Shown piece after piece: positions 1 to 64,000 of a DNA stretch of 64,000 nucleotides (within the stretch, counting starts at the first letter, position 1; each line of letters starts with the position of its first letter). The DNA comes from Glycomyces sp. (GTDB lineage Bacteria > Actinomycetota > Actinomycetes > Mycobacteriales > Micromonosporaceae), in contig DASTYG010000107.1 of assembly GCA_035765105.1 (NCBI GenBank), positions 16,504 to 80,503 of the forward strand. The letters run 5' to 3'. The notes under the pieces are model-generated. The model made no database searches. It saw only the letters and a program-made list of their open reading frames with translations, and had not been told where the DNA came from. A program made the position numbers and the translations under genes.

Positions 1-547
1 CGCCCGCAGCGGCGACAAGTCGGTCCGGATCGACGGCGGCGCGACCTACTGCAACCACGTCTTCGTCGGGCGCGAGCTGCCCGCCGACACCGAGTGGTTC
101 CGCGTCTACATCCGCCACACCACGGCCCAGCCGGCCGCCCACACCACGATGATCGCGATGGAGGACGCCGCCGACTCCGGCGCCGACCTGCGCCTGGGCG
201 GCCAGAACGGCGCCCTCCAGTGGAACCGCGAGTCCGACGACGCGACGCTGCCCGAGCAGAGCCCCGCGGGCGTGTCCATGAGCCGTCCGCTCCCGGTCGA
301 CGCCTGGACCTGCGTCGAGTTCCAGATCGCCGGCGGCGAGCTGAGCACCTGGGTCGACGGCGACCTCGTCGAGGGCCTGGTCGTCGACGGCGTGCCGACG
401 CACGACATCGACGGCCAGTGGCTGAACCGGTCCGGCTGGGACCCGTCCCTGATCGACCTGCGGCTGGGCTGGGAGAGCTACGGCTCCGACGCCGACACCC
501 TCTGGTACGACGACGTCGCCTTCGGCACCGAGCGCATCGGCTGCTGA
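1..547 (+). CDS. 3' fragment of a probable secreted beta-sandwich (concanavalin-like lectin/glucanase type) protein; the 5' end is outside the window
   Basis: Frame 2 is open from the window edge to TGA 545-547 with a high-GC3 codon pattern. The translation (...WTCVEFQIAGGELSTWVDGDLV...LWYDDVAFG) looks like a jelly-roll carbohydrate-active module. The family call is from memory only. Confidence 0.5.
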   Translation, partial: ARSGDKSVRIDGGATYCNHVFVGRELPADTEWFRVYIRHTTAQPAAHTTMIAMEDAADSGADLRLGGQNGALQWNRESDDATLPEQSPAGVSMSRPLPVDAWTCVEFQIAGGELSTWVDGDLVEGLVVDGVPTHDIDGQWLNRSGWDPSLIDLRLGWESYGSDADTLWYDDVAFGTERIGC

Positions 548-612
548 GGCGGCCGGCGCGGCGAGGGCCGGGCGCGGGAGGACCGCGGCCGGCCCCGCCG
601 GGCCGGATCGGC

Positions 613-1608
613 TCAGGCGCCCGGCGGGGGAGCGGTGGAGTCGCGGACGACCAGTTGCGTCGGCAGCGAGACCTGCCCCGCCGGGCGAGTGGCGAAGTCC
701 TCGTCCCCGGCCGTGTACTGCAGGAGCAGATCGACCGCGGCCGTGCCCGCCTCGGCGGTGGGGACGACGATCGTCGTCAGCCGCGGGCGCGCCAGGCGCG
801 CCAGCACCGTGTCGTCGACGCCGATGACGCTCACGTCCCCGGGCACGTCCACTCCCAGGTTGTGCAGGCCCTCCATCAGGCCGATGGCGAGCAGGTCGTT
901 GTAGGCCAGCACCGCGGTGACCCCGGCGCGGGCGATCTCCTCGGCCACGGCGAGCCCGGCGTTCTCGTTCGGCGTGTTCGGCCCCAGGACCGTCACGGAC
1001 GCCCGGCCCTCGGCCGCGGCGGCCACCGTGCGGCCGATCTGGGTGTTCGTCCACGACTGGCGCGGACCCGAGACGTACGCCAGCTTCCGGTGCCCCAGCT
1101 CCAGGAGGTGCGCTATGGCCGTCTCGGCGCCGTTGACGACGTCCATCGTGACCGAGGGGATGCCCGCTATCTTGCGGTTGACCAGCGCGATCGGAATGTT
1201 CTCGCTGAGGCGCTCGATCTTGGCGTTGGCGATGCGCGGACCGCACAGGACGACCCCGTCCACCTGCTTGGCCAGGGCGTCCACCAGCTCGGTCTCGATC
1301 GCCGGGTCCTCGGAGGCGTCGGCGATGAACAGGTGGTAGTCGCGGGCGCGGGCGGTGTGCTCGGCGGCCTTGATCATCGGGGGGAAGAACGGGTTGGCGA
1401 TGTCGGCGACGATGAAGCCGATGTTGTGGGTGCGGCCGGTGGTGAGCGCCCGCGCCACCCGGCTGGGCCGGTAGCCGAGGCGGCGCGCCGCCTCCAGGAC
1501 CCTGGTGCGGGTCTCGGGGCGCAGCCGGTGCGGCATCGAGAAGGCACGGGACACGGTCGACATGTGCACCCGCGCTTCTTTGGCGACGTCTTTGATGGTC
1601 ACGGCCAC
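613..1608 (-). CDS. LacI/GalR family transcriptional regulator
   Basis: N-terminal HTH VTIKDVAKEARVHMSTVSRAFS, followed by a periplasmic-binding-protein-like sugar-binding fold (331 aa). Confidence 0.9.
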   Translation of the reverse strand: MAVTIKDVAKEARVHMSTVSRAFSMPHRLRPETRTRVLEAARRLGYRPSRVARALTTGRTHNIGFIVADIANPFFPPMIKAAEHTARARDYHLFIADASEDPAIETELVDALAKQVDGVVLCGPRIANAKIERLSENIPIALVNRKIAGIPSVTMDVVNGAETAIAHLLELGHRKLAYVSGPRQSWTNTQIGRTVAAAAEGRASVTVLGPNTPNENAGLAVAEEIARAGVTAVLAYNDLLAIGLMEGLHNLGVDVPGDVSVIGVDDTVLARLARPRLTTIVVPTAEAGTAAVDLLLQYTAGDEDFATRPAGQVSLPTQLVVRDSTAPPPGA

Positions 1609-1659
1609 TGGGGGAGTCCTCTGTCGGTTCGCTTGGATCGATGATCTTCCATAAAATTA

Positions 1660-1673
1660 CGCAAACGATTGCA
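1660..1673. promoter_or_regulatory. Candidate LacI-family operator (CGCAAACGATTGCA)
   Basis: Matches the generic LacI/GalR operator pattern TGnAAnCGnTTnCA at all fixed positions except the first. It lies 52 nt upstream of the LacI-family gene start (1608, minus strand). Confidence 0.35.
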
Positions 1674-1853
1674 AGGCGGTCAAGGGCGGTGCCGGGAAAA
1701 CTGCGACCAGCCTAACGCAGCCCCGCCCGCGCGTGAATCCTCAATGGGGCGAAGGTCTTCCGGCCCGCCGCCGCCGTGTCCGACGCGCGCGGCGGCGGAC
1801 CGCGGTGCGCCCGGCGCGCAGCGGCCCGCGAGGGGGCGGCGGTCGGCCGCGCC

Positions 1854-2258
1854 TCAGGACCCGGCGTTGACCTCGGCGAGCACGACCGCCAGCGACCAGA
1901 TGACGAAGACGTCGAGCGCGATGATGAGGATCGCCCACCACGGGTAGAACGGCAGGAAGAAGAACTGGGCGACCGCCGAGAGCACGGCCAGGCCGATGCC
2001 GACGCCGTAGGCCCAGCCGCGCCCGGAGAGCACGAAGACGCCGATGAGCGCCACCAGCGCGCCCACGATGAGGTGCGCCCAGCCCCAGACGGTGGTGTCG
2101 ACCGCGTAGAGGTAATCGGGGGACTTCACGAAGATGCCGTCCTCGGCGATCGCCGCGATGCCCTGGAACGCCTGGAACAGCCCCGTCATGAGCATGACGC
2201 AGCCGCCGAACACGGCGCCCGCCGTGGCCCAGGCCAGTCTGCCTTCATCGGTTCTCAT
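1854..2258 (-). CDS. Small integral membrane protein (4 predicted TM helices), function unknown
   Basis: 134-aa ORF with four hydrophobic stretches (GAVFGGCVMLMTGLF, WAHLIVGALVALIGVFVL, GIGLAVLSAVAQFFFL, WWAILIIALDVFVIWSLAVVL). Confidence 0.7.
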   Translation of the reverse strand: MRTDEGRLAWATAGAVFGGCVMLMTGLFQAFQGIAAIAEDGIFVKSPDYLYAVDTTVWGWAHLIVGALVALIGVFVLSGRGWAYGVGIGLAVLSAVAQFFFLPFYPWWAILIIALDVFVIWSLAVVLAEVNAGS

Positions 2259-2431
2259 CTCGGACTCCTTCCGAACCGCCGGGCCCGCGGCCCGCTGCTT
2301 CCCGTCTTACTCCTCGGCGGGCGGCCGTGAAGACGTTCGGCGGAATCTCCTCGGACCGGCGCGGCGGCCGGGCGTCACATGTCATTTAGGTATTTACATC
2401 CATCGAATCAAATGGTTAAGCTGTCCGTGGC

Positions 2432-2449
2432 GAACCGAAATTTCGGTTC
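2432..2449. promoter_or_regulatory. Perfect 18-bp palindrome GAACCGAAATTTCGGTTC upstream of the GH62 gene
   Basis: Read directly from the sequence. It contains the CGAAA/TTTCG core reported upstream of actinomycete xylanase genes and lies 102 nt upstream of the GH62 start. Confidence 0.5.
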
Positions 2450-2454
2450 CCCCA

Positions 2455-2467
2455 TCGAAAATTTCGA
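2455..2467. promoter_or_regulatory. Second palindrome TCGAAAATTTCGA (CGAAA-N-TTTCG box)
   Basis: Perfect 13-bp palindrome 5 nt downstream of the first and 84 nt upstream of the GH62 ATG. Confidence 0.5.
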
Positions 2468-2550
2468 CCGCACCGCGCTTCGCGCACCGCGGTGCGAACC
2501 CAAGCCTGTGATCGGTAACGCGATCGCAGCCGACCGAAGAGAGGCCCGCC

Positions 2551-3987
2551 ATGTCCACCACGCTCCGAGCCAGGTCGAAGGCCCTGGCCGTCGTCGCCGC
2601 CGCCGCGGCCGCGCTGGCCGCCACGGCGCTCACCGCCTCGGCGGACCCATCGCCCTCCCCGGCACAGGCCGATGCACTCCCCGCCACCTTCACCTGGGAG
2701 TCCTCCGGCGAACTCGTCGCACCGCAGCAGACGGCCCCCGGCCGCACCCTCGTCTCCATCAAGGACCCCTCGGTCATCCAGTACGAAGGCGAATACCACG
2801 TGTACGCCACCACCGCCGACACCGGCGGCGGGTGGAGCCTGACGTACTTCGGCGGCTTCACCGACTGGTCCCAGGCGAACGCGGCCCCGCAGACGCACCT
2901 GTCGACCACCGCCGTCGGCGGCGGCTACCGGGCCGCGCCGCAGGTCTTCCACTTCGCCCCGCGCGACGAGTGGTACCTGGTCTACCAGACCGGACTGCCC
3001 TCGTTCTCCCTGCTGGACGACCCCGGCTCGCCCGAGTCGGCCACCGCCCCGCAGAACTTCATGAACTCCCACGGGATCGCCGACGGCACCTCCTCCTACG
3101 TCGTCGACTACTGGGTCACCTGCGACGACGTGAACTGCTACCTGTTCTTCAACAACGACAAGCAGCAGTTCTACCGCGCGCAGACGACCGTGGCCGAGTT
3201 CCCGAACGGCTTCGGCGACGTCGAGCTGTTCATGGAGTCCTCCGGCAACGACCTGTTCGAGGCCACCAACGTCTACCAGGTCGGCGACACCGGCGAGTAC
3301 CTGCTGATCGTCGAGGCCATCGGCAACGACGGGCGCCGCTACTTCCGCTCCTGGACCTCCGACCGGCTGGATGCGAACTTCGGGGAGTGGACCCCGCTGG
3401 CCGCCACCGAGTCCAACCCCTTCGCCCGCGCCAACAACGTCGCCTTCCCCGGCGGCGCCTGGACGAACGACATCAGCCACGGCGAACTCGTCCGCGACCA
3501 GGTCGACCAGACCATGACCATCGACCCGTGCGACATGCGGTACCTCTACCAGGGCATCGACCCGAGCGCCTCGGGCGAGTACTCCCAGCTGCCCTGGCGC
3601 CTGGGCCTGCTCACCCACACCAACGCCGCCTGCGACTCCGGCGGGGGCCCGACCGACCCGCCGACCGGCGAGCCCACCGACCCGCCCTCGGGCGAGTGCG
3701 CGGCCGCCGTCGAGGTCGTGAACGACTGGGGCTCGGGCTGGCAGGGCAACGTCACCGTCACCGCCGGGGCCGCCGCCCTCGACGGCTGGACCCTCACCTG
3801 GGACTGGCCCGGCGGGCAGTCGATCGGCTCGGCGTGGAACGCCGACTGGTCGCAGACCGGATCGACGGTGACCGCGAGCGACGTCGGCTGGAACGGCGCG
3901 GTCGCCGCCGGGCAGAGCCGCGAAGTCTTCGGGTTCGTCGCCGGCGGATCGGCCGCGGCACCGCAGATCACCTGCACGTCCGCGTAG
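2551..3987 (+). CDS. Secreted GH62 alpha-L-arabinofuranosidase with a C-terminal CBM2 module
   Basis: Signal peptide MSTTLRARSKALAVVAAAAAALAATALTASA. GH62-like core (LVSIKDPSVIQYEGEYHVYATT..., DISHGELVRD). PT-rich linker. CBM2 (CAAAVEVVNDWGSGWQGNVTV...PQITCTSA). Confidence 0.85.
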   Translation: MSTTLRARSKALAVVAAAAAALAATALTASADPSPSPAQADALPATFTWESSGELVAPQQTAPGRTLVSIKDPSVIQYEGEYHVYATTADTGGGWSLTYFGGFTDWSQANAAPQTHLSTTAVGGGYRAAPQVFHFAPRDEWYLVYQTGLPSFSLLDDPGSPESATAPQNFMNSHGIADGTSSYVVDYWVTCDDVNCYLFFNNDKQQFYRAQTTVAEFPNGFGDVELFMESSGNDLFEATNVYQVGDTGEYLLIVEAIGNDGRRYFRSWTSDRLDANFGEWTPLAATESNPFARANNVAFPGGAWTNDISHGELVRDQVDQTMTIDPCDMRYLYQGIDPSASGEYSQLPWRLGLLTHTNAACDSGGGPTDPPTGEPTDPPSGECAAAVEVVNDWGSGWQGNVTVTAGAAALDGWTLTWDWPGGQSIGSAWNADWSQTGSTVTASDVGWNGAVAAGQSREVFGFVAGGSAAAPQITCTSA

Positions 3988-4023
3988 CACCGCCGACCGG
4001 GGCCCCGCGCCCGAGGGAGCGCC

Positions 4024-4053
4024 GCGGCCCGCCGTCACCGCACGGCGGGCCGC
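4024..4053. terminator. GC-rich hairpin between convergent genes (GCGGCCCGCCG-8 nt-CGGCGGGCCGC)
   Basis: Perfect 11-bp stem between the GH62 stop (3987) and the convergent SDR stop (4066). Confidence 0.5.
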
Positions 4054-4065
4054 GCGCTCACCGGC

Positions 4066-4857
4066 TCAGACCTTCGCCCAGTCCCCGTCGTGCCGGATCA
4101 CGGCCCCGTTGACCTCCCGCGAGTCGTCGCCGAGCAGCCACACCACGGCCTCGGCCAGCCGCTCGACCTCCGGCTCCCCGGGCACCGGCACCCGCACGCC
4201 CTCGCAGCCGCGCCTCCCGCTGAACTCCGAGCGGATCGACTCGGCGATCGTCGTCCTCGACACCGGCCCGGCCGCCAGCACGTTCGCGCGGACCCCCTGC
4301 GGCCCGTGGAAGAAGGCCAGGTTCCCGGTATAGCCGACGAGCGCGTGCTTGGACGCGGTGTACGCGGCCCCCGCCACGGTCGCGTCGAACGAGGCGTCCG
4401 AGGCGACGTTGACGATCGAACCGCCCCCGGCCCGCACCATGAGCGGCAGCACGGCCCTGATCAGCCGCATCGGACCGGTCAGGTTCACGTCCATGACCCG
4501 CGCCCACACGTGGTCCTCGATCGCGACGGGCGGCACGAAGCCCTCCATGACGCCCGCGGCGTTCACCAGGCCGTCCACCCGCCCCCGGGCGGCCTCGACG
4601 ACCCGCTCGACCGTCTCCCGCAGCGCCACGTCGCCCGCGACGGTCCGCAGCGTCGACACCGGGAAGCCCTCGGCCACGTCGTGCGCCAGCTCGTCGTCGG
4701 CCAGCTCGTCGAGCCGGTCCGGCGCGATGTCGACGCCGACGACGACGGCGCCCTCGTGGATCAGCCGCAGCGCCGCCGCCCTGCCGATCCCCGAGCCCGC
4801 CCCCGTGACGATGACGGTCCTGCCCGCGAAGCGGCCGTTCCCCGGTGACTGGTCCAT
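4066..4857 (-). CDS. SDR family oxidoreductase
   Basis: TGAGSGIGRAAAL glycine-rich NAD(P) motif and YTASKHAL catalytic YxxxK; 263 aa. Confidence 0.9.
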   Translation of the reverse strand: MDQSPGNGRFAGRTVIVTGAGSGIGRAAALRLIHEGAVVVGVDIAPDRLDELADDELAHDVAEGFPVSTLRTVAGDVALRETVERVVEAARGRVDGLVNAAGVMEGFVPPVAIEDHVWARVMDVNLTGPMRLIRAVLPLMVRAGGGSIVNVASDASFDATVAGAAYTASKHALVGYTGNLAFFHGPQGVRANVLAAGPVSRTTIAESIRSEFSGRRGCEGVRVPVPGEPEVERLAEAVVWLLGDDSREVNGAVIRHDGDWAKV

Positions 4858-4984
4858 TGCTCCTCCTCGGCTCGGCGCCGCCGGCCCCGGCGGCGGAGGC
4901 GGGCCGCCGCCTCACCCATACGGTAGCCAATCGGCCCACCCGCCCCGCCGGGCCGAGACCCGGGCCGCGCGGACCTGCGGGAAG

Positions 4985-5407
4985 ATGGAGGCGATGAACG
5001 ACACCGAGCGGCAGGCGGCCACCGAGGACCGGAACCGGCGACTCCTGCGGGCGCGCGACGCGATGGACCGCGACTTCGCCGAGCCCCTGGACGTCCCCCG
5101 GCTCGCCCGCATCGCGCTCATGTCCCCGGCGCACTTCAGCCGCCGCTTCCGCGAGACGTTCGGCGAGACGCCCCACCGCTACCTCCAGCGCCGCCGCATC
5201 GAACGCGCCTGCGCGATGCTGCGCGACGGCGACCGCACCGTCACCGAGATCGCGCTCGCCGTCGGCTTCGACAGCTTCGGCACCTTCAGCCGCACCTTCT
5301 CGGCGGTCATCGGGCGCTCCCCGACCCGCTTCCGCGCCGAGTCGACGCCGCTCAAGGCGCCGGTGTGCTTCGTCAAGACCTGGACCAGACCGAGCAGTTT
5401 CGGATAA
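4985..5407 (+). CDS. AraC family transcriptional regulator (short form)
   Basis: Internal ATG of the longer GC-artefact ORF. The translation MEAMNDTERQ...SPAHFSRRFRETFGETPHRYLQRRRIERA...GFDSFGTFSRTF is a typical AraC double HTH. It is divergent from the SDR gene. Confidence 0.8.
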   Translation: MEAMNDTERQAATEDRNRRLLRARDAMDRDFAEPLDVPRLARIALMSPAHFSRRFRETFGETPHRYLQRRRIERACAMLRDGDRTVTEIALAVGFDSFGTFSRTFSAVIGRSPTRFRAESTPLKAPVCFVKTWTRPSSFG

Positions 5408-5441
5408 GCCCCGAGCCTCCGCCGGCCCATAGGCTTGTCGC

Positions 5442-5861
5442 ATGTTCACAGGAATCAGCATTCACAACGTGTACGTCCTCGACCAGGAGGAGGCCGTCGA
5501 CTTCTACGTCGGCAAGCTCGGCTTCGCGATCGTCGAGGACGTCGACCTCGGCTTCATGCGCTGGCTCACCGTCGGCCTGCCCGGTCAGCCCGACCGGCGC
5601 ATCCTCCTCGAAGTGCCCGGCCCGCCCTCGCACGACGAGGCCACCGCCGCCCAGGTCCGCGACCTGGTCACCAAGGGCGCCCTGGGCCTGGCCGCGATCC
5701 TCACCACCGACGACTGCCGCGGCACCTACGAGCGGCTCCGCGCCGAGGGCGTCGAGTTCACCGAGGAGCCCACCGAGCAGCCCTACGGCATCGACTGCGC
5801 GCTGCGCGACCCGTTCGGCAACCACATCCGCATCAGCCAGGTCAACGCCCGGGAAGCCTAG
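5442..5861 (+). CDS. VOC (glyoxalase/bleomycin-resistance/dioxygenase) family protein
   Basis: 139 aa. The pattern FYVGKLGF...DPFGNHIRISQ is typical of the VOC fold. Confidence 0.8.
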   Translation: MFTGISIHNVYVLDQEEAVDFYVGKLGFAIVEDVDLGFMRWLTVGLPGQPDRRILLEVPGPPSHDEATAAQVRDLVTKGALGLAAILTTDDCRGTYERLRAEGVEFTEEPTEQPYGIDCALRDPFGNHIRISQVNAREA

Positions 5862-5892
5862 GGGTGCCGGAGGCGGCCGCTAGCCTCGCCGC

Positions 5893-6057
5893 ATGCCCGG
5901 CACAGCAGACTTCGCACAGTTCGCCGACGTCACCTTCGTCCAGGGCGCCGGGACCGGCGCCCTGGACGAGGCAGCGGCGACCGTCGAGCCGCTCCTGGCC
6001 GACCCGGCCGCCCTCGGCGCGGCCCCGGCCGCCGCCGAACGCGACCTGCTCGACTAG
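5893..6057 (+). CDS. Possible small acidic protein (54 aa), unverified
   Basis: ATG...TAG ORF below the track cutoff with strongly G/C-biased third positions. No recognisable family. Confidence 0.25.
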   Translation: MPGTADFAQFADVTFVQGAGTGALDEAAATVEPLLADPAALGAAPAAAERDLLD

Positions 6058-6071
6058 GCCCGCGCGGGCCC

Positions 6072-7844
6072 TCAGTTCCGGCTCAGGCTCCACCCCTCGG
6101 CCGCCAGGCGGTCGCCGTCGCGCGCCATCGACCCGTTGAAGACGACCTTCCAGCCCTGCTTGACGCGAATCCGGTCGACGTAGACACCGCGCCCCTGATA
6201 GGCCGGGTCGCTGGTGTACGACCACCGCAGCCACGCGGTCCCGGCCGGCAGCGCCGCCCTCGCGTCGATCCACCGCCGACCGGAGAAGCCCGAGAAGGAC
6301 CCCTCGGTCGTCCACCGGTGCTCGCCCGCGCACAGCTCCAGCCGGACCGGCGCCCACGTCCGGCCGTCGCCGCTCGCCTCCAGCACGCCCGTGTCGGTCG
6401 ACTCGGTGTCGTACCAGAGCGCGAACTCCACCGAGCCGCGGCTGAGCGGGCCGTGCAGCGGCGCGGTGAGCGTCGCCGTCGTCCCGTCCGCCTGGTTCGC
6501 GTACCAGGCCTCGCGCCCGGTGTGCGGCTCGACGGGCACCGCCCGGCCCATCGGGCGGCTCGCGGCCCGCCGGTAGTCGCTGGCGGCGCCCAGGTTCCTA
6601 GTGGGGTGGACCCGGTTGCTCAGCAGCACCAGCAGCGTCCCGGCGAGCGGGTCGAGCACGATCGAGGTGCCGGTGTACCCGGTGTGGCCCACCGTGACCG
6701 GCGAGGACATCGACTCCATGTACCAGCGCTGGCCGATCTGCCAGCCCAGGCCCCGGGCGGCGTCCGGGCCGAGGCCGGGGTTCCGGTTCGTGAAGACCAG
6801 CCGCGCCGTCGCCTCGCTGAGGACGGTCGTGTCGCCGTACCGGCCCCCGCCCAGGATCATCTGCCCGAACACGGCCAGGTCCCAGGCGGTGGCGAACACG
6901 CCCGCGTGCCCGGCGACGCCGCCGAAGGCCCAGGCGTTCTCGTCGTGGACCGAGCCGCGGATCATGCCCCGGCCGGTCCACGGCTGGTACTCGGTGGCCG
7001 CGACGCGGCCGAGGAGCTCGGGCGGCGGGTTGTACCCGGTGTCGGCCATGCCCAGCGGCCCGGTGACGAACTCGGCGACCAGTTCGTCGAGCGCGCTCCC
7101 GGTGATCCGTTCGAGCGCCTCGGCCAGGACGATGAGGTTGAGGTCGGAGTACTCGTAGCCGCTGCCGGGCTCGCGGCGCAGCTCCTCGGCGTAGACCTTC
7201 GCCATCCGCGCCTCGTCGTCGGGCAGGTCGTACAGGTTGGTGAACGCGACCATCCCCGAGGTGTGCGACAGGAGCTGCTGCACGGTGATCGGCGTCTTCG
7301 CCGGGTCCAGGCCGTCGAACTCGGGGAGGTATTCCACGACGGGGGCCGCCAGGTCGATGCGGCCCTCGTCGATCATGCGGCCGGTCACGGCGGCGGTGAA
7401 CAGCTTCGAGATCGAGGCCAGGTCGTAGACGGTGTCGGTGGTGGCCGCCTCCCACTGCTCCCGGGGCAGTTCGACGGCCGTCCCGGTCGCCTCGTCCCAG
7501 CTCGCGTAGCGCACCCGGTGGCCCGCGGCGGCGTGCTCGACCACGACGCCGCCCGCGGCGGCGAGGACGGTGAAGCCGGGGAAGGAGGGCTCGGGCCCCT
7601 CCATGAAGGCCGCGACCTCGGGGACGATCCGCTCCACGTGCTCGCCGACGAGGCCCGCCTCGGCGGGGTTCCCGGCGCGCAGCCGGCGCGGTCGGGCGGG
7701 GAACGCCAGGTCGTCGGGGCCGACCGTGGGCGGCCCGGCGGCGCCGGTCGGGCCGGGCCGCTCCTCGGCCGCGGCCGGCGAGGCGCCCGCGAGCGCGGCG
7801 AACGCCGAGCCCGCCGCGCCGCCGATGATCATTCGTCGGTTCAC
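6072..7844 (-). CDS. Secreted serine hydrolase of the beta-lactamase/PBP family (AmiE/YbbE-like candidate) with an extra C-terminal domain
   Basis: Twin-arginine-like signal MNRRMIIGGAAGSAFAALAG. SxxK motif ASISKLFTA. About 150 additional C-terminal residues. It is the last gene of a 3-gene minus-strand operon. Confidence 0.8.
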   Translation of the reverse strand: MNRRMIIGGAAGSAFAALAGASPAAAEERPGPTGAAGPPTVGPDDLAFPARPRRLRAGNPAEAGLVGEHVERIVPEVAAFMEGPEPSFPGFTVLAAAGGVVVEHAAAGHRVRYASWDEATGTAVELPREQWEAATTDTVYDLASISKLFTAAVTGRMIDEGRIDLAAPVVEYLPEFDGLDPAKTPITVQQLLSHTSGMVAFTNLYDLPDDEARMAKVYAEELRREPGSGYEYSDLNLIVLAEALERITGSALDELVAEFVTGPLGMADTGYNPPPELLGRVAATEYQPWTGRGMIRGSVHDENAWAFGGVAGHAGVFATAWDLAVFGQMILGGGRYGDTTVLSEATARLVFTNRNPGLGPDAARGLGWQIGQRWYMESMSSPVTVGHTGYTGTSIVLDPLAGTLLVLLSNRVHPTRNLGAASDYRRAASRPMGRAVPVEPHTGREAWYANQADGTTATLTAPLHGPLSRGSVEFALWYDTESTDTGVLEASGDGRTWAPVRLELCAGEHRWTTEGSFSGFSGRRWIDARAALPAGTAWLRWSYTSDPAYQGRGVYVDRIRVKQGWKVVFNGSMARDGDRLAAEGWSLSRN

Positions 7845-7854
7845 AGCGTCCTCC

Positions 7855-9165
7855 TCACCGGCCGCGTCGCCGGTAGATCAGGTGGTCTTCGCGCAGGTCG
7901 GCGAAGGCGGCGAGGTCGTCGGTCCAGACCGCGGCCGTCTCCTCCACGTCCGCGCCGTCCTCGATCGCCAGCCGCACCGCCTGGTTCCCGGTGAGCTTGT
8001 CCAGCCAGTACGAGCCGGGGCCGTCCTGGCTCCGCCACCCGTACTGGCCGAAGTGCTCGCGCTGCGCGATGATCATCGCCAGCGCGGTGCGGATCGGGTC
8101 GAACTCGTCCCGGTCGGCGATCTGGAGTTCGACGCCGCCGCAGACCTCGTCGGCCCATTTGGCGAACGTCGGCTTGAAGTAGGCCTCGCGGAACCGCGCG
8201 CCCGGCACGGCCGCCGCGGTGAGCGCCTCGGCCCACCCGTGGTCGATCTCGGGCGCGCCGATCAGCTGGAACGGCTGCGTGGTGCCGCGGCCCTCCGAGA
8301 GCGCGGTCGCCTCGAACAGGCAGGTCCCGGGGTAGGCCGCGGCGGTGGCGGGGGTCGGCATGTTCGGCGAGGGCGCCACCCACGGCAGCCCGGTGTCCTC
8401 GAAGTGCATGCCGCCGTGCCAGCCGTCCATCTCGACGACGGTGAGGTCGGCGGGCGTCCCGGCCGCCTCGGCCACGAACTCGGCGTTGAACAGCCGCGCC
8501 AGTTCCCCGACGGTCATGCCGTGGCGCTGGGCGATCGGTTTGAGCCCTACGAACGTCGCGTGCTCGGGGTGCAGGACCGGCCCGGCGGCCTCGGCCCCCG
8601 AGACCGGGTTGGGCCGGTCGAGGACGACGAACCTGATGCCGAGCCCGGCGGCGGCCTCCATCGCCAGGTACATCGTCCAAATGTAGGTGTAGAACCGCGA
8701 GCCGACGTCCTGGATGTCGAAGACGAGGGTCTCCACGCCGGCCTCGGCGAGGAGTTCGCCCATGCGGTCCTTGTCGTTGTAGGCGTTGTAGACCGGGATG
8801 CCGGTCTTGGGGTCGAGGAAGTGGTCCTCGCCCTCCCCGGCCTGGGAGGTGCCGCGGAAGCCGTGTTCGGGGCCGAAGACGGCGACGACGTCGACCTTGC
8901 CGCTGAAGTGCATGAGGTCGACCTCGTGGCTCAGGTCGGGCAGGACGCCGGTGGGGTTGGAGACGACGCCGACGGCCTGTCCGGCGAGTTCGGCGAAGCC
9001 GTCGTCGGCGAGGACCTCGATCCCGGTCCTGACGCGTCTGCCGCGCCCGGCCCGGGCCGCGTCGGCGGTGAGGATGGGCAGCGCCGCCCCGCCCGCCGCG
9101 GCGGCGGCGCCGCCGAAGAGCGTCCGTCGGTCGATCCGGCGTGTGCGCATGGTGTGCTCTCCCAT
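7855..9165 (-). CDS. namZ: DUF1343 family exo-beta-N-acetylmuramidase (NamZ/YbbC-like), Tat-secreted
   Basis: Tat signal RRIDRRTLFGGAAAAAGG. DUF1343-like core (VGVVSNPTGV..., FGPEHGFRG, DIQDVGSRFYTYI, VLDRPNP). The start is either ATG 9165 (ATGA overlap with the upstream stop) or ATG 9150. The remainder of the 1099-aa track ORF is a GC artefact. Confidence 0.8.
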   Translation of the reverse strand: MGEHTMRTRRIDRRTLFGGAAAAAGGAALPILTADAARAGRGRRVRTGIEVLADDGFAELAGQAVGVVSNPTGVLPDLSHEVDLMHFSGKVDVVAVFGPEHGFRGTSQAGEGEDHFLDPKTGIPVYNAYNDKDRMGELLAEAGVETLVFDIQDVGSRFYTYIWTMYLAMEAAAGLGIRFVVLDRPNPVSGAEAAGPVLHPEHATFVGLKPIAQRHGMTVGELARLFNAEFVAEAAGTPADLTVVEMDGWHGGMHFEDTGLPWVAPSPNMPTPATAAAYPGTCLFEATALSEGRGTTQPFQLIGAPEIDHGWAEALTAAAVPGARFREAYFKPTFAKWADEVCGGVELQIADRDEFDPIRTALAMIIAQREHFGQYGWRSQDGPGSYWLDKLTGNQAVRLAIEDGADVEETAAVWTDDLAAFADLREDHLIYRRRGR

Positions 9166-11012
9166 CAGTAGGTCAGTCCGTGTCCGAACGCGAACAGCGC
9201 CGTGTCCGGGTCGTCGGCGGAGGGGACGTCGACCGGGAGCCGCCCCTGCGGGTCGAGCTCGCCGAAGACCACGCCGACGGCCGATCGCAGGCCGTCCTCG
9301 GCGTAGGAGTAGGTCGCCAGGTGGGCGGCGGTGTCGTCGCGGTAGTGGGCGATGTCGTAGGGGTTGCGCACCGCGATGGTGACCACGGGCGTCCCGGTGC
9401 CGTGCAGGGCCGCGACGAGGTCGGCCTGCGCCGGGTCGTCGGCGACGCCGTTGGTGGCGACCACGATCAGGTCCCTGCCCTCGGCCGCGGCGACGGCCTC
9501 GGCGATGGCCGCCTCGCTCGGGGCGGCCCCGGTGGCGAGGCCGTCCGCGCTCCAGCCGCGCTCGGCGAACTCGTCCGCGACGGCGGCGGTGGTGCTCGCG
9601 CCCCAGCCGGTGACCAGGGCGTCGCCGCCGGACCCGGCGAGGGGGAGGGTCCCGTCGTTGGCGACCAGCGTGGTGGTCAGGTCGCTGATGTCCTGGGCGG
9701 CCTGGAGGTGTTCGGGACCGCCGACGATCGCGTCGACCGCGTCGAGGTCGACGTACGGGTCGTCGAACAGGCCCAGCTCGTATTTGAGGTTCAGGACGCG
9801 CGTGACGGACTCGTCGATGCGCCGCTCGGACAGCTCGCCGCTCGCGACGGCGTCCAGGACCGCGCGGTAGGCGAGGTCGATGTCCGGGGGCATGAGCAGC
9901 ATGTCGGCCCCGGCGAGCAGCGCGAGGACCGGGACGCGGTCGTCGCCGTAGCCTTCGCGCACGCCTTCCATCGAGAGCGAGTCGGTGACGACGACGCCGT
10001 CGAAGCCGAGCTCGTCGCGCAGCAGCCCGGTGAGGATCGGCTCGGACAGCGTCGCGGGCGTCAGCGACCCGTCGAGCGCGGGGAACTGGATGTGGGCGGT
10101 CATGACGGTGTCGACGCCCTGCTCGATCGCGGCCTGGAACGGGGGCGCGTCGAGTTCGGTCCACTCCTGGTAGGTGTGGTCGATGCGCGGCAGGTCGGTG
10201 TGGCTGTCGTCGCTGGTGTCGCCGTGGCCGGGGAAGTGCTTGATGGTGGAGGCCAGGCCGCCCGACGCCTGGTAGCCCTCGACCTGGGCGGCCGTCATGT
10301 CGGCGGCGTGCTGGGGGTCGGAGGAGAAGGAGCGGACTCCGATGACGGGGTTGTCGGGGTCGACGTTGACGTCGGCGACGGGCGCGAAGTTCTGGTTCAG
10401 GCCCATGGCCTCGAGTTCGGCGCCGCTGATCGCGGCGGCGGTGCCGGCGGCCTCGGTGTCGTGGGAGGCGCCGAGGGCCATCGCGCCGGGCAGCTGGGTG
10501 GCGGGCGGGCCGATGCGGGTGACGATGCCGTGCTCCTGGTCGGTGGAGACCAGCAGCGGCGTGTCGCCGTGCTCGGCGGCGCTCTCCTGGAGCCCGTTGG
10601 AGAGCCCGGCGATCTGGCGGGGGTCGTTCACGTTGTTCGACCACGCGAAGTAGATGACGCCGCCGAGGTGGTACCGCTCGATGAGCTGGTCGGCGTTGTC
10701 GACGCCGTGGGCCTCGCGGTTGGCGGCGACGTCGGCGGGATCGGCGGTGTCGGCGGTCTCGCCGTGGGCGTAGGTGACGAAGAGCTGCCCGACCCGCTCT
10801 TCGAGGCTCATGCCCTTGAGGTGCCGTTCGACGAACCAGCGTCGGAGGAGGTCCTCCCACGGGCCGCCGTGGCCGTGGGCGCTCTCGATCGCGGCCGGTT
10901 CGTTCCGGGCGGCGGCCGGGGCGGCGGCCGCGGTGAGGAGGGTGGCGCCGAGGAGGGCGGCCAGGCCGAGGGCCCAGAGCCGCTCGGAGGTCGACTTGCG
11001 TTTCGCCTTCAT
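9165..11012 (-). CDS. nagZ: Secreted GH3 beta-N-acetylglucosaminidase (NagZ/YbbD-like)
   Basis: Signal peptide MKAKRKSTSERLWALGLAALLGATLL. GH3 motifs KHFPGHGDTSDDSH and VVTDSLSMEG. 615 aa. Confidence 0.8.
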   Translation of the reverse strand: MKAKRKSTSERLWALGLAALLGATLLTAAAAPAAARNEPAAIESAHGHGGPWEDLLRRWFVERHLKGMSLEERVGQLFVTYAHGETADTADPADVAANREAHGVDNADQLIERYHLGGVIYFAWSNNVNDPRQIAGLSNGLQESAAEHGDTPLLVSTDQEHGIVTRIGPPATQLPGAMALGASHDTEAAGTAAAISGAELEAMGLNQNFAPVADVNVDPDNPVIGVRSFSSDPQHAADMTAAQVEGYQASGGLASTIKHFPGHGDTSDDSHTDLPRIDHTYQEWTELDAPPFQAAIEQGVDTVMTAHIQFPALDGSLTPATLSEPILTGLLRDELGFDGVVVTDSLSMEGVREGYGDDRVPVLALLAGADMLLMPPDIDLAYRAVLDAVASGELSERRIDESVTRVLNLKYELGLFDDPYVDLDAVDAIVGGPEHLQAAQDISDLTTTLVANDGTLPLAGSGGDALVTGWGASTTAAVADEFAERGWSADGLATGAAPSEAAIAEAVAAAEGRDLIVVATNGVADDPAQADLVAALHGTGTPVVTIAVRNPYDIAHYRDDTAAHLATYSYAEDGLRSAVGVVFGELDPQGRLPVDVPSADDPDTALFAFGHGLTY

Positions 11013-11293
11013 GATGCGGACTCCTGCCTGTACAGGGGTTTCGCGTCGCGCCGGTGGGGCGCGGCGGTTTTCGGGGGGTGTGCGGCGCCGAAGCGGGTAT
11101 GGCCCCCTTCGGGCGGGTACGGCCCCTCCGCATCATCCTGGCAGAACTCTTCACGATAAATCAATATGCTGAAGAGAAACTTCAAATCTGGCGGTCCGGC
11201 GTCGCCGCGCCGATCCTGTGAAAACCTCTCGGTTCGGCGGCGCACCTGAGAGGATCGGGACGGGCGCCCGCCCGCACCGATGGGAGGCACACG

Positions 11294-11782
11294 ATGCGAA
11301 TCGCCGTCACCGGCCACCGCGACATCCGCGGCACCACCATGATCGACGTCGACACCGCGCTCCGCATGCTGCTGGCCGAGTTCGAGGACCAAGGCGCCAT
11401 AGTGGGCCTCACCTGCCTCGACGAAGGCGTCGACCAGGCGTTCGCCAAGGCGGTGCTGGACTTCGAGGGCGCGATCGAGGTCATCGTGCCCGCCGCGGAC
11501 CACCGCAAGACCCTCGCCGAGACCAACCTGCTCGAATACGACCGGCTCCTCGGCCGGGCCGCCGACATCCGCGAACTCGACTACCGCGAGGCCACCCCCG
11601 AGGCCCGCATGGCGGCCGCGGTGACCATGCTGGACGCCGCCGACCACCTCCTCGCGGTCTGGGACGGCGCGCCCGCCCGCCTCCCCGGCGGCACGGCCGA
11701 CGTCGTCGCGGCCGCGAAGGACCGCGGCCTGCCCGTCACGGTCGTCTGGCCCGACAGCGCCGAGCGCGCCGAGCCGGTCTGA
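11294..11782 (+). CDS. Small Rossmann-like protein, possibly SLOG/LOG-YpsA-like
   Basis: MRIAVTGHRD start, central GVDQAF and C-terminal PGGTADVV resemble SLOG/LOG-type nucleotide-binding signatures. The call is from memory. Confidence 0.6.
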   Translation: MRIAVTGHRDIRGTTMIDVDTALRMLLAEFEDQGAIVGLTCLDEGVDQAFAKAVLDFEGAIEVIVPAADHRKTLAETNLLEYDRLLGRAADIRELDYREATPEARMAAAVTMLDAADHLLAVWDGAPARLPGGTADVVAAAKDRGLPVTVVWPDSAERAEPV

Positions 11783-11797
11783 CCCCCGCGGGCCGCC

Positions 11798-12172
11798 TCA
11801 GGCCGACTGCGGCACCGGCGTCTGCTGGTAGACCGCGAGCCTCCAGCCGTCCCCGTCCCTGACGTACACCGAGGACATGAGCGCGTCGAACCGCGCCTCC
11901 TCGCCCTCGCGCCAGGCCCGGCCCCGGTAGACCAGCGCCCGGCCCTCCCCGCCGACCGCGACGACCCGCGCGTCGTCGATCGTGTAGCCGCTCCAGGCCG
12001 GCGCGTCCTCCAGCGAGGCCGCCACCGCGGCCCGGTCCAGGGCGAAGCCGTGCGCGAGGACCATCACGCCGTCCTCGGTCATGACCGACCCGTAGAAGGT
12101 CGCCCCCGTGCCCTCGCACAGCGACCGCCACCCGGCGTGTTCCAGTTCCAGCAGTTCGTCGATGATGCCCAT
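11798..12172 (-). CDS. SnoaL-like/DUF4440 (NTF2 fold) protein
   Basis: Start chosen at MGIIDELLELEHAGWRSL...; the upstream part of the track ORF is Arg-rich GC artefact. 124 aa. Confidence 0.65.
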   Translation of the reverse strand: MGIIDELLELEHAGWRSLCEGTGATFYGSVMTEDGVMVLAHGFALDRAAVAASLEDAPAWSGYTIDDARVVAVGGEGRALVYRGRAWREGEEARFDALMSSVYVRDGDGWRLAVYQQTPVPQSA

Positions 12173-12263
12173 GCGCCCCACTCTACGAACCGCCCCGACC
12201 GGCCGCGGACCCCCCGCCGCCCCCTCGGGTTTGCCCGCCGCGCAGCGGGCAATCCCTGCCCGC

Positions 12264-13031
12264 ATGCGCGTCATCACGCAGCACCTCCTGGGGCGGCGCC
12301 GGGACTGGCACCGCCGCCGGACCGTCCTCGCCACCGGGCTCGCGCAGGCGCCGCCCGACGTCGTCCTGTTCCAGGAGGCGGTCGCCGACGGCGGCTACGA
12401 CCAGGCCGCCGACCTCCTCGGCCCGGACTTCCACGTGGCCCGCCAGACCGACCGGGCGCCGGACGGCTCGGGCATCGCCGTCGCCAGCAGGTGGCCCCTG
12501 GGCGAAGTGAGCGAACTCGACCTGCGCGTCCCCTCGCGCCCGCCCGGCCGCCCCGCCGGGGCCATCGCCGTCGACGTCCACTGGCCGCACAGCGCGACCC
12601 CGCTCCTGGCGGTCAACCACAAGCCGTCCCGGGAGGCCGACGCCGGGGCCGAACGCGAGGCCCAGGCCGTCGCCGCCGTCCGCTTCGTGGCGCAGATCCT
12701 CGAACGCACCGGCCAGCCGGTCCTCCTCGGCGGCGACTTCGGCGCCGGGCCCGAGTCGCCGAGCGTCCGCTTCTGGAACGACTCCTACACCGACGTGTGG
12801 CGGCAGTGCAACGGCGCCGACCCGGGGCCGACGTTCGCGCCCTCGCTCAACGCCCTGGCCGCGGGCGGCGGCGGCGACCGCAGGACCGACTACCTGTTCA
12901 CCCGCCGCGGCGACTTCGGCCCCGCCCTGACCGCCTCGCGCTGCGAGCGGATGCACACCGTGCCGGTGCAGGGCGTCTGGGCCAGTGACCACTTCGGACT
13001 CATGGCGGAGTTCGACGTCCCGCGCGACTGA
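12264..13031 (+). CDS. Endonuclease/exonuclease/phosphatase (EEP) family protein
   Basis: MRVITQHLLG... start; C-terminal SDHFGLMAEF is the EEP catalytic His signature. Confidence 0.8.
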   Translation: MRVITQHLLGRRRDWHRRRTVLATGLAQAPPDVVLFQEAVADGGYDQAADLLGPDFHVARQTDRAPDGSGIAVASRWPLGEVSELDLRVPSRPPGRPAGAIAVDVHWPHSATPLLAVNHKPSREADAGAEREAQAVAAVRFVAQILERTGQPVLLGGDFGAGPESPSVRFWNDSYTDVWRQCNGADPGPTFAPSLNALAAGGGGDRRTDYLFTRRGDFGPALTASRCERMHTVPVQGVWASDHFGLMAEFDVPRD

Positions 13032-13174
13032 CCCGCGCGCCGCCCGCCGAAACCGGTCACCGTCGGTATGCTGACCGACTACCGGAGGCGTTCGGCGGTT
13101 GCATCCCCGCCGAACGGGTACGCGGTCTCGACGGCCAAGGGGCGAGCGGACCGGCGAACGGAGGCGGACACGGC

Positions 13175-13606
13175 ATGGGGGACCGGGCACGGGCGAGACT
13201 CCGCCGCCGCGGCGCCGCGCTCCTGACCCTCCTGGCCCTCGCCTCCTGCTCCAGCTGGGCCGCCTCCACCGGCACCGAGCACGACCGGCTCACCGCCACC
13301 GCCCACAGCCAGGTCCAGACCACCCGCCTGGTCGCCGATGCCGCGCTCCAGGACCCGCCCGCCCCCGCCGTCACGCTCACCGTCGTCCTCGACGACACCC
13401 GGACCGAACTCACCGGCCTGCGTCAGGACCTGGCCGAGCTCCCCGAGGGCGGCGGCGAGCTCAGGGCACTGATCGACGACGCCCTCGCCCTCGTCGGCCG
13501 CACTCAGGGCGCCGTCGAGGACGCCGACCGCGACGCCCTGCGCGAGGCGCGGCGGCACGCCGGGGCGCTCGCCACCGCCCTCGAAGACCAGAGCGAGCTG
13601 CTGTGA
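13175..13606 (+). CDS. Lipoprotein, function unknown
   Basis: Lipobox LLALASC after a basic N-terminus. Its stop overlaps the next gene's start (GTGA). Confidence 0.65.
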   Translation: MGDRARARLRRRGAALLTLLALASCSSWAASTGTEHDRLTATAHSQVQTTRLVADAALQDPPAPAVTLTVVLDDTRTELTGLRQDLAELPEGGGELRALIDDALALVGRTQGAVEDADRDALREARRHAGALATALEDQSELL

Positions 13607-14832
13607 AGCGACTCCTCGCCCTCACCATGGGCATCCTCACCGCCATCGGCGGCTTCGTCGACATCGGCGACATCGTCACCAACGCCACGACCGGCGCCCG
13701 CTACGGCCTCGGCCTGGCCTGGGTCGTGGTGGTCGGCGTGATCTGCATCTGCGCCTACGCCGAGATGTCGGGCCGGATCGTGGCCGTCGCCGGACGCCCC
13801 GTCTACGACGTGATCCGCGAACGGCTCGGCCCGCGCGCCGCCCTGCTCAACCTCATCGCCTCCTTCCTGGTCACCCTGTTGACCATGGCCGCGCAGATCG
13901 GCGGCGTCGCCATCGCGATCCAACTGGCCAGCGGCATCCCGCACGTCGTGTGGGTGGCGCCCGTCGCCGTCGGCCTGTGGCTGGTGATCTGGCGCGTCGG
14001 CTTCGAGAAGATCGAACAGGTCCTCGGGCTCGCCGGGCTCACCATCGCGGTGTTCGCCGTCGCGATCTGGTGGCTCGACCCCGACTGGACGGCCCTGGCC
14101 GACCAGGCCACGAGCGTCATGCCCCCGGCCGGCGAACCGGTCCCCACCTACTTCTACTACGCGGTCACCCTGTTCGCCGCCGCGATGACGCCGTACTCGG
14201 TGTTCTTCTTCTCCTCGGGCGGCATCGAGGAGCGCTGGTCGGCCAAGGACCTCGGCACGCAGCGCGCCAACGTGCTCATCGGCTTCCCGCTGGGCGGCCT
14301 GCTCTCCCTCGGCATCGCGGGCGCCGCCGCCGCGACCATGCTGCCGCTGGGCATGGACGTGGACAGCCTCGGCCAGGTCGTGCTGCCGGTCGGCATCGCC
14401 TTCGGACTGGCGGGCATCATCGTCGTCCTGTTCGGATTCTTCGCGGTGATGGTCGGCGCCGCCTTCGAGGCCGCGATGTCCTGCGGCTACATGGTCTCGC
14501 AGTACTTCGGCTGGCCCTGGGGCAAGCGCGTCGCCCCCGGGCGCGCCCCGCGCTTCCACGCCGTGGTGGCCGTCTCGATCCTGCTCGCCCTCCTCATCGT
14601 CCAGACCGGCGTGGACCCGGTGATGGTCACCGAGATCTCGCTGATCAGCGCGGCGGTGGCGCTGCCGCTCACCTACCTGCCGGTCCTCATCGTCGCCAAC
14701 GACAAGGAGTACCTCGGCGAGCACGTCAACGGCAGGCTCAGCAACGCCGTCGGCCTGGCGGCGATGGTGGTGGTACTGGTCGCCGCGGTCGCGGCGATCC
14801 CGCTGATGATCACGACGGGGATGGGAGCATGA
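13603..14832 (+). CDS. Divergent Nramp/SLC11-like metal transporter
   Basis: Multi-TM protein aligning to Nramp TM1/TM6, but with DIGD in place of DPGN and AMTPY in place of (A)xxMPH. The GTG 13603 start overlaps the upstream stop; ATG 13627 is an alternative start. Confidence 0.75.
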   Translation: MKRLLALTMGILTAIGGFVDIGDIVTNATTGARYGLGLAWVVVVGVICICAYAEMSGRIVAVAGRPVYDVIRERLGPRAALLNLIASFLVTLLTMAAQIGGVAIAIQLASGIPHVVWVAPVAVGLWLVIWRVGFEKIEQVLGLAGLTIAVFAVAIWWLDPDWTALADQATSVMPPAGEPVPTYFYYAVTLFAAAMTPYSVFFFSSGGIEERWSAKDLGTQRANVLIGFPLGGLLSLGIAGAAAATMLPLGMDVDSLGQVVLPVGIAFGLAGIIVVLFGFFAVMVGAAFEAAMSCGYMVSQYFGWPWGKRVAPGRAPRFHAVVAVSILLALLIVQTGVDPVMVTEISLISAAVALPLTYLPVLIVANDKEYLGEHVNGRLSNAVGLAAMVVVLVAAVAAIPLMITTGMGA

Positions 14833-15227
14833 GGCACACCGACTGGCACGGACGCGACCGGATCGACCTCGGCACGCAACTGCTCGACCGGCAGATCACC
14901 GCGCCGGGGGCCCGAGCGGTCGGCAAGGTCGACGACGTCGAGCTGACCCGCCGCGACGACGGCGCCCTGGAGGTGACCGCGCTGCTGGTGGGCGTCGCGG
15001 CCCTCTGCGAACGCACCCCCTCGCCCGAACGCGGGCTCCTGCGCCTGGGGATGCGCCTGGCCGGCGGCCCCGACCCCGCCCGCCGCATCGGACTCGAACA
15101 CGTCGTGGACGTGCAGTCCGACGTGGAGGTCACCGAGGAGGGCGCGAACGAGGCCGCCAGCCCGGCCGAGCGGCGGTTCGGCAGGCTCGTCCGGCGGATT
15201 CCGGGAGCGGGCCGTGAAGGGGGCTGA
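14829..15227 (+). CDS. PRC-barrel-like domain protein
   Basis: The ATG overlaps the transporter stop (ATGA). Pattern LLDRQITAPGARAVGKVDDVELTRRDDGALEVTALLVG. Confidence 0.55.
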   Translation: MRHTDWHGRDRIDLGTQLLDRQITAPGARAVGKVDDVELTRRDDGALEVTALLVGVAALCERTPSPERGLLRLGMRLAGGPDPARRIGLEHVVDVQSDVEVTEEGANEAASPAERRFGRLVRRIPGAGREGG

Positions 15228-15534
15228 CCTGTTCAACGCCGCGGTGCTCGACCCCGGCGGGCGCCGCGTCGGCATGGTGATCGACATCCGCACCGCCCCC
15301 GCGCCCGACCGCCCCGCCCTGGTGGTCCAAGGGCTCGTCATCGGCCGCAGGCACGTCCGGCTGTTCGGCTACCAGCGCAGCGACGAGGTCGGGCCGAAGC
15401 CGCTCAGCCGGATCTCGGCCCTCCTGCACCGCGACACCCGCTACGCCCCGCTCGCCGACGTGGACCTCGCCTCCCCCGGCACCGTCCGCCTGCGCGTCCC
15501 CTGGGACGACCTCGACCTGCTCGCCGACCGCTGA
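15214..15534 (+). CDS. PRC-barrel-like domain protein (second copy)
   Basis: Overlaps the preceding ORF by 14 nt. Pattern AAVLDPGGRRVGMVIDIRTA...LVVQGLVIG. Confidence 0.5.
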   Translation: MKGADLFNAAVLDPGGRRVGMVIDIRTAPAPDRPALVVQGLVIGRRHVRLFGYQRSDEVGPKPLSRISALLHRDTRYAPLADVDLASPGTVRLRVPWDDLDLLADR

Positions 15535-15610
15535 GCGCGTTTAACGCCCCGGAGCCCGGGAACGCCTCAGCGCACGCCGGACCTCGGCGGCCACAGGAGA
15601 GGAGCCGGAC

Positions 15611-15748
15611 ATGAGACGGCTGATCAAGAACGTGGCGATCACCGCGGGCCTGGCCGTGGGCAGGCGGCTGTGGCGGCGCTACCGGCGCAACCGCGGCGCC
15701 AAGGCCGCCGGCCGGTCCGCGACGGGCGCGAGCGACGCCCGGCGGTGA
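15611..15748 (+). CDS. Possible 45-aa basic, single-TM peptide
   Basis: ATG preceded by GGAGAGGAG. Translation MRRLIKNVAITAGLAVGRRLWRRYRRNRGAKAAGRSATGASDARR. Below the track cutoff. Confidence 0.3.
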   Translation: MRRLIKNVAITAGLAVGRRLWRRYRRNRGAKAAGRSATGASDARR

Positions 15749-15969
15749 CGCCCGGGCGGCCGCGCCGCCGACCGGACCGGCCGCGCGGCACGGAAGCGCC
15801 GCCGGCGCCCGGTCCCCTGTGCTCAGAGCGGAGGTCCGCCGACGGCGGCCCCTCCCGGCCGCGATCGCCCCTGAAGCGCAGGTCAGGAGGTTCACAGCGG
15901 ACCATGACCACGATGCCGGGCCCCTCCGGCTAGGCTGGCGGCGCACCCCCACAACCGAAGGAGCGGCCG

Positions 15970-16440
15970 ATGCGAGGCGAGCACCACTACGAAGTCACCG
16001 TCCGATGGACAGGGAACACCGGCTCCGGCACGTCGAGTTACCGGGGCTACGGCCGGGACCACGACGTCCTCGTCCAGGGCAAGCCCACGCTCCAGGGCAG
16101 CGCCGACCCGGCGTTCCGCGGCCAGGCGGACCGGTGGAACCCCGAGGACATGCTCGTGGCCGCGCTCGCCGAATGCCACATGCTGACCTACCTGGCGCTG
16201 TGCGCCACGCACGGCGTCGTGGTGACCTCGTACGAGGACATGGCGACCGGCCGGATGGAGATGACGGTGGGCGGCAGCGGCCGCTTCGTCGAGGTCGTGC
16301 TGAACCCCAAGGTCGCCGTCACCGCCGAATCGAGCATGGACCAGGCCGTGGAGCTGCACCTGGAGGCCAACAAGTCCTGCTTCATCGCGAACTCGGTGAA
16401 CTTCCCGGTCCACCACAACCCCGTCGTCGAGGCCGTCTGA
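15970..16440 (+). CDS. OsmC/Ohr family peroxiredoxin-like protein
   Basis: 156 aa with the two conserved Cys contexts (ALAECHMLTY, ANKSCFIANS). Confidence 0.8.
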   Translation: MRGEHHYEVTVRWTGNTGSGTSSYRGYGRDHDVLVQGKPTLQGSADPAFRGQADRWNPEDMLVAALAECHMLTYLALCATHGVVVTSYEDMATGRMEMTVGGSGRFVEVVLNPKVAVTAESSMDQAVELHLEANKSCFIANSVNFPVHHNPVVEAV

Positions 16441-16465
16441 GCCGCGGGCGCCGCCGCGCGCCCGC

Positions 16466-16792
16466 TCAGTCGTCCATCGGGCGCAGCCGGAGCTTGCGGG
16501 CGTCGACCGAGACGACCCGGTACGAGAGCTCCAGGGCGTCCCGCGGCCCGGAGGTGTAGATCTCGTCGCGCCGCGGGGACCGCCACCGGCCCTCGATCGC
16601 GACCGGGGCGTCGGTGGCGCTGAACTCGTAGCGGATCACCGTGCCGTCCGGGCGGAACTCGATGCTGTCGCGGCCCCGCCCGAGCGTTATCGGATCGTCG
16701 AAGGGCCGGTAGGCGCGCACGCGGGCCGCGGGTTCGTCCTCTTCGGCGATGTGCACCCAGCGGCGGAACAGGTCCTCGGATGGCTCGCTCAT
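16466..16792 (-). CDS. Hypothetical protein
   Basis: Start chosen at MSEPSEDLFRRW...; no recognised family. Confidence 0.5.
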   Translation of the reverse strand: MSEPSEDLFRRWVHIAEEDEPAARVRAYRPFDDPITLGRGRDSIEFRPDGTVIRYEFSATDAPVAIEGRWRSPRRDEIYTSGPRDALELSYRVVSVDARKLRLRPMDD

Positions 16793-16865
16793 GACTGCCT
16801 CGCGGGTGGTCGGTTGCCGGTCGCGGTGCGGAGCGCCGGTGGCCCGCGCGCTCCCCACCCCGATA

Positions 16866-17819
16866 TTAGGCCGCGGCCGGGGTCAGGTCATCGGGTTCGG
16901 CCGGTTCGCCCGACGCCTCCAGGAAGGAGCTGCGCGGCCCGGCGAGGCAGGCGTCCATCCGCTCGGTCTGCCCCTCGGTGAACATGACGGCCGCCGCGTC
17001 GTCGCTGTAGTCCATGAAGTTCATGAACAGGTCCCCGTGCGGGGCGTTGTCGCAGCTGATGTTCGGGAACCGGGGGACGCCGCGGTTCGGGCCGCCCTGG
17101 TTCGGGGTGTCGTCGACGAAGTCGCTGCCCGAGCAGCCCTCGCCGTCGTCGCCCCAGATGTGGCGCAGGTTGAGCCAGTGGCCGATCTCGTGGACGGCGG
17201 TGCGGCCGCCGTCGAAGGGCGCGGTGGCGGTGCCGGTGGTGCCGAAGCCCCGGTGGTTGACGACGACGCCGTCGGTCTCCGGCTCCCCGCCGGGGAACTG
17301 GGCGTACCCCAGGAGGCCGCCGCCGAGGGGGCAGACCCACAGGTTCAGGTAGCGGTCGGCGGGCCAGGCGTCGGCGCCTCCGGAGGCGCTGTGCTTGACC
17401 GCGTCGTCCGCGTCGAACAGCGCCGTGTCCGTCCGCGTGCGGGTGACGCCGGTCGTCGGCTCGCCGTCGGGGCCGGTCGCGGCGAGCGCGAACTCGACGC
17501 GGGCGTCGGCGACGAGCGGCGCGAACGGCTCGGGGACGGTGTCGAGGTCGGCGTTGCGTTTCCGGAAGTCGGCGTTGAGCACCGCGATCTGGCCGTCGAT
17601 CTGCTCGTCGGCGATGTTCTGGGCCTCCTCGTGCCAGACCACGTGGACGACGACGGGGATGGTGACCGTCGTCTCGCGGCGGGCCCCGCGGCGCCAGGCG
17701 AACGCCTGGTCCTCGATGCCGGTGCGCGCCTCGGCGTAGCGGGGCTGCACCTCCAGCAGGTGGTGGTGCACGGCCATGGTGCCGCACCAGCGTGTGATCT
17801 CCAGTCGTTCCTCGGACAT
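16866..17819 (-). CDS. Zinc metalloprotease, M43 (pappalysin/ulilysin-like) family
   Basis: HEIGHWLNLRHIWGDD is the extended HExxHxxGxxH metzincin motif. No obvious signal peptide at MSEERLEIT.... Confidence 0.75.
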   Translation of the reverse strand: MSEERLEITRWCGTMAVHHHLLEVQPRYAEARTGIEDQAFAWRRGARRETTVTIPVVVHVVWHEEAQNIADEQIDGQIAVLNADFRKRNADLDTVPEPFAPLVADARVEFALAATGPDGEPTTGVTRTRTDTALFDADDAVKHSASGGADAWPADRYLNLWVCPLGGGLLGYAQFPGGEPETDGVVVNHRGFGTTGTATAPFDGGRTAVHEIGHWLNLRHIWGDDGEGCSGSDFVDDTPNQGGPNRGVPRFPNISCDNAPHGDLFMNFMDYSDDAAAVMFTEGQTERMDACLAGPRSSFLEASGEPAEPDDLTPAAA

Positions 17820-17977
17820 GGTCGCCTCCAAAAGCACCCGTCGTCGTGTTCGTCCGGTATCAACCGATATTACGCCGAAAGAGCGACCTTGGGTATCCCC
17901 CGAACGCGCGTATCAGCGGAGGGGGCGCCGGTCCCGGAGCGCGCGGACGCTCCGGGACCGCGCGAAGCGCTTGCCGT

Positions 17978-18409
17978 TCAACGGAACCGGGCGACGTAGC
18001 GGTGCTGCCAGGGCGTCTCGACGGCGCGCGGGCGGTAGTGCTCGCGGACGTAGGCGACGGCTTCGGCGTTCGGCACGCCGTCGAGGACCGCGAGGCAGGC
18101 CAGGGCGGTGCCGGTGCGGCCGTGGCCGCCGCCGCAGGCGACCTCGACGCGCTCGTCGGCCGCCCGCTCCCACGCCTCGCGCAGCTCCCGGGCCGCCGCC
18201 GAGGAGCGCAGCGGCAGCCCGAAGTCGGGCCAGCGCAGCCAGCGCGACTCCCACGCGACGGCGGGCGGGCGCTTCCCGAGCAGGTAGAGGCCGTAGGTCG
18301 GCTCCTGGCCTTCGGGGAGCGGCAGGCGGACGCCCCTGCCGCGGACCAGCCGCCCCGAGGGCAGCGCCATCAGGCCGGGCGTGGCGGCCTCCCAGGGTTC
18401 GACGCTCAT
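17978..18409 (-). CDS. Cys-based protein tyrosine/dual-specificity phosphatase-like protein
   Basis: CX5R(T) P-loop VACGGGHGRTGTA. Its ATG overlaps the upstream VOC gene stop (ATGA). Confidence 0.7.
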   Translation of the reverse strand: MSVEPWEAATPGLMALPSGRLVRGRGVRLPLPEGQEPTYGLYLLGKRPPAVAWESRWLRWPDFGLPLRSSAAARELREAWERAADERVEVACGGGHGRTGTALACLAVLDGVPNAEAVAYVREHYRPRAVETPWQHRYVARFR

Positions 18410-18858
18410 GAGTGGACGCAGAATTCGTTGCCCTCGGGGTCGCCCATGACGATCCACCGGCTGGGGCCCTCCCGGTGCTCGGCCAGGCGCGTCGCGCCGA
18501 GCCCTTCGAGCCGCGCGGCCTCGGCGTCGATGCGGTCGGCGCCGTAGTGCAGGTCCAGGTGCATCCGGTTCTTGACCGTCTTCGGTTCCGGGACCTGCTG
18601 GAAGAGCATGCGGACGCCTTCGCCGACGCCGCTGTGCGGGTCCACCGGCGCGGCCGGGTCGCGGATCGCCGCGGCGGTCTTCCACGCCTTGCGGCCGCCG
18701 ACCTCGACCAGGAGGTCCTCGCCGATGTGCCCCTCCGCGAGAAGCCGCTCGATGAGCGCCGAGTTGTCCTCGACGACGTACCCCGTCGCCTCGGCCCAGA
18801 AGTCCGCCAGCAGGTGCGGATCGGCGCAGTCGACGCAGAGTTTGCAGTGTACGGTCAT
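18406..18858 (-). CDS. VOC/glyoxalase family protein
   Basis: Start at MTVHCKLCVDCADPHLLADFW...; C-terminal GDPEGNEFCV is typical of the VOC fold. Confidence 0.75.
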   Translation of the reverse strand: MTVHCKLCVDCADPHLLADFWAEATGYVVEDNSALIERLLAEGHIGEDLLVEVGGRKAWKTAAAIRDPAAPVDPHSGVGEGVRMLFQQVPEPKTVKNRMHLDLHYGADRIDAEAARLEGLGATRLAEHREGPSRWIVMGDPEGNEFCVHS

Positions 18859-18933
18859 GCCGCCGACTCTAATCCCCGCTTCCGACAATGCATGCCGCCG
18901 CGCGAGAACGCTCAGCGCCTTCCGCCGCCGGGT

Positions 18934-19656
18934 TCAGTAGGAGCTCTGAGGGAACACCGGTGAGCCCGATTCGAGGAGGTTGAGTTCGATCGTCGTCACC
19001 GCACCGGTCGCGACGTCGAGGGCGCGGCACTCGATGCCGGTCGCCAGAGCGGCCATCCCTGTGGGCGTGTTGTGCTCGGTGAACGGGATCTGGGTGTGGT
19101 CGTCCATGTCGCAGACGGCGTACTCGGTCTGGTACTGGTAGCGCACGATGGACTCCATCCGGTCCCGCAGGATCGGCGCGCTGGTGAGGTCGGCCCGGTA
19201 GGAGAGGTACCCCGATTCGTTCTGGCCGTCGCTCAGCCCGGTCGTGACACTGTCCAGGATGAGGACGTCGTAGTCGTACTGCTTGCCGAGGAATTCGACC
19301 GTGCAGGTGAGGGCCTCGCCGCTCTCGCCGCCGATGTCGGGGCAGGAGGCGCTCGCCTCGGGGTCCGCCCGGTCGGCGAACTCGGTGACCGCTTCGAGGG
19401 CCTCCCAGGCGATCCGTTCGGCGAGCGGCGCCGATTCGTCCGGTTCGGACGGCAGCTCGCCGAGGTCGCCCTTCGGCCGCTCCGCGGGGATCTCGCCGTG
19501 GTTGAACGCCGAGAAGTCGATGTCGGGCGGGCTGCTCGCCGCGGATGTCGGCGCGGCGGGCTCCGAGGCGGGCGCCGTCGGGGGCGTCTCGTCGGCGCAC
19601 GCGGTCAGCAGCATCAAGGGCAGGAAGGCGGCGATCCGGCGGGCAGATGGGCGCAA
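18934..19656 (-). CDS. Lipoprotein, function unknown
   Basis: Lipobox LLTAC after MRPSARRIAAFLPLM. Confidence 0.65.
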   Translation of the reverse strand: MRPSARRIAAFLPLMLLTACADETPPTAPASEPAAPTSAASSPPDIDFSAFNHGEIPAERPKGDLGELPSEPDESAPLAERIAWEALEAVTEFADRADPEASASCPDIGGESGEALTCTVEFLGKQYDYDVLILDSVTTGLSDGQNESGYLSYRADLTSAPILRDRMESIVRYQYQTEYAVCDMDDHTQIPFTEHNTPTGMAALATGIECRALDVATGAVTTIELNLLESGSPVFPQSSY

Positions 19657-19768
19657 GGCGGCTTCCTTCCAGGTCGCTTCGCGGCGGCGGGCTCGCGACC
19701 GCCATTCTAGTGGAAGCGGACCGGCCGCGGGTGCGACGGCGCTCGCGGCCCGGCCCCGCGAGCAGCGG

Positions 19769-20488
19769 TCACCGCCAGTAGGCCATCGCGTTCACGCGGT
19801 GCTTGGGGATGCCGATCTCCTTGCGCAGGAGCGCGTTCAGTCCGCGGGTGCTCTTGAATTCGCAGGCGACCCAGGCGTAGGCCGAGTCCGGGTCCTCGAT
19901 GAGCGCGGGCAGCGCCTCGCGCGCCTCGGCCACCAGGCCGCCGGAGCCCTTGCGGGGCACGAGCTTGAGTTCGTGCCGCTCGGGGTCGAGGGCCAGCGTC
20001 TCGGCGTCGGCGGCGGCCGCGTCGACGGTCTCGAACCAGATCGTCGCGGGCACTTCGGGCAGCGCGGCCAGCAGCGAGTTGATCGCGGGCAGCGCGGCGG
20101 CGTCGCCGAACACGAACATCCTGGGCGGCAGCGGATCGGGGGCGGTGAAGGCGCTGCCCTGCACCGTCGCCGCGATGGTGTCGCCCGGTCGGGCCCGCTC
20201 GGCCCACGCGCAGGCCGGGCCCTCGTGCATCGCGAAGTCCAGGCTGAAGGCACCCGCCTCGGGGTCGGCGTCGACGAGCGTGTAGCCGCGCTGGTGCGGC
20301 CTGCCCGCGTTCGCGAACCACACGCGCACCCACATCGTCGGGTGGACGCCGGTGACCCGCAGCATGCCGCCGTCGGTGAACCGGACCCGCCGGAAGTGCT
20401 CGTTGATCCGCTCGGACCCGGTGACGGTGAACGTGTAGTCCTTGGCGCGTATGAGTTTGAGGACCGCGCCCTCCCAACCGTGCCCCAT
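19769..20488 (-). CDS. Siderophore-interacting protein (SIP/ViuB-type ferric-siderophore reductase)
   Basis: FAD_binding_9-like N-terminus (RGYTLV) and C-terminal VACEFKSTRGLNALLRKEIGIPKHRVNAMAYWR. Divergent from an iron-box promoter. Confidence 0.8.
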   Translation of the reverse strand: MGHGWEGAVLKLIRAKDYTFTVTGSERINEHFRRVRFTDGGMLRVTGVHPTMWVRVWFANAGRPHQRGYTLVDADPEAGAFSLDFAMHEGPACAWAERARPGDTIAATVQGSAFTAPDPLPPRMFVFGDAAALPAINSLLAALPEVPATIWFETVDAAAADAETLALDPERHELKLVPRKGSGGLVAEAREALPALIEDPDSAYAWVACEFKSTRGLNALLRKEIGIPKHRVNAMAYWR

Positions 20489-20548
20489 CGGCGTCTCCTT
20501 CCTCCCGGCGGCCTCCACTGGAGACGAGCCATGTGACAGAATCTCAAG

Positions 20549-20567
20549 TTAGGTTAGACTACCCTAA
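20549..20567. promoter_or_regulatory. IdeR/DmdR-type iron box (TTAGGTTAGACTACCCTAA)
   Basis: Matches the 19-bp consensus TTAGGTTAGGCTAACCTAA at 17 of 19 positions. It sits in the 100-bp divergent intergenic region between the SIP gene and the acylase-acyltransferase gene. Confidence 0.75.
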
Positions 20568-20588
20568 GCGAGGAGGGGTGAGGCGGGC

Positions 20589-23174
20589 ATGGAGTTCGCG
20601 ATTCACCGGGACGCCTGGGGCGTCCCGCACCTGCGGGCCCGCACCGCCCGCGGCCTGGCGTTCGCCCAGGGGCACAACGCCGCCCGCGACCGGGGCTCGC
20701 AGATCGCCCTGCTCAGGCGCCGCGCCGAAGGCACCGTCGCCGCCGCGTTCGGCCGCGCGGCCCTCCCCTGGGACCGCTTCGCGCGCCAGGCCCGCATCGA
20801 CGACACCGCCCGGCGCTGCTTCGCCGCGCTCGACCAGGGCACCGCCGCCTGGGTCGCGGCCTACACCGACGGCGTCAACGCCGCCCTCCCCGAAGACCCG
20901 CCCTGGCGCCCGTGGACGCCGCTGGCGATCTGGCTCGCCGAGCACCTGCTCTTCGGCGCCGGATTCCCCGCGAAGCTGTGGCGCGAGCGCCTCGCCACCC
21001 ACCTGGGCGAGGCGGCGATCGGGCTGTTCGCCGCCGACGGGCCCGACCGCTCGGGCAGCAACGGCTGGCTCCTCACCGGCGAGCGCACCGCCTCCGGCGC
21101 GCCCCTGCTCGCGGGCGACCCCCACCGCTACATCGAGGAGCCGAGCGTCTACCAGCAGATCCGCCTCTCCTGCGACGAGTTCGACGTGATCGGCCTGGCG
21201 GTGCCCGGCGTCCCCGGCATAGCCCACTTCGGACACACCGGCGGGGTCGCCTGGGGCATCACGAACGCCATGGCCGACACCACCGACCTCTACTGGGAGC
21301 GCCTGCGCCACGACGGCGACCGCATCGAAGCGCTCGGCCCCGGCGGCTGGGAGCCGGCCGAGTCCCGCACCGAGACGATCGCGATCGCCGGACACGACGA
21401 CGCCGCGGTCGACATCGTCGAGACCCCGCGCGGCCCGGTCATCGCCGGCGGCATCGACCAGGCGTGGGCGCTGAGCCTGCGCTGCCCCGTCCGCGCGGGC
21501 GGCGACCTCGGCTTCGGCGCCCTGCCGAGGCTCCTGCGGGCCCGGACGGTCGCCGACGTCGACGCCGCCCTGGACGCGTGGGTGACGCCGGTCAACGTCG
21601 TCCTCGCCGCCGACACCGCCGGCGGGCTCCTCCACCGCGTCGCCGGACGCGTCCCGCTGCGCGAGGGCGCGAACATGCTCCGCCCCGTGCCCGCCTGGAA
21701 GGCCCGGCACGCCTGGCAGGGCTGGCACGAGCCGCCGCGGGCCCCCGTCCGCCCCGTCACCGTCATGGCCAACCAGCGCGGCCCCGCCGCCCCCCTCGGC
21801 GTCGAGTTCGCCCCGCCCCACCGGGCCCGCCGCATCGCCCAACTGCTCACCGCCTCCCGCGCCTGGACCGCCGAGTCCACCGCGGCCGTCCACACCGACG
21901 CGCTCCTGTCCTCGGCCGGGCCGCTCCTGGACGTCCTCGCCGGACTCGACGGCCTCGGCTGCGCCGCCGCCGGTCTGCGCAAGCGCCTCCTGGCCTGGGA
22001 CCGCCGCATGGACCCCGGCAGCGCCGAGGCCGCCGACTACGCCGCCCTGCGCACGGCGGTCGTCCGCCGCCTCGCCGAGCACCCGGCGCTCGCGCCCCTG
22101 GCCGAACCCTCCCCCTACCCCGACCTCTTCGCGCCCTGGCTCGCGCTGCGGCCCCGCATCGGGTTCGCGCTCGAACACCTGCTCGCGCACGGCGACGGCG
22201 TCGTCCCCGCCGCCGACCGGGACGCGGCGGTCCGCGCTGCCGCCGAGGCGACCGCCGCGGGCGGCGGCCTCGTCCCGTGGGGCGAGCGGCACCGCTTCAC
22301 GCCCTGGCTCTCCCCGCCCGGGGAGTCCTGGCCGGGCGTCGGCGGCGACCACGACTGCGTCCTGGCGACGAGCGCCCTCCCCGGCGCGGGCGACGGCTTC
22401 TCGCGGGGCCCGGCCGCCCGCTGGGTCTGGGACCTCGCCGACCGCTCCCGCAGCCGCTGGATCGTGCCCTTCGGCGCCGCGGGCGAACCGGGCCACCCGC
22501 ACTCCCGCGACCAGCTGCCGCTGTGGCTGGCGGGCGAGCTCATCCCCGTGACCACCGACTGGAACGACCTGAGTGAGGAAACCCCCATGACCGACCACGC
22601 CACCGCGGCGGCCCTGCGCGCCGCCGTCCACGAGCAGGCCGTCGAGGGCTTCGGCCGCGTCCGCATCGTCCCGGTCGACCCGGGGGCCGACGCCGACCTG
22701 ATCCACGGCTGGGTCACCGAGGAGCGCGCCCGGTTCTGGGGCATGCTGGAGGCCGACCGCGAACGCGTCCAGGAGATCTACGAGTACCTCGACTCGCTGC
22801 CCACCCACCACGCCTTCCTCGTCCTGCGCGAGGACGAGCCGATCGCCCTGTTCCAGACCTACGAGCCGGACGCCGACCCGGTGGGGGAGTGCTACGACGC
22901 CCGCCCCGGCGACATCGGCACCCACCTCCTGGTCGCCAGGCCCGGCCGCGAGCGGGCCCGGGCGGGGTTCACCGCGGTGCTCGTCTCGGTGCTGGTGGAC
23001 TACCTGTTCGCCGACCCCGCGCACCGGCGGGTCGTCGCCGAGCCCGACGCGCGCAACGCGCACGCCGGCGCCCTGCTGCGGCGCAGCGGCTTCACGATCG
23101 GGCCCGAGATCGAACTGCCCGACAAGCGCGCCCGCCTGGCGTTCTTGACCCGCGAAGCCCACGAGCGCCGCTGA
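20589..23174 (+). CDS. Fusion protein: penicillin/AHL/siderophore acylase (Ntn hydrolase, PvdQ-like) plus C-terminal IucB/MbtK-type siderophore N-acyltransferase (GNAT)
   Basis: N-terminal ~665 aa carries the acylase pattern with the autoprocessing site DRSG/SNGWLL. From M667 (ATG 22587, preceded by GAGGAA) comes an Acetyltransf_8-like domain (LIHGWVTEERARFWGM..., RRVVAEPDARN). No stop codon separates the two. Confidence 0.75.
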   Translation: MEFAIHRDAWGVPHLRARTARGLAFAQGHNAARDRGSQIALLRRRAEGTVAAAFGRAALPWDRFARQARIDDTARRCFAALDQGTAAWVAAYTDGVNAALPEDPPWRPWTPLAIWLAEHLLFGAGFPAKLWRERLATHLGEAAIGLFAADGPDRSGSNGWLLTGERTASGAPLLAGDPHRYIEEPSVYQQIRLSCDEFDVIGLAVPGVPGIAHFGHTGGVAWGITNAMADTTDLYWERLRHDGDRIEALGPGGWEPAESRTETIAIAGHDDAAVDIVETPRGPVIAGGIDQAWALSLRCPVRAGGDLGFGALPRLLRARTVADVDAALDAWVTPVNVVLAADTAGGLLHRVAGRVPLREGANMLRPVPAWKARHAWQGWHEPPRAPVRPVTVMANQRGPAAPLGVEFAPPHRARRIAQLLTASRAWTAESTAAVHTDALLSSAGPLLDVLAGLDGLGCAAAGLRKRLLAWDRRMDPGSAEAADYAALRTAVVRRLAEHPALAPLAEPSPYPDLFAPWLALRPRIGFALEHLLAHGDGVVPAADRDAAVRAAAEATAAGGGLVPWGERHRFTPWLSPPGESWPGVGGDHDCVLATSALPGAGDGFSRGPAARWVWDLADRSRSRWIVPFGAAGEPGHPHSRDQLPLWLAGELIPVTTDWNDLSEETPMTDHATAAALRAAVHEQAVEGFGRVRIVPVDPGADADLIHGWVTEERARFWGMLEADRERVQEIYEYLDSLPTHHAFLVLREDEPIALFQTYEPDADPVGECYDARPGDIGTHLLVARPGRERARAGFTAVLVSVLVDYLFADPAHRRVVAEPDARNAHAGALLRRSGFTIGPEIELPDKRARLAFLTREAHERR

Positions 23175-23377
23175 GGGCTCACCGGCGGCAATATGCACTA
23201 CCTGCGCGCCAAGTCGATCCACACCGGACACGCCATCGCGCCCGCCGGGGCCGCCGCCCGAACGGACCCCGGACGCGGCGCCGCCGCCCGCGCCACGAAG
23301 CGGTGAATCCGCTACGGTCGGGCCGAAACCGCGAGACAATCGCAGCGCCCTCCAAACCGCGACCGAAGGAGCACGCC

Positions 23378-24343
23378 GTGCGCGCCGTGACCGTCACCGA
23401 TTTCAACGCCGACCCCGAGACGACCGAGATCCCGACCCCCGAACCGGGACCGGGCGAAGTCCTCGTCCGCCTCGAAGCCGCCGGAGTCAACCCCTTCGAC
23501 TGGAAGGTCGTCGACGGCGCCCTGCGCGGCGCCGTCGACCACGCCTTCCCGCTGGTCCTCGGCTCCGACGGCGCCGGCATCGTCGAACGGGTCGGCCCCG
23601 GCGTCACCGCCCCGGCACCGGGCGACCGCGTCTTCGGCCAGTTCATGGACGTCCAGCGCGGCCGCGGCTCCTACGCCGAGTTCGCCCTCGCCCCCGCCGA
23701 GGGCAAACTCGCGCCCCTGCCGCAGCAGCTCCCCTTCGACCTCGCCGCCGCGCTCCCCACCGCGGGCGCCGCCGCCCACGACTTCGTCGCCGCCACCGCG
23801 GCCGCCCCCGGGCAGACCGTCCTGATCAACGGCGCCTCCGGCGGCGTCGGCCAGGCCGCCGTGCAGCTGGCCGCCGCCCGGGGCGCGCACGTCATCGCCA
23901 CGACCGACCCCGCCACCGCCGCCTACCTCCGCGAACTGGGCGCCGCCGAACTCATCGACTTCACCGAGACGTCCGCCGTCGAACAGGTCCGCCGCTCCCA
24001 CCCCGGCGGGATCGACGCCGTCGTCGACCTCGTCTCCGGCCCCGACGACATCGACCCCGTCGCCGACCTGCTCAAGAGCGGCGGCATCATCGTCAGCGCC
24101 AACACGGCCGTCGACGCCGAGGCCCTCGCCGACCGCGCCCTGCGCGGCCGCAACATGTACGCCCAGGCCACGCCGCAGACCCTGACCGCCCTCGCCGAAG
24201 CGGTGGTCAACGGCGACTTGAAGCTCCGCATCGACTTCAAGGCGCCGCTGGAGCAGGCCCCCGCCGCGCTGGAGCGCTCGCGCGCGGGCGCCGCCCGGGG
24301 CAAGCTCGTCATCGCCGTCCGACAGCCCACCGTCGACGTCTGA
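23378..24343 (+). CDS. NADPH:quinone oxidoreductase-like MDR (zinc-type alcohol dehydrogenase superfamily)
   Basis: GTG start after GAAGGAG. Motifs GEVLVRLEAAGVNPFDWK and INGASGGVGQAAVQLA. Confidence 0.8.
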   Translation: MRAVTVTDFNADPETTEIPTPEPGPGEVLVRLEAAGVNPFDWKVVDGALRGAVDHAFPLVLGSDGAGIVERVGPGVTAPAPGDRVFGQFMDVQRGRGSYAEFALAPAEGKLAPLPQQLPFDLAAALPTAGAAAHDFVAATAAAPGQTVLINGASGGVGQAAVQLAAARGAHVIATTDPATAAYLRELGAAELIDFTETSAVEQVRRSHPGGIDAVVDLVSGPDDIDPVADLLKSGGIIVSANTAVDAEALADRALRGRNMYAQATPQTLTALAEAVVNGDLKLRIDFKAPLEQAPAALERSRAGAARGKLVIAVRQPTVDV

Positions 24344-24391
24344 GCCGCAAAACCCGTTGCCGCGCAGCGCCCCCGCGGACAGACTGTCCGC

Positions 24392-25300
24392 ATGGACGAT
24401 AATCGATACGCTGACGGGCGGGCCGGGATCGACGCGGGACTGGTCGAGCGGCTGATCGCCGCCCAGTTCCCGCAGTGGAGCGGCCTGCCCGTGCGGCCGG
24501 TCGAGATCGACGGATGGGACAACCGCACCTACCGCCTCGGCGAGGACAAGACGGTGCGGCTGCCCACCGCCGCCTCCTACGCGCTCGCCGTGGCGAAGGA
24601 GCACCGGTGGCTCCCCCTCCTCGCCCCGCACCTGCCCGTCCCCGTCCCGGTGCCGCTCGGCCTCGGCGCGCCGGGCGAGGGCTACCCGCACCCGTGGTCG
24701 GTGCGGCGCTGGATCGACGGCGAGACCGCCCGCCCCGACCGCGTCGGCGACCTGACCGCCTTCGCGGTCGCGGTGGGGGAGTTCCTGACCGCCCTGCAAG
24801 GCGTCGACGCGACCGGCGGCCCCGCGGGCGGCGAGCACAGCTTCCACCGCGGCGCCTCCCCGGCCCACTACGACGAGGAGACCCGCAAGGCGCTGCGGGC
24901 CTTGGACGGCCGCCTCGACACCGCGGGCGCCGAAGCGGTCTGGGACGCCGCCCTCGCCGCCGAGTGGAGCGACCCGCCGGTCTGGTTCCACGGCGACGTG
25001 GCCGGCGGCAACCTCCTCCTGCGGGGCGGCCGGCTCGCCGCCGTCATCGACTTCGGCACCTGCGGCGTCGGCGATCCCGCCTGCGACCTGGTGATCGCCT
25101 GGACCATGTTCGAGGGCGCGAGCCGCGAGACGTTCCGCCGCACCGTGGGCCGCGGCGAGGACGCCTGGGCCAGGGCCCGGGGCTGGGCGGTCTGGAAGGC
25201 CCTGATCCGCCTGGCCTGGAGCGACGCGGACGGCGAGGAGGTCCGCACCCACCGCCGCGTCGTCGAGGCCGTCGCCGCCGAGCACCGCGCCGCCCGCTGA
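24392..25300 (+). CDS. Aminoglycoside phosphotransferase (APH)/protein-kinase-like family protein
   Basis: Motifs HGDVAGGNLLL and IDFGTCGVGDPACDL. The substrate cannot be inferred. Confidence 0.8.
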   Translation: MDDNRYADGRAGIDAGLVERLIAAQFPQWSGLPVRPVEIDGWDNRTYRLGEDKTVRLPTAASYALAVAKEHRWLPLLAPHLPVPVPVPLGLGAPGEGYPHPWSVRRWIDGETARPDRVGDLTAFAVAVGEFLTALQGVDATGGPAGGEHSFHRGASPAHYDEETRKALRALDGRLDTAGAEAVWDAALAAEWSDPPVWFHGDVAGGNLLLRGGRLAAVIDFGTCGVGDPACDLVIAWTMFEGASRETFRRTVGRGEDAWARARGWAVWKALIRLAWSDADGEEVRTHRRVVEAVAAEHRAAR

Positions 25301-25310
25301 GGCGGCGCCC

Positions 25311-26243
25311 TCAGCGGGCGGCGTCGAAGTCGTAGACCACGCCGGTGAGCTCCTCGGAGACCCTCCACAGCCGCGCGGCCGTCTCGGGGTCCTCGGCCGC
25401 CGGGACCGGGCGCTCCACCGCCGGGTGCCCCCGGCGCCGCTTCCACTCGTCGGGGCCGATGTACTGCCCGCTCTCGGCGCGCGGGTCGGTGGCGGCGTAG
25501 AGCTGCGGCAGCGCCCCGGTCTCGACCGGCTGGGTGGACACCGCCGCGACGAGACGGGCGACGGGCCTGAGCAGCCGAGTGAATCCGTTGTCGACCAGGC
25601 TGGTCGCCGTGAGGCCGGGGTGGGCGATGAGGCTGCGCACCGGGCTGCCGACCGCGCGCAGCCGCCGGTCGAGTTCGAGGCCGAAGAGCATGTTGGCGAA
25701 CTTCGACTGCGCGTAGTAGCGCATGCCCGAGTAGCCGCGTGCCCCGGTGAGGTCGTCGAAGTGGATGGTGCCGCCGCGGTGCGCGAGCGAGCTGACGGTG
25801 ACCACGCGCGGGTCCCGCCCCCGCCGGATGCGGCCGAGCAGGCGCCCGGTGAGCGCGAAGTGCCCCAGGTGGTTGGCCGCGAACTGCGACTCGTGCCCCT
25901 GCGGGCTCAGCGTGCGCGGCGGCGCCATGACCCCCGCGTTGTTGACCAGCAGGTCGAACGCGCCGTCCTCGGCCGCGAAGCGGTCGGCGAAGCCGGCCAC
26001 CGAGTCCAGGTCGGCCAGGTCGACGCGGCGGACCTCGACGCTCGCCCCCGGGCGCTCCCGGCCGATCGCCTCGGCGGCGGCGCGCCCCTTGGCCTCGCTG
26101 CGCACCGCCATGATCACGCGGGCGCCGCCGAGCGCGAGCCGCCGCGCGGTCTCGAAGCCGACGCCGCTGTTGGCGCCGGTCACGACGGCGATCCTCCCCG
26201 ACTGGTCGGGGATGTCGGCGGCGGTCCAGGGGCGTCCGTCCAC
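25311..26243 (-). CDS. SDR family oxidoreductase
   Basis: TGANSGVGFETA motif and YAQSKFAN catalytic YxxxK. Confidence 0.85.
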   Translation of the reverse strand: MDGRPWTAADIPDQSGRIAVVTGANSGVGFETARRLALGGARVIMAVRSEAKGRAAAEAIGRERPGASVEVRRVDLADLDSVAGFADRFAAEDGAFDLLVNNAGVMAPPRTLSPQGHESQFAANHLGHFALTGRLLGRIRRGRDPRVVTVSSLAHRGGTIHFDDLTGARGYSGMRYYAQSKFANMLFGLELDRRLRAVGSPVRSLIAHPGLTATSLVDNGFTRLLRPVARLVAAVSTQPVETGALPQLYAATDPRAESGQYIGPDEWKRRRGHPAVERPVPAAEDPETAARLWRVSEELTGVVYDFDAAR

Positions 26244-26340
26244 GGTGTCTCCTCCATGCGCTCGCGGCCGGTCCGCAGCGCCGGACCGGTCCCCGCCCAG
26301 TGTGGCCGCGGCGCGTGCCGCGCCGCCACCGGGAGGCGGT

Positions 26341-27201
26341 TCAGGGGCGCGCTTCCCGCTCGGCGGCGCGCGGACTCGTCCAGCTCTCCAGCAGCCGCAG
26401 CGCCTCGGCGGTGGCCGAACCGGGCTCGACGTTGTAGACGCACATGGTCTGCTCGGGGTCCCCGGGCACCGGGAACGCCTCGTAGTGGAACTCCAGGTCG
26501 CCCACCAGCGGGTGCCGGTACCGCTTGACCCCGTTGGTCCGGACCATCACATGGTGCTCGCTCCACCAGCGCCCGAAGTCGGGGCAGCGCATTGTCAGCT
26601 CGCCGATCAGATCGGCCAGGCGCCGGTCCTCGGGGTGGCGCCCGGCGTCGAAGCGGAGCATCGCCACGGTGTCGGACGCGGCCCGCTCCCACTCGTGCAT
26701 CCGCTCGGGGGCCTGCGGATCGAGCAGGATGTACCGGGCGAGGTTCCGCTCGGCCGCCGGTCGCGCCTCGAAATCCGTGATCACTTCGCGGGCCAGCCGG
26801 TTCGAGGCCAGCACGTCGGTGCGCCTGCCGAAGACGAACGCGGGCACGCCCGCGAGGCTCTGCAAGGTCAGCAGCAGGCCCGGCCGCACGCGCTGGGCCA
26901 CCGGCGGCGCCTTCCGCGGGGCGCGCCTGCCGCACAGGTCGATCAGGTGCTGCCGTTCGGCGTCGTCGAGCCGCAGCGCCGAGGTGAGCGCGTCGAGCAC
27001 CTCGGGCGAGGGATTGCCCGCCCGGCCCTGTTCGAGGCGCGTGTAGTACTCGGTGCTCACATGGGCCAGCCGCGCCACCTCGTCGCGGCGCAGGCCCGGC
27101 ACGCGCCGGACGCGGCCGTCGTCGCTCAGTCCGGCGCGGTCGGGCGTCAGACGGGCGCGCCTGGTGCGGAGGAAGTCGGCCATTTCGGTGCCACGGTCCA
27201 T
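26341..27201 (-). CDS. XRE-family HTH regulator with MmyB-like ligand-binding domain
   Basis: FLRTRRARLTPDRAGL...RRVPGLRRDEVARLAHVSTEYYTRLEQGR is the MmyB-like signature. Divergent from an SDR gene, which is the usual pairing. Confidence 0.8.
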   Translation of the reverse strand: MDRGTEMADFLRTRRARLTPDRAGLSDDGRVRRVPGLRRDEVARLAHVSTEYYTRLEQGRAGNPSPEVLDALTSALRLDDAERQHLIDLCGRRAPRKAPPVAQRVRPGLLLTLQSLAGVPAFVFGRRTDVLASNRLAREVITDFEARPAAERNLARYILLDPQAPERMHEWERAASDTVAMLRFDAGRHPEDRRLADLIGELTMRCPDFGRWWSEHHVMVRTNGVKRYRHPLVGDLEFHYEAFPVPGDPEQTMCVYNVEPGSATAEALRLLESWTSPRAAEREARP

Positions 27202-27346
27202 GCCCCCAATTGTGCAGCCCCCGCGTCCCGCGCATCGGCGCTCGGGTGGCCCTGGCGGTACCAGTCGGCGCAGGGCGCTTTTAGCGGCGGCCGCGGCCGC
27301 TCACCGGTGCTTTGCTCGTTGCAGTCACCCGATCGTGAAGGGAACC

Positions 27347-28120
27347 ATGATGTCCACTGACATTGCCCGGCCGCTCGAAGGCCGGATCGCCGTCGTCACC
27401 GGGGCCTCCAGCGGCATCGGCGAGGCCACCGCCGAACTGCTGGCCGCCCGCGGGGCCCGGGTCGCCGTGCTCGCGCGCCGCGCCGACCGCCTCGAAGCCC
27501 TGGTCGAGCGCATCGGCGGGGACGGCGGCACCGCGCTCGCCGTGGCCGCCGACGTCACCGACGCGGCGGCGGCCAGGGCCGCGGCCGACCGCGTCGCCGC
27601 CGAGTTCGGTCCCGCCGACCTGCTGTTCAACAACGCCGGCGTCATGCTGGCGGGGCCGATCGGCGAACTGCGGACCGCCGATTGGCGGCGCATGATCGAC
27701 CTCAACGTCACCGGCCTGATGAACGTCATCGCCGCCTTCACCCCGCAGCTGGAGCGGGCGGCCGCCGATCGGGGCGCGGCCGACCTGGTCAACACCTCCT
27801 CGGTCGCCGCCAAGGCGGTCTTCCCCTCGTTCGCCGTCTACTGCGGCACCAAGGCGTACGTGTCGCATCTGTCCGACAACCTGCGGGCCGACCTCGGCCC
27901 CAAGGGCGTGCGGGTGGCGGTGATCGAGCCGGGGTTCGTCAGGACGGAGCTGCAAGGCCACGTCGAGGACTCGGCGTCCCGTGAGTGGCTCGACGGCGCG
28001 TTCGCGGCCGTGGACGTCCTCGAGGCGTCCGATGTGGCCGAGACGGTGGCGTTCCTGGCGTCCCGGCCGCCGCGGGTGAACTTCAGCCGCCTCACCGTCA
28101 TGCCGACCGCTCAGGTCTGA
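27347..28120 (+). CDS. SDR family oxidoreductase
   Basis: TGASSGIGEATA motif and YCGTKAYV catalytic YxxxK. Confidence 0.85.
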   Translation: MMSTDIARPLEGRIAVVTGASSGIGEATAELLAARGARVAVLARRADRLEALVERIGGDGGTALAVAADVTDAAAARAAADRVAAEFGPADLLFNNAGVMLAGPIGELRTADWRRMIDLNVTGLMNVIAAFTPQLERAAADRGAADLVNTSSVAAKAVFPSFAVYCGTKAYVSHLSDNLRADLGPKGVRVAVIEPGFVRTELQGHVEDSASREWLDGAFAAVDVLEASDVAETVAFLASRPPRVNFSRLTVMPTAQV

Positions 28121-28307
28121 GCCCGGGAGCGGGGCCGCGCTGTTCGAGCACGTCGCGCGGGACCGACGGCCCGCGCCCGGTCGCCGAGCGCGGGCCGTCC
28201 CGGTGCGGCGGCGCGACCGCGCGGGGCGCGATGTCCTGCGGCCCCCGCTGTCGCGCCGCCGCACCGGTTCGGGGAGGCCGCGGCCCGTGCCCGCGGCGTC
28301 CCCGCGC

Positions 28308-29756
28308 TCATTCCAGGAAGAACGTCGCCTCGGAGCGCTCCTGCGGGGTGCTCACCTGGTGGAGGTAGGCCAGCCCGCCCTGGCGGCGGAGGTAGTGGCC
28401 GGGGAAGTTCACCGACTCGAACGACTCGCCCGCCGCGTCGGCCAGCCCGGAGCGCCGGTGGAAGCCCGCGTCCTGCTCGAACAGGCGCGAACCGTCGTCG
28501 CTCTCCACCCAGTACTCGTGGTTCTTGTGCCGCAGGTAGCGGCCGGGGTAGTTCGCCGACTCCAGCGACACCGTCCCCGACCCGGCCAGCCCCGGCACGA
28601 TCCGGAACTGCGAGTCGGCCAGCATCGCCGGGTTCGCGTCGGCCCGGACGCGGAAGTCGTAGTGGTGCAGGAACACGCCCGTCTGGCCGTGCGCGGCGAA
28701 GCGGTGCGGCGCGGGGCCGTCGGCCACCGGGACGCCGAAGTCCGGGGTGCCGTCGGAGCGCCAGTAGACCTTCTGGAGCCTGGTGTGCCGGTTCGGGTCG
28801 TACAGCGGGTCGCCGCTGATGTCCTTGTAGGGCCGGGCGTGGTAGACCAGGATGTCGCTCCGGCCGTCCTCGGAGACGGTGAACGAGTTGTGGCCCGGCC
28901 CGTACTGGCCCGTGGCGTCGCTGCTGCGCAGCACCGGCTCGGGGTGCTTGGACCACGAGGCCGGATCGAGCAGGTCGGCGCTCTGGGAGGCGGTGAGCAG
29001 CCCCATCGCGTAGTTCGCGTCGGTGGCGCTGGCCGAGAAGGTCATGAAGATCCGGCCGCCCCGCTGTATGACGGCCGCACCTTCGTTCACGTGGTGCCCG
29101 ACGGTCTCCCACGCGTGCGTGGGCTTGCTGATGCGGACCGGCTCGCCGGTGATCGCCCACGGGCTCGACATCGCCGCGAGGTACAGGCTGGTGCCGCTGC
29201 CGAGCTCGGGGTCGCTCTGGGCCCAGCACAGGTACCGGGTGGACCCCTGCGTGAAGGTGGTGGCGTCCAGGGAGAACGAGTCGCGCGGGGTGGTGATCTG
29301 CCCCCGCTCGGTCCAGGCGCCGCTCATCGGGTCCGCAGCGGTGTTCTCCAGGGCGTACATGCGGATGCGCCAGACGTCCTCGGCGCGGCCCGCGGCGAAG
29401 TAGAGGTACCACGCGCCGTCGACACGGTGGAGTTCGGGCGCCCAGACGTGGTGGCTCATCGGCCCGGCGGCGTGCTTGTGCCACACGGTGGCCTCCGGGG
29501 CCGTCGCCAGGCCCTGGAGGGTGGTCGAGCGGCGCATGACGATGCGGTCGTAGGCCGGGACGCTGGCGGTGAAGTAGTAGTACCCGTCGGTGTGGCGCAC
29601 GATGTGCGGGTCGGCGCGCTGGCGGATGAGCGGGTTGGCGAGCGGGACGGCGGGGGAGGCCGCGGCGGGGGCGCCGACGGCGACGCCGGCCCCGATGAAC
29701 GCCGCGGCGCCGGCGGCCTGGAACAGGCGTCGGCGGCTGAGGGGGGAAGGCTGCAT
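28308..29756 (-). CDS. Secreted GH43 arabinofuranosidase/arabinanase with C-terminal AbfB (CBM42) domain
   Basis: Tat signal MQPSPLSRRRLFQAAGAAAFIGAG. GH43 core (ADPHIVRHTDGYYYFTAS, WAPELH). C-terminal FRIVPGLAGSGTVSLESANYPGRYLRH is typical of AbfB/CBM42. Confidence 0.85.
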   Translation of the reverse strand: MQPSPLSRRRLFQAAGAAAFIGAGVAVGAPAAASPAVPLANPLIRQRADPHIVRHTDGYYYFTASVPAYDRIVMRRSTTLQGLATAPEATVWHKHAAGPMSHHVWAPELHRVDGAWYLYFAAGRAEDVWRIRMYALENTAADPMSGAWTERGQITTPRDSFSLDATTFTQGSTRYLCWAQSDPELGSGTSLYLAAMSSPWAITGEPVRISKPTHAWETVGHHVNEGAAVIQRGGRIFMTFSASATDANYAMGLLTASQSADLLDPASWSKHPEPVLRSSDATGQYGPGHNSFTVSEDGRSDILVYHARPYKDISGDPLYDPNRHTRLQKVYWRSDGTPDFGVPVADGPAPHRFAAHGQTGVFLHHYDFRVRADANPAMLADSQFRIVPGLAGSGTVSLESANYPGRYLRHKNHEYWVESDDGSRLFEQDAGFHRRSGLADAAGESFESVNFPGHYLRRQGGLAYLHQVSTPQERSEATFFLE

Positions 29757-29848
29757 GTGGAGGCTCCACGTCGTCGAACGGTTGCACACATTCTCGACAA
29801 TGAATCCACAGATGTCAATAGGACAATATATATGCCCAAGGGGGCGAA

Positions 29849-29888
29849 GCCCCGCGTCCGGCCGGGAGCGCACCCGGCCGGACGCGGG
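29849..29888 (-). terminator. Strong hairpin (16-bp perfect stem, 8-nt loop) downstream of the DHFR-like gene
   Basis: CCCCGCGTCCGGCCGG-GAGCGCAC-CCGGCCGGACGCGGGG, read directly; located 9 nt after the stop at 29897. Confidence 0.6.
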
Positions 29889-29896
29889 GCCGCGGC

Positions 29897-30460
29897 TCAG
29901 CGCACGACGTCGAAGACCTGCTTCTGAACGCCGTTGGAGTACCGTTCGTGCTCGACCGTCCGCAGCTTCACCGCGTCCCGGTCGGCCTCGCTGAACAGGC
30001 GCTTGCCCGCGCCGAGCAGCAGCGGGAAGACCAGCAGGTGGTAGCGGTCCACCAGGTCCGCGTCCGCCAGGCTCCACCCCAGCTCGGCGCTGCCGTGCAC
30101 GATGATCGGCCCGCCCTCGGTCCCCTTGAGCGCCGCGACCTCCTCGACCGAGCGCAGCACGGTGGCCGGCCAGCGCGCGTCCCCGCCCTCCAGGGTCGTG
30201 GACACGACGTAGCGCGGCATGGCGTTGTAGCCCGCGAAATCCTCCATATCGGGCCAGACCGGCGCGAACGCCTCGTAGGAGCGGCGGCCCATCAGCAGCG
30301 CGCCCGCCTCCTCCTGCTCGCGGCTCTTGATCTCGTAGGCGTCCTCGTCGAACTCGACCTGCTCGAAGGTCCAGCCGGTGTTCCGGTACCCGGGCTCGCC
30401 GCCCGGGGCCTCCATGACGCCGTCCAGGGACATGAACGCGGTGACGATGAGGGTGCGCAT
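29897..30460 (-). CDS. Dihydrofolate reductase-like (RibD C-terminal domain) family protein
   Basis: The pattern MRTLIVTAFMSLDGVMEAPGG...LLVFPLLLGAGKRLF is typical of the RibD_C family. Confidence 0.8.
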   Translation of the reverse strand: MRTLIVTAFMSLDGVMEAPGGEPGYRNTGWTFEQVEFDEDAYEIKSREQEEAGALLMGRRSYEAFAPVWPDMEDFAGYNAMPRYVVSTTLEGGDARWPATVLRSVEEVAALKGTEGGPIIVHGSAELGWSLADADLVDRYHLLVFPLLLGAGKRLFSEADRDAVKLRTVEHERYSNGVQKQVFDVVR

Positions 30461-30572
30461 GGCGCTCTCCTGCTCTCTCGGTGGTGCGGAATCGTCCTTC
30501 ACTGCCACGTCGAACGGCCCGGGGCCGAATCGACACCCCCGCGGAGGGAATCTCCGGCGGGCCTCCCCGGGG

Positions 30573-31688
30573 TCATCCGCCCGCCCGCCCGGCCCCGCCG
30601 CGGCCCTCTCGGGCGACGGCCATGAGGCTCACGTCGTCGTCGAGCCGGTCGGCGAAGCGGGTGAGGTCGTCCCACACGAAGTCGATCAGCCGCTGCGGCG
30701 ACGCCGGTGGCACCAGGCCCTTGAGATGCTGTTCGAGCGGGTAGAAACCCCCGTGGGCGTCGCGCGCCTCGCTCACGCCGTCCGAGTAGGCCAGCAGGAT
30801 CTCGTCGGACCGGAACGGGATCGCGGCCGCGCCCGGCGGCCGCTCGGCCGGTTCGAGCCGCAGGCCGAGGACCGGCCGCGTCTCCAGGGCCACCTCCTCG
30901 ACCCGGTCGGCGCGCAGCACCAGCGGCGGCGGGTGCCCGCACGAGAGCAGCCGGATCTCCTCGCCGTCCTCGCCGAACTCGACCAGCAGCACCGAGGCGA
31001 ACAGCTCGGGGATGTGGCCCTCGTCGGCGTCGACGACGATGCGCCGCTCCAGGCGCGCGGCGATGCACTCGAGGTCGGGCTCGTCGAGGATCGCCTCGTG
31101 GAAGGACGCCAGGAGCGCCGCCGCGGTGCTCACCGCGGGCAGCCCGTGCCCCTGGACGTCGCCGAGGATCATGCGGATGCCGAACGGGCTCGCGCGCAGG
31201 TCGAACAGGTCGCCGCCGATGCGCGCGCCCCGCTGCGCCGAGCGGTAGAGCCCGGCGCAGGCCAGGCCCCCGATACGGCTCGGCAGCGTGGGCAGGACGG
31301 CGTGCTGGGCGGCCTGGGCGACGCTCTCGATGGTCACCAGCCGCGACTGGTACCGGGTGCGCACCCACGCGAACCCGACGCCCACGCTCCAGACAACGGC
31401 GAAGGCGACCAGGTCCCGGTCGTCGAGGGAGTCGGTGTGGATGTGGATGAAGGGCGTCGCCACGACCGCGGCCACGACCGCGGCCATGCCCGCGATCCAG
31501 AGCGGGCCGAGGATGAACGACGCCACCAGCGGCACGACCGCGGTCGTGATCCCGACGACGGCCGGGTCCGAGGAGACCGCCTGGAAGACCAGCGTGAGCA
31601 GGAACAACGCGATCGGCAGCAGCCGCAGCCAGTGCGGCACGGTCGGTCCGTGCTTCAGGGCCTTCTCGCTGGGCACCCGCGGACTCAT
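30573..31688 (-). CDS. Membrane-anchored PP2C/SpoIIE-type serine phosphatase
   Basis: Several N-terminal TM helices followed by GGDLFD...GDVQGHG...YSDGVSEA motifs. Confidence 0.8.
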   Translation of the reverse strand: MSPRVPSEKALKHGPTVPHWLRLLPIALFLLTLVFQAVSSDPAVVGITTAVVPLVASFILGPLWIAGMAAVVAAVVATPFIHIHTDSLDDRDLVAFAVVWSVGVGFAWVRTRYQSRLVTIESVAQAAQHAVLPTLPSRIGGLACAGLYRSAQRGARIGGDLFDLRASPFGIRMILGDVQGHGLPAVSTAAALLASFHEAILDEPDLECIAARLERRIVVDADEGHIPELFASVLLVEFGEDGEEIRLLSCGHPPPLVLRADRVEEVALETRPVLGLRLEPAERPPGAAAIPFRSDEILLAYSDGVSEARDAHGGFYPLEQHLKGLVPPASPQRLIDFVWDDLTRFADRLDDDVSLMAVAREGRGGAGRAGG

Positions 31689-31835
31689 CTCCCGATTCTA
31701 AGTCGAATCCGGCCGCTGACCTGGCATACCGCCCATCGCGCGGCACCCGGGCACGGATTCGCCGCCCGGGAGCCGGGCCCCCGCCCGCGCGCGTCCGCGC
31801 GCTAGAGTTCAGCGCGGATCGCCCTGAGGAGGAGG

Positions 31836-33029
31836 ATGGAGTTCTTCTGGTTCGCCGTGCGGTTCGCGGCCGTCACCGCCGGCTTCGCCGTGCTCCACGT
31901 CTACCTGTGGCGGCGGCTGTGCCGCGACACCACCGCGCCCGGCTCCCCCTGGAGGCGCGTCGGCGCGGCGGCGCTGGCCGTGCTCGCCGCCTTCGGCGTC
32001 GCCGCCCGGTTCGCCGTCCCCTCCTCGCTGCCGCCGTGGGCGCAGGCCCTCATCGGCTGGCCGGGCCTGGTGTGGTTCGGCCTCTTCCTGTACCTCCTCG
32101 GGCTCCTCGTCCTCGCCGAACCGCTCCGGTGGCTGCTGCTGCGCCGCCGGCCCCCCGACCGGCCCGCCGAGGACGCCCCCGAACCGCCCGGGCCCACCCG
32201 CCGCCAGGTGGTCTCGCGCGCCGTCGGCCTGAGCGCGGCGGCCGCCGCGACCGCCGTCGCCGGGTACGGCCTCGCCGAGGCCCACCGCACGCCCCGCCTG
32301 CGAGCGGTGACCGTCCCCCTGGAGAAGCTGGGCCGCGAGTTCGACGGCTACCGGATCGCCGTCGTCGGCGACACCCACTTCTCCGCCCTGCGCGGCGCCG
32401 GGTTCTGCGAACGCGTCGTCGACCGGATCAACGGCGCCCGGCCCGACCTCATCGCCTTCGTCGGCGACCTCGCCAGCGGCGAGGCGGACGACCTGCGCGA
32501 GGCCACCGAGCCCCTCGCGCGCCTCGACGCCCGCGACGGCGCCTACTTCGTGACCGGCAACGCCGAGCACTACACCGGCGCCCTCCAATGGCAGATGCGC
32601 GTCCAGGAGCTGGGCATGACGCCCCTGCCCAACGTCCACGTCGAACTGCCCGGCTTCGACCTCGCGGGCGTCAACGACCTCATCGTCGAGCAGCGGGGCC
32701 TCACCGGCGAGGTCGGACCCGACTTCGCGGCCGCGCTCGAAGGCCGCGACCCGGCCCGCGCCTCGATCCTCATGGCCCACCAGCCCCGGGCCGTGGAGCA
32801 GGCCGTCGACTGGGGCGTCGACCTCCAGCTCTCCGGCCACACCCACGGCGGCCAGATGTGGCCGGTCCACCTCGCCACCCGCATCCGCGACGGCCAGGTC
32901 GGCGGCCTGCACCGCTACGGCGGCACGACGCTCTACGTCACCAACGGCGCGGGCACGAACGGCCCGCCGATGCGCGTCGGCGCGCCCTCGGACATCACCG
33001 TGATGACCCTGCGCTCGGCCCGATCCTGA
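31836..33029 (+). CDS. Membrane metallophosphoesterase
   Basis: TM N-terminus followed by GDTHF, GDL, GNAEHY and SGHTHGGQ motifs. Confidence 0.85.
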   Translation: MEFFWFAVRFAAVTAGFAVLHVYLWRRLCRDTTAPGSPWRRVGAAALAVLAAFGVAARFAVPSSLPPWAQALIGWPGLVWFGLFLYLLGLLVLAEPLRWLLLRRRPPDRPAEDAPEPPGPTRRQVVSRAVGLSAAAAATAVAGYGLAEAHRTPRLRAVTVPLEKLGREFDGYRIAVVGDTHFSALRGAGFCERVVDRINGARPDLIAFVGDLASGEADDLREATEPLARLDARDGAYFVTGNAEHYTGALQWQMRVQELGMTPLPNVHVELPGFDLAGVNDLIVEQRGLTGEVGPDFAAALEGRDPARASILMAHQPRAVEQAVDWGVDLQLSGHTHGGQMWPVHLATRIRDGQVGGLHRYGGTTLYVTNGAGTNGPPMRVGAPSDITVMTLRSARS

Positions 33030-33064
33030 CCGGAACGTCGGAGCCGTCCGCTATCTTTCGGGCC

Positions 33065-33766
33065 ATGGACATCATCATGATCCCCGGACTCTGGCTCGAC
33101 GGCTCCTCCTGGAGCGCGGTCACGCCGCCGCTCGAGCAGGCCGGCCACCGCGTCCGCGCGCTCACCCTGCCCGGCAAGGAGTCGAAGGACGCCGACCGCA
33201 CGGGCATCGGCCTGCAGGACCATGTGGACTTCGTCGTCGCCGCCGTCGACGAGGCCGAGGAGCCGGTCGTGCTCGTCGGCCACTCCGGCGGCGGCTCGAT
33301 CGCCCAGCTCGCCAGCGACGCCAGGCCCGACAAGGTCGCGCGCGTCGTCTACGTCGACGCCGCGCCCATGCCCGAAGGATCGGTCATCAACGACGAGATC
33401 CCGATCGTCGACCACGAGCTCCCGCTCCCCGACTGGGGCTTCTTCGAAGACGAGGACCTCGTCGACCTCGACGAGACGCTGCGCGAGCGCTTCCGGGAGC
33501 GGGCCGTCCCCGAACCCGTGAGCGTCGCCTACGACCGGAGCGCCTTCACCTCCGAACGCCGCCGCGACGTGCCCGCCACGATCGTCTCCTGCGAGTTCCC
33601 CAGCAGCATGATCAAGGAGTGGATCGAGCAGGGCGCCCCGTTCGTCCGCGAGATCAAGGAGATGAAGCACGTCGAGTACGTCGACCTGCCCACCGGGCAC
33701 TGGCCGCAGTTCACCAAGCCCGCCGAACTCGGCCGCATCCTCCTGGACGCCGTCGCCCGCACCTGA
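33065..33766 (+). CDS. Alpha/beta hydrolase
   Basis: Start at MDIIMIPGLWLDGSSW. Nucleophile elbow GHSGGG. C-terminal GHWPQ. Confidence 0.8.
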   Translation: MDIIMIPGLWLDGSSWSAVTPPLEQAGHRVRALTLPGKESKDADRTGIGLQDHVDFVVAAVDEAEEPVVLVGHSGGGSIAQLASDARPDKVARVVYVDAAPMPEGSVINDEIPIVDHELPLPDWGFFEDEDLVDLDETLRERFRERAVPEPVSVAYDRSAFTSERRRDVPATIVSCEFPSSMIKEWIEQGAPFVREIKEMKHVEYVDLPTGHWPQFTKPAELGRILLDAVART

Positions 33767-33958
33767 CCCCCTGCCGCCCGCCGCACCCGGTCGAGCAGGC
33801 GGCACGGCGAACGAGAAGGCGCAGCAGTGCCGCGAACTCCACGCCGCGCTCGCCGGGCGCGGCGCGATCGGCGGGCTGGAGGAGGACTCCTACGAGGCGG
33901 TGACCGGCGGCATCGACTGCAGCACCGCGAACGGCATGCTCCGGGCCCGCACGGGATC

Positions 33959-34414
33959 CTAGGGCGCGTCCCGGATCATGCAGGTGAGCCGGCCGGTGCA
34001 GACGCGGCGGCCCTCCTCGTCGGTCACCACGATCTCGTAGGTGGCCGTGGAGCGCCCCCGGTGGACCGGCACGGCCTCGCCGGTGACCGTGCCCGAGCGC
34101 ATGCCGCGGTGGTGGGTCACGTTGAGGTCCACGCCCACCGCGATCCGCTTCGGTCCGCCGTGGAGCATCGCGCCGACCGAGCCGAGCGTCTCGGCCAGGA
34201 CCGCGGAGGCGCCGCCGTGCAGCAGCCCGTACGGCTGGGTGTTGCCCTCGACCGGCATCGTCCCGATGACGCGCTCGGGGGAGGCGTGGGTGATCGCGAT
34301 GCCCATCCGCTCACCGAGCGCCCCCGCCGAGAACAGCGCGTCGAGGTCGACGCCGAGCTCGGCGAACTCCTCGAGGACTTCGGCGGGGAAGATGCTCTGC
34401 GGCACACTGCTCAT
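33959..34414 (-). CDS. PaaI/hotdog-fold thioesterase
   Basis: GLLHGGASAVLAETLGS motif. The start is either MSSVPQ (34414) or MERLD (34429). Confidence 0.8.
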   Translation of the reverse strand: MSSVPQSIFPAEVLEEFAELGVDLDALFSAGALGERMGIAITHASPERVIGTMPVEGNTQPYGLLHGGASAVLAETLGSVGAMLHGGPKRIAVGVDLNVTHHRGMRSGTVTGEAVPVHRGRSTATYEIVVTDEEGRRVCTGRLTCMIRDAP

Positions 34415-34514
34415 ATCAAGGCGCTCCAATCGTGTTCCCCGCCAGACTAGAGGCCCCGCGCCCCACCCGCACCGGAGGAGTGTCGCCGCCGCAGTGCCGC
34501 TGCGCGCGAACCCC

Positions 34515-35132
34515 CTACGTCCGCTGCGCGGTCGCCGCCGCGAGGCCGAGTCCGATCATCGAGGCCCCGCCGAGGCCGCCGAGCACCCGCCGGGGCCGCG
34601 GCGCGTTCAGCATGTCGCGGGCGGCCGCCGCCGCGAGGACCCACACCGAGTCGCAGGCGATCGCGAGCGCGGCGAAGATCCCGCCCAGCGCCAGCATCTG
34701 GAGCGGGGCCGCCCCGGCGTCGACGAACTGCGGCAGGATCGCCACGAAGAACAGGATCGTCTTCGGGTTGAGCGCGCCGACGAGGAAGCCCTCGAACACC
34801 GGCAGCCCGGCCCGATCCGCGTCCTCGGGCACCGTGATCGCGCCCTTGCGTTCGCGGAGCGCCTTGACGCCCAGATAGACCAGATAGGCCGCGCCGGCGT
34901 ACTTGACGATGCCGAAGGCCAGCGCCGACTGCTGGACGACCGCCCCGAGGCCGACCGCAACGAGCGCGGCGGCGGCGAAGACGCCGAGGGCGTTCCCGAA
35001 GGCGGTCAGGAGCGCCTTGCGGCGGCCGTAGGCGAGGGCGCGCCCGACGGAGAACAGGACGCTCGGGCCGGGGATGAGGATGACGACGAGCGAGGCGACG
35101 ACGAACGCCAGCAGTTGACCACCGGAGGGCAT
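34515..35132 (-). CDS. LysE family amino-acid exporter
   Basis: About 206 aa with 5-6 TM helices. N-terminal LLAFVVASLVVILIPGPSVLF is typical of LysE/RhtB. An alternative start is at 35144. Confidence 0.8.
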   Translation of the reverse strand: MPSGGQLLAFVVASLVVILIPGPSVLFSVGRALAYGRRKALLTAFGNALGVFAAAALVAVGLGAVVQQSALAFGIVKYAGAAYLVYLGVKALRERKGAITVPEDADRAGLPVFEGFLVGALNPKTILFFVAILPQFVDAGAAPLQMLALGGIFAALAIACDSVWVLAAAAARDMLNAPRPRRVLGGLGGASMIGLGLAAATAQRT

Positions 35133-35256
35133 GACCGAATCCAACCACCGGCCCCGGCGACGGTCAACCGGATTCGGCCGCGTCGGGCACCGGTGAGGTG
35201 TATTCGTCTATGTACGATCGTCGAAGCCCTGCGCACCCCGTCGAAAAGAGCCGGCA

Positions 35257-36045
35257 GTGAACCGCCCCCCGAAACCCGCCCTCGTCATGCTGCTGTGGCA
35301 GATCTGCTTCTATGCCGCGCTGCCCGTGCCCCTGCTGGCGTTCATGGCATGGGCCTACCGCGGCGGGGCGGACACGCAGTACGGGCTCGGGTTCGCCGCC
35401 ACCTGCGTCTGGGGCGCGGGGGGTTTCATGCTGGCCCATCGCACGCTCGCCCGGGGGTTCCGCGACGAGAACGGCGCCGCCGCCCGCGCGACCGGCCCGG
35501 CGGGGGCGCTGGAGTCCTTGAAGCTGCCCCTGGAATTCAAGGGCCTCGCCCTGGGGGCCTTCCTAACGTGCATGGTCGCCTTCGCGCTCGTCTTCCAGCG
35601 CGTCGAACACTGGGGCTTCCTGAGGACGCTGGCGGTGACGACGGGCATCTGGCTCGTCGGCACCGGGGCCTGCTGGGCGGTCTGGGCGCGGGGCGGCCTG
35701 CGGCTGCGGTCGGCGGACGTGCCCGCCGCCCGCCCGCCGGGGGCGTACCGCGAAGTCGAGGTGTCCCGCGGCACGGGCGACGGCGAGGCCGAGCGCACGC
35801 TGCGCCGGCGCGTCGCGGAGGGCCGCAGTGTGCTCGAAGTGCTCCGCGACATCGTCGACGGGGACTTCCTGCCGCCGCTCGCCACCGGTGAACGCTCGTG
35901 GGAGGTCGCCGTGGACGGCGAACCGGTCGCGCTCCTCACCCAGTCCTGGACCGGTTCGCGGTGGTGGCCCGAACCGGTGTGGCTCGTCGATCCGCACGCG
36001 CCCTTCGCGGGCGAGCGGATCGTCTTCACCCGCGGGGAGCCGTGA
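35257..36045 (+). CDS. Membrane protein with a soluble C-terminal domain, function unknown
   Basis: GTG start, four hydrophobic helices, no recognised family. Confidence 0.5.
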   Translation: MNRPPKPALVMLLWQICFYAALPVPLLAFMAWAYRGGADTQYGLGFAATCVWGAGGFMLAHRTLARGFRDENGAAARATGPAGALESLKLPLEFKGLALGAFLTCMVAFALVFQRVEHWGFLRTLAVTTGIWLVGTGACWAVWARGGLRLRSADVPAARPPGAYREVEVSRGTGDGEAERTLRRRVAEGRSVLEVLRDIVDGDFLPPLATGERSWEVAVDGEPVALLTQSWTGSRWWPEPVWLVDPHAPFAGERIVFTRGEP

Positions 36046-36175
36046 CGGACTCACGCCGCTTCGTCGTCCTCTAGGGACGCGACGAGGGCGTCGAAGTCGC
36101 CGCCCCGAGCACCTGCGAGGCCGCTGCCTCACGTGGTGCGGCCCCTTGAAGCGGCCGCCGTCGTTTGAGAAATGC

Positions 36176-36715
36176 TCACATGCGCACGATCTCGACGTCG
36201 TGGAAGCGCCCGGCGCTGCTGTCGTAGTGGATGCGCGCGCCCTCCATGTAGTCGAACATGGCGCCCCACGAGTCGTGGTCCTCCTCGGGGAACAGCGCGA
36301 TGAGCCCGCATTCGAGGTGGCCGCCGTGCCCGATGACCAGCGCCGCGTCGCCGGGGCCCAGCGTCGTCATCAGGTGCCGCCACTGCGCGGCCAGCGCGCG
36401 CGAGTAGTCCTGCACGGCCCCCGGCCGCTCGATCAGCCGCGCCAGCCGGGTGAACGGGCCGCCCGACTCCCTGGACGCCTGCTGGGACTCCACCATGAAC
36501 TCGCTGACGTTCTGCAAGGTGGGGATCTCGACGGTGACGGCGAAGCCCATCGCGATGGCGGTCTCCCGCGTGCGCGGGGCGACGCTGGCGGCGACGACTT
36601 CGAACGGTCCCATCAGCGTCCCGGCCCAGCGCGCCAGCTCGATACCGGCCTGCGAGAGGTGGACGGCCTGCTCGCCGTCGCGCTTGCTGTGCCGGCGGAT
36701 TTCGAGCATGGGCAT
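36176..36715 (-). CDS. Histidine phosphatase (phosphoglycerate mutase) family protein
   Basis: N-terminal RHSKR (RHG-type) motif and a later GHGGHLE motif. Confidence 0.75.
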   Translation of the reverse strand: MPMLEIRRHSKRDGEQAVHLSQAGIELARWAGTLMGPFEVVAASVAPRTRETAIAMGFAVTVEIPTLQNVSEFMVESQQASRESGGPFTRLARLIERPGAVQDYSRALAAQWRHLMTTLGPGDAALVIGHGGHLECGLIALFPEEDHDSWGAMFDYMEGARIHYDSSAGRFHDVEIVRM

Positions 36716-36910
36716 GGGGGGCCTCTTTCCTGAGCGAAACCGGCTGGTCGCTTAGAGCGTACGCGGCCCCACTGGATTCGACGACCGCGGCCGAGCGACC
36801 CTCGCGAACCGCGCGGCCGCCCTTCCCTCCACTGCGGATCTTCCGCCGGCCTGTGCGCTCCGCGCCCCGATCGCGGGCGGCGCGGCCGCCTCCGTGCCAG
36901 AATCGGCGCC

Positions 36911-37756
36911 ATGAGCGCACCGGCCGCCGACCTCGCGGGCAAGACGATCGTGGTGACCGGGGCCAGCGCCGGGATCGGCGCGGCAGCGGCGCGCCGCCTC
37001 GCCGACATGGGCGCCACCGTGGCCGTCGTCGGGCGCTCCCCGGAGAAGACCGCCGCCGTGGCCCGCTCCATCGGCGCCCGCGCCCACCTGGCCGACTTCA
37101 CGCGCTTCGACGACGTCCGCGCCCTCGCCCGCGACCTCCTCGCCGCCTACCCGCGCATCGACGTCCTCGCCAACAACGCCGGCGGCGTCTTCACCCGGCG
37201 CCGGACCACCGCCGACGGGCACGAGGCGACCTTCCAGGTCAACCACCTCGCCCCCTTCCTGCTCACCGCGCTGCTGTTCGACCGCCTGGCCGAGGCCCCC
37301 GAGGCGCGCGTCGTCTCGACCGGCTCCCTGGCCTACCGGGCCGGGCGCCTCGACCTGGACGCCGGGCGGCGCCCCTACCACCCGGCGGGCGCCTACGCCG
37401 ACTCCAAGCTCGCCACCGTCCTGTTCACCCGCGAGCTCGCCCACCGCGCCGCGGGCACCGGCGTCACGGCCGCCGCCTTCCACCCCGGCGCGGTCGCCAC
37501 CGAGGTCGCCCGGGACAACGCCCTGACCGCGTTCCTCATGGGCACCGGCATCGCCCGGCGCCTCTTCGCCACGCCCGAGCAGGGCGCCGAGCCGCTGGTC
37601 CACCTGGCCGCGCTCGCCGACCCGCGCGCGGTCAACGGCGCCTACTTCCACCGGCTGCGGCGCGAGACGCCGAAGAACCCCAGGGCGAACGATGGCGCGC
37701 TCGCCCGGAGGCTCTGGGAGCGCTCGGAGGCGCTCACCGGCGTCACGTTCCGATGA
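36911..37756 (+). CDS. SDR family oxidoreductase
   Basis: TGASAGIGAAAA motif and YADSKLAT catalytic YxxxK. Confidence 0.85.
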   Translation: MSAPAADLAGKTIVVTGASAGIGAAAARRLADMGATVAVVGRSPEKTAAVARSIGARAHLADFTRFDDVRALARDLLAAYPRIDVLANNAGGVFTRRRTTADGHEATFQVNHLAPFLLTALLFDRLAEAPEARVVSTGSLAYRAGRLDLDAGRRPYHPAGAYADSKLATVLFTRELAHRAAGTGVTAAAFHPGAVATEVARDNALTAFLMGTGIARRLFATPEQGAEPLVHLAALADPRAVNGAYFHRLRRETPKNPRANDGALARRLWERSEALTGVTFR

Positions 37757-37829
37757 GCCCCGGATGGTCGGCCCCCGCTGCCATGATGGACTCGGGGCCG
37801 TCGACGGCCCCGGACGAGAGGACGCCCTC

Positions 37830-38306
37830 ATGGAACTGCTCCGCACGGCGGCACTGGTGCTCGGCACGGTCGGCGTCGGCCTGATCGCCGGGGTCTTCTA
37901 CGGGTGGGCGGTCTCGGTCATGCCGGGCCTGGCCCGCACCGACGACCGGACCTTCGTGGCCGCCTTCCAGGCGATGGACCGGGCGATCGTCCGGCCGCCG
38001 TTCGTCGCGGTCTTCACCGGGACGCTGGCGCTCACCGCCGCCGCGGCCCTGCTCCACCTCGGGCACCGCGCGGTGCTGCTGTGGACGAGCGCGGCGTTCG
38101 CGCTCTACCTGCTGTCGTTCGTCTTCACGGTCCGCTGCAACATCCCGCTCAACGACGCGCTCAAGGCCGCGGGCGAGGCCGACCGGATCGACACCGCCGC
38201 GGCGCGGGCGCGGTTCGACGAGGCGAAGTGGAACCGCTGGCACCGCATACGCACGGCGCTGTGCACCGCGGCCCTGGTCTGCATGGTCCTCGCCCTGCTG
38301 GCGTGA
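37830..38306 (+). CDS. DUF1772 (anthrone oxygenase-like) membrane protein
   Basis: Four TM helices with the internal motif NIPLNDAL typical of DUF1772. Confidence 0.7.
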   Translation: MELLRTAALVLGTVGVGLIAGVFYGWAVSVMPGLARTDDRTFVAAFQAMDRAIVRPPFVAVFTGTLALTAAAALLHLGHRAVLLWTSAAFALYLLSFVFTVRCNIPLNDALKAAGEADRIDTAAARARFDEAKWNRWHRIRTALCTAALVCMVLALLA

Positions 38307-38333
38307 GCCGCGTCGCCCGTGCGCGGGCCGCGC

Positions 38334-39161
38334 TCAGGGCTTCTTGGCGATGCCCGCCATCTGCGCCCGCTCGAAGGGCTCGAGGTCCTCCACGGCCGGG
38401 ACCGCCCTGCCGGGCTCCTCGGGGAACCACCGCGCGAGGTACTCCAGGCCCGGCGGCACCATCTCCAGCCCCGCGAAGTGCTCCCGCAGCCGCTCGACGG
38501 GGCGGATCCAGCCGCTGCCGAGCGTCTCCAGGCACGCCTGCGAGAGCAGGCGCTGGACCGGCTCGCCCGTGTCCGGCCAGACGGTGAGGAACAGGTGGCT
38601 GCCCGGCGCCAGCGGCCCCATGAGCGCCTTGAGGATGCCGTCGGGGTCCTCGTGCTCGCTGACCTGCACGATCGTCGCGGCGATGATCACGGCGACCGGG
38701 CGGTCGAAGTCCAGGAAGGACCGGACGTCGGGGTGGGACAGGATCGCCTCGGGGTCGCGCAGGTCGGCGGTGACGACCCGGGTGCTGTCGTCGGTGGACA
38801 TCAGGGCCCGGCCGTGCGAGAGCACCATCGGGTCGTTGTCCACGTAGACCACCCGGGCGCCCGGGTCGATCGCCTGCGCGACCTCGTGGGTGTTCGGCGC
38901 CGTGGGCAGGCCGCACCCGATGTCGATGATCTGGTCGACGCCCGCCCGGCGCACGAGGTACTCGACGCCGCGCAGCAGCGCGCGCCGGTTCTCGCGCGCG
39001 CACTCCCGGACCTGCGGGATGCGCCGGACGAAGAACTCCGCGGCGTCGCGGTCGACCTTGAAGTTGTCCTGGCCTCCCAGGACGGCGTTGTAGACCCGAG
39101 CGGTGGAGGGAACCGATCCGTCGATTCCCTGGGGCGGCCAGTCTTCGGTTGCTTCCGTCAC
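38334..39161 (-). CDS. SAM-dependent methyltransferase (DUF574/Methyltransf_19 family common in actinomycetes)
   Basis: ARVYNAVLGGQDNFKVDRDAAE and IIDIGCGLP motifs. Confidence 0.8.
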   Translation of the reverse strand: MTEATEDWPPQGIDGSVPSTARVYNAVLGGQDNFKVDRDAAEFFVRRIPQVRECARENRRALLRGVEYLVRRAGVDQIIDIGCGLPTAPNTHEVAQAIDPGARVVYVDNDPMVLSHGRALMSTDDSTRVVTADLRDPEAILSHPDVRSFLDFDRPVAVIIAATIVQVSEHEDPDGILKALMGPLAPGSHLFLTVWPDTGEPVQRLLSQACLETLGSGWIRPVERLREHFAGLEMVPPGLEYLARWFPEEPGRAVPAVEDLEPFERAQMAGIAKKP

Positions 39162-39372
39162 CGTGAAGTCCTATCGGCACACAGGGGGGAGATGAGTCCG
39201 GTACGGCCCCGCCGCGCCTGCGGGACATCACCTCAGGCTACTCCACGTCTCGTACCGGTGCGCTTGCGTGTTCGACAATGCCGTTCACCTGAGCCACAGC
39301 CTCCCCGCCGGCCCCGCCGCCCCGCGCTCGCCGTCGGCATCGACCGCGTTGCCCCGCAACCGGTTTCCCGGC

Positions 39373-40179
39373 TCACATGGCCGCGGTCATGTGCGCCTCC
39401 AGCAGGAGCGCCAGACCGGGGACGCTGCCGAGGTCCGGGTCGGCGGCGAACCGGTCCGGCCCCTCGCGCAGATGCGACCACATGGCCGTCCGGGGGCCGT
39501 CGAAGCGGTCGACCGCCGCGTCGAAGTCGAGCTCCTCGATGGCGTAGGGCGCCTTGAGCGCCTCGCCCGCGAGCAGGAACTTGCGGAAGCTGCTCCAGCC
39601 GATGTCCGGGACCGCGCTGATCTTGCCGATCGAGCCGTCCCCGCGGAAGTCGCGGTGGACGATGAAGCCGTGCGCCGCGCCGGCGCGCTCGAACTCGAAG
39701 GCCATGACCGAGTGCGGCGCGCCGCCCGATTCGAGCACGGGGGAGCAGACCCAGGCGGTCGCGGCCCGGACCGGGGCGGCGAGCAGCGGCTCCCAGGGCG
39801 GGCAGGGGACGCCCGCCGCTTCGAGGCGCCGCACCTCGGCGGCGGTGCAGTGCTTCGCGGGCCCCGAGGCGACGGTGTCGACGGCGTGGAGGAGCGCCGA
39901 GGCCGCGGCGTCGCCCTGGCGGCCGATGAGCGCCGCGAGCATCGCGAGGCCGATCGCGTCCTGGCCGCCCGGTGAGCACAGGAGCGCGGAGAGGGCGACC
40001 GCGCCCTGCGTCTCGGCCTCGAACGGGTCGGCGAGGTTGAGCAGTTGCGGCGCGGCGCCGAGTGCCTCGCGGGCGACGGGCTGCACCGTCGCGAAGGCCG
40101 CCGCCACGTCGGCGTCGCTCAACTCGTCGGACGCGATGGCGTGTGCGATGCACGGGTGCGCGCGCAGGTTCGGTTCCAT
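39373..40179 (-). CDS. Hypothetical protein
   Basis: 268-aa ORF with good codon bias; no family recognised. Confidence 0.5.
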   Translation of the reverse strand: MEPNLRAHPCIAHAIASDELSDADVAAAFATVQPVAREALGAAPQLLNLADPFEAETQGAVALSALLCSPGGQDAIGLAMLAALIGRQGDAAASALLHAVDTVASGPAKHCTAAEVRRLEAAGVPCPPWEPLLAAPVRAATAWVCSPVLESGGAPHSVMAFEFERAGAAHGFIVHRDFRGDGSIGKISAVPDIGWSSFRKFLLAGEALKAPYAIEELDFDAAVDRFDGPRTAMWSHLREGPDRFAADPDLGSVPGLALLLEAHMTAAM

Positions 40180-40417
40180 CGCTCCATTATCGGCGGGCGC
40201 CGCACCGGTCGCCCGGTGCGGCGCCCTGTCTTGACCGGAGCGCAGTCTTCGGTGCCCCCGGGGGCGGTCCGCGCCGGACCCCGAGAGTTAGTTGGATCAC
40301 TCAACATAACAACATCGGCGGCGCATTGCAACACCCGTTCGGTCCACTGCCCGCGCCGACCCGGCCGCGGGTGCGAGAATCGGGGCGACCGCACCGCCCC
40401 GAACCCAGGACCGACCG

Positions 40418-41119
40418 ATGACTCCCGACCGCACCGACGACGGCCCCCAGGTCGCCGTGGCCGAACGGCCGCGCCCCTTCGACCTCGCGCTCTTCGCCGT
40501 CACGGCCGTCGTCCTCGCCGCCACCCCGTGGATGCTCGTCGACGCCGGCACCGAGACGGCCCGCTACCGCGACCACCAGACCGGCCGCGACCTCGAAGGC
40601 CCGGCCTGGATGGGCGTCCTCGTCTTCGTCCTCCCGCTGCTGGCGTGGGCAGGGATGAAGGCGTACCACCTGATCGCCAGGCCCGCCGCGGCCGTACTCG
40701 ACCGGCGCGGCGCGCGGCTGTACCCCGAAGCCGTCGGCGGCCTCTACATGCGCAGCGGCACGCCCCGGGTGGACCTGCCCTGGGACGAGATCGACCGGAT
40801 GGTCGTGTGGCGGCTGCGAAAGCGATGGCTGGGCTGCATCCCCGGCTGGGAATCGCGCGTGGGCGTCCAGAAGACCGACGAATGGCACGAGGTGTCGCAG
40901 CGCGAGCCGACGCCCAAGCAGCGCAGCAGCCCCGCATCGCGCCGCGACGGCACCCCGGTCCGACTCGGCTCGATGCTCAAATCGCGCAGCGTGCGGCTCT
41001 CGCCGCGCGCCGCCCGGCGCCTGGCCTCGGCCGCGGAGCGGTTCGCGCCCCGCGTCCAGGTCGCCGACGAACGGGTCCCCGGCGAATCCCGCACCATCGA
41101 ACCGAAGCGCCCCGCCTAG
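40418..41119 (+). CDS. Membrane protein (2 TM helices) with a soluble C-terminal domain, function unknown
   Basis: ATG start; hydrophobic helices FDLALFAVTAVVLAATPWML and WMGVLVFVLPLLAWAGM. Confidence 0.5.
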   Translation: MTPDRTDDGPQVAVAERPRPFDLALFAVTAVVLAATPWMLVDAGTETARYRDHQTGRDLEGPAWMGVLVFVLPLLAWAGMKAYHLIARPAAAVLDRRGARLYPEAVGGLYMRSGTPRVDLPWDEIDRMVVWRLRKRWLGCIPGWESRVGVQKTDEWHEVSQREPTPKQRSSPASRRDGTPVRLGSMLKSRSVRLSPRAARRLASAAERFAPRVQVADERVPGESRTIEPKRPA

Positions 41120-41814
41120 GCGAACGCGGTGCACGGCACCGTGGACGGCAGCTCCACCTCGTCGTCGGACGCGGCCTGGAACCCCGCCCCCGCCGCCTCG
41201 CCGGGGTCCAGCTCGTCGTTCCAGCGAGCGGCCCCGTACCGGCCGCCGCCCTCGTGGCTCATGCCCCAGCTCGCGAAGACGTCCACGCCGTCGAACGCCA
41301 GCACGACCTCCCAGTCCTCGATGGACTCATCGCCGGTGTTGACCACCTCCAGCCACACGTCGAACCGCACCTCGCCCGAGTCCTGCCACTGGTTGCCCAC
41401 CCGCAGCGACGCCGTGCATGCCGCCCCGCCCCGCTCCGGCTCGGGCTCCGGCGCGGGCGCCTCGGTCTCGGGGGCCGCCGCGCTCGACTCCGGCTCCGGT
41501 TCCGGCTCGGGCTCCGGCGACGACTCGGCGGCCTCCGGCGACGGCGACGCGCTCGCGCTCCCGGCCTCCGCCGAGGCCGCGGCCGACTCGGTCGACGGCT
41601 CCTCGTCGGCGAAGTCGACCGACGCCTGGTCCTGCCACGGCCACGTCGCGGCCGCGTCCTCGTCGTCCTGGAACAGCACCGTGCCGAGCTGCCACACCGC
41701 CGCCAGCGCCGCGAGGACCGAGACCAGCGCCAGCACCTTGAGCAGGCGCCCGTGCAGCCGCCCGGTCCGCTTCGGCACCTCGCCAGTCCGCTCGTCCATA
41801 TCACCGTTCTCCAC
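41116..41814 (-). CDS. Membrane-anchored CBM2 carbohydrate-binding protein with no catalytic domain
   Basis: N-terminal TM anchor LLKVLALVSVLAALAAVW, acidic Pro/Glu linker (PEPEPEPEPE), and a C-terminal CBM2 bounded by Cys (CTASLRVGNQWQD...STVPCTAFA). Confidence 0.7.
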   Translation of the reverse strand: MENGDMDERTGEVPKRTGRLHGRLLKVLALVSVLAALAAVWQLGTVLFQDDEDAAATWPWQDQASVDFADEEPSTESAAASAEAGSASASPSPEAAESSPEPEPEPEPESSAAAPETEAPAPEPEPERGGAACTASLRVGNQWQDSGEVRFDVWLEVVNTGDESIEDWEVVLAFDGVDVFASWGMSHEGGGRYGAARWNDELDPGEAAGAGFQAASDDEVELPSTVPCTAFA

Positions 41815-42001
41815 GCCGACACCTCCGCCGCGAAACCCGCCGAAAGCCTATCCGGCCGCATCACCGCAGGATATGGAGCTGTTTCGCCCGGAAATAGGGG
41901 GGCCGTGCACGGGTACGCCTGAAATGTGACGGCCGACCGGACCACGCCCGGCTTCGCCCGGGCCGCCGCCACCGCGCCCCTCCCGGAACTACACTGAGCG
42001 G

Positions 42002-44314
42002 ATGACCGAGGCCCCCATCGACGACCCCGGCCAGGACGCGCCCGAGGTCCGCCGCCCGAAGCGCGCCGCCGCCGGGATGCCCGCCGTGGCCGGTTCGCTG
42101 CGGTTCGTCGGCGCCCAGGCCGGGCTCCGGCGCGGCCTGCCGCTGCTGCGCACGATCAACCAGGTCGGCGGCTTCGACTGCCCCGGCTGCGCCTGGCCCG
42201 AACCGGGCCACCGCCACCCCGCCGAGTTCTGTGAGAACGGCGCTAAGGCCGTCGCCGAAGAGGCCACGCGGCGCACCGTCGGCCCCGACTTCTTCGCCGC
42301 CCACCCGATGGACGACCTCTCCGGCAGGTCCGGGTACTGGCTCGGGCAGCAGGGCCGCCTCACCCACCCCATGTACCTGGCCGAAGGCGCCGACCGCTAC
42401 GTGCCCCTCGACTGGGACGAGGCGTTCGCGCTCGTCGCCGAGGAGCTCGCGGCCCTGGACGGGCCGGACGGCGCCGCGTTCTACACCTCGGGCCGCACCG
42501 GCAACGAGGCCGCGTTCCTCTACCAGCTGTTCGCCCGCCGCTTCGGCACCAACAACCTCCCCGACTGCTCGAACATGTGCCACGAGTCCTCGGGCGCGGC
42601 GCTGAGCGAGACCATCGGCATCGGCAAGGGCAGCGTCAGTCTCGAAGACCTCTGGGCCGCCGACCTCATCATCGTCGCGGGCCAGAACCCCGGCACGAAC
42701 CACCCGCGGATGCTCACCGCCCTGGAGAAGGCCAAGCGGGCCGGGGCGCGGATCGTCACCGTCAACCCGCTCCCCGAGGCCGGGATGCGGCGGTTCAAGA
42801 ACCCGCAGGCCGCCCGCGGCCTCGCCGGACGCGGCACCGAGCTGACCGACCTGTTCCTCCAGATCCGCGTCGGCGGCGACCTCGCTCTGTTCAGCGCGCT
42901 CAACCGGCTGCTGCTGCGCTCGGGGGCGATCGACCGCGACTTCATCGACCGGTACACGCAGGGCTTCGACGCCCTCGCCGCCCACCACGGCGCCGGGGAC
43001 GACGACGCGGCCATGGCCGAGGCCGAGCGGCACACCGGCCTGACCGCCGTCGAGATCGAACGGCTCCTGGCGATGGTCCTCGCCTCCGAGAAGACGGTGG
43101 TCTGCTGGGCGATGGGCCTGACGCAGCACCGCCACGCCGTGCCGACCATCCGCGAGATCGTGAACCTCCTCCTGCTGCGCGGCGACATCGGCAAGCCCGG
43201 CGCCGGGGTGTGCCCGGTGCGCGGCCACTCGAACGTCCAGGGCGACAGGACGATGGGCATCTGGGAGCGGATGCCCGACGACTTCCTCGACGCGCTCGGC
43301 GCCGAGTTCGACTTCGCCCCGCCCCGCGACCCCGGATACGACACCGTGGACACGATCCGGGCGATGCGCGACGGCCTGGTGCGCGTCTTCTTCGCGATGG
43401 GCGGCAACTTCGTCTCGGCCTCCCCGGACACCGAGGCCACGGAGGCGGCGATGCGCCGCTGCCGCCTGACGGTGCACGTCTCCACCAAGCTCAACCGCTC
43501 GCACGTCGTCACCGGCGCCCGCGCCCTGATCCTGCCCGCCTTGGGCCGCACCGACATCGACGTGCAGGCCGGAGGGGAGCAGTTCGTCACCGTGGAGGAC
43601 TCGATGGGCGTCGTCCACGCCTCCAGCGGCCAGGCGCCGCCGCTCGGCGAGCTGATGCGCTCCGAGGTGGCGATCGTGTGCGGCCTGGCGCGCAAGGTCC
43701 TCGGCGAGGACGACGACGTCCCCTGGGAGGACTTCGCGGCGGACTACGACCTGGTGCGCGACCGCATCGCGCGCGTCGTCCCCGGCTTCGAGGACTACAA
43801 CGCGCGCGCCCGCCGCAGCGGCGGCTTCGCGCTGCCGCACGCCCCGCGCGACGAGCGGGCCTTCCCCACGGCCACGGGGAAGGCGAACTTCACCGTCAAC
43901 CCGATGACCTCGCCGGAGGCCGGGGCGGGGCGGCTGCTGCTCCAGACGCTGCGCAGCCACGACCAGTTCAACACCACGATCTACGGCCTCGACGACCGCT
44001 ACCGGGGCATCCACCGGGGCCGGCGTGTGGTGCTCGTCCACCCCGAGGACGCCGCCGAACTGGGGCTCGCCGACGGCGCCTACTGCGACCTGGTGAGCGA
44101 GTGGGAGGGCACGGAGCGGCGCGCGCCGCATTTCAAGGTCGTGCACTACCCGACCGCCCGCGGCTGCGCGGCCGCGTACTACCCGGAGACCAACGTGCTC
44201 GTCCCGCTCGACTCGGTGGCCGAGACCAGCAACACCCCGACCTCGAAGTCCATCGTCGTGCGCTTCGAGCCCGACAGCGGACCGGCCGGGCGGCGAGTGC
44301 GGGCGGACACCTGA
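42002..44314 (+). CDS. FdhF/YdeP family molybdopterin oxidoreductase
   Basis: 770 aa. GGFDCPGCAWPEP and NNLPDCSNMCHESSG motifs are typical of YdeP. Confidence 0.9.
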   Translation: MTEAPIDDPGQDAPEVRRPKRAAAGMPAVAGSLRFVGAQAGLRRGLPLLRTINQVGGFDCPGCAWPEPGHRHPAEFCENGAKAVAEEATRRTVGPDFFAAHPMDDLSGRSGYWLGQQGRLTHPMYLAEGADRYVPLDWDEAFALVAEELAALDGPDGAAFYTSGRTGNEAAFLYQLFARRFGTNNLPDCSNMCHESSGAALSETIGIGKGSVSLEDLWAADLIIVAGQNPGTNHPRMLTALEKAKRAGARIVTVNPLPEAGMRRFKNPQAARGLAGRGTELTDLFLQIRVGGDLALFSALNRLLLRSGAIDRDFIDRYTQGFDALAAHHGAGDDDAAMAEAERHTGLTAVEIERLLAMVLASEKTVVCWAMGLTQHRHAVPTIREIVNLLLLRGDIGKPGAGVCPVRGHSNVQGDRTMGIWERMPDDFLDALGAEFDFAPPRDPGYDTVDTIRAMRDGLVRVFFAMGGNFVSASPDTEATEAAMRRCRLTVHVSTKLNRSHVVTGARALILPALGRTDIDVQAGGEQFVTVEDSMGVVHASSGQAPPLGELMRSEVAIVCGLARKVLGEDDDVPWEDFAADYDLVRDRIARVVPGFEDYNARARRSGGFALPHAPRDERAFPTATGKANFTVNPMTSPEAGAGRLLLQTLRSHDQFNTTIYGLDDRYRGIHRGRRVVLVHPEDAAELGLADGAYCDLVSEWEGTERRAPHFKVVHYPTARGCAAAYYPETNVLVPLDSVAETSNTPTSKSIVVRFEPDSGPAGRRVRADT

Positions 44315-44396
44315 CCCCGCTGCTCATGGGCCCCGGCCCTCGCCGGGGCATAGGCTGTGGGAGCAGCCGAGCAGCGACAGAGGGAGGCCGCCCGCC

Positions 44397-45227
44397 ATGG
44401 GACGTGTGACCGCGCGGCAGAAGGTCGTGCGCCTGTCAGGCGGACGGCGCACCGAACGCGTCGACACGCTCGTCGTCGAAGAACCCCTCGAACTGCGCGT
44501 CGGCGGCGAGTCGCTGATGGTGACCATGCGGACGCCGGGCGACGACTTCGACCTGGCGGCCGGGTTCCTCGTCGCCGAAGGCGTCGTCACCGAGGCGCGG
44601 GACCTGGCGACGATGCGGTTCTGCGCCGGGACCGACGAGCGCGGCGAGCAGACCTACAACCTCCTGGACCTCGCCCTCGCCCCCGGCGTCGCCCCGCCGA
44701 CCCCGGCGGCCAGGCGCGAGACGACCACGACCTCGGCGTGCGGGATCTGCGGCAAGACCGCGCTCGACGACGTGCGCACCAAGTCCGCCTGGAGCGTCGC
44801 CGGGGACCCGATGCGGATCGGGGCCGAAGCGCTCGCCGCCTTCCCCGACCGGCTGCGGGCCTCCCAGCGACTCTTCGACAAGACCGGCGGCCTCCACGCG
44901 GCCGGGCTCTTCACCGCCGAGGGCGAACTGCTCGTCTCCAGAGAGGACGTCGGCCGCCACAACGCCGTCGACAAGGTGGTCGGCTGGGCGCTGCGGGCGG
45001 ACCTGCTGCCGTTGCGCGGCACCGTATTGATGGTCTCGGGCCGGGCCTCGTTCGAGCTGGTGCAGAAGGCGGTGATGGCCGGGATTCCGGCGCTCGCCGC
45101 GGTCTCGGCCCCGTCCTCGCTGGCCGCCGACCTCGCCGCCGAATCGGGGCTGACCCTCACCGGCTTCCTGCGCGGGGACACGATGAACGTCTACGCCCGC
45201 GCCGACCGCATCGTGGAGGACGCGTAA
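44397..45227 (+). CDS. fdhD: Formate dehydrogenase accessory sulfurtransferase FdhD
   Basis: TSACGICGK motif, RHNAVDK, and a position immediately downstream of the molybdoenzyme gene. Confidence 0.9.
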   Translation: MGRVTARQKVVRLSGGRRTERVDTLVVEEPLELRVGGESLMVTMRTPGDDFDLAAGFLVAEGVVTEARDLATMRFCAGTDERGEQTYNLLDLALAPGVAPPTPAARRETTTTSACGICGKTALDDVRTKSAWSVAGDPMRIGAEALAAFPDRLRASQRLFDKTGGLHAAGLFTAEGELLVSREDVGRHNAVDKVVGWALRADLLPLRGTVLMVSGRASFELVQKAVMAGIPALAAVSAPSSLAADLAAESGLTLTGFLRGDTMNVYARADRIVEDA

Positions 45228-45451
45228 GCGGGGCCGAGGGCGACCGGCCGCAGTCGGGTCGGCGACAGGCGGCAGTGCTCCCTTGTTAATCGACATATCT
45301 CAATATATCCTGTCTAGACCCTCAAGAGTTCTTCATCGGAATCTTCGGTGCGGCGGCGGGACGCTCCACGTCGAGGGACCGGACCCCGGTCCCGCGGCTC
45401 CCCTGCCGTCGACGGCGGAACGCCGCCGCCGCGCCAGAACAGGAATACCCC

Positions 45452-46786
45452 ATGACACCATCCATCGGATTCGGGCCGCGGCGCGTCCTCATCGCCGCGG
45501 CCGCCGCACTGTGCCTCATTGTGGGAGCGCTCCTAGCCTTCGCGGCGCCGAACCACGCCGAAGCGCAGCAGGGCCCCGTGCCCACCGGAGAGCTGACCGA
45601 AGTGACGAACTTCGGCGACAATCCGGGCAACCTCCAGATGTACGTCTACGTGCCCGACAACGTGGACCCGAACCCGGCGCTCCTGGTGGGCGTCCACTGG
45701 TGCACCGGCTCGGGCCCCGACTTCTACAACGGCACCGAGTACGCCAGACTGGCCGAGCAGTACGGCTACATCGTCGTCTACCCCTCCGTGACGCGCAGCA
45801 GCAAGTGCTTCGACGTCGCCTCGCCGCAGGCGCTCACCCGCGACGGCGGCAGCGACCCGGTGAGCATCAAGTCCATGATCGACTGGGTCGAGTCCAACTA
45901 CGCCGTGGACGCCGACCGCGTCTTCGCCACCGGCGTCTCCTCGGGCGCCATGATGACCAACGTCCTCCTCGGCCTCTACCCCGACGTCTTCGCCGCGGGC
46001 TCGGCCTTCGCGGGCGTCCCGTTCGCCTGCTTCGCGACCACCAACGGCTCCGAGTGGAACTCCGAGTGCGCCAACGGGCAGATCGACCGCACCCCGCAGG
46101 AGTGGGGCGACCTGGTCCGCGACGCCTACCCGGGCTACACCGGCGAGCGGCCGCGCATGCAGACCTGGCACGGCACCGAGGACGACGTCCTGTTCTACCC
46201 GAACTTCGGCGAGCAGATCGACCAGTGGACCGATGTCCACGGCGTGAGCCGCACCCCCGCCCACAGCGACCGGCCGGCGGCGAACTGGGACCGCACCCGC
46301 TACGGCGACGCCGGACCCCAGGCCCCGGTCGAGGCCATCAGCGTGGAGAACGTGGGCCACAACGTGATCACCGGCGGCATGGCGCCGTACGTGATGGAGT
46401 TCTTCGGCCTCGACGAGGACGTGGACCCCACGGACCCGCCGACCGATCCGACCGACCCGCCCACCGACCCCACCGACCCGCCGGTGGACGGTGACTGCTC
46501 GGCGACCATCGATGTGGTGAACGACTGGGGTTCGGGCTGGCAGGGCAATGTGCTCATCACCGCTGGTGACAGTGCGGTCAGCGGTTGGACGTTGACGTGG
46601 TCGTGGCCTTCGGGTCAGTCGATCAGCAGTTCGTGGAATGCCGATGTCAGTGCCAGCGGTTCGTCGGTGACGGCCCGGGATGTGGGTTGGAACGCCGACA
46701 TCGCGGCCGGGCAGACGGTGAACGCCTGGGGCTTCGTCGGCTCCGGTTCGAGCGCCTCGCCGCAGATCACCTGCACCGCAGGCTGA
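45452..46786 (+). CDS. Secreted PHB-depolymerase-family esterase (CE1-like, feruloyl/acetylxylan esterase candidate) with C-terminal CBM2
   Basis: Signal peptide, LQMYVYVP...VHWCTGSG, nucleophile GVSSGAMM, PTDP-repeat linker, and CBM2 (CSATIDVVNDWGSGWQGNVLI...PQITCTAG). Confidence 0.85.
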   Translation: MTPSIGFGPRRVLIAAAAALCLIVGALLAFAAPNHAEAQQGPVPTGELTEVTNFGDNPGNLQMYVYVPDNVDPNPALLVGVHWCTGSGPDFYNGTEYARLAEQYGYIVVYPSVTRSSKCFDVASPQALTRDGGSDPVSIKSMIDWVESNYAVDADRVFATGVSSGAMMTNVLLGLYPDVFAAGSAFAGVPFACFATTNGSEWNSECANGQIDRTPQEWGDLVRDAYPGYTGERPRMQTWHGTEDDVLFYPNFGEQIDQWTDVHGVSRTPAHSDRPAANWDRTRYGDAGPQAPVEAISVENVGHNVITGGMAPYVMEFFGLDEDVDPTDPPTDPTDPPTDPTDPPVDGDCSATIDVVNDWGSGWQGNVLITAGDSAVSGWTLTWSWPSGQSISSSWNADVSASGSSVTARDVGWNADIAAGQTVNAWGFVGSGSSASPQITCTAG

Positions 46787-46882
46787 CACCGAAGCCCAGT
46801 GCACCGGCGCGACCGCCGGTGCCGAAACCCGACGCCACGTCCGCGCGCAGCGGCCGCAAACCGCTCGGGAACCACATGAGAC

Positions 46883-46917
46883 GGCGGGCCGGAGGCGCAT
46901 CACGCCTCCGGCCCGCC
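46883..46917 (+). terminator. Hairpin terminator after the esterase gene (15-bp stem, 5-nt loop)
   Basis: GGCGGGCCGGAGGCG-CATCA-CGCCTCCGGCCCGCC, read directly. Confidence 0.6.
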
Positions 46918-47119
46918 GCGTGCGAACCGCAGGATTATCTGTGGCGCTTCGTACACCGGATGCGGTCGCGCCGAGAAGTGGCTCCGACTTTGGAGGAGCT
47001 TCCAGGTCGGATCGCCTGGTATTGCCACTTGTTCGTGCCGATGCGGTGCTCTTCGCGGCCAACGGAATATGGCATGCGGTAGGTATTATGGACTCCTGAA
47101 TTAAGCACGAGGAGTTGTC

Positions 47120-47533
47120 ATGTCTCAACCAGGCAACCCGTTCGCGGACGTCCTCAAAGAAACGCTGGAGCTGTCCAAGCAGGTCCAGGCCGGTCAGGAT
47201 GCCGAACCCGATGATGAGGAGCAGGTGGTCGAGCGCGCCGAAGGACGCATCCGCGTGACCGCGGGCGCCGGCGGCGAGATCGGCATCGCCCTCGATCCCA
47301 AGGCCATGCGCCTGGGCTCTGAGGAACTGGCGCAGGAACTCACCAGCGCGGTCAACGAGGCGCTGGCCTCCCTGAGAGAACAGCAGCTGAACGCGAAGAA
47401 CCTCGACCTGGACGCCATCAACGAGCAGGTCGCCGAGCTCCAGCAGAAGGCCAGCGCACAGCTGTCTTCGTTCATGGACGGCGTCCTCCGTGCGCACGCT
47501 GCCGCGGACCGCACCGAACCGGTCAAGGAGTAG
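47120..47533 (+). CDS. YbaB/EbfC-like protein (EspL-like accessory of T7SS-type toxin loci)
   Basis: AGGAG RBS. The core AEGRIRVTAGAGGEIGIALDPKAM...ELAQELTSAVNEA fits the YbaB fold pattern. Confidence 0.7.
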   Translation: MSQPGNPFADVLKETLELSKQVQAGQDAEPDDEEQVVERAEGRIRVTAGAGGEIGIALDPKAMRLGSEELAQELTSAVNEALASLREQQLNAKNLDLDAINEQVAELQQKASAQLSSFMDGVLRAHAAADRTEPVKE

Positions 47534-47536
47534 GCC

Positions 47537-47866
47537 GTGGCGGGTTCAGTGGAGATCGATCCGGCCGTCCTCGAGGAGGTCAAGACCAGCCTCAGCGCTG
47601 CGGGCAGTGAGTTCGCCGTCATCGCCGAGGACCTCGTCGCCACAATGGAGGGATTGGCCGAGGCCTACGGCTCCGACGAGGTCGGCGGTCTCATCATGGA
47701 GATCCACCAGGAGATCCTCATGGCCTTCCAGGAGTGCCTCCAGGACGCCGGGGCCGACATCGAGGACGTCGCCGCCACGCTCGGCGACGTCGGCGCGATC
47801 ACCCAGGAGATCGACGACGTCATCGCCTCGGAGTTCGAGCACCTCCTCGGGCAGCTGGGGGGATAG
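47537..47866 (+). CDS. EspC/DUF2580- or WXG100-like small helical protein
   Basis: 109-aa acidic helical-hairpin protein starting (GTG) 3 nt after the YbaB-like stop. This is the usual second gene of this cassette type. Confidence 0.6.
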   Translation: MAGSVEIDPAVLEEVKTSLSAAGSEFAVIAEDLVATMEGLAEAYGSDEVGGLIMEIHQEILMAFQECLQDAGADIEDVAATLGDVGAITQEIDDVIASEFEHLLGQLGG

Positions 47867-47868
47867 AC

Positions 47869-48363
47869 GTGGTCATCAACCTGCCTCCCGAGCTGGGAGA
47901 GATCCTGAACATCCTCGGCTTCGACTGGCCCATGTCCAATGAAGACCAGCTCTTCGAGATGGGCCAGGAGTGGATGAACGTCGCCGGCAGGATCGACGAG
48001 CAGCTCCAAGAGGCCGCCCAGAGCGCCCAGCGGGCCTGGGCCGAGAACATGGGCGAGAGCATCGACGCCTTTCAGCAGTGGTGGGAGGCCGAGGACTCAC
48101 CCGCTCAAGCGTTGTCGAAAGCGGCGGTGGGCGCGAACCTCGGCGGGGCCGCGCTGATGATCTGCGCGGGCATCGTCCTGGCGTTGAAGATCGCCGTCAT
48201 CGTCCAACTGGTGCTCTTGGCGATACAGATCGCGGCGGCGATCGCCGCCGCCGCGGCCACGTTCGGCATCGCCAGTGCGGCGCTGCCGGGGATATACGCG
48301 CTCGGACGCAAGATCCTGGCGGAGATCCTTCAAGAGGTCGTCATGCAGCTGGCGTTGGGATAG
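47869..48363 (+). CDS. Polymorphic-toxin N-terminal delivery module (WXG100-like domain plus 2 TM helices), ended by an in-frame TAG
   Basis: GTG 47869. VVINLPPELGEILNILGFDWPMSNEDQLFEMGQEW is the N-terminal pattern of actinobacterial T7SS-associated toxins. It is followed by hydrophobic helices and ends at TAG 48361-48363, in the same frame as the next ORF. Confidence 0.65.
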   Translation: MVINLPPELGEILNILGFDWPMSNEDQLFEMGQEWMNVAGRIDEQLQEAAQSAQRAWAENMGESIDAFQQWWEAEDSPAQALSKAAVGANLGGAALMICAGIVLALKIAVIVQLVLLAIQIAAAIAAAAATFGIASAALPGIYALGRKILAEILQEVVMQLALG

Positions 48364-48372
48364 GGGGCCGTC

Positions 48373-49014
48373 ATGGGAGTCTCGAAACGCCGCACGAGCA
48401 AAGCCACCAAGAGGATCACCAGACCCACGATCAACCAGCTGCTCAAGGGCCGCAAACTCACGTACAAGCCCAAGGGGCACGTCGACCGGCCCCGCTTCAA
48501 GAAGGTCACCACAGACGGCTTCACCGATGTGCCCAAGCCCTACAAGAAGAACGGCAAGTGGGTCCTTCACGTCAAGCGCCACGACGGCTGGAACAAGAAG
48601 GACTACCGCGCCAAGGTCGACTCGATGAAGCAGGCCGGCAAGGCCGGGAAGCTCAAGTACGTCAAGAACACGAAGGCGAAGCGCACGGGCGCCCAGGGCC
48701 AGAAGCGCGATCTCGAAGAGCGGAAGGCGGTCGCGGAGGCCACCCGGATCGAGGACAGAGGCAAGCCGGACAGCGCGCAGAAGTGGCTCGACGAGCGGTT
48801 GCGGACCCTGGACGCCCAGGAGGCCGACCATGACATCGAACTGCAGATCGACGGCAAGGACGAACTGGCGAACCTGAAGATGATCGACGCGGCCACCAAC
48901 CACGGCATGGGCGGCCAGCTGCGAAATCAGATCCTCAAAGCGATCGATGGCGGCATGAAACCCGGTGATCTCATCGAGATCAAGGAAGTCCCCGGCCTGC
49001 TCTCCAACAAGTAA
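48373..49014 (+). CDS. Lys-rich protein with a C-terminal HNH/His-Me-finger-like nuclease toxin motif
   Basis: EADHDIELQIDGKDELANLKMIDAATNHGMG fits DH-x8-G-x5-NL-x7-N of HNH folds. The N-terminal half is very basic. It is in frame with the upstream ORF, 3 codons after its TAG. Confidence 0.6.
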   Translation: MGVSKRRTSKATKRITRPTINQLLKGRKLTYKPKGHVDRPRFKKVTTDGFTDVPKPYKKNGKWVLHVKRHDGWNKKDYRAKVDSMKQAGKAGKLKYVKNTKAKRTGAQGQKRDLEERKAVAEATRIEDRGKPDSAQKWLDERLRTLDAQEADHDIELQIDGKDELANLKMIDAATNHGMGGQLRNQILKAIDGGMKPGDLIEIKEVPGLLSNK

Positions 49015-49051
49015 CGTATTGGCGGTATCCGGCTTCCGCTGAAAGGAAACG

Positions 49052-49699
49052 ATGAACACCGACTTCGGGCGGATCAGGGCGAAGGTCGATTACCTCCTCG
49101 CCCGCGACGACGTCGCCCTGCCCCCCAACGTGAGGGCTGAATGGGACCCTGAAGGGCTCGGCGGTCCGCTCGCCGACCAGGGCCGCGAACCGGCCGATCG
49201 CCTGCTCGACGCCCTCGCCGACCGCCACCTGGGCCAGCTGGTCTTCTTCGGGGAGGACGACCGCTACGAGCGGCTCGTGGACGAGTCGGAGACGGCTTGG
49301 GACGGCGGGCACGACTGGGTCTGCATCGGCGAGTCCGAACTCGCCACCACCACGGCCCTCCTCCTCCACACCAGCACCGGGGCCGTGGTCCTGTACGACT
49401 CCGACGCATGGGACTGGGAACTGAAGGACAATTTCATCCTCGTCAAGGACTCCCTCACCGCATTCGTCGACGAGGTCGCTCTGGGCACCGACTACCGCCG
49501 CCTGTACTACCAGAACTGGGCGGAGCTGGCCGCTGTCATGGAATCGGACGACCTCGAGTTTCCGGGTGTCTACAGGGACCCTTGGTACCATCTGCTCCGA
49601 GAAATGCAAGCGGACCTCTTCGGCGGGCAGGCCGTCGCAGGGAGCAGGCGGCGGGAGCTCCTCCGCCGGATCGAGGAACACCACGAGGACTGGGACTGA
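49052..49699 (+). CDS. SUKH-superfamily (SMI1/KNR4-like) immunity protein candidate
   Basis: Acidic 215-aa protein directly after the toxin. The pattern ...LLLHTSTGAVVLYDSD...VKDSLTAFVDEVALG resembles SUKH C-terminal motifs. Confidence 0.55.
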   Translation: MNTDFGRIRAKVDYLLARDDVALPPNVRAEWDPEGLGGPLADQGREPADRLLDALADRHLGQLVFFGEDDRYERLVDESETAWDGGHDWVCIGESELATTTALLLHTSTGAVVLYDSDAWDWELKDNFILVKDSLTAFVDEVALGTDYRRLYYQNWAELAAVMESDDLEFPGVYRDPWYHLLREMQADLFGGQAVAGSRRRELLRRIEEHHEDWD

Positions 49700-49740
49700 T
49701 CCCCGTCCGCGGTCCCGACGAGAGCTGAATCGAGGTTCAC

Positions 49741-50271
49741 ATGCCGACCCGTGAGGAATACCTGCAACTGTGGGGCGATGACAACACCGTCGCCGTCCCC
49801 TTGGACGAGTGGAAGTCCGAGTACTCGGCCCCGGCCGAGACCTGGCCGGAGGTGGACCTGCTCCCCGTCGACATGTCGGTGGCCTTCACCTCCTACCTCG
49901 ACGGCCAGTACGAGCTGTTCGCCCAGTTCGAGGTCCGTTATGAGGAGGAGGGCGACTCCCAGACGTTCATCGTCCTCGGCAAGCTGCCCCACACGGAGAC
50001 CTCGTTCTTCGTGCTGGACCCGGACACCGGCGTCATCCACCTCATGGACCCCTCGGACATGACCCTCGAGGAGGTGAACGCCTCCTACGCGGTGTTCGTG
50101 CGGTTCCTCTACCGCTTCGCGCAGTTCGTGGAGGCGGACGAGGGCGAGGAGACCCGCCCCGCCCGGGCCGAGGTCCTGGAGAAGGAGCTGAAGGCCGTGG
50201 ACGCCAGTGCGTTCGCACAGCGCGACAACTGGTGGAGCATGGTCATCCTGCTGCTGAAGGACGAGCTCTAG
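49741..50271 (+). CDS. SUKH-4-like immunity protein
   Basis: FIVLGKLP...FFVLDPDTGVIHLMD...VNASYAVFVRFLYRF; shares the VN(A/S)SY..FV.FL..F motif with the next ORF. Confidence 0.6.
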   Translation: MPTREEYLQLWGDDNTVAVPLDEWKSEYSAPAETWPEVDLLPVDMSVAFTSYLDGQYELFAQFEVRYEEEGDSQTFIVLGKLPHTETSFFVLDPDTGVIHLMDPSDMTLEEVNASYAVFVRFLYRFAQFVEADEGEETRPARAEVLEKELKAVDASAFAQRDNWWSMVILLLKDEL

Positions 50272-50274
50272 CCG

Positions 50275-50805
50275 ATGGAGCTGTCAGACAAGACCGCGTT
50301 CGTGTGGACGCCCGAGGACCTCATGGAGATGCCGCGCCGGGGCCTGGTCGACCTCGGCGTGCCGAACGACAGGCTTCCCGACGAGGACTGGGTCCCCCGG
50401 CGTCTGGCGGGGCTCTACGACGCGGACGCGATCCCCGAGCCGCTCGGCCCCTTCTCCGTGTTCCAGTTGCAGGCGGGAGCGACGACGATCGACACCAAGT
50501 TGGTGCTGCTCGGCGTCGTCCCCGGTGCCCCCGACCTCATGTACGTCATCGACTCCTCGACCGCTGAGGTATTGCAGTTCGACCGGCGCTCCAATGGCGT
50601 CCGCGGCGTGAACTCCTCATACCGGTGGTTCGTCGAGTTCCTCTGGCAGTTCGAGGCCGCGAAGAAGCAGCACGGTACGGACCGCGTCGCCGATGTCCTC
50701 AATCCGGCCCTCAAAGCGACGCTGGGCGGCGTGGACCCCTTCGCCTTCCAACCGGAGCAGTGGTGGCCCGGCGTCTGGAGCGAACTGGGCCGATCCCCCG
50801 AGTGA
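50275..50805 (+). CDS. SUKH-4-like immunity protein (paralog of the previous ORF)
   Basis: LVLLGVVP...MYVIDSSTAEVLQFD...VNSSYRWFVEFLWQF; starts 3 nt after the previous stop. Confidence 0.6.
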   Translation: MELSDKTAFVWTPEDLMEMPRRGLVDLGVPNDRLPDEDWVPRRLAGLYDADAIPEPLGPFSVFQLQAGATTIDTKLVLLGVVPGAPDLMYVIDSSTAEVLQFDRRSNGVRGVNSSYRWFVEFLWQFEAAKKQHGTDRVADVLNPALKATLGGVDPFAFQPEQWWPGVWSELGRSPE

Positions 50806-51197
50806 CATCCGGTTCCCCGACCCCTACGGCGTTCTGACCGGTGCTATGGAAAGCGGCGGTCCGATTCCGAATCGGTTCCAGTCTGAGCACGGTGTTTTCC
50901 ATGATGGAGTGACATGTCCAGGATCGGCGGCTTTGGTGGTCGTCCGTTCAGTCCCGGGTTCAGCCCGCTCAGGCGATGACCGCCGCAGGTGAACCCCGAT
51001 AGCCTGCAACTGGTAATTCATCGGTTCCGTTCGACAGGACGACCGGCGGAGGCCATCCGGCGCGGTGATCCGCCCGGCGGCGCCGTCGCCCGACTCCTCC
51101 CGCGGCCCTCCCCGGTCGTGTCCTGTCCGCAATGCGGCCGGTCCTTCGCGACCGTTTCGTGACCGACCACTGTGCCGTATGCCCAGGGAGACTCCTC

Positions 51198-52217
51198 ATG
51201 CCATTCAAGAAGCTATTGGTCCGGCTCGTTCCGGCGCTGGTAGCGGCGATCGTCATCGCCACCCCGACCGCGGCCCGCGCCGAGACGCGGACCGTCCCCC
51301 TCAACCCCGTCGACCTGTTCACCTACGCCGACGACTTCGGCGCCCAGTCCTGCGAGCACGTGGCGGACGGCCCCTTCGCCGACCGGGACGCGTGGGTCTT
51401 CGAGCTCTCGCGCTCGGCCGGCGGCGACGCCAGGTTCCAGTCGCTCCGCGCCGTCTATTTCGACTTCGGATGGTTCATCCCGATCCCGCGCTCGGTCGAG
51501 GCGACGATCATCGCCGACGGCGAGCTGGCCGTGGCCACCACCGGCCAGGGCTGGCAGCTCGCCGCCGGGACGGCCATGGTGAAGGACGCGAGCCGCCTGG
51601 CGACCTTCAAGCTCCTGCACACCTGCCCGGCGGGCGAGCCGTCCGGGCCGCCGGTCGACCCGACCGAACCGCCCGAGGAGACCACCGAGCCTCCGGCGAC
51701 CACCGGCCCGCCGACCGAGCCCACCGAGCCTCCAGAGGAGACGACGGCACCGCCGGTCGAGACCACCGAGCCGCCCGAGGAGACCACCGAACCCCCGGCC
51801 GAGACCACCGAGCCTCCAGAAGAGGCGACCTCCGAGCCACCGGCGACCACCGCCCCTCCCGAGGAGGAGACCACCGATCCGGCGGAGGCGACCACGGACC
51901 CAGCCGAGGAGACGACCGAACCCGAGGAGACGACCACCGAGCCCGGCGAGGCCACCACCGAACCCGAGGAGACCACCGAACCGGCCGAGGCGACCACGGA
52001 GCCGACCGACCCGGCCTCCTCCGACCCGGCCGAGGCGAGCGCTTCGCCCGCAGAGGACGCCGCCGCACCCGACGAGGCGAGCACGACCCCCGCCGGGCAC
52101 GCCGACGTCCTCCCGGTCACCGGCCTGACCCTCACCTACTTCACTCTGGCCGCAGCTGTGCTCATCGTGGGCGGTTTCGGCGCCCTGCTCCTGGCGAGGC
52201 GCCGCAACGCCGCATGA
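51198..52217 (+). CDS. LPXTG-anchored cell-wall surface protein with an acidic Thr/Glu/Pro repeat stalk
   Basis: Signal peptide MPFKKLLVRLVPALVAAIVIATPTAARA. Globular N-domain. About 120 aa of TEPPEETT-type repeats. LPVTG sorting motif, then a TM helix and RRRNAA tail. Confidence 0.85.
   Translation: MPFKKLLVRLVPALVAAIVIATPTAARAETRTVPLNPVDLFTYADDFGAQSCEHVADGPFADRDAWVFELSRSAGGDARFQSLRAVYFDFGWFIPIPRSVEATIIADGELAVATTGQGWQLAAGTAMVKDASRLATFKLLHTCPAGEPSGPPVDPTEPPEETTEPPATTGPPTEPTEPPEETTAPPVETTEPPEETTEPPAETTEPPEEATSEPPATTAPPEEETTDPAEATTDPAEETTEPEETTTEPGEATTEPEETTEPAEATTEPTDPASSDPAEASASPAEDAAAPDEASTTPAGHADVLPVTGLTLTYFTLAAAVLIVGGFGALLLARRRNAA
51652..52012 (+). repeat. Imperfect in-frame tandem repeats encoding (T/E)EPPEETT units
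   Basis: Reiterated gagaccaccgagcc(g/t)cc(c/a)ga(g/a)gag units are visible in the nucleotide sequence; they are coding, not CRISPR. The boundaries are approximate. Confidence 0.7.
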
Positions 52218-52237
52218 TGTAGCACCGGCAGGTGGGC

Positions 52238-52270
52238 AAGGTCCCGGCGCGACCCCCGCGCCGGGACCTT
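52238..52270. terminator. Bidirectional hairpin between convergent genes (14-bp stem)
   Basis: AAGGTCCCGGCGCG-ACCCC-CGCGCCGGGACCTT followed by TTCTC. It lies between the LPXTG gene stop and the kinase gene stop. Confidence 0.65.
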
Positions 52271-52294
52271 TCTCACCGCTCGCTCCAGGCCAGC

Positions 52295-53929
52295 TCAGCC
52301 CTCGAAGACGAGGTCGTACAGGGCGACGCCCTGCGCCGCCAGATACTCGGCCTCGGCGTCCGATCCGTCGTCGATGCTGGTCAGCGGGGTGACCCACGCG
52401 ACCACGTCGTCCTTGTACCAGGCCATCTCGAGGTGTCCCGAGGGCTCGATGACGGCGCCCTTCGTCCAGGGCCGCTCAGTGGACTCCCCGTAGGGAAGCG
52501 GCGCGGGGGCGACGCCGTCGCAGCCTTCGAGATGGCAGACGCTCAGCGAGCCCCCGGTCGCATCGTTGTTGCGCCCCACCGTGGCCAACAGCGAGGTCGG
52601 CATTCCCCGGTCGTCGGCCACCATGATGGAGCACGAGGCGAACTCGCTGTCGTTGTCCTCGCCCTCCTCGTAGTGGACCAGGGACGAGCCCGGACCGACG
52701 AGGTCCAGCATGCCCTGTACGTCGACCGCGCCGCAGACCTCGGCGGGAATCGCCGTCGACGCCTCCTCGGCCTCGTCGGCGTCTGCGGCCTCCTCGCCGG
52801 TATCGTCCGACGGCCCGTCGCCGCCATCGGCGATGACCGGGTCCTCACCGGAGCCGGTATCGTCGCCGCCCGAGGCGGCCATGATCCATATCGGAACGAT
52901 GACGGCCAGGGCCGCCACCGCGACGATCGCCGCGATCGCGACGTTCCGCAAACCGGTCCGGGCCGCCCGCGGCGGCGCCGGCACGGGGTGCTGGAACGCC
53001 AGCGTCGGACCGTTGTCCACCAGCGTGGGCTGCGGCGACACCGCCAGCAGGCCCCCGATCGCGGCCTCCTGGCCTCCCGCATGCGCCCGCACGGCCTCCG
53101 GCGGCGCCGGGTCCGCCTCCCCGCCCTCCTCCAGGAGCCGCCGCAGTTCCGGCGGCGAGGGCCGCTCCGCCGGGTCCTTGGCCAGGCAGCGCTCGATGAC
53201 CTCCCGCAGCGAGGCGGGCACGCCCTCCAGGTCCGGCGGCGTGTGCACGATCCGGTAGAGCACCTGCGGTATCGACGGGCCCTCGAACGGGGCCCGCCCC
53301 GAGGCCGCCGTGGCGAGCAGGCACCCCAGACTGAACACGTCGGACTGCTCCGTCAACTCCTTCGCCTCCGCCTGCTCGGGCGACATGTACCCCGGCGACC
53401 CGATCACCCCGCCGGTCCGCGTCAGGGCCGTGCTCGTCGAGTAGTCCACGGCCCGCGAGACCCCGAAGTCCAACAGCTGTGCCCCGGCCGCCGACAGCAG
53501 CACGTTCGAGGGCTTGACGTCGCGGTGGATCAGTCCAGCACTGTGGACGTCGCCCAGCGCCGAGGCGAGGTCCATGCCGATGCTCCGCACGTACGCCTCC
53601 GGGAGCGGGCCGCTCGCCTCCACCGCCTCGACCAGCGTGGGACCGGGCACGAACGCCGTCGCCGACCACGGCTCGCCGGAGGCGGCGTCGGCGTCCACCA
53701 CCCGCACGGTGTGCGCCCCGGCGACCTTCCGCGCAGCCGCCACCTCCAGGGCGAAGCGCTGCCGGAAACCGGGATCGCCCGCCAAATGGGGGAGGATGCG
53801 CTTGACCGCCACGCGCCGCCCGTCGGGCCCGACGGCGAGATACACGCGGCCCATGCCGCCCTCGCCGAGCAGCGCGAGGACGCGGTAGCGCCCGACGAGA
53901 CACGGATCGTTCGGACCCAGAGGCAGCAT
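52295..53929 (-). CDS. Hanks-type Ser/Thr protein kinase with a TM helix and an extracellular sensor domain
   Basis: Motifs GEGGMGRVY, VAVKR, HRDVKPSNVLL, DFG and SPEQ, then a TM helix (VAIAAIVAVAALAVIVPIWIM) and a ~190-aa Cys-containing ectodomain. Confidence 0.9.
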   Translation of the reverse strand: MLPLGPNDPCLVGRYRVLALLGEGGMGRVYLAVGPDGRRVAVKRILPHLAGDPGFRQRFALEVAAARKVAGAHTVRVVDADAASGEPWSATAFVPGPTLVEAVEASGPLPEAYVRSIGMDLASALGDVHSAGLIHRDVKPSNVLLSAAGAQLLDFGVSRAVDYSTSTALTRTGGVIGSPGYMSPEQAEAKELTEQSDVFSLGCLLATAASGRAPFEGPSIPQVLYRIVHTPPDLEGVPASLREVIERCLAKDPAERPSPPELRRLLEEGGEADPAPPEAVRAHAGGQEAAIGGLLAVSPQPTLVDNGPTLAFQHPVPAPPRAARTGLRNVAIAAIVAVAALAVIVPIWIMAASGGDDTGSGEDPVIADGGDGPSDDTGEEAADADEAEEASTAIPAEVCGAVDVQGMLDLVGPGSSLVHYEEGEDNDSEFASCSIMVADDRGMPTSLLATVGRNNDATGGSLSVCHLEGCDGVAPAPLPYGESTERPWTKGAVIEPSGHLEMAWYKDDVVAWVTPLTSIDDGSDAEAEYLAAQGVALYDLVFEG

Positions 53930-54168
53930 GGAAGGCTCCTTCGCTTGCGGGACGGCGGCACCCGCGGCGCACCGCGCCGCAGGCCCCTACGGTGGCCCCG
54001 CCGATCCCGGGCCGGTCCCCGATCCGTCCCGCGCCCGCCGCGGCGACCGTGACCGCGCCGTTGCCTCAGGTAGCGGGCCGATCGTCGCGCCACCGGCGTT
54101 GATAATCTCGTACCGCGCCGTTGGGGGAGACGAACCGCTCACGAACACCGCTACCCGGGAGGCCCTTC

Positions 54169-57100
54169 ATGTCCGTCGAGCAGACCACCGACCGCGTCGG
54201 CGTCCCCTCGGTCGGCGACCGGGTGGAGGTCCGCGACTCCCGCTGGATCGTCGCCGACGTCGACGCCTCCGGTACCGACACCGTCGTGGAGCTGGGCAGC
54301 CTCGCCGACGACGCGTTCGGCGAGACCCTCCGCCTCGTCTGGGAACTCGAACCGGGCCGCCGTCTCCTGCCCGCCTCGGGCCTGCCCGAGGTCCGCCAGG
54401 GCGCCTTCGACAAGCCCGGCCAGCTCGCCGCCTTCCTCGACGCCATGCGCTGGTCCGCGCTCACCAGCGCCGACACCCGCTCCCTCCAGGCGCCCTTCCG
54501 CTCTGGCGCCGACATCAAGCTCTACCAGCTCGAACCGGTGTGGCGCTCCCTCTCCGCCCCCAGGGTCAACCAGCTGCTGGCCGATGACGTAGGTCTGGGG
54601 AAGACCGTCGAAGCCGGGCTCGTGGCCAGCGAGCTGATCCTGCGCCACCGCGCCGAACGGGTCATGATCGTCTGTCCCGCCGGGCTCACCACCAAATGGC
54701 AGAGCGAGATGTTCGATCTGTTCGGCCTGCGCTTCACCATCGTCAACGCCCAGACCTACACCGATCTGCGCCGCGAGCGCGGCAACGGCGCCAACCCCTT
54801 CGAGGTCTACCGGCACACCATCGTCTCGCTCCCGTGGCTGCGCGGCCCCAAGGCCGAGCGGCTCCTGTTCGGCGAGCTCCTGCGCGGCGCCGAAGACGCG
54901 GCGCGCCCGTTCTTCGATCTGCTCATCCTCGACGAGGCCCACCACATCGCCCCCGCCGCCCCGAAGCAGCGCTACGCGGTGGACTCCCAGCAGACCCGGA
55001 CCATGCGCGCCCTGGCCCGCCATTTCACGCACCGCCTGTTCCTGTCGGCCACCCCGCACAACGGCTACCCCGAGTCGTTCACCGCGCTGTTGGAGATCCT
55101 CGACCCGGCCCGCTTTGCCCGCGGCGTGCCGCCCTCCCCTGCGGCGCAGGAGGAAGTGGTCATCCGGCGGCTCAAGTCCTCGATCATCGGCTCCGACGGC
55201 CGCCCTGAGTTCCCCCGCCGCGTCGTCCGCGATCTGCCGCTCGACTACTCGGACGGCGAGCTCGCCGTGCACCGCCTGTTCAGCGAGTTCACCGAGGCCC
55301 GCCGCACCAGGCGCGCCAAGGGCAGAAGAGGCCGCGCCGCCGCCGACCTCGTGACGCTCCTGCTGAAGAAGCGCCTGCTGTCGAGCCCGCAGGCGTTCGC
55401 CAACACCTACGCCGCCTACGCCGGGGCCCGCCCCGCCTCGCCCGCGGCCGCCAGCGACGCCGTCCCCGGCTTCTTCGACGACTTCCTCGACGAGACCGCC
55501 GTCCTCGACGACGAGGAGCTCTACGAGTACGAAGAGGACGGCCTGCGCCGCTCGGCCGGCTACGAGGAGCGCCTCGACCCCGCCGAGCACGCCCTGCTCG
55601 CCCAGGTCGACGACTGGGCGCGGCAGCACCTGGCCGTCCCCGACACCAAGGCCGCCGCCCTCCTCGGATTCCTCACCGCCACGTGCAAGGCGGGCGGCAA
55701 GTGGGGACCGGACCGCGTGGTGGTCTTCACCGAGTACCGCGACACCCTCCACTGGCTCCACGAGCTCCTGGCCTCCCAGGGCTTCGGCGGCGACCGCGTG
55801 GCGCTCCTCCACGGCGGCATGGACGTCGATGACCGCGAGCAGATCCGCCTGGCCTTCCAGGCCGACCCGTCCGAGCACCCCCTGCGCGTCCTCCTCGCCA
55901 CCGACGCCGCGGGGGAGGGCATCGACCTCCAGAACCACTGCCACCGCCTCGTGAATTACGACATCCCGTTCAACCCCAACAAGCTCGAGCAGCGCGCCGG
56001 GCGCATCGACCGCTACGGCCAGCGCCACAGCCCCGAGATCTACAACTTCATTCCGGCCGACACCGCCCAGAACTCGGCCTTCAAGGGCGAGATCGAGTTC
56101 CTCGCCCGCGTGGCCGTCAAAGTGAGCCAGATGCACTCCGACCTCGGCTCGGTCAACCCCGTGCTCGCCGACGCGCTCCAGAAGCGCCTCACCGGCGACG
56201 CCTCCGTGGCCGATGTGGACGCCCTCGCCGACCGGGCCGCCGCCCGCGGCCGTAAGGCCGGGGACGTCAAGGCCGCCGCGAACGTCTCCGAACAGGTCGA
56301 ACGCCTCGGCGAGACCTACGACAACAGCGTGGCCGAACTCCACCTCTACCCCGAGCGCATCCGCCGCGTCGTGGACACCGCGCTGGACCTGGCCCACCAG
56401 ATGCCCCTCAAGCCCTCGGCCACCGGTCCCGCAGAGTTCGAGGTCCCGGTGATGACCGGCGAATGGGTCCGCACCACCGAGGGCCTGGTCACGCCGTTCG
56501 TTCCCGAAGGGGAGGAGCCGCGTCAGCGGCCGGTCACCTTCGACCCGCTCGTGGCGCAGGGCCGCGACGACGTGGTCCTGGCGCACCTCTCGCACCCGCT
56601 GGTGGACATGTCCGCGCGGCTCCTGAGGGCCGCCGCCGACTCCGACCGCGTGGACCTCCACCGCGTCACCGCAGTGGTCGGCCCCGACACCCTCGAAGAC
56701 GTGTTCGTCGCCGCCTACGCGAAGTACACGCTCACCGGCGCCGACTCGACCCGCCTGCACCAGGAGATCATGGCCGTGGGCGGCTGGCTCGACTCCCGCA
56801 CCGGCCGCTTCCGCCGCCTGGAGAACCTCACCCGCACCGCCGAGATCCTCGACGCCGCACTGGATCAGGGCAGGGAAGCCGGGCCGGGAGCCCGGCTCCG
56901 CCTCGCCGAACGCTGGACCGAGGCCGACCGGGGCCTGCGGGCCGCCCTCGAATGGCGCACCGCCGCCCGCAGCGAATCCCTCGAACGCCTGCTGGAACGC
57001 CGCGTCGCCGAGGAGCAGGACCGCATCCGCAGCGACTACGAGCAGTTCCGCGCCTCCCTCGAAGAGGCCGTCAGGGGCCGCAAGGCCGCCGAGGACGAAC

Positions 57101-57291
57101 TGGCCGGACTCGCCGAACTCGAACTCCAGCAGGCCCGCCGCGACGAGGGCCACTGGAACGAGCGCCTGGAGCAGATCGACGCCGAACGCGACCGCGAACT
57201 GGCCGCGGCCGCCGCCCGCTACGCAGGCCCCGAGGGGCACCGCACCCCACTCGCGATCGTCTGCGTCGTACCGGAAAGGGACAACCGTTGA
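54169..57291 (+). CDS. SNF2-family (SF2) helicase/ATPase, DrmD-like, with a long C-terminal extension
   Basis: GGGAGG RBS before ATG 54169. Motifs LLADDVGLGKT (I), LILDEAHH (II), LSATPHNG (III), TDAAGEGIDLQ (V) and QRAGRIDRYGQ (VI). About 400 aa of helical/coiled-coil tail follow motif VI. Confidence 0.9.
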   Translation: MSVEQTTDRVGVPSVGDRVEVRDSRWIVADVDASGTDTVVELGSLADDAFGETLRLVWELEPGRRLLPASGLPEVRQGAFDKPGQLAAFLDAMRWSALTSADTRSLQAPFRSGADIKLYQLEPVWRSLSAPRVNQLLADDVGLGKTVEAGLVASELILRHRAERVMIVCPAGLTTKWQSEMFDLFGLRFTIVNAQTYTDLRRERGNGANPFEVYRHTIVSLPWLRGPKAERLLFGELLRGAEDAARPFFDLLILDEAHHIAPAAPKQRYAVDSQQTRTMRALARHFTHRLFLSATPHNGYPESFTALLEILDPARFARGVPPSPAAQEEVVIRRLKSSIIGSDGRPEFPRRVVRDLPLDYSDGELAVHRLFSEFTEARRTRRAKGRRGRAAADLVTLLLKKRLLSSPQAFANTYAAYAGARPASPAAASDAVPGFFDDFLDETAVLDDEELYEYEEDGLRRSAGYEERLDPAEHALLAQVDDWARQHLAVPDTKAAALLGFLTATCKAGGKWGPDRVVVFTEYRDTLHWLHELLASQGFGGDRVALLHGGMDVDDREQIRLAFQADPSEHPLRVLLATDAAGEGIDLQNHCHRLVNYDIPFNPNKLEQRAGRIDRYGQRHSPEIYNFIPADTAQNSAFKGEIEFLARVAVKVSQMHSDLGSVNPVLADALQKRLTGDASVADVDALADRAAARGRKAGDVKAAANVSEQVERLGETYDNSVAELHLYPERIRRVVDTALDLAHQMPLKPSATGPAEFEVPVMTGEWVRTTEGLVTPFVPEGEEPRQRPVTFDPLVAQGRDDVVLAHLSHPLVDMSARLLRAAADSDRVDLHRVTAVVGPDTLEDVFVAAYAKYTLTGADSTRLHQEIMAVGGWLDSRTGRFRRLENLTRTAEILDAALDQGREAGPGARLRLAERWTEADRGLRAALEWRTAARSESLERLLERRVAEEQDRIRSDYEQFRASLEEAVRGRKAAEDELAGLAELELQQARRDEGHWNERLEQIDAERDRELAAAAARYAGPEGHRTPLAIVCVVPERDNR

Positions 57292-60200
57292 GCCGCCTCG
57301 CCCGCAACCCCCGCCACCGCGCCTCCAAGCCCGCCCGCACCGGAGCGGACCGCACCCGCGGACACCAGGACTGGATCGAGCTCATCGAGACCGACGGGCC
57401 GTGGCTGTCCCTCCCGGTGCTCACCGCCGCCTGGCCCGATCTCGACGCCGTCCCCGTCGAGCGGCGCCGGGCTCTGCGCGCCGCCCACGCCGAATGGATC
57501 GAGCGCCTGGACGCGGGGCGCCCCGGAGCCGAGAGCCCCGACGCGAACGCCCCTGGCTCCGGGGAGGGGGCCGACATCCCGGACGACGAGCGGCGCTCCC
57601 GGGCCTGGATCGAAAACCTCCTGGCGGACTTCCTGGACTGGACGCCTGTTCATCACCTTCGGTTCCCCGAAGGCGATGAACAATCGATCGACGGCATCGC
57701 TCCGGTCCACATCGGCCAGCACGATACGACCGTCGCCCCGAGCTTCGTCCTCCACGACGGCGACGAGCCGCGCGTCATCGGCCTGATCGTCCCGCCCGGC
57801 AACCACCCCGCCAAGCGCATGAGGGGCGAGACCTGGACCGCCAGCCCCATCGACCGGCTCCTGCGGCTGTGCACGGCCAACAAGACTGAACTGGGCATCG
57901 CCACCGACGGCCGCTTCCTCGCCCTCGTCTACGCCCCCGCAGGCGGGGCCGGGAACGGCGGTGCGAGCGCGTACGGCGTCTTCGACACCATGACCATCGC
58001 CGACGCCTCCGACCTGGTGGTCCTGCGCGCCCTGTTCAGCCTCCTGAACCGCCGCCGCTTCACCGACTACCCTCCTGAGCAGCAGCTCCCCGCGCTCTTC
58101 GCCCAGTCCGCCGAGAAGGAGGAGGAGCTCACCGAGACCCTCGGCGTCCAGGTCCGCCGCGCCGTCGAACTCTTGGTGGAGGCCATCGGCCGCGCCCACA
58201 AGGCCAAGAAGGCCCGCGACGGCCTCGGCATCACCACCGAGGCGAGCGACGGCACGCGGCAGCTCGTGGAGGCCGACGAGGTCTACCGGGGCGCGGTCAC
58301 GGTCATGATGCGCCTGGTCTTCCTCCTCTTCGCCGAGGAACGCCGCCTCCTGCCCACCGACAACCCGCTCTATGCCGAGTCCTACTCCGTGGCCGAGGCC
58401 GCCAAGCGCCTCCAGGCCCTCGCCGACGAGGACAGCGAGGCGCACCTGGAGCAGAGCCACCGGACGTGGCTGCGGCTGCTGGCCCTGTTCAACGCCGTCT
58501 ACCGTGGCGTGGACACCGCGGAACTGTCCATCCCGGCCTACGGCGGCTCCCTGTTCGACCCGGGCGCGTACCCGTGGCTCTCGGACGAGCGGACGCCGCT
58601 GGCCATCGACGACCGGACCGTCTACAACGTCCTCAAATCCATCACCACGGTGTGGATGAGCGCTGGTAGGCAGCGGACCCCGAAGTCTCTCAACGGCATC
58701 CAGTTGGCCGATCCCAAGCGCAGGCCGAGGGGCGAGTTCCGCACGCTCAACTTCGACCGGCTCGGAGTCGAGCAGATCGGCTACGTGTATGAAGGTCTGC
58801 TGGCCTGGGAGGGGCGCTGGTCGGACGAGGTCATCGTGGGGCTCATCGGCACGCAGAGCAAGGAGGCCGAGGTCCCGCTGCGGGAACTGGAGGAGATGCG
58901 CGAGTGGGCCGGAGGCGATGTGAAGGCCCTGGCCGCAGCGCTGCACCAGCGGTTCGAGAAGGACGAGAAGACCGGCATCGGCACGGCGAAGGCGATCGCC
59001 GACGCGCTGGCCGAACTCGACGCCGAGCAGCGGGAACGCGCCGAGCGGGACCTGTTGGCGGTCACCGGCAATGACCCGAAGCTGACCGAGAAGCTGCTGC
59101 CGTTTTACGGGATCATCAGGGCCGACCTGCGGGGACAGGCGACGGTGGTATTGCCCGAGACGCTGTACATGACCGAGTCGGCGCTGCGCGGGAACACCGG
59201 CGCGCACTACACGCCGAGGAAGCTCGCGGATGAAGTGGTCAAGGGCGCGCTTGAACCGTTGGTGTACGAACCGGGGCCGTTGCAGACGGCCGACGAGGAC
59301 GCGTGGCGGCTCAAGGGCAGTGAGGCGATCCTCGGGCTGAAGGTCGCCGACATCGCGATGGGCTCGGCGGCGTTCCTGGTGGCGGCGTGCCGTTTCCTGG
59401 CCGACAGGTTGTTGGAGGCATGGAAGGCCGAAGACGACCCGAGGGGAGCGGTCGCCGATACGGACGAGGAAGACGGCAACGCCGAGGACCCGAACCTGAT
59501 CGAGGCCCGCAGGCTCGTGATCGAGCATTGCCTGTACGGGGCCGACATCAACCCGGCTGCGGTCGAGATGGCCCGGTTGTCGCTGTGGCTGGTGTCCATG
59601 GACAAGGGACGACCGTTCACCTTCCTCGATGACCGGCTGGTGTGCGGAGACAGCCTGCTCGGGATTACCAGTGTTGAGCAACTGGAGTACATGCACCTGG
59701 ACCCGGCCGAGGGCCGGAAGCTGCATGAGGGAACGATCCTCGACTTCACGGCTCACGTGCGGGAACTGGTGGCGGAAGCCGCCGAGACCCGCAAGGCCAT
59801 CAACGAGATCGGCGATAAGAGCGCAGCTGACCAGGAGATGAAGCGCGAGCTGCTGGAGCGAGCGCGGGAACTGACCGAAGAGGCCGGGCGGTATGGGGAC
59901 CTGTTGGTGGGCGCTGGGCTCGCAGGAAACGCGAATGCTTGGCTGGTAGCAGCGGATCTCGGCAATGACCAGAGCGAGGAGGGACGGGAGAAGCTCGATA
60001 GGCAGGCGGCCCAATGGCTCAGGACTGACCAGCCTGCGGGGGCATTCGACCGAGAGCCAATCCACTGGCGGTTGGTCTTTCCGGAGGTCTTCGAGGTTGG
60101 GGGTTTTAACGCGATCGTCGGAAACCCGCCGTTCCTTGGTGGCAAGAAAATTAGTGGTAGTAGCGGTTCCGCTTATCGTGAGTTTCTAGTTGACTACCTT

Positions 60201-61583
60201 GGGCACAGTAAAAAAGGCAATGCTGATCTCGTTGCATACTTTCTGCTCCAAGCTGAAGAGTTGCTGGCTTATAGCGGACAACTTGGCATAATTGCAACGA
60301 ACACTCTGGCGCAAGGTGATACTCGTGAAGTAGGACTTGATCAAGTTGTAGCCGCAGGAGTTGAAATCCGCTCGGCGGTTAAGAGCGAGCGATGGCCATC
60401 GAAGAGTGCAGTCTTGGAGTATTGCGCTGTATGGACTTCAAAGGCTATTTTGGCGGAAAAGGCAGAGCGCTATCTTAATTCTGAACCAGTGGTGCAAGGT
60501 ATTAGCTCTTCTCTCGATCTACTATCTCGGGCTCAGGGCAACGCCCGGAAATTGGTAGCCAATGAAAAACAGGCGTTTCAAGGGTCGATCATCCTTGGAA
60601 ACGGATTCGCTATCGAACCCCAGCGGGCGCAGGAGTTGATTCAAAAAAATCAGCGTAATTCTGAAGTGCTTTCTCCGTACGTGAATGGACAAGATCTCAA
60701 CCAACGGGCCGATGGCTCGGCGAGTCGATGGGTTATAAATTTCCGCGATTGGGATGAAGAACAAGCTCGCTCGTATCATGAATGCTATAAGCATGTGGTG
60801 CAGCAGGTTAAGCCTGAACGCTTGGCTAAAAAAGATAAGGCGATTTCGAGCTTTCCTTGGTGGCAGTATTGGCGAGGGCGTAAGCAGCTATATGATTCAA
60901 TCTCAGGATTGAATCGGGTGATTGTGATTGCCCTGGTTAGTAAGGTAGTCATGCCTGTCATGGTGTCGGCAAGGCAGATCTTCTCTAATACGGTCGGGAC
61001 ATTCGTCTCTGATGATCATGCCCTCATGGCATATCTCTCGAGTGCTTTGCACTATTGGTGGGCGATTCAGCGGGGCTCAACCATGAAGGGAGACCTTCGG
61101 TATACGCCAACGGATGTGTTTGAGACACTTCCTCGTCCTGAGCTTTCCGAAGAGCTCCGTGGGCTAGGGTCACGACTGGATTCTGAGCGGCGGGAGCTGA
61201 TGCTTGCTCGTCAAGCCGGGCTCACTGACACCTACAACATGGTTCATGATCCGGCCAACTCTGATGCGGACATCGTGAACCTTCGGGAGATTCACCGGCT
61301 CATCGACATTGAGGTGTGTCGTTGCTATGGCTGGGATGACCTGATTCCCGAGCTGGCTCACGATCACTATGACACCCGCCAGGGCATGCGTTACACGATC
61401 GCTCCTGGTCCGCGCCAGGAGATCCTTGACCGGCTGCTCGAAGAGAACCAGCGTCGTTACGCCATCGAGGTCGAGCAAGGGCTTCACTCCAAGAAGAAGG
61501 CTGCCAAGAAGGCAACCCGCAAGGCGGCCAAGGCAAAGCCCGCGATGCCCGGTCAGGATTCGCTGTTCCCAACCGATGAGTAA
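57288..61583 (+). CDS. Very large gamma-class N6-adenine DNA methyltransferase of the Eco57I/MmeI/PglX/DrmMI type with a C-terminal putative target-recognition region
   Basis: Motifs YGGSLFDP, EQIGYVYEGLL, HYTPRKLADEVV, ADIAMGSAAFLVAA (SAM), GADINPAAVEMARLSLWL and GNPPFLGG (NPPF at 60123-60134). The start is uncertain: TTG 57288 (after GAAAGGGA, overlapping the helicase TGA) is the first plausible start. The track ATG at 56463 would overlap the helicase by 828 nt. Confidence 0.85.
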   Translation: MSRLARNPRHRASKPARTGADRTRGHQDWIELIETDGPWLSLPVLTAAWPDLDAVPVERRRALRAAHAEWIERLDAGRPGAESPDANAPGSGEGADIPDDERRSRAWIENLLADFLDWTPVHHLRFPEGDEQSIDGIAPVHIGQHDTTVAPSFVLHDGDEPRVIGLIVPPGNHPAKRMRGETWTASPIDRLLRLCTANKTELGIATDGRFLALVYAPAGGAGNGGASAYGVFDTMTIADASDLVVLRALFSLLNRRRFTDYPPEQQLPALFAQSAEKEEELTETLGVQVRRAVELLVEAIGRAHKAKKARDGLGITTEASDGTRQLVEADEVYRGAVTVMMRLVFLLFAEERRLLPTDNPLYAESYSVAEAAKRLQALADEDSEAHLEQSHRTWLRLLALFNAVYRGVDTAELSIPAYGGSLFDPGAYPWLSDERTPLAIDDRTVYNVLKSITTVWMSAGRQRTPKSLNGIQLADPKRRPRGEFRTLNFDRLGVEQIGYVYEGLLAWEGRWSDEVIVGLIGTQSKEAEVPLRELEEMREWAGGDVKALAAALHQRFEKDEKTGIGTAKAIADALAELDAEQRERAERDLLAVTGNDPKLTEKLLPFYGIIRADLRGQATVVLPETLYMTESALRGNTGAHYTPRKLADEVVKGALEPLVYEPGPLQTADEDAWRLKGSEAILGLKVADIAMGSAAFLVAACRFLADRLLEAWKAEDDPRGAVADTDEEDGNAEDPNLIEARRLVIEHCLYGADINPAAVEMARLSLWLVSMDKGRPFTFLDDRLVCGDSLLGITSVEQLEYMHLDPAEGRKLHEGTILDFTAHVRELVAEAAETRKAINEIGDKSAADQEMKRELLERARELTEEAGRYGDLLVGAGLAGNANAWLVAADLGNDQSEEGREKLDRQAAQWLRTDQPAGAFDREPIHWRLVFPEVFEVGGFNAIVGNPPFLGGKKISGSSGSAYREFLVDYLGHSKKGNADLVAYFLLQAEELLAYSGQLGIIATNTLAQGDTREVGLDQVVAAGVEIRSAVKSERWPSKSAVLEYCAVWTSKAILAEKAERYLNSEPVVQGISSSLDLLSRAQGNARKLVANEKQAFQGSIILGNGFAIEPQRAQELIQKNQRNSEVLSPYVNGQDLNQRADGSASRWVINFRDWDEEQARSYHECYKHVVQQVKPERLAKKDKAISSFPWWQYWRGRKQLYDSISGLNRVIVIALVSKVVMPVMVSARQIFSNTVGTFVSDDHALMAYLSSALHYWWAIQRGSTMKGDLRYTPTDVFETLPRPELSEELRGLGSRLDSERRELMLARQAGLTDTYNMVHDPANSDADIVNLREIHRLIDIEVCRCYGWDDLIPELAHDHYDTRQGMRYTIAPGPRQEILDRLLEENQRRYAIEVEQGLHSKKKAAKKATRKAAKAKPAMPGQDSLFPTDE

Positions 61584-61723
61584 TTCATGTTTCTGGCATC
61601 ATCCGTCAGGTGTCAAATAGCTGACAGAAAACGGGCTGTGTAGGCGTGAGACACCCCCTGAGCTGGCCAAAGTGCCGATCAGAGGGTTGAATTTGGTGTA
61701 GCTGTGCTGTCACCATTCGTGTC

Positions 61724-62545
61724 ATGAGCGCGAAGGCATTCCTCACCATCATCCAAATCGCACGGCTCCTCGTCCAGTACCGCAAGCGGGCCAAGCTGAC
61801 CCACAAGGCGGTCGCTGACAAGGTGCAGATGAGCACCTCGAAGATTCGCGATCTTGAACACGCTCGGTCTCCGCAAGTCAAGTGGGCAGACATGCTCGCG
61901 TTCGCCCGCGTCTACGGGCTCGATCCCGATGAGACCGAGAACCTCGTTCGGCTCGCCGAGGCCTCCGAGACCCCGGACCTCTTCCACTCCTTCAAGATCC
62001 CTTCGGTGTTCTTCACCTTCCTCCAGATGGAGCTGACCGCCTCCAAGATCATGATCTGCGAGTCCGAGCTGATCACCGGCCTGTTCCAGACCGAGGCGTA
62101 CATGGACGCCATCACGGACGACGATGCGCCCGACAGGAAGGGACCGGCAGGGGCCGCTGGGTTCCGGCTCGACCGACAGACCAACTTCATGGAGCGGGAC
62201 TGGCTGCCCGAGGTCGTCTACCTGACTTCGGAGGCAGCCCTGCGCCACCAGATCGGGGGACCGGAGGTGATGGCCGAGCAGCTGGAACACCTCAAGGAAC
62301 TTGACCGAGATTTCTCGCTGTTCAATTTCCTGGTGGTGCCTTACGCTGCGGGGACGTACCACTCGCTTGGGAGCTCGTACGAGATCTTCGAGTTCGAGGG
62401 CGGGGAGTTCCCCAAGACGGTCTACCTAGAATCGTTTGAAGGGGCTCGTTACCTGGAGGTACCGGAGACGATCGCCTCGTTCCAGAACGCCTTCGATGAG
62501 TCTGTCAAGAAGGCCATACCGATTAAGGATTTCCAACTGTTATGA
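61724..62545 (+). CDS. XRE-family HTH regulator with DUF5753 domain (WhiJ/AbaA-paralog, Scr1-type)
   Basis: HTH LRKRAKLTHKAVADKVQMSTSKIRDLEH followed by a DUF5753-like region (FLQMELTASKI..., ...VYLESFEGARYLE). The final Leu is a TTA codon overlapping the next gene's ATG. Confidence 0.8.
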   Translation: MSAKAFLTIIQIARLLVQYRKRAKLTHKAVADKVQMSTSKIRDLEHARSPQVKWADMLAFARVYGLDPDETENLVRLAEASETPDLFHSFKIPSVFFTFLQMELTASKIMICESELITGLFQTEAYMDAITDDDAPDRKGPAGAAGFRLDRQTNFMERDWLPEVVYLTSEAALRHQIGGPEVMAEQLEHLKELDRDFSLFNFLVVPYAAGTYHSLGSSYEIFEFEGGEFPKTVYLESFEGARYLEVPETIASFQNAFDESVKKAIPIKDFQLL

Positions 62546-62730
62546 GCACAACGAAGTGGCGCAAGTCCAGCCGTTCCGGCAACGGCCAGGCAGGCAGCAA
62601 CTGCGTTGAGGCCCGCGCCGCCGGGCCCGGGTTCGAGGTTCGCGACTCCAAGCTCTCCGAGGATTCCCCGATCTTCGGCCTCGCGCAGGACGACTTCGTC
62701 GCCCTGCTGGAGAACGCGAAGCGTCGCTAG
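62542..62730 (+). CDS. DUF397 domain protein
   Basis: WRKSSRSGNGQAGSNCVEA...FEVRDSK is the DUF397 signature. ATGA-type overlap with the upstream HTH gene, which is the classic pairing. Confidence 0.85.
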   Translation: MSTTKWRKSSRSGNGQAGSNCVEARAAGPGFEVRDSKLSEDSPIFGLAQDDFVALLENAKRR

Positions 62731-62948
62731 CAGGCGTCGAACCTCCCGGTCCGACACCTACCGGTGCTGACACCCGACCAGGTGCCACCAGGCCAGGCAT
62801 TCAACACGGCAGCGAACGGCAGAGCCGCAAGCGCCGACCAACCGAATCACATCGATCGCGACCGGTCGAGGCCCGCACCAGCGGACCTCGACCGTTCCAG
62901 TCCGAGTCGTCCGCTCCTCGCACGCTCGCCTGCCGCCTGAGTCTTGCA

Positions 62949-63788
62949 GTGGCACGGCATCTTCTGAAGCTGGACAGACTGAGCCTGCGGCCGTACGGTA
63001 CCGATGTGTCAATCGATGACTTCGCTTCGGCGATCAGCGCCGCCGTGAATCAGACCGATCAGCTCGCCGCCGCCATCGGCTTGGCAAAATCGGCGGGCGA
63101 TGACCTCAGTGGCCGGTTCGCGGGGCTCGGCGCCGATGGGAAGGCCGGTCAAGTCACCGCGGTGACGCAACGGCTCGAAGCCGAGGCCGCCGTTCAAGCC
63201 GCCCAACTGCAATCGACGCTGGAAGCACTTCGCGCCCAGGCCGAGGCTTTGCGAGGCAGCGGTTTACAAGGCGCACCGGGGAGTACCTCCGGCGCTCGCC
63301 CGGCTTCGCCGCCGCTGTCCAAGACAAGGCCATCACTGCCCCCTGACCAGAGCCGCGCCCCCGGCGGATCGCCGACGTTCATATCACCGGGGTCCTCCGG
63401 TGAGGGCCAGGAGAACCACCAAGCCGAGAACGATGCCGCGGTGGTGCTGGCACGTCATGGATATCCCGTTGAGCAAAACCCTCCGACCCGGACGAACGGA
63501 AAGAACCCCGATTATCGGATCGAAGGCAACTATTGGGACTGCTACGCGATCCGCACGGACAACATCGAGCAAGTTCGCAAAGCGATCAGGAGAAAAGTCA
63601 AACCCAAGGACGGCAACGTGCAAGCCGAGCGCATCGTCTTGAGCTTCGATGCCAGCGCCCCAGGAGGGCCGTCCACTATCACTCCGGAAGAGATCGAATC
63701 GCTGTTGCAGCGCAAGCCCGTGACCGGACTCAAAGAGGTTAAGGTGGTCAAGGACGGTCGAGTCCATGACCTGGAGCTGGGAGGCTGA
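62949..63788 (+). CDS. Toxin candidate: helical N-terminal region, Pro/Ser linker, and C-terminal small PD-(D/E)xK-like nuclease domain (CdiA-CT tRNase-like)
   Basis: The C-terminus AENDAAVVLARHGYPVEQNP...GKNPDYRIEGNYWDCYAIRT...RKAIRRKV...ERIVLSF carries an E...PD...D...K order. The GTG start is uncertain (GTG 63006 is an alternative). Confidence 0.55.
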   Translation: MARHLLKLDRLSLRPYGTDVSIDDFASAISAAVNQTDQLAAAIGLAKSAGDDLSGRFAGLGADGKAGQVTAVTQRLEAEAAVQAAQLQSTLEALRAQAEALRGSGLQGAPGSTSGARPASPPLSKTRPSLPPDQSRAPGGSPTFISPGSSGEGQENHQAENDAAVVLARHGYPVEQNPPTRTNGKNPDYRIEGNYWDCYAIRTDNIEQVRKAIRRKVKPKDGNVQAERIVLSFDASAPGGPSTITPEEIESLLQRKPVTGLKEVKVVKDGRVHDLELGG

Positions 63789-63793
63789 GCAGG

Positions 63794-64000
63794 ATGCCGG
63801 TGCCATATACCTACTACCGCCCTGCAGTTCCCGAAGACGAGTTGTCCGCCTACTTCGCGGCGAAGCTGGGCCTGGTCCGCAGCTTCGAGGACGAGCCCTT
63901 TCCTCTTCGCGGCGATCGCTGGTGGGTCTCGCACATGTTCGATACCGCCGAAGAGTATGGCTATGAAGCAGCCCGGCTCGGCATCGATGAGAGCGGTGAG
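63794..64000 (+). CDS. 5' part of a candidate cognate immunity gene (runs off the window)
   Basis: ATG 63794 lies 5 nt after the toxin stop. The frame stays open to the window end (MPVPYTYYRPAVPEDELSAYFAAKLG...) and the product is acidic. It is not in the ORF track because no stop is reached. Confidence 0.45.
   Translation, partial: MPVPYTYYRPAVPEDELSAYFAAKLGLVRSFEDEPFPLRGDRWWVSHMFDTAEEYGYEAARLGIDESGE

What the first reader, a model, noticed from the sequence alone, without database searches (positions are those of the whole stretch)
48361..48372. A single in-frame TAG separates the delivery domain from the toxin domain
Seen: ORF 47869-48363 and ORF 48373-49014 are in the same reading frame (48373 minus 47869 = 504 = 168 x 3). 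Only TAG plus three sense codons (GGG GCC GTC) lie between them. Read-through would give one ~381-aa protein, ...VVMQLALG-x-GAVMGVSKRR.... Established: in related loci the WXG100-like N-domain, the TM helices and the C-terminal toxin are normally a single polypeptide, because the N-domain is what targets the toxin for export. Inference: there are three options. (a) A recent nonsense mutation inactivated or uncoupled the toxin. (b) Low-level amber read-through or suppression doses the amount of exported toxin. (c) The split is genuine and the toxin is recruited non-covalently; an AGGGGG-like SD precedes ATG 48373.
Basis: seen in the sequence. Interest (0 to 1): 0.65.

Follow-up and report, generated by a model that had tools for sequence, protein, structure and literature searches.

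The report
Ordinary stop between carrier and toxin genes
The in-frame TAG is an ordinary, conserved stop codon between two separate genes, a small WXG100-like membrane "carrier" and a separately encoded nuclease-type toxin, and this two-gene layout is the norm in hundreds of related actinobacterial loci rather than a broken or read-through fusion.

Summary
GTG47869..TAG48361-63 (164 aa, Pfam WXG100_2) and ATG48373..49014 (213 aa) share a frame, with 9 nt between them. The shared frame carries no signal.

- **Chance level:** 3 of the 6 gene junctions in this operon are in frame.
- **Same-toxin orthologues:** 11 lineages all keep a stop at the same codon (10 TAG, 1 TAA). All keep the toxin's own ATG 3-9 nt downstream. 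The spacer sequence is not conserved, and three lineages have a 4-nt spacer that breaks the frame.
- **Wider family:** the best 120 of 240 carrier homologues are all 162-165 aa. In 74 genomic loci only 18 junctions are in frame; the commonest layout is an 8-nt overlap (ATGGnTAG).
- **Downstream genes:** they encode swappable polymorphic toxins (EndoU, deaminases, NucA/NucB, Ntox30, Scabin-like, RHS). Most start with a similar short basic leader.
- **Not an error:** four independent runs give identical sequence across the junction.

A recent nonsense mutation and functional amber read-through are therefore rejected. A genuine, ancient split of the fused WXG100_2-toxin architecture is supported; a fused form does exist in Streptomyces. 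The toxin core is a C-terminal polymorphic-toxin domain with an invariant DH..Q..G..N..N..G motif, distantly Ntox15/HNH-like. Non-covalent recruitment of the toxin by the carrier is inferred, not shown.

The parts
47120..47533 (+). YbaB/EbfC-like small protein (137 aa), first gene of the cassette; a candidate helper or chaperone
   Evidence: Pfam YbaB_DNA_bd E 6.9e-5, just below the family cut-off. A homologue lies at the same upstream position in 60 of 80 related loci.
47537..47866 (+). 109-aa helical protein, weakly PE / DUF6507-like; a candidate small helical partner of the carrier
   Evidence: Sub-threshold Pfam hits to PE (E 0.02) and DUF6507 (E 0.055). It is conserved directly upstream of the carrier in the Glycomyces orthologues. 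tblastn detects it in 34 of 80 loci.
47869..48363 (+). Carrier gene: 164-aa WXG100_2 (CpnT-N-terminal-like) protein. It has an acidic helical N-domain (residues 1-85), a hydrophobic segment (about residues 85-142) and a C-terminal helix.
   Evidence: Pfam PF25547 E 1.5e-11. AF2 model pLDDT 78, all helical. Best Foldseek matches are EsxA/EsxB WXG100 structures with TMt 0.8-0.86. Net charge is -13 for residues 1-85, and Kyte-Doolittle windows above 1.6 start at residues 85-124. Homologues are uniformly 160-166 aa.
48361..48363 (+). TAG: the genuine, conserved stop codon of the carrier gene
   Evidence: A stop sits at the identical codon after ...LA[LM]G in 11 orthologous lineages: 10 TAG and 1 TAA. 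The sequence is identical in 4 independent runs.
48362..48372 (+). SD-like AGGGGG (48362-48367) plus a 5-nt spacing to the ATG. The 9-nt intergenic spacer is 48364-48372. This is a likely translational-coupling junction.
   Evidence: Read directly. Spacer length and sequence are not conserved in orthologues (3, 4, 6 or 9 nt). No + strand terminator-like site lies inside the operon.
48373..48477 (+). Basic leader of the toxin (about residues 1-35, net charge +12) with a short amphipathic helix (RPTINQLLKGRKL)
   Evidence: Charge. Helix 18-24 in the AF2 model. Comparable basic leaders (median net charge +9) with a shared G-[KR]-G-[IV]-[FM]-[KR]-x-A-x-x-x-L-[KR]-[KR]-type motif precede unrelated toxin domains in most of 77 loci.
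48475..49014 (+). Toxin core of the 213-aa protein (about residues 35-213): a polymorphic-toxin C-terminal domain and a predicted nuclease
   Evidence: The profile search found 149 relatives. The matched core (query about 35-195) sits at the extreme C-terminus of proteins of 740-2877 aa, and in other hits behind signal/TM anchors or a VENN pre-toxin motif. 8 of 50 relatives hit Pfam Ntox15, 3 hit HNH_5, 2 hit HNH, 3 hit Endonuclea_NS_2 and 1 hit PT-HINT. The window protein itself has no Pfam, PDB-sequence or fold hit.
48826..48912 (+). Putative catalytic motif D152-H153 ... Q158 .. G161 ... N167 ... N176 ... G180 (ADHDIELQIDGKDELANLKMIDAATNHGMG)
   Evidence: These seven residues are invariant in 50 diverged homologues and in the 13 close ones. 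The HxxE/D spacing resembles the HxxD active site of Ntox15/Tde DNases (PMC10470768). The link to catalysis is an inference.
49052..49699 (+). 215-aa protein directly after the toxin; a candidate cognate immunity protein
   Evidence: No Pfam hit. It is found only in loci that carry the same toxin (3 of 80 loci, the Glycomyces orthologues).
49741..50805 (+). Two tandem SUKH-4 immunity-family genes (49741-50271 and 50275-50805)
   Evidence: Pfam SUKH-4 E 9.8e-18 and 2e-14. SUKH-4 homologues also follow the distantly related toxins in L070, L081 and L087.

Best explanation
The TAG at 48361-48363 is the normal stop codon of a stand-alone 164-aa WXG100_2 (CpnT-N-domain-like) membrane-associated protein. 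ATG 48373 is the normal start of a separate 213-aa toxin gene. The two genes belong to a seven-gene polymorphic-toxin cassette: YbaB-like, PE/DUF6507-like, WXG100_2 carrier, toxin, a 215-aa protein, and two SUKH-4 genes.

This is an old and widespread split version of the fused 'WXG100_2 - hydrophobic helices - toxin' architecture. It is not a recent break and not a recoding site. The shared reading frame is a by-product of very short spacers (3, 6 or 9 nt).

Shown: the split, the stop and the toxin start are conserved. The frame is not conserved. The downstream gene is a swappable toxin, in most loci with a similar basic leader.

Inferred: the toxin is translated by coupling to the carrier gene, using the SD-like G-run at the stop or overlapping start/stop codons as in ATGGnTAG. 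Its basic amphipathic leader (+12) then docks non-covalently on the acidic helical domain (-13) of the carrier, probably together with the two small upstream proteins. This would form a composite type VII (ESX)-type secretion substrate. The toxin is probably a DNase of the Ntox15/HNH-like kind, neutralised in the producer by the downstream immunity gene or genes.
For: 1. Toxin homologues: 13 of 13 are 211-216 aa and start at the same place.

2. Carrier homologues: 31 of 31, and the best 120 of 240, are 160-166 aa. In 77 of 80 genomic loci from Glycomyces, Micromonospora, Actinomadura, Dactylosporangium, Lentzea, Asanoa and others, the ORF ends at about 160-167 codons.

3. Same-toxin junctions in 11 lineages: the stop is at the identical codon (10 TAG, 1 TAA) and the ATG is always present. 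Spacers are 9, 6, 3, 4, 3, 4, 3, 4, 3, 3 and 6 nt with unconserved sequence. The three 4-nt spacers put the toxin out of frame.

4. Across 74 loci: 18 in frame, 49 in +1, 7 in +2. Thirty-four have an 8-nt overlap, ATGGnTAG in most. The carrier stop is TAG in 33, TGA in 29 and TAA in 12. Close relatives with the same toxin alternate between 6-nt and 7-nt spacers.

5. Downstream genes are diverse known toxin domains encoded as separate ORFs: EndoU, YwqJ and XOO_2897 deaminases, NucA/NucB, Endonuclea_NS_2, Ntox30, Ntox21, Scabin-like, NERD, and RHS+DUF6531. Carriers that are 71-83% identical precede unrelated toxins.

6. Most leaders are basic (median +9) and share a motif. The carrier N-domain has net charge -13 and a WXG100-like fold.

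7. The toxin core is C-terminal in long polymorphic toxins. It has an invariant DH..Q..G..N..N..G motif and weak links to Ntox15 and HNH.

8. Four independent runs give identical sequence. TAG is a common stop locally.

9. A fused relative exists in Streptomyces, so the split and fused forms are homologous layouts.
Against: - Among junctions that do not overlap, in-frame spacers are over-represented: 18 of 32 in the wider family and 8 of 11 in the same-toxin family. I attribute this to shared ancestry, and to start and stop codons migrating in whole codons, but I did not test that with a phylogenetic model.
- No protein-level data exist, so trace read-through producing a 41-kDa species cannot be excluded.
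- No ESX/T7SS core genes lie in the window near the cassette, so the export route is assumed from family resemblance.
- The AF2 model of the toxin is poor at the motif (pLDDT below 50 for residues 151-177). The window protein itself matches no nuclease family.
Confidence: 0.85

Rival explanations
1. Functional, low-level amber read-through (or suppression) of TAG 48361 produces a small amount of a 381-aa carrier-toxin fusion, and that fusion is the exported form.
For: The two ORFs are in frame in the window and in 8 of 11 same-toxin lineages. TAG is the stop in 10 of those 11. A fused architecture exists in distant relatives, so a fusion would be topologically plausible.
Against: - Three same-toxin lineages have 4-nt spacers. 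Read-through there yields 33-200 residues of out-of-frame sequence.
- One orthologue uses TAA.
- In the wider family 56 of 74 junctions are out of frame, including 42 with overlapping start and stop, and the stops are a mix of TAG, TGA and TAA.
- The spacer codons are not conserved, whereas the toxin's ATG and an SD-like G-run are.
- TAG ends 24 of 69 local ORFs and 4 of the 7 cassette genes, so an efficient suppressor would be costly.
- The window holds no tRNA and no Rfam element.
Confidence: 0.03
2. A recent nonsense mutation, or a sequencing error, split a formerly single carrier-toxin gene, inactivating or uncoupling the toxin.
For: The ORFs are in frame with only three sense codons between them. 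Fused WXG100_2-toxin proteins exist in Streptomyces.
Against: - The stop lies at the same codon in every orthologue and in other genera.
- All carrier homologues are about 164 aa and all toxin homologues about 213 aa.
- Both ORFs keep high GC3 and conserved residues.
- Four independent runs give identical sequence.
- The only apparent 'fusion' among the 80 loci (L045, 322 aa) looks like a frameshifted MAG sequence.
Confidence: 0.01
3. The split is genuine, but the 164-aa protein is not a cargo-binding carrier. It would act independently, for example as a membrane pore or holin-like release factor, or as a generic secretion-apparatus accessory. The toxin's basic leader would then serve another purpose, such as nucleic-acid binding or entry into the target cell.
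For: The carrier has a long hydrophobic segment (about residues 85-142). UniRef names for family members in the search output read 'Outer membrane channel protein CpnT-like N-terminal domain'. No interaction evidence was obtained. Basic N-terminal regions are also expected in DNA- or RNA-targeting toxins.
Against: - Tight translational coupling (an 8-nt overlap in 34 of 74 loci) suggests the two proteins are made in fixed proportion.
- The same type of leader precedes enzymatically unrelated toxins, including an ADP-ribosyltransferase-like domain and RHS proteins, so it does not track the toxin's substrate.
- Carrier and leader have complementary charges.
- In fused relatives the same N-domain is covalently attached to the toxin.
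Confidence: 0.2

Closest known systems
Fused WXG100_2 (CpnT-N-terminal-like) polymorphic toxins. Examples: the Streptomyces sp. NBC_00690 plasmid protein WP_329028363.1 (505 aa), and M. tuberculosis CpnT (Rv3903c; from my own knowledge, and as named by UniRef).
   Same: Both have the same N-terminal domain (PF25547, E 9.2e-12 in the Streptomyces protein; 29% identity over 111 residues with the window carrier). Both continue into similar hydrophobic helices. Both have a C-terminal toxin followed by SUKH-4 immunity.
   Different: Here the polypeptide ends after the hydrophobic segment and one further helix. The toxin is a separate gene with its own ATG and a short basic leader. This split form is uniform across the 240 closest homologues, of which the best 120 were listed.
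T7SS toxins exported with separately encoded small WXG100-like partners: LXG toxins with Lap1/Lap2 (PMC9600955, PMC10801868), S. aureus EsaD with EsxB/C/D (PMC10653861), M. abscessus EatA with TapA1/TapA2 (bioRxiv 10.64898/2026.08.24.746431), and mycobacteriophage PEST cassettes (PMC10654092).
   Same: Small helical WXG100-type proteins are encoded next to a polymorphic toxin and its immunity gene. In those systems the proteins assemble non-covalently into the secretion substrate (abstracts). That is the mechanism proposed here.
   Different: In those systems the toxin keeps a long helical N-terminal (LXG-like or WXG-like) domain of its own, and the partners are soluble. Here the toxin has only a basic leader of about 35-45 aa, and the WXG100-like partner carries a hydrophobic, membrane-type segment. 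No interaction or secretion data exist for this family.
Ntox15 / Tde type VI DNase effectors with an HxxD active site (PMC4096383, PMC10470768), and HNH/beta-beta-alpha-Me nuclease toxins
   Same: The domain is a C-terminal polymorphic-toxin module with an invariant His-x-x-Asp/Glu and downstream Asn residues. 8 of 50 relatives reach Pfam Ntox15 (best E 1.9e-5), and a few reach HNH, HNH_5 or Endonuclea_NS_2.
   Different: The window protein itself matches no Pfam family, no PDB sequence and no PDB fold. Membership is therefore only suggested, and nuclease activity is untested.
Programmed stop-codon read-through or suppression (recoding)
   Same: A single in-frame stop lies between two coding regions whose fusion would make sense.
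   Different: Neither the frame, the stop identity nor the spacer is conserved. The downstream ORF has its own conserved start. The window holds no suppressor tRNA and no known recoding RNA element.

Membership tests
Pfam WXG100_2 (PF25547, CpnT-like N-terminal domain): carrier 47869-48363 | Significant match to the family HMM above the gathering score | tested here: met
   E 1.5e-11, 44.9 bits against a cut-off of 27, residues 17-138. All homologues carry precomputed PF25547.
WXG100 superfamily fold (EsxA/EsxB-like helical hairpin) | Helix-turn-helix hairpin that superposes on solved WXG100 proteins | tested here: met
   AF2 pLDDT 78. The top Foldseek hits are EsxA/EsxB structures (3zbh, 3o9o, 2vs0, 3gvm) with TMt 0.80-0.86 and rmsd 1.4-2.2 A over about 90 residues. 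E-values are weak (0.05-1).
Type VII (ESX) secretion substrate | Secretion depends on EccC/ESX, with a canonical WxG plus YxxxD/E export signal and linkage to an ESX locus | not testable with these tools
   Among the genes near the cassette that were scanned, none is an ESX core gene. I saw no canonical YxxxD/E by eye in the carrier C-terminus. No secretion data are available.
   A stop is conserved at codon 165 in all orthologues, and the carrier is about 164 aa in the best 120 of 240 homologues and in 77 of 80 loci.
Programmed read-through / recoding site | Same-frame relation and stop context conserved among orthologues, with no independent start needed for the downstream ORF | tested here: not met
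   3 of 11 same-toxin lineages and 56 of 74 loci are out of frame. The stop varies between TAG, TAA and TGA. The ATG is always conserved.
Programmed read-through / recoding site | An amber suppressor tRNA is present in the genome | not testable with these tools
   The 64-kb window holds no tRNA. The rest of the genome is not available.
Polymorphic toxin system (Zhang/Aravind sense) | A toxin domain at the C-terminal end, found behind different N-terminal trafficking regions, followed by immunity genes, with cassette-like swapping | tested here: met
   The core is C-terminal in proteins of 740-2877 aa, and also sits behind TM anchors or a VENN motif. PT-HINT occurs in one relative. SUKH-4 genes lie downstream. 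Carriers 71-83% identical sit next to unrelated toxins.
Ntox15 (PF15604) / HNH nuclease toxins: 213-aa protein | Match to the family HMM, with the HxxD (Ntox15) or H-N-H catalytic residues | tested here: inconclusive
   The window protein has no Pfam hit. 8 of 50 relatives hit Ntox15 (best E 1.9e-5), 3 hit HNH_5 and 2 hit HNH. D152, H153, N167 and N176 are invariant. The AF2 motif region has low confidence and gives no fold hit.
SUKH-4 immunity proteins (49741-50271, 50275-50805) | Match to PF14435 above the gathering score | tested here: met
   E 9.8e-18 and 2e-14.

The most novel reading that the evidence does not exclude
The roughly 164-aa WXG100_2 proteins with a hydrophobic segment may be generic, exchangeable carriers. 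They would recruit separately encoded polymorphic toxins, from 130-aa nucleases to 1,260-aa RHS proteins, through a basic amphipathic leader of about 20 aa (G-K/R-G-I/V-F/M-K/R-x-A-x-x-x-L-K/R-K/R). That would amount to a 'carrier plus leader-tagged cargo' export code for ESX-type secretion across Micromonosporales, Glycomycetales, Streptosporangiales and Pseudonocardiales. I found no description of it in the papers searched.
Probability: 0.4. Interest if true: 0.6.

Novelty: new variant of a known kind. Interest (0 to 1): 0.3.

Why it matters
For the finding as written, nothing unusual is happening at the TAG. There is no recoding, no suppression and no fresh pseudogene, so it should not be followed up as a read-through candidate.

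The comparison does reveal something useful for annotation and for type VII secretion biology. A large, length-invariant family of stand-alone WXG100_2 proteins is tightly coupled, often by an 8-nt overlap, to separately encoded toxins that are swappable and that in most loci carry a similar basic leader.

If the leader-carrier pairing is real, it would give a simple sequence rule for finding ESX-type antibacterial toxins in actinomycete genomes. It would also offer a handle for testing how small toxins that lack an LXG or WXG domain of their own are targeted for export. Finally, it flags an uncharacterised, probably DNase-type toxin domain that is also used by long polymorphic toxins elsewhere.

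Tried and rejected
- **Sequencing error:** rejected. Four independent runs are identical over the junction.
- **Suppressor tRNA or recoding RNA in the window:** none found (ARAGORN; Rfam). The whole genome could not be scanned.
- **Co-folding carrier and toxin as a read-through fusion:** No interaction model was obtained.
- **Identity of the 213-aa protein:** Pfam, NCBIfam and PADLOC gave nothing. PDB sequence profiles gave only weak, probably compositional hits: uL23 at E 0.005, T4 lysozyme at 0.11 and the McrA HNH domain at 0.84. Foldseek on the AF2 model gave no hit below E 3. Only the family-wide Pfam scan gave a lead (Ntox15/HNH).
- **Pfam on ten hits from that search (eight of 414-1166 aa, two of about 270 aa) that carry the toxin core:** no N-terminal trafficking domain was recognised.
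- **L045, the one 322-aa 'fused' carrier among 80 loci:** its translation runs from the carrier frame into the toxin frame with degraded sequence. I read it as a frameshifted MAG, not a natural fusion.
- **Phage and plasmid searches with the carrier:** no phage hit. The two Streptomyces replicon hits were both to fused or longer forms.
- **Literature:** no paper in the library mentions DUF6507 or PF25547.
- **First downstream-gene caller:** my first version chose the longest ORF and was misled by spurious high-GC ORFs. I replaced it with a GC3-based frame choice.
Full report
**1. Observation**

The sequence is as described. GTG 47869 opens a 164-codon ORF that ends ...CTG GCG TTG GGA TAG (48361-48363). 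Then come GGG GCC GTC and ATG 48373, which opens a 213-codon ORF ending TAA 49014. The offset is 504 nt (168 codons), so the ORFs share a frame, and a read-through product would be 381 aa. AGGGGG (48362-48367) lies 5 nt before the ATG.

Logan contigs from four independent runs (one isolate-type, one soil metagenome, two compost metagenomes) are identical to the window across 48100-48700. The TAG is therefore not a sequencing error.

The same-frame relation is unremarkable. The prior is 1/3, and within this operon 3 of the 6 adjacent gene pairs are in frame (47120->47537, 47869->48373, 49741->50275; arithmetic). TAG is a routine stop here. It ends 24 of 69 high-GC3 ORFs in the window and 4 of the 7 cassette genes (for six genes, for the carrier gene).

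**2. What the genes are**

Pfam gives the following:
- 47120-47533: YbaB-like, just below the family cut-off.
- 47537-47866: weak PE/DUF6507 similarity.
- 47869-48363: WXG100_2 (PF25547, E 1.5e-11).
- 48373-49014: no family.
- 49052-49699: no family.
- 49741-50271 and 50275-50805: SUKH-4 immunity proteins.

The cassette has 64-66% GC against 70-75% in the flanks. In orthologues it sits between different neighbours, as expected of a mobile toxin cassette. No + strand terminator-like site lies inside it.

The carrier model is all helical (pLDDT 78). Its best structural matches are EsxA/EsxB WXG100 proteins, with TMt 0.80-0.86. Residues 1-85 have net charge -13, and residues about 85-142 are strongly hydrophobic.

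**3. Orthologues of the same toxin**

All 13 homologues of the 213-aa protein are 211-216 aa and begin at the same position. I read the junction in 11 lineages:
- The carrier always ends ...LA[LM]G (once ...GA, once ...MA) followed by a stop at the same codon: 10 TAG and 1 TAA.
- The toxin always starts with its own ATG 3-9 nt later.
- The spacers are ggggccgtc, gacgcg, ccg, cggc, gcc, cgca, acc, ggcc, gcc, gcc and gttgtc, so neither length nor sequence is conserved.
- Three lineages (Glycomyces sp. NPDC047369, L088, L090) have 4-nt spacers. Read-through there would add 33-200 residues of out-of-frame sequence rather than the toxin.

A stop-to-stop change (TAG to TAA in L090) and a conserved ATG are what selection for two separate products predicts. 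A recent nonsense mutation or an obligatory fusion would predict neither.

**4. The wider family**

The carrier's homologues are strikingly uniform in length. All 31 found with the single sequence are 160-166 aa, and the best 120 of 240 found with a profile are 162-165 aa. They come from Glycomyces, Micromonospora, Actinomadura, Dactylosporangium, Thermomonospora, Asanoa and others.

In 80 genomic loci from species-representative genomes, 77 carrier ORFs stop about 160-167 codons after the start of the match. The exceptions are L037 (a 161-codon carrier with no convincing downstream gene), a truncated 144-codon ORF (L067), and L045. L045 is a 322-codon ORF whose translation slides from the carrier frame into the toxin frame, so I read it as a frameshifted MAG.

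For 74 loci with a confidently called downstream gene:
- The junction is in frame in 18, in +1 in 49 and in +2 in 7.
- 34 share an 8-nt overlap, ATGGnTAG in most; others overlap by 1, 4, 11 or 20 nt.
- The carrier stop is TAG in 33, TGA in 29 and TAA in 12.
- Close relatives with the same toxin alternate between 6-nt (in frame) and 7-nt (out of frame) spacers.

Among junctions that do not overlap, 3n spacers are over-represented: 18 of 32 here, and 8 of 11 in the same-toxin set. I attribute this to inheritance of a short ancestral spacer, and to the fact that starts and stops migrate by point mutation in whole codons. I did not test that with a tree-aware model, so I list it as the main point against my reading.

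**5. The downstream gene is the cargo**

Representative downstream proteins from other loci match known toxin domains: EndoU nuclease, YwqJ-like and XOO_2897-like deaminases, NucA/NucB, Endonuclea_NS_2, Ntox30, Ntox21, Scabin-like ADP-ribosyltransferase, NERD, and 1,214-1,267-aa RHS proteins with DUF6531.

Carriers that are 71-83% identical can precede unrelated toxins. The cargo is therefore swapped behind a constant carrier, as in polymorphic toxin systems.

In most loci the cargo proteins begin with a basic, Gly/Ala-rich leader; a few start with a neutral or hydrophobic N-terminus, possibly a mis-called start. The median net charge of the first 35 residues is +9 over 77 loci, and +12 in the window protein. 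The leader contains a short amphipathic helix of the type G-[KR]-G-[IV]-[FM]-[KR]-x-A-x-x-x-L-[KR]-[KR], which in the window protein is ...RITRPTINQLLKGRKL. The window toxin has no hydrophobic segment, and so no Sec- or Tat-type signal.

The YbaB-like gene lies upstream in 60 of 80 loci and the 109-aa gene in at least 34 of 80.

**6. The toxin**

An exhaustive profile search found 149 relatives. The matched core (query about 35-195) lies at the extreme C-terminus of proteins of 740, 813, 933, 994, 1033, 1166 and 2877 aa. In other hits it lies behind N-terminal TM anchors, and in one case after an ...AVENNF pre-toxin-type motif.

Fifty diverged homologues keep D152, H153, Q158, G161, N167, N176 and G180 invariant. 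Scanned individually, 8 hit Pfam Ntox15 (best E 1.9e-5), 3 hit HNH_5, 2 hit HNH, 3 hit Endonuclea_NS_2 and 1 hit PT-HINT. Ntox15 is the Tde family of Mg-dependent DNases with an HxxD active site (PMC4096383; PMC10470768). The window motif is H153-D-I-E156.

The window protein itself has no Pfam, PDB-sequence or fold hit. Its AF2 model is weak exactly at the motif. 'Predicted nuclease, distantly Ntox15/HNH-like' is therefore as far as the evidence goes.

The 215-aa protein downstream occurs only with this toxin, in 3 of 80 loci. SUKH-4 homologues also follow the distantly related toxins in L070, L081 and L087. Which of these is the cognate immunity protein remains open.

**7. Relation to the fused architecture**

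On a Streptomyces sp. NBC_00690 linear plasmid, a single 505-aa protein carries WXG100_2 (residues 11-146), similar hydrophobic helices, a linker and an XOO_2897 deaminase (residues 403-489). It is followed by a SUKH-4 gene. The same deaminase family occurs as a separate gene behind stand-alone carriers (L032, L082). Split and fused forms are thus homologous layouts. The split is old and is the rule in this protein's own family.

**8. Mechanism**

Shown: there are two genes. The stop and the start are conserved. The frame is not conserved. The cargo is swappable and in most loci carries a similar leader.

Inferred: the toxin is translated by coupling to the carrier gene, using overlapping start/stop codons or the G-rich SD formed by the last Gly codon plus the stop. 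The basic leader then docks non-covalently on the acidic WXG100-like domain, probably with the two small upstream proteins. Export would be by an ESX-type system, by analogy with LXG-Lap, EsaD-EsxBCD, EatA-TapA1/2 and CpnT-EsxE/F (CpnT from my own knowledge).

I could not model the complex. No ESX genes lie near the cassette in the window.

**9. Verdict**

The TAG itself is ordinary.

The underlying two-gene carrier/cargo family is a split variant of a known kind of toxin system. I found no description of it in the literature available here. Interest for the finding as posed is low. The carrier-leader hypothesis is moderately interesting and can be tested directly.

Noticed in passing
window 54121-61583 (+): This looks like a DISARM-type defence module. 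A DrmD SNF2-family helicase (54121-57291, PADLOC DrmD E 0, also matching DrmA) is followed by a protein of about 1,430 aa that matches DrmMI and type IIG methylase-restriction enzymes (about 57300-61583; Pfam Eco57I, MmeI_Mtase, MmeI_TRD). GC falls to 50% around 60-61 kb. An HTH_31+DUF5753 regulator follows at 61724-62545.
   Followed up: partly
window 47000-51000, compared with the flanks: The toxin cassette has 64-66% GC against 70-75% on both sides. Orthologous cassettes sit between unrelated neighbours (GntR/MFS, PAD/HisKA_3, DUF5753). This suggests a horizontally mobile block.
   Followed up: partly
L021, L024-L026, L029, L030, L033, L038, L044 and others (34 of 74 loci), at the carrier/toxin junction: The carrier stop and the toxin start overlap by 8 nt, as ATGGnTAG/TAA/TGA in most of these loci. 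The carrier ends ...(N/D)G* and the toxin begins M-(A/V/G/P)-(R/K). This looks like the commonest, possibly ancestral, coupling arrangement.
   Followed up: partly
First ~45 residues of the genes downstream of the carrier in 40 representative loci: Enzymatically unrelated toxins share a leader: MxR/K, a Gly/basic run, then an amphipathic helix G-[KR]-G-[IV]-[FM]-[KR]-x-A-x-x-x-L-[KR]-[KR], then more basic residues and prolines. It could be a recruitment signal. I did not test it statistically.
   Followed up: partly
L031, L033, L065, L085 (Actinomadura and Streptosporangiaceae): The gene coupled to the 164-aa carrier is an RHS-repeat protein of 1,214-1,267 aa with DUF6531 and a C-terminal toxin tip. 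The same small carrier is therefore paired with very large cargo as well.
   Followed up: no
window 49052-49699, compared with 49741-50805; L070, L081, L087: It is unclear which protein is the cognate immunity. The 215-aa protein occurs only with this exact toxin in Glycomyces. SUKH-4 proteins also accompany the distantly related toxins in Micromonospora and Actinomadura, where an unexamined ORF of about 170 aa lies between the toxin and SUKH-4.
   Followed up: no
L027, L049, L070, L071: The proteins called downstream of the carrier start with a hydrophobic, TM-like stretch before the basic leader motif (for example ...LLLLFLVLRRYQAP...RGVFKAAASFIRWSRRHGP). Either the start is called too early or this is a membrane-anchored cargo variant.
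   Followed up: no
L045 5001-5969 (MAG MFD04935.bin.2.95): This is the only apparent carrier-toxin 'fusion' (322 aa). It switches from the carrier frame into the EndoU toxin frame, and the sequence degrades towards the end. It is probably an assembly indel or a pseudogene.
   Followed up: partly
window 48373-48760 (toxin residues ~15-128): The toxin-family profile gives a weak match to eukaryotic ribosomal protein uL23/L23a (E 0.005-0.1). Both are very lysine- and arginine-rich, so this is most likely compositional.
   Followed up: no
window 51132-52217 (+): Directly after the cassette lies an LPXTG cell-wall-anchored protein with a long acidic Thr/Glu/Pro repeat region (TEPPEETT...). A Ser/Thr protein kinase is encoded on the opposite strand at 52295-53929.
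   Followed up: no

What the first reader, a model, noticed from the sequence alone, without database searches (positions are those of the whole stretch)
58650..61583. Stepwise GC collapse inside the methyltransferase ORF: the presumed specificity region is a low-GC graft
Seen (hand counts of 60-nt lines within one continuous ORF): 80% GC at 57421, 63% at 59101, then 42% at 60181 and 43% at 60781. Roughly 43-53% persists from about 60100 to about 61130, and the value recovers only to about 53-60% up to the stop. The sharpest drop coincides with the catalytic NPPF motif (60123-60134), and the sequence after it is the putative TRD. The reading frame stays intact through more than 1 kb of AT-rich codons (AAA, AAT, ATT, TTG, GTT) that are otherwise rare in this genome. 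Inference: there was recent recombinational replacement of the C-terminal half, including the target-recognition part, with DNA from a much lower-GC donor. That is specificity switching by domain swap, as known for Type I HsdS and MmeI-family enzymes, but here it crosses a large compositional gap. The rare codons might also throttle expression.
Basis: seen in the sequence. Interest (0 to 1): 0.7.

Follow-up and report, generated by a model that had tools for sequence, protein, structure and literature searches.

The report
AT-rich swap-prone specificity module in DrmMI
The GC collapse is real, but it marks the swappable DNA-recognition module of a DISARM anti-phage methyltransferase, and the same AT-rich dip occurs in this gene in every host examined, from GC-rich actinobacteria to AT-rich cyanobacteria, so it is not a recent graft from a low-GC donor.

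Summary
Inside one intact ORF (57288-61583, 1431 aa), third-codon-position GC falls from 0.91 (codons 151-850) to 0.47 (951-1280) and recovers to 0.71 in the tail.

The gene is DrmMI, the N6-adenine methyltransferase of a class 1 DISARM defence system. It is translationally coupled to the SNF2 helicase DrmD, and the source is a Glycomyces MAG.

- **Right:** the low-GC zone coincides with a recombining module (motif IV to the end of the MmeI-type TRD, codons ~941-1276). Genomes whose backbones are 95-100% identical carry modules only 53-73% identical. Synonymous sites there are saturated, transversions at least equal transitions, and there are indels.
- **Wrong:** it is not a private, recent graft from a low-GC phylum. 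The same dip occurs in 81 of 82 family members and in all 8 Glycomyces genomes. It also occurs in DrmMI of Nocardioides, Microvirga, Deinococcus and five cyanobacterial plasmids, where it drops below an already AT-rich backbone.
- The module's nearest relatives are still actinobacterial DrmMI (55-65% identity). The last ~155 residues are backbone-like.

The cause of the host-relative AT enrichment is inferred, not shown.

The parts
54121..57291 (+). drmD, the SNF2-like helicase of class 1 DISARM (1056 aa). Its stop overlaps the DrmMI start.
   Evidence: NCBIfam NF038317 DISARM_DrmD scores 1252 bits against a cut-off of 610. PADLOC DrmD scores 1271 bits. Pfam finds SNF2-rel_dom and Helicase_C. 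GC3 is 0.93. The GTTGA overlap is shown.
57288..61583 (+). drmMI, the DISARM class 1 N6-adenine DNA methyltransferase (1431 aa, TTG start).
   Evidence: PADLOC DrmMI PDLC02643 scores 1585 bits over residues 21-1417. Pfam finds Eco57I, MmeI_Mtase and MmeI_TRD. It is 100% identical to a Glycomyces sp. MAG protein. The start was chosen from GC3 frame onset and an RBS-like GGAAAGGGA.
57288..59912 (+). DrmMI backbone (codons 1-875), with host-like composition. It includes methyltransferase motif I at about residues 688-697.
   Evidence: GC3 is 0.88-0.98. Amino-acid identity to other Glycomyces is 80-88%.
59913..60107 (+). Upstream shoulder of the valley (codons ~876-940), with intermediate GC3 and intermediate divergence.
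   Evidence: GC3 is 0.6-0.77. In the near-identical pair L020/L030, nucleotide divergence is 8-20% here, against 0.2% upstream.
60123..60134 (+). Catalytic motif IV, NPPF (residues 946-949). It lies in a conserved block at the 5' edge of the exchanged module.
   Evidence: The translation is shown. G945 to G952 are invariant in 20 relatives. The L020/L030 jump to about 40% divergence starts at codon ~941.
60108..61115 (+). Exchangeable specificity module (codons ~941-1276): methyltransferase motifs IV-VIII plus the TRD. This is the floor of the GC3 valley.
   Evidence: GC3 is 0.30-0.57. Pairs with 95-100% identical backbones are 53-73% identical here. Identity at four-fold sites is 0.27-0.37, which is about chance level.
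60384..61097 (+). Hypervariable TRD core (codons 1033-1270).
   Evidence: Pfam MmeI_TRD covers residues 1104-1286. Identity within Glycomyces is 0.55, against 0.52 to other actinobacterial genera, so there is no phylogenetic signal. Divergence among 34 close-backbone pairs peaks here.
61116..61580 (+). Conserved C-terminal tail (codons 1277-1431). It is backbone-like in phylogeny and its GC3 recovers only partly.
   Evidence: Identity to G. arizonensis is 88-91%. GC3 is 0.57-0.77. Only T3 is elevated (0.24), while A3 stays at 0.05.
61724..62545 (+). HTH_31/DUF5753 regulator-like gene immediately 3' of drmMI. It is syntenic in G. arizonensis.
   Evidence: Pfam hits are. GC3 is 0.81. The same gene is found at L005 10328-11149.

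Best explanation
The ORF is DrmMI, the self-marking N6-adenine methyltransferase of a class 1 DISARM anti-phage system. It is co-transcribed and translationally coupled with the helicase DrmD.

Its DNA-recognition module runs from methyltransferase motif IV through the MmeI-type TRD (codons ~941-1276). This module is an anciently polymorphic unit that is replaced as a whole by homologous recombination. The crossovers fall in conserved flanks: the NPPF block on the 5' side and the conserved tail from about codon 1277 on the 3' side. Replacement changes the methylated and restricted motif (shown for the mosaic structure; inferred for the motif change).

The GC collapse is the compositional footprint of that module. 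In every host examined, the module's synonymous sites are more AT-rich than the rest of the same gene. The dip is deepest in very GC-rich hosts such as Glycomyces.

The most likely cause is inferred, not shown. Module alleles are old, mutually unalignable lineages under diversifying (frequency-dependent) selection. They would therefore escape the weak GC-favouring forces that keep the backbone GC-rich, namely codon or GC selection weakened by linkage interference, and GC-biased repair of heteroduplexes. They would then drift towards the universal AT-biased mutational equilibrium.

The query carries one allele from the actinobacterial pool, the most AT-shifted of the eight Glycomyces genes compared. 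It is not DNA grafted from a low-GC organism.
For: **Identity of the system.** Relatives carry DrmA and DrmB directly downstream, and G. endophyticus has DrmA about 2 kb downstream. Cyanobacterial and Deinococcus loci are annotated drmD, drmA and drmC.

**Module replacement.**
- L020/L030 differ at 8 of about 2500 nt up to codon 850. They are then about 40% divergent over codons 941-1276, with transversions at least equal to transitions and with indels. Divergence is 7-13% after that.
- L003/L004 are 96% identical in the backbone, 53% in the core and 91% in the tail. L001/L006 are 94%, 54% and 90%.
- Identity at four-fold sites is 0.85-0.86 in codons 151-500 but 0.27 in the core for the same two pairs.
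- Core identity within Glycomyces (0.55) is about the same as to other genera (0.52), while backbone identity is 0.82 against 0.55.

**The valley is family-wide and relative to the host.**
- It is present in 81 of 82 members, with a median GC3 drop of 0.19 (Wilcoxon p = 4e-15).
- Cyanobacterial plasmids: N-part GC3 0.38-0.56, valley 0.26-0.33. Microvirga: 0.78 to 0.57. Deinococcus: 0.81 to 0.69. Nocardioides: 0.83 to 0.70.
- Across 42 bins of 30 residues, divergence among 34 close-backbone pairs correlates with low GC3 (Spearman rho = -0.76, p = 5e-9).

**No low-GC donor was found**.
Against: The cause of the AT enrichment is not demonstrated. No polarised substitution spectrum could be computed, because outgroups are saturated.

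Valley depth varies widely, from 0 to 0.46, and is consistent within a clade (all Glycomyces are deep; L020/L030 are shallow). A simple universal drift model does not predict this by itself.

Lassalle et al. 2015 (PMC4450053) link evidence of recombination with higher GC. The argument here therefore needs the extra assumption that whole-module replacement produces no heteroduplex inside the module.

K/(K+R) is 0.49 in the query's module, against 0.29 for Glycomyces as a group. This query allele may therefore have a somewhat more AT-rich history than its congeners.

DrmA, DrmB and DrmC were not found in the window. The motif specificity of any allele is unknown.
Confidence: 0.7

Rival explanations
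1. The C-terminal half of this particular gene was recently replaced by DNA from a much lower-GC donor, possibly another phylum, and has not yet ameliorated.
For: There is a sharp local GC3 step near NPPF, and the query has the deepest valley among Glycomyces (GC3 0.47; K/(K+R) 0.49). The module differs from that of the closest relative (63% identity against an 88% backbone). At least one swap therefore happened since the two diverged.
Against: The same valley occurs at the same codons in all 7 other Glycomyces genomes and in 81 of 82 family members. It also occurs, below the host level, in AT-rich cyanobacteria. The best matches to the segment are actinobacterial DrmMI, and nothing exceeds about 65% identity among 5.8 billion proteins, plasmids or phages. 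The tail (codons 1277-1431) is 88-91% identical to G. arizonensis.
Confidence: 0.07
2. AT-richness or rare codons in the module are themselves selected. Possible reasons are slowing translation for co-translational folding of the TRD, capping methyltransferase dosage, or providing an AT-rich platform for a xenogeneic silencer such as Lsr2 or an internal regulatory element.
For: The valley is conserved across phyla at the same position. 31% of codons in the query's module are rare for the host. Depth is consistent within a clade.
Against: Some members have no valley at all: L028 0.95/0.92, L036 0.80/0.81 and L082 0.94/0.91. Within codons 881-1300, GC3 does not track residue conservation (rho about 0). 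There is no TTA codon. Lsr2-type silencers are not shared by the cyanobacterial, Deinococcus and alphaproteobacterial hosts (own knowledge). The valley edges follow the recombination mosaic rather than a fixed structural boundary.
Confidence: 0.15
3. Targeted hypermutation of the TRD, by a deaminase-like or DGR-like process, generates both the diversity and the AT shift in situ.
For: Synonymous and non-synonymous sites both diverge locally. On the coding strand, C3 falls from 0.49 to 0.18 and T3 rises from 0.04 to 0.32, which is more than the G-to-A shift.
Against: In pairs with near-identical backbones, the module shows transversions at least equal to transitions, plus codon indels and block-like boundaries. 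The window has no template repeat and no inverted or direct repeat longer than 35 nt in 57-64 kb. No reverse-transcriptase or deaminase domain appeared among the Pfam hits to the neighbouring ORFs that were scanned.
Confidence: 0.03
4. Assembly artefact. The window comes from a metagenome-assembled genome, and the low-GC stretch is a chimeric join with another organism's contig.
For: The 100% match is to a 'MAG TPA: Glycomyces sp.' protein. GC stays somewhat low to the window end.
Against: Isolate genomes (G. arizonensis DSM 44726, G. algeriensis DSM 44727, G. endophyticus JCM 16001 and others) show the same profile. The ORF is intact. The tail and the downstream HTH gene are syntenic and 88-91% identical to G. 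arizonensis. The HTH gene has GC3 of 0.81.
Confidence: 0.02

Closest known systems
Class 1 DISARM DrmMI (for example Serratia sp. SCBI, which methylates ACACAG; bioRxiv 10.1101/2021.12.28.474362)
   Same: It has the same protein family and the same drmD-drmMI gene order. It is an N6-adenine gamma-class methyltransferase with an MmeI-like TRD.
   Different: In the 16 library papers that mention DrmMI, those I opened did not describe TRD-module polymorphism or a compositional valley. This was a text search, not an exhaustive one. In the window, DrmA, DrmB and DrmC are not seen, and a regulator-like gene follows drmMI.
MmeI-family Type IIL enzymes and BREX PglX, whose specificity is set by a C-terminal TRD and can be changed by TRD alteration (PDB 5HR4; PglX engineering, PMC11341690)
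   Same: Methyltransferase motifs IV-VIII plus the TRD are homologous to MmeI residues 468-903. The variable zone is the TRD.
   Different: No Pfam nuclease-domain family was reported in the 640-aa N-terminal region. PglX NCBIfam models score 44 and 29 bits against cut-offs of 500 and 900. It acts within DISARM, not as a stand-alone restriction-modification enzyme.
Type I HsdS TRD shuffling and allelic diversity at hsd loci
   Same: Specificity changes by replacing a recognition domain between conserved flanks. Alleles are ancient, and divergence forms a gradient in the flanks (own knowledge of the field, matched).
   Different: Here a single polypeptide carries both catalysis and recognition. 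The exchanged block includes catalytic motif IV onward. No local spare copies or recombinase are present.
Programmed inversions that rewrite DrmMI and other Type IIG-like genes (Nucleic Acids Res 2023, PMC9881135)
   Same: It has the same target gene family and the same functional outcome, an alternative C-terminal specificity part.
   Different: The window has no inverted repeats or silent partial copies in 57-64 kb. Stand-alone C-terminal DrmMI ORFs in Streptomyces and Streptosporangium proved to be remnants of decayed loci, not spare copies.
Low-GC hypervariable loci under diversifying selection, such as O-antigen or capsule clusters. Related framework: the bacterial gBGC / AT-biased mutation model (PMC4450053).
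   Same: Extreme allelic diversity coincides with AT enrichment relative to the host.
   Different: Here the effect is intragenic, is bounded by recombination breakpoints, and is seen in hosts spanning backbone GC3 of 0.38-0.97.

Membership tests
Class 1 DISARM | SNF2-like helicase DrmD | tested here: met
   NF038317 equivalog scores 1252 bits against a cut-off of 610, over residues 29-1053.
Class 1 DISARM | Adenine methyltransferase DrmMI adjacent to DrmD | tested here: met
   PADLOC PDLC02643 scores 1585 bits over the full length. The DrmD stop overlaps the DrmMI start.
Class 1 DISARM | Core genes DrmA (helicase), DrmB (DUF1998) and DrmC (PLD) | tested here: inconclusive
   There were no PADLOC hits among 9 large upstream ORFs. 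Only 2.4 kb lies downstream before the window ends. Relatives have DrmA and DrmB directly after DrmMI, or about 2 kb later in G. endophyticus. G. arizonensis shows none within 6 kb. The contig could not be retrieved.
MmeI-like gamma-class N6A methyltransferase with C-terminal TRD | Motif IV NPPF/NPPY plus the MmeI_Mtase and MmeI_TRD domains | tested here: met
   NPPF is at residues 946-949. PF20473 scores 50 bits and PF20466 scores 48 bits, both against a cut-off of 27. 5HR4 matches with E = 2.7e-5.
Type IIL (MmeI) restriction-modification enzyme | N-terminal PD-(D/E)xK endonuclease domain fused to the methyltransferase | tested here: not met
   Pfam reports no N-terminal nuclease family. The PDB sequence match covers only the methyltransferase and TRD. 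No fold-level test was run.
BREX PglX | Score above the NCBIfam PglX cut-off | tested here: not met
   NF033452 scores 44 bits against 500. NF033455 scores 29 bits against 900.
Recombinationally exchanged specificity module (HsdS-like allelic TRD swapping) | Near-identical flanks with an anciently diverged internal block, and phylogenetic incongruence between block and backbone | tested here: met
   For the query itself, the test is against G. arizonensis: 88% backbone, 63% core, 91% tail.
Recent xenologous graft from a low-GC donor | The low-GC segment is absent from close relatives, and the segment's nearest relatives lie in a low-GC lineage | tested here: not met
   The segment is low-GC in all relatives. 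Its nearest relatives are actinobacterial.
Programmed-inversion shufflon | Inverted repeats with a silent partial gene copy nearby | tested here: not met
   The longest inverted repeat in 57-64 kb is 26 nt at 77% complementarity, and it lies outside the gene.

The most novel reading that the evidence does not exclude
The host-relative AT valley may be a general signature of anciently balanced specificity modules. On this reading, synonymous sites inside the DrmMI module have escaped whatever force keeps bacterial genomes GC-rich, and they relax towards the AT-biased mutational equilibrium in every host. That would make this gene family a natural within-gene control for separating mutation bias from GC-favouring selection or biased gene conversion. 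Alternatively, AT-richness may be a selected property of the module.
Probability: 0.3. Interest if true: 0.55.

Novelty: new member of a known kind. Interest (0 to 1): 0.4.

Why it matters
For annotation, the locus is a Glycomyces class 1 DISARM drmD-drmMI pair, and its compositional anomaly should not be read as a foreign-phylum graft or a misassembly.

For defence-system biology, the comparison shows that DrmMI specificity modules are exchanged between otherwise near-identical genes across the family. DISARM self/non-self motifs therefore probably turn over as HsdS and MmeI/PglX specificities do. This defines natural breakpoints for engineering: the NPPF block and about codon 1277.

For genome evolution, an intragenic GC3 dip that tracks the swap zone is a compact test case. 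It appears in hosts with backbone GC3 from 0.38 to 0.97, and the cause of AT-richness in hypervariable and horizontally exchanged DNA remains debated.

Tried and rejected
1. **Low-GC donor search.** I queried residues ~921-1251 against 5.8 billion proteins, and residues ~931-1300 against plasmids and phages. The best hits were 60%, 47% and 34% identical. None was from a low-GC lineage with higher identity than the actinobacterial DrmMI. mostly listed fragments.
2. **Shufflon or spare copies.** The repeat search of 57-64 kb found nothing meaningful. Stand-alone C-terminal DrmMI ORFs on long contigs (P0199, P0131) were checked as possible silent copies. They are remnants of decayed DISARM loci.
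3. **Island boundary inside the gene.** Rejected. In relatives the 3' flank returns to host GC, and the downstream HTH gene has GC3 of 0.81.
4. **Accelerated amino-acid evolution alone.** Rejected. Four-fold sites are saturated only in the module.
5. **Deaminase-type hypermutation.** Rejected on the transition/transversion ratio and indels.
6. **bldA/TTA control.** There are no TTA codons.
7. **Amino-acid composition as the cause.** Rejected. Four-fold GC3 goes from 0.93 to 0.48.
8. **Retrieving the rest of the contig to look for DrmA/B/C.** This failed, because the protein is not on record.
9. **Technical issues.** One MAFFT run timed out. L007 was lost because of a frame problem. L011 was excluded from the large set because its longest ORF was a different gene.
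10. **Low-GC3 windows in other genes of the window.** These proved to be frame artefacts.

Full report
**Observation**

The 60-nt lines at 57421, 59101, 60181 and 60781 have GC of 0.80, 0.63, 0.42 and 0.43, and NPPF is encoded at 60123-60134. A 300-nt sliding profile shows about 0.70-0.78 up to 58.5 kb and 0.63-0.70 up to 60.0 kb. It then shows 0.48-0.53 for 60.0-61.2 kb and 0.56-0.59 to the stop.

The effect is synonymous. In the gene's frame, GC3 is 0.91 for codons 151-850, 0.47 for 951-1280 and 0.71 for 1301-1431. At four-fold sites alone the values are 0.93, 0.48 and 0.66.

In 100-codon windows of 44 other GC3-supported genes, mean GC3 is 0.94. The only comparably low values were frame artefacts at ORF 5' extensions. 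Rare codon types (under 2 per 1000 elsewhere in the window) make up 31% of codons 951-1300, against 2.4% of codons 1-850. There is no TTA codon.

The descent is graded rather than a single step. Single-step fits place it at codon 875 (nt 59913) and the recovery at codon 1299 (nt 61185).

**What the gene is**

The mechanical ORF starts at 56463, but its first ~275 codons are the wrong frame of the upstream gene. GC3 switches on at about 57300, and TTG 57288 with an RBS-like GGAAAGGGA gives a 1431-aa product.

- Pfam finds Eco57I, MmeI_Mtase and MmeI_TRD.
- PADLOC's DrmMI model scores 1585 bits over the whole length.
- The upstream + strand ORF 54121-57291 is DrmD (NCBIfam equivalog 1252 bits against a cut-off of 610). 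Its stop overlaps the DrmMI start (GTTGA).
- PglX models fail their cut-offs by a factor of ten or more.
- The protein is 100% identical to one from a Glycomyces sp. MAG, and full-length homologs of 1320-1430 aa are abundant in actinobacteria.
- The C-terminal part aligns with MmeI (5HR4) residues 468-903, that is methyltransferase motif IV onward, the TRD and the C-terminal helices.

No DrmA, DrmB or DrmC was found among nine large upstream ORFs tested. Downstream there are only an HTH_31/DUF5753 gene and a CdiA_C-like ORF before the window ends.

Relatives in Nonomuraea have DrmA and DrmB (PADLOC) directly after DrmMI; Kribbella and an Actinomycetales MAG have ORFs of matching size and position. 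G. endophyticus has DrmA about 2 kb downstream, after an intervening 306-aa ORF that was not identified (no PADLOC hit; Pfam not run). Whether the system is complete in the query is therefore open. The contig could not be fetched.

**Test of the graft hypothesis**

I fetched the homologous loci from 12 reference genomes and 80 metagenome contigs. I codon-aligned them to the query.

- All seven other Glycomyces genomes show the same GC3 drop at the same codons: 0.81-0.91 in the N part against 0.45-0.57 in the valley.
- An Actinomycetales MAG and Streptosporangium show it as well. It is weaker in Nonomuraea and Kribbella.
- In 82 non-redundant members the valley is lower than the N part in 81. 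The median difference is 0.19, it exceeds 0.3 in 17 members, and Wilcoxon p = 4e-15.
- The query's drop of 0.44 is the largest in its genus but not unique; L024 goes from 0.92 to 0.46.

A search with residues ~921-1251 alone against 5.8 billion proteins gave nothing above about 60% identity, and the named hits were mainly actinobacterial. G. arizonensis is 60-72% identical in this stretch. Searches with residues ~931-1300 gave plasmid hits led by Rhodococcus, Nocardia and Nocardioides (45-47%), with cyanobacteria at 42-43%. Phages gave one weak hit.

**The segment is nevertheless a recombining module**

Identity of the query to Glycomyces relatives is 80-95% over residues 151-930. It falls to about 50-70% over 931-1230 and returns to about 80-90% in the last ~100 residues (1331-1431).

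In the TRD core (1033-1270), identities are star-like:
- 0.55 on average within Glycomyces;
- 0.52 between Glycomyces and other actinobacterial genera;
- while backbone identities are 0.82 and 0.55 for the same comparisons.

Pairs with near-identical backbones have unrelated modules:

| Pair | Backbone (N) | Core | Tail |
|---|---|---|---|
| L020/L030 | 1.00 | 0.55 | 0.89 |
| L003/L004 | 0.96 | 0.53 | 0.91 |
| L001/L006 | 0.94 | 0.54 | 0.90 |
| L058/L068 | 0.98 | 0.61 | 0.90 |

Dozens more pairs behave the same way.

At the nucleotide level, L020 and L030 differ at 8 positions in the first ~2500 nt. Divergence then rises to 8-20% over codons 851-940 and to about 40% over 941-1276, with transversions at least equal to transitions and with codon indels. 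It falls back to 7-13% afterwards.

Third-position identity at four-fold sites of conserved residues is 0.85-0.86 in codons 151-500 for L003/L004 and L001/L006. In the core it is 0.27, about the chance level for that composition.

This pattern is recombinational replacement by anciently diverged alleles. It is not accelerated protein evolution, and it is not transition-type hypermutation.

For the query itself, the comparison with G. arizonensis gives 88% backbone, 63% core and 91% tail identity. Four-fold identity is 0.72 in the backbone, 0.32 in the core and 0.53 in the tail. At least one replacement has therefore occurred since the two diverged.

The 5' edge of the replaced block sits at the invariant GNPPFLGG block.

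**The valley is relative to the host, not to Glycomyces**

Class 1 DISARM loci on plasmids gave a decisive control. Cyanobacterial DrmMI genes sit in DNA of about 44-45% GC. Oscillatoria, Pseudanabaena, Nostoc N6, Trichormus and Calothrix were taken full-length; in Nostoc C057 only the IS4-split C-terminal part could be profiled.

- In the five full-length cyanobacterial genes, GC3 is 0.38-0.56 in the N part and 0.26-0.33 in the same module.
- Microvirga goes from 0.78 to 0.57.
- Deinococcus goes from 0.81 to 0.69.
- Nocardioides goes from 0.83 to 0.70.

A model in which the module pool simply has an intermediate composition predicts a flat or inverted profile in AT-rich hosts. That is not seen.

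Every sampled relative of the module lies inside a DrmMI gene whose backbone is GC-richer than the module. No sampled genome matches the module's composition while carrying a closer copy.

Across 42 bins of 30 residues, mean divergence among 34 close-backbone pairs and mean family GC3 are strongly anticorrelated (Spearman -0.76, p = 5e-9). The valley is therefore the swap zone.

**Mechanism**

Shown:
- the identity of DrmD and DrmMI;
- the mosaic structure;
- the ancient allelic modules;
- the family-wide, host-relative AT enrichment.

Inferred:
1. Module replacement changes the methylated motif. This is by analogy with MmeI and PglX, where the TRD sets specificity (PMC11341690), and with DrmMI's non-palindromic ACACAG site in Serratia (bioRxiv 10.1101/2021.12.28.474362).
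2. The AT enrichment arises because module alleles are too divergent to form heteroduplex with each other and are under diversifying selection. They would then be shielded from the weak GC-favouring forces acting on the backbone, and AT-biased mutation would dominate. Those forces are selection weakened by linkage interference, and GC-biased conversion as proposed by Lassalle et al. (PMC4450053).

Several observations fit this second inference. The shoulders are graded. The drop is larger in GC-richer hosts. The valley floor is about 0.26-0.33 in cyanobacteria.

Some observations weigh against a simple version. Depth is heterogeneous but consistent within a clade, and a few members have no valley.

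A functional role for AT-richness or rare codons cannot be excluded. It is disfavoured by those flat members and by the lack of any relation between GC3 and residue conservation inside the valley.

**Other checks**

- There are no inverted repeats or silent copies that would indicate the programmed inversions reported for DrmMI (PMC9881135).
- Stand-alone C-terminal DrmMI ORFs in Streptomyces and Streptosporangium are remnants of decayed loci.
- Misassembly is unlikely, because isolate genomes show the same profile and the tail and downstream gene are syntenic with G. arizonensis.

**Verdict**

The gene is an ordinary member of the DrmMI family. It is wrong in its specifics: the graft is not recent, not private to this genome, not from a low-GC phylum, and does not cover the whole C-terminal half.

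The residual point of interest is the cross-phylum, host-relative AT valley that coincides with the swap zone. In the 16 papers in the searchable library that mention DrmMI, those I opened did not describe it.

Noticed in passing
window 47105-50805 (+): This is a run of small + strand genes with GC of 0.64-0.66, caused by low GC2 while GC3 stays about 0.9. It includes a YbaB-like protein (47105-47533) and two tandem SUKH-4 immunity proteins (49729-50271 and 50272-50805). It looks like a polymorphic-toxin immunity cluster.
   Followed up: partly
window 62949-63788 (+): This ORF has a CdiA_C toxin domain (PF18451, 48 bits). It lacks the high-GC3 frame signal of native genes. It lies 1.4 kb downstream of drmMI in the lower-GC stretch that runs to the window end.
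   Followed up: no
window 61724-62545 (+); L005 10328-11149; L103 10713-11591; L104 11621-12514: An HTH_31/DUF5753 regulator-like gene sits next to the 3' end of drmMI in the query and in G. arizonensis. Together with DUF397 genes, it also sits beside decayed DrmMI C-terminal remnants in Streptomyces and Streptosporangium. This may be a recurrent association.
   Followed up: partly
window ~58650: GC skew flips from negative (-0.1 to -0.2) to positive (+0.12 to +0.23) inside drmMI, about 1.3 kb before the GC3 drop. It stays positive to about 61.2 kb. This is unexplained and may simply reflect amino-acid composition.
   Followed up: no
window 57288-57291: The drmD stop codon overlaps the drmMI TTG start (GTTGA), which implies translational coupling.
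   Followed up: yes
window 61116-61580 (codons 1277-1431): In the conserved tail, the GC3 deficit comes almost entirely from T3 (0.24), while A3 stays at 0.05. This is true in the query and in all Glycomyces. It is a strand-asymmetric C-to-T pattern, unlike the valley, where both A3 and T3 rise.
   Followed up: no
L020 and L030 (metagenome contigs ERZ777003 NODE-4403 and Ga0310826_100145): These two DrmMI genes are nearly identical in nucleotide sequence for the first ~2500 nt but carry unrelated specificity modules (55% amino-acid identity). This is the cleanest natural module swap in the data set.
   Followed up: yes
L096 2549-3916 (Nostoc sp. C057 plasmid): An IS4 transposase splits this DrmMI gene into an N-terminal ORF and a C-terminal ORF. 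L103 keeps only a 168-aa DrmD fragment and a 481-aa DrmMI C-terminal fragment upstream of DrmB and DrmC. DISARM methyltransferase genes therefore appear to be frequently disrupted.
   Followed up: no
window 52295-53986 (-): A Ser/Thr protein kinase (Pkinase, 133 bits) is transcribed divergently from drmD. It matches generic kinase models in PADLOC (PD-T4-6), so a defence role is not established.
   Followed up: no
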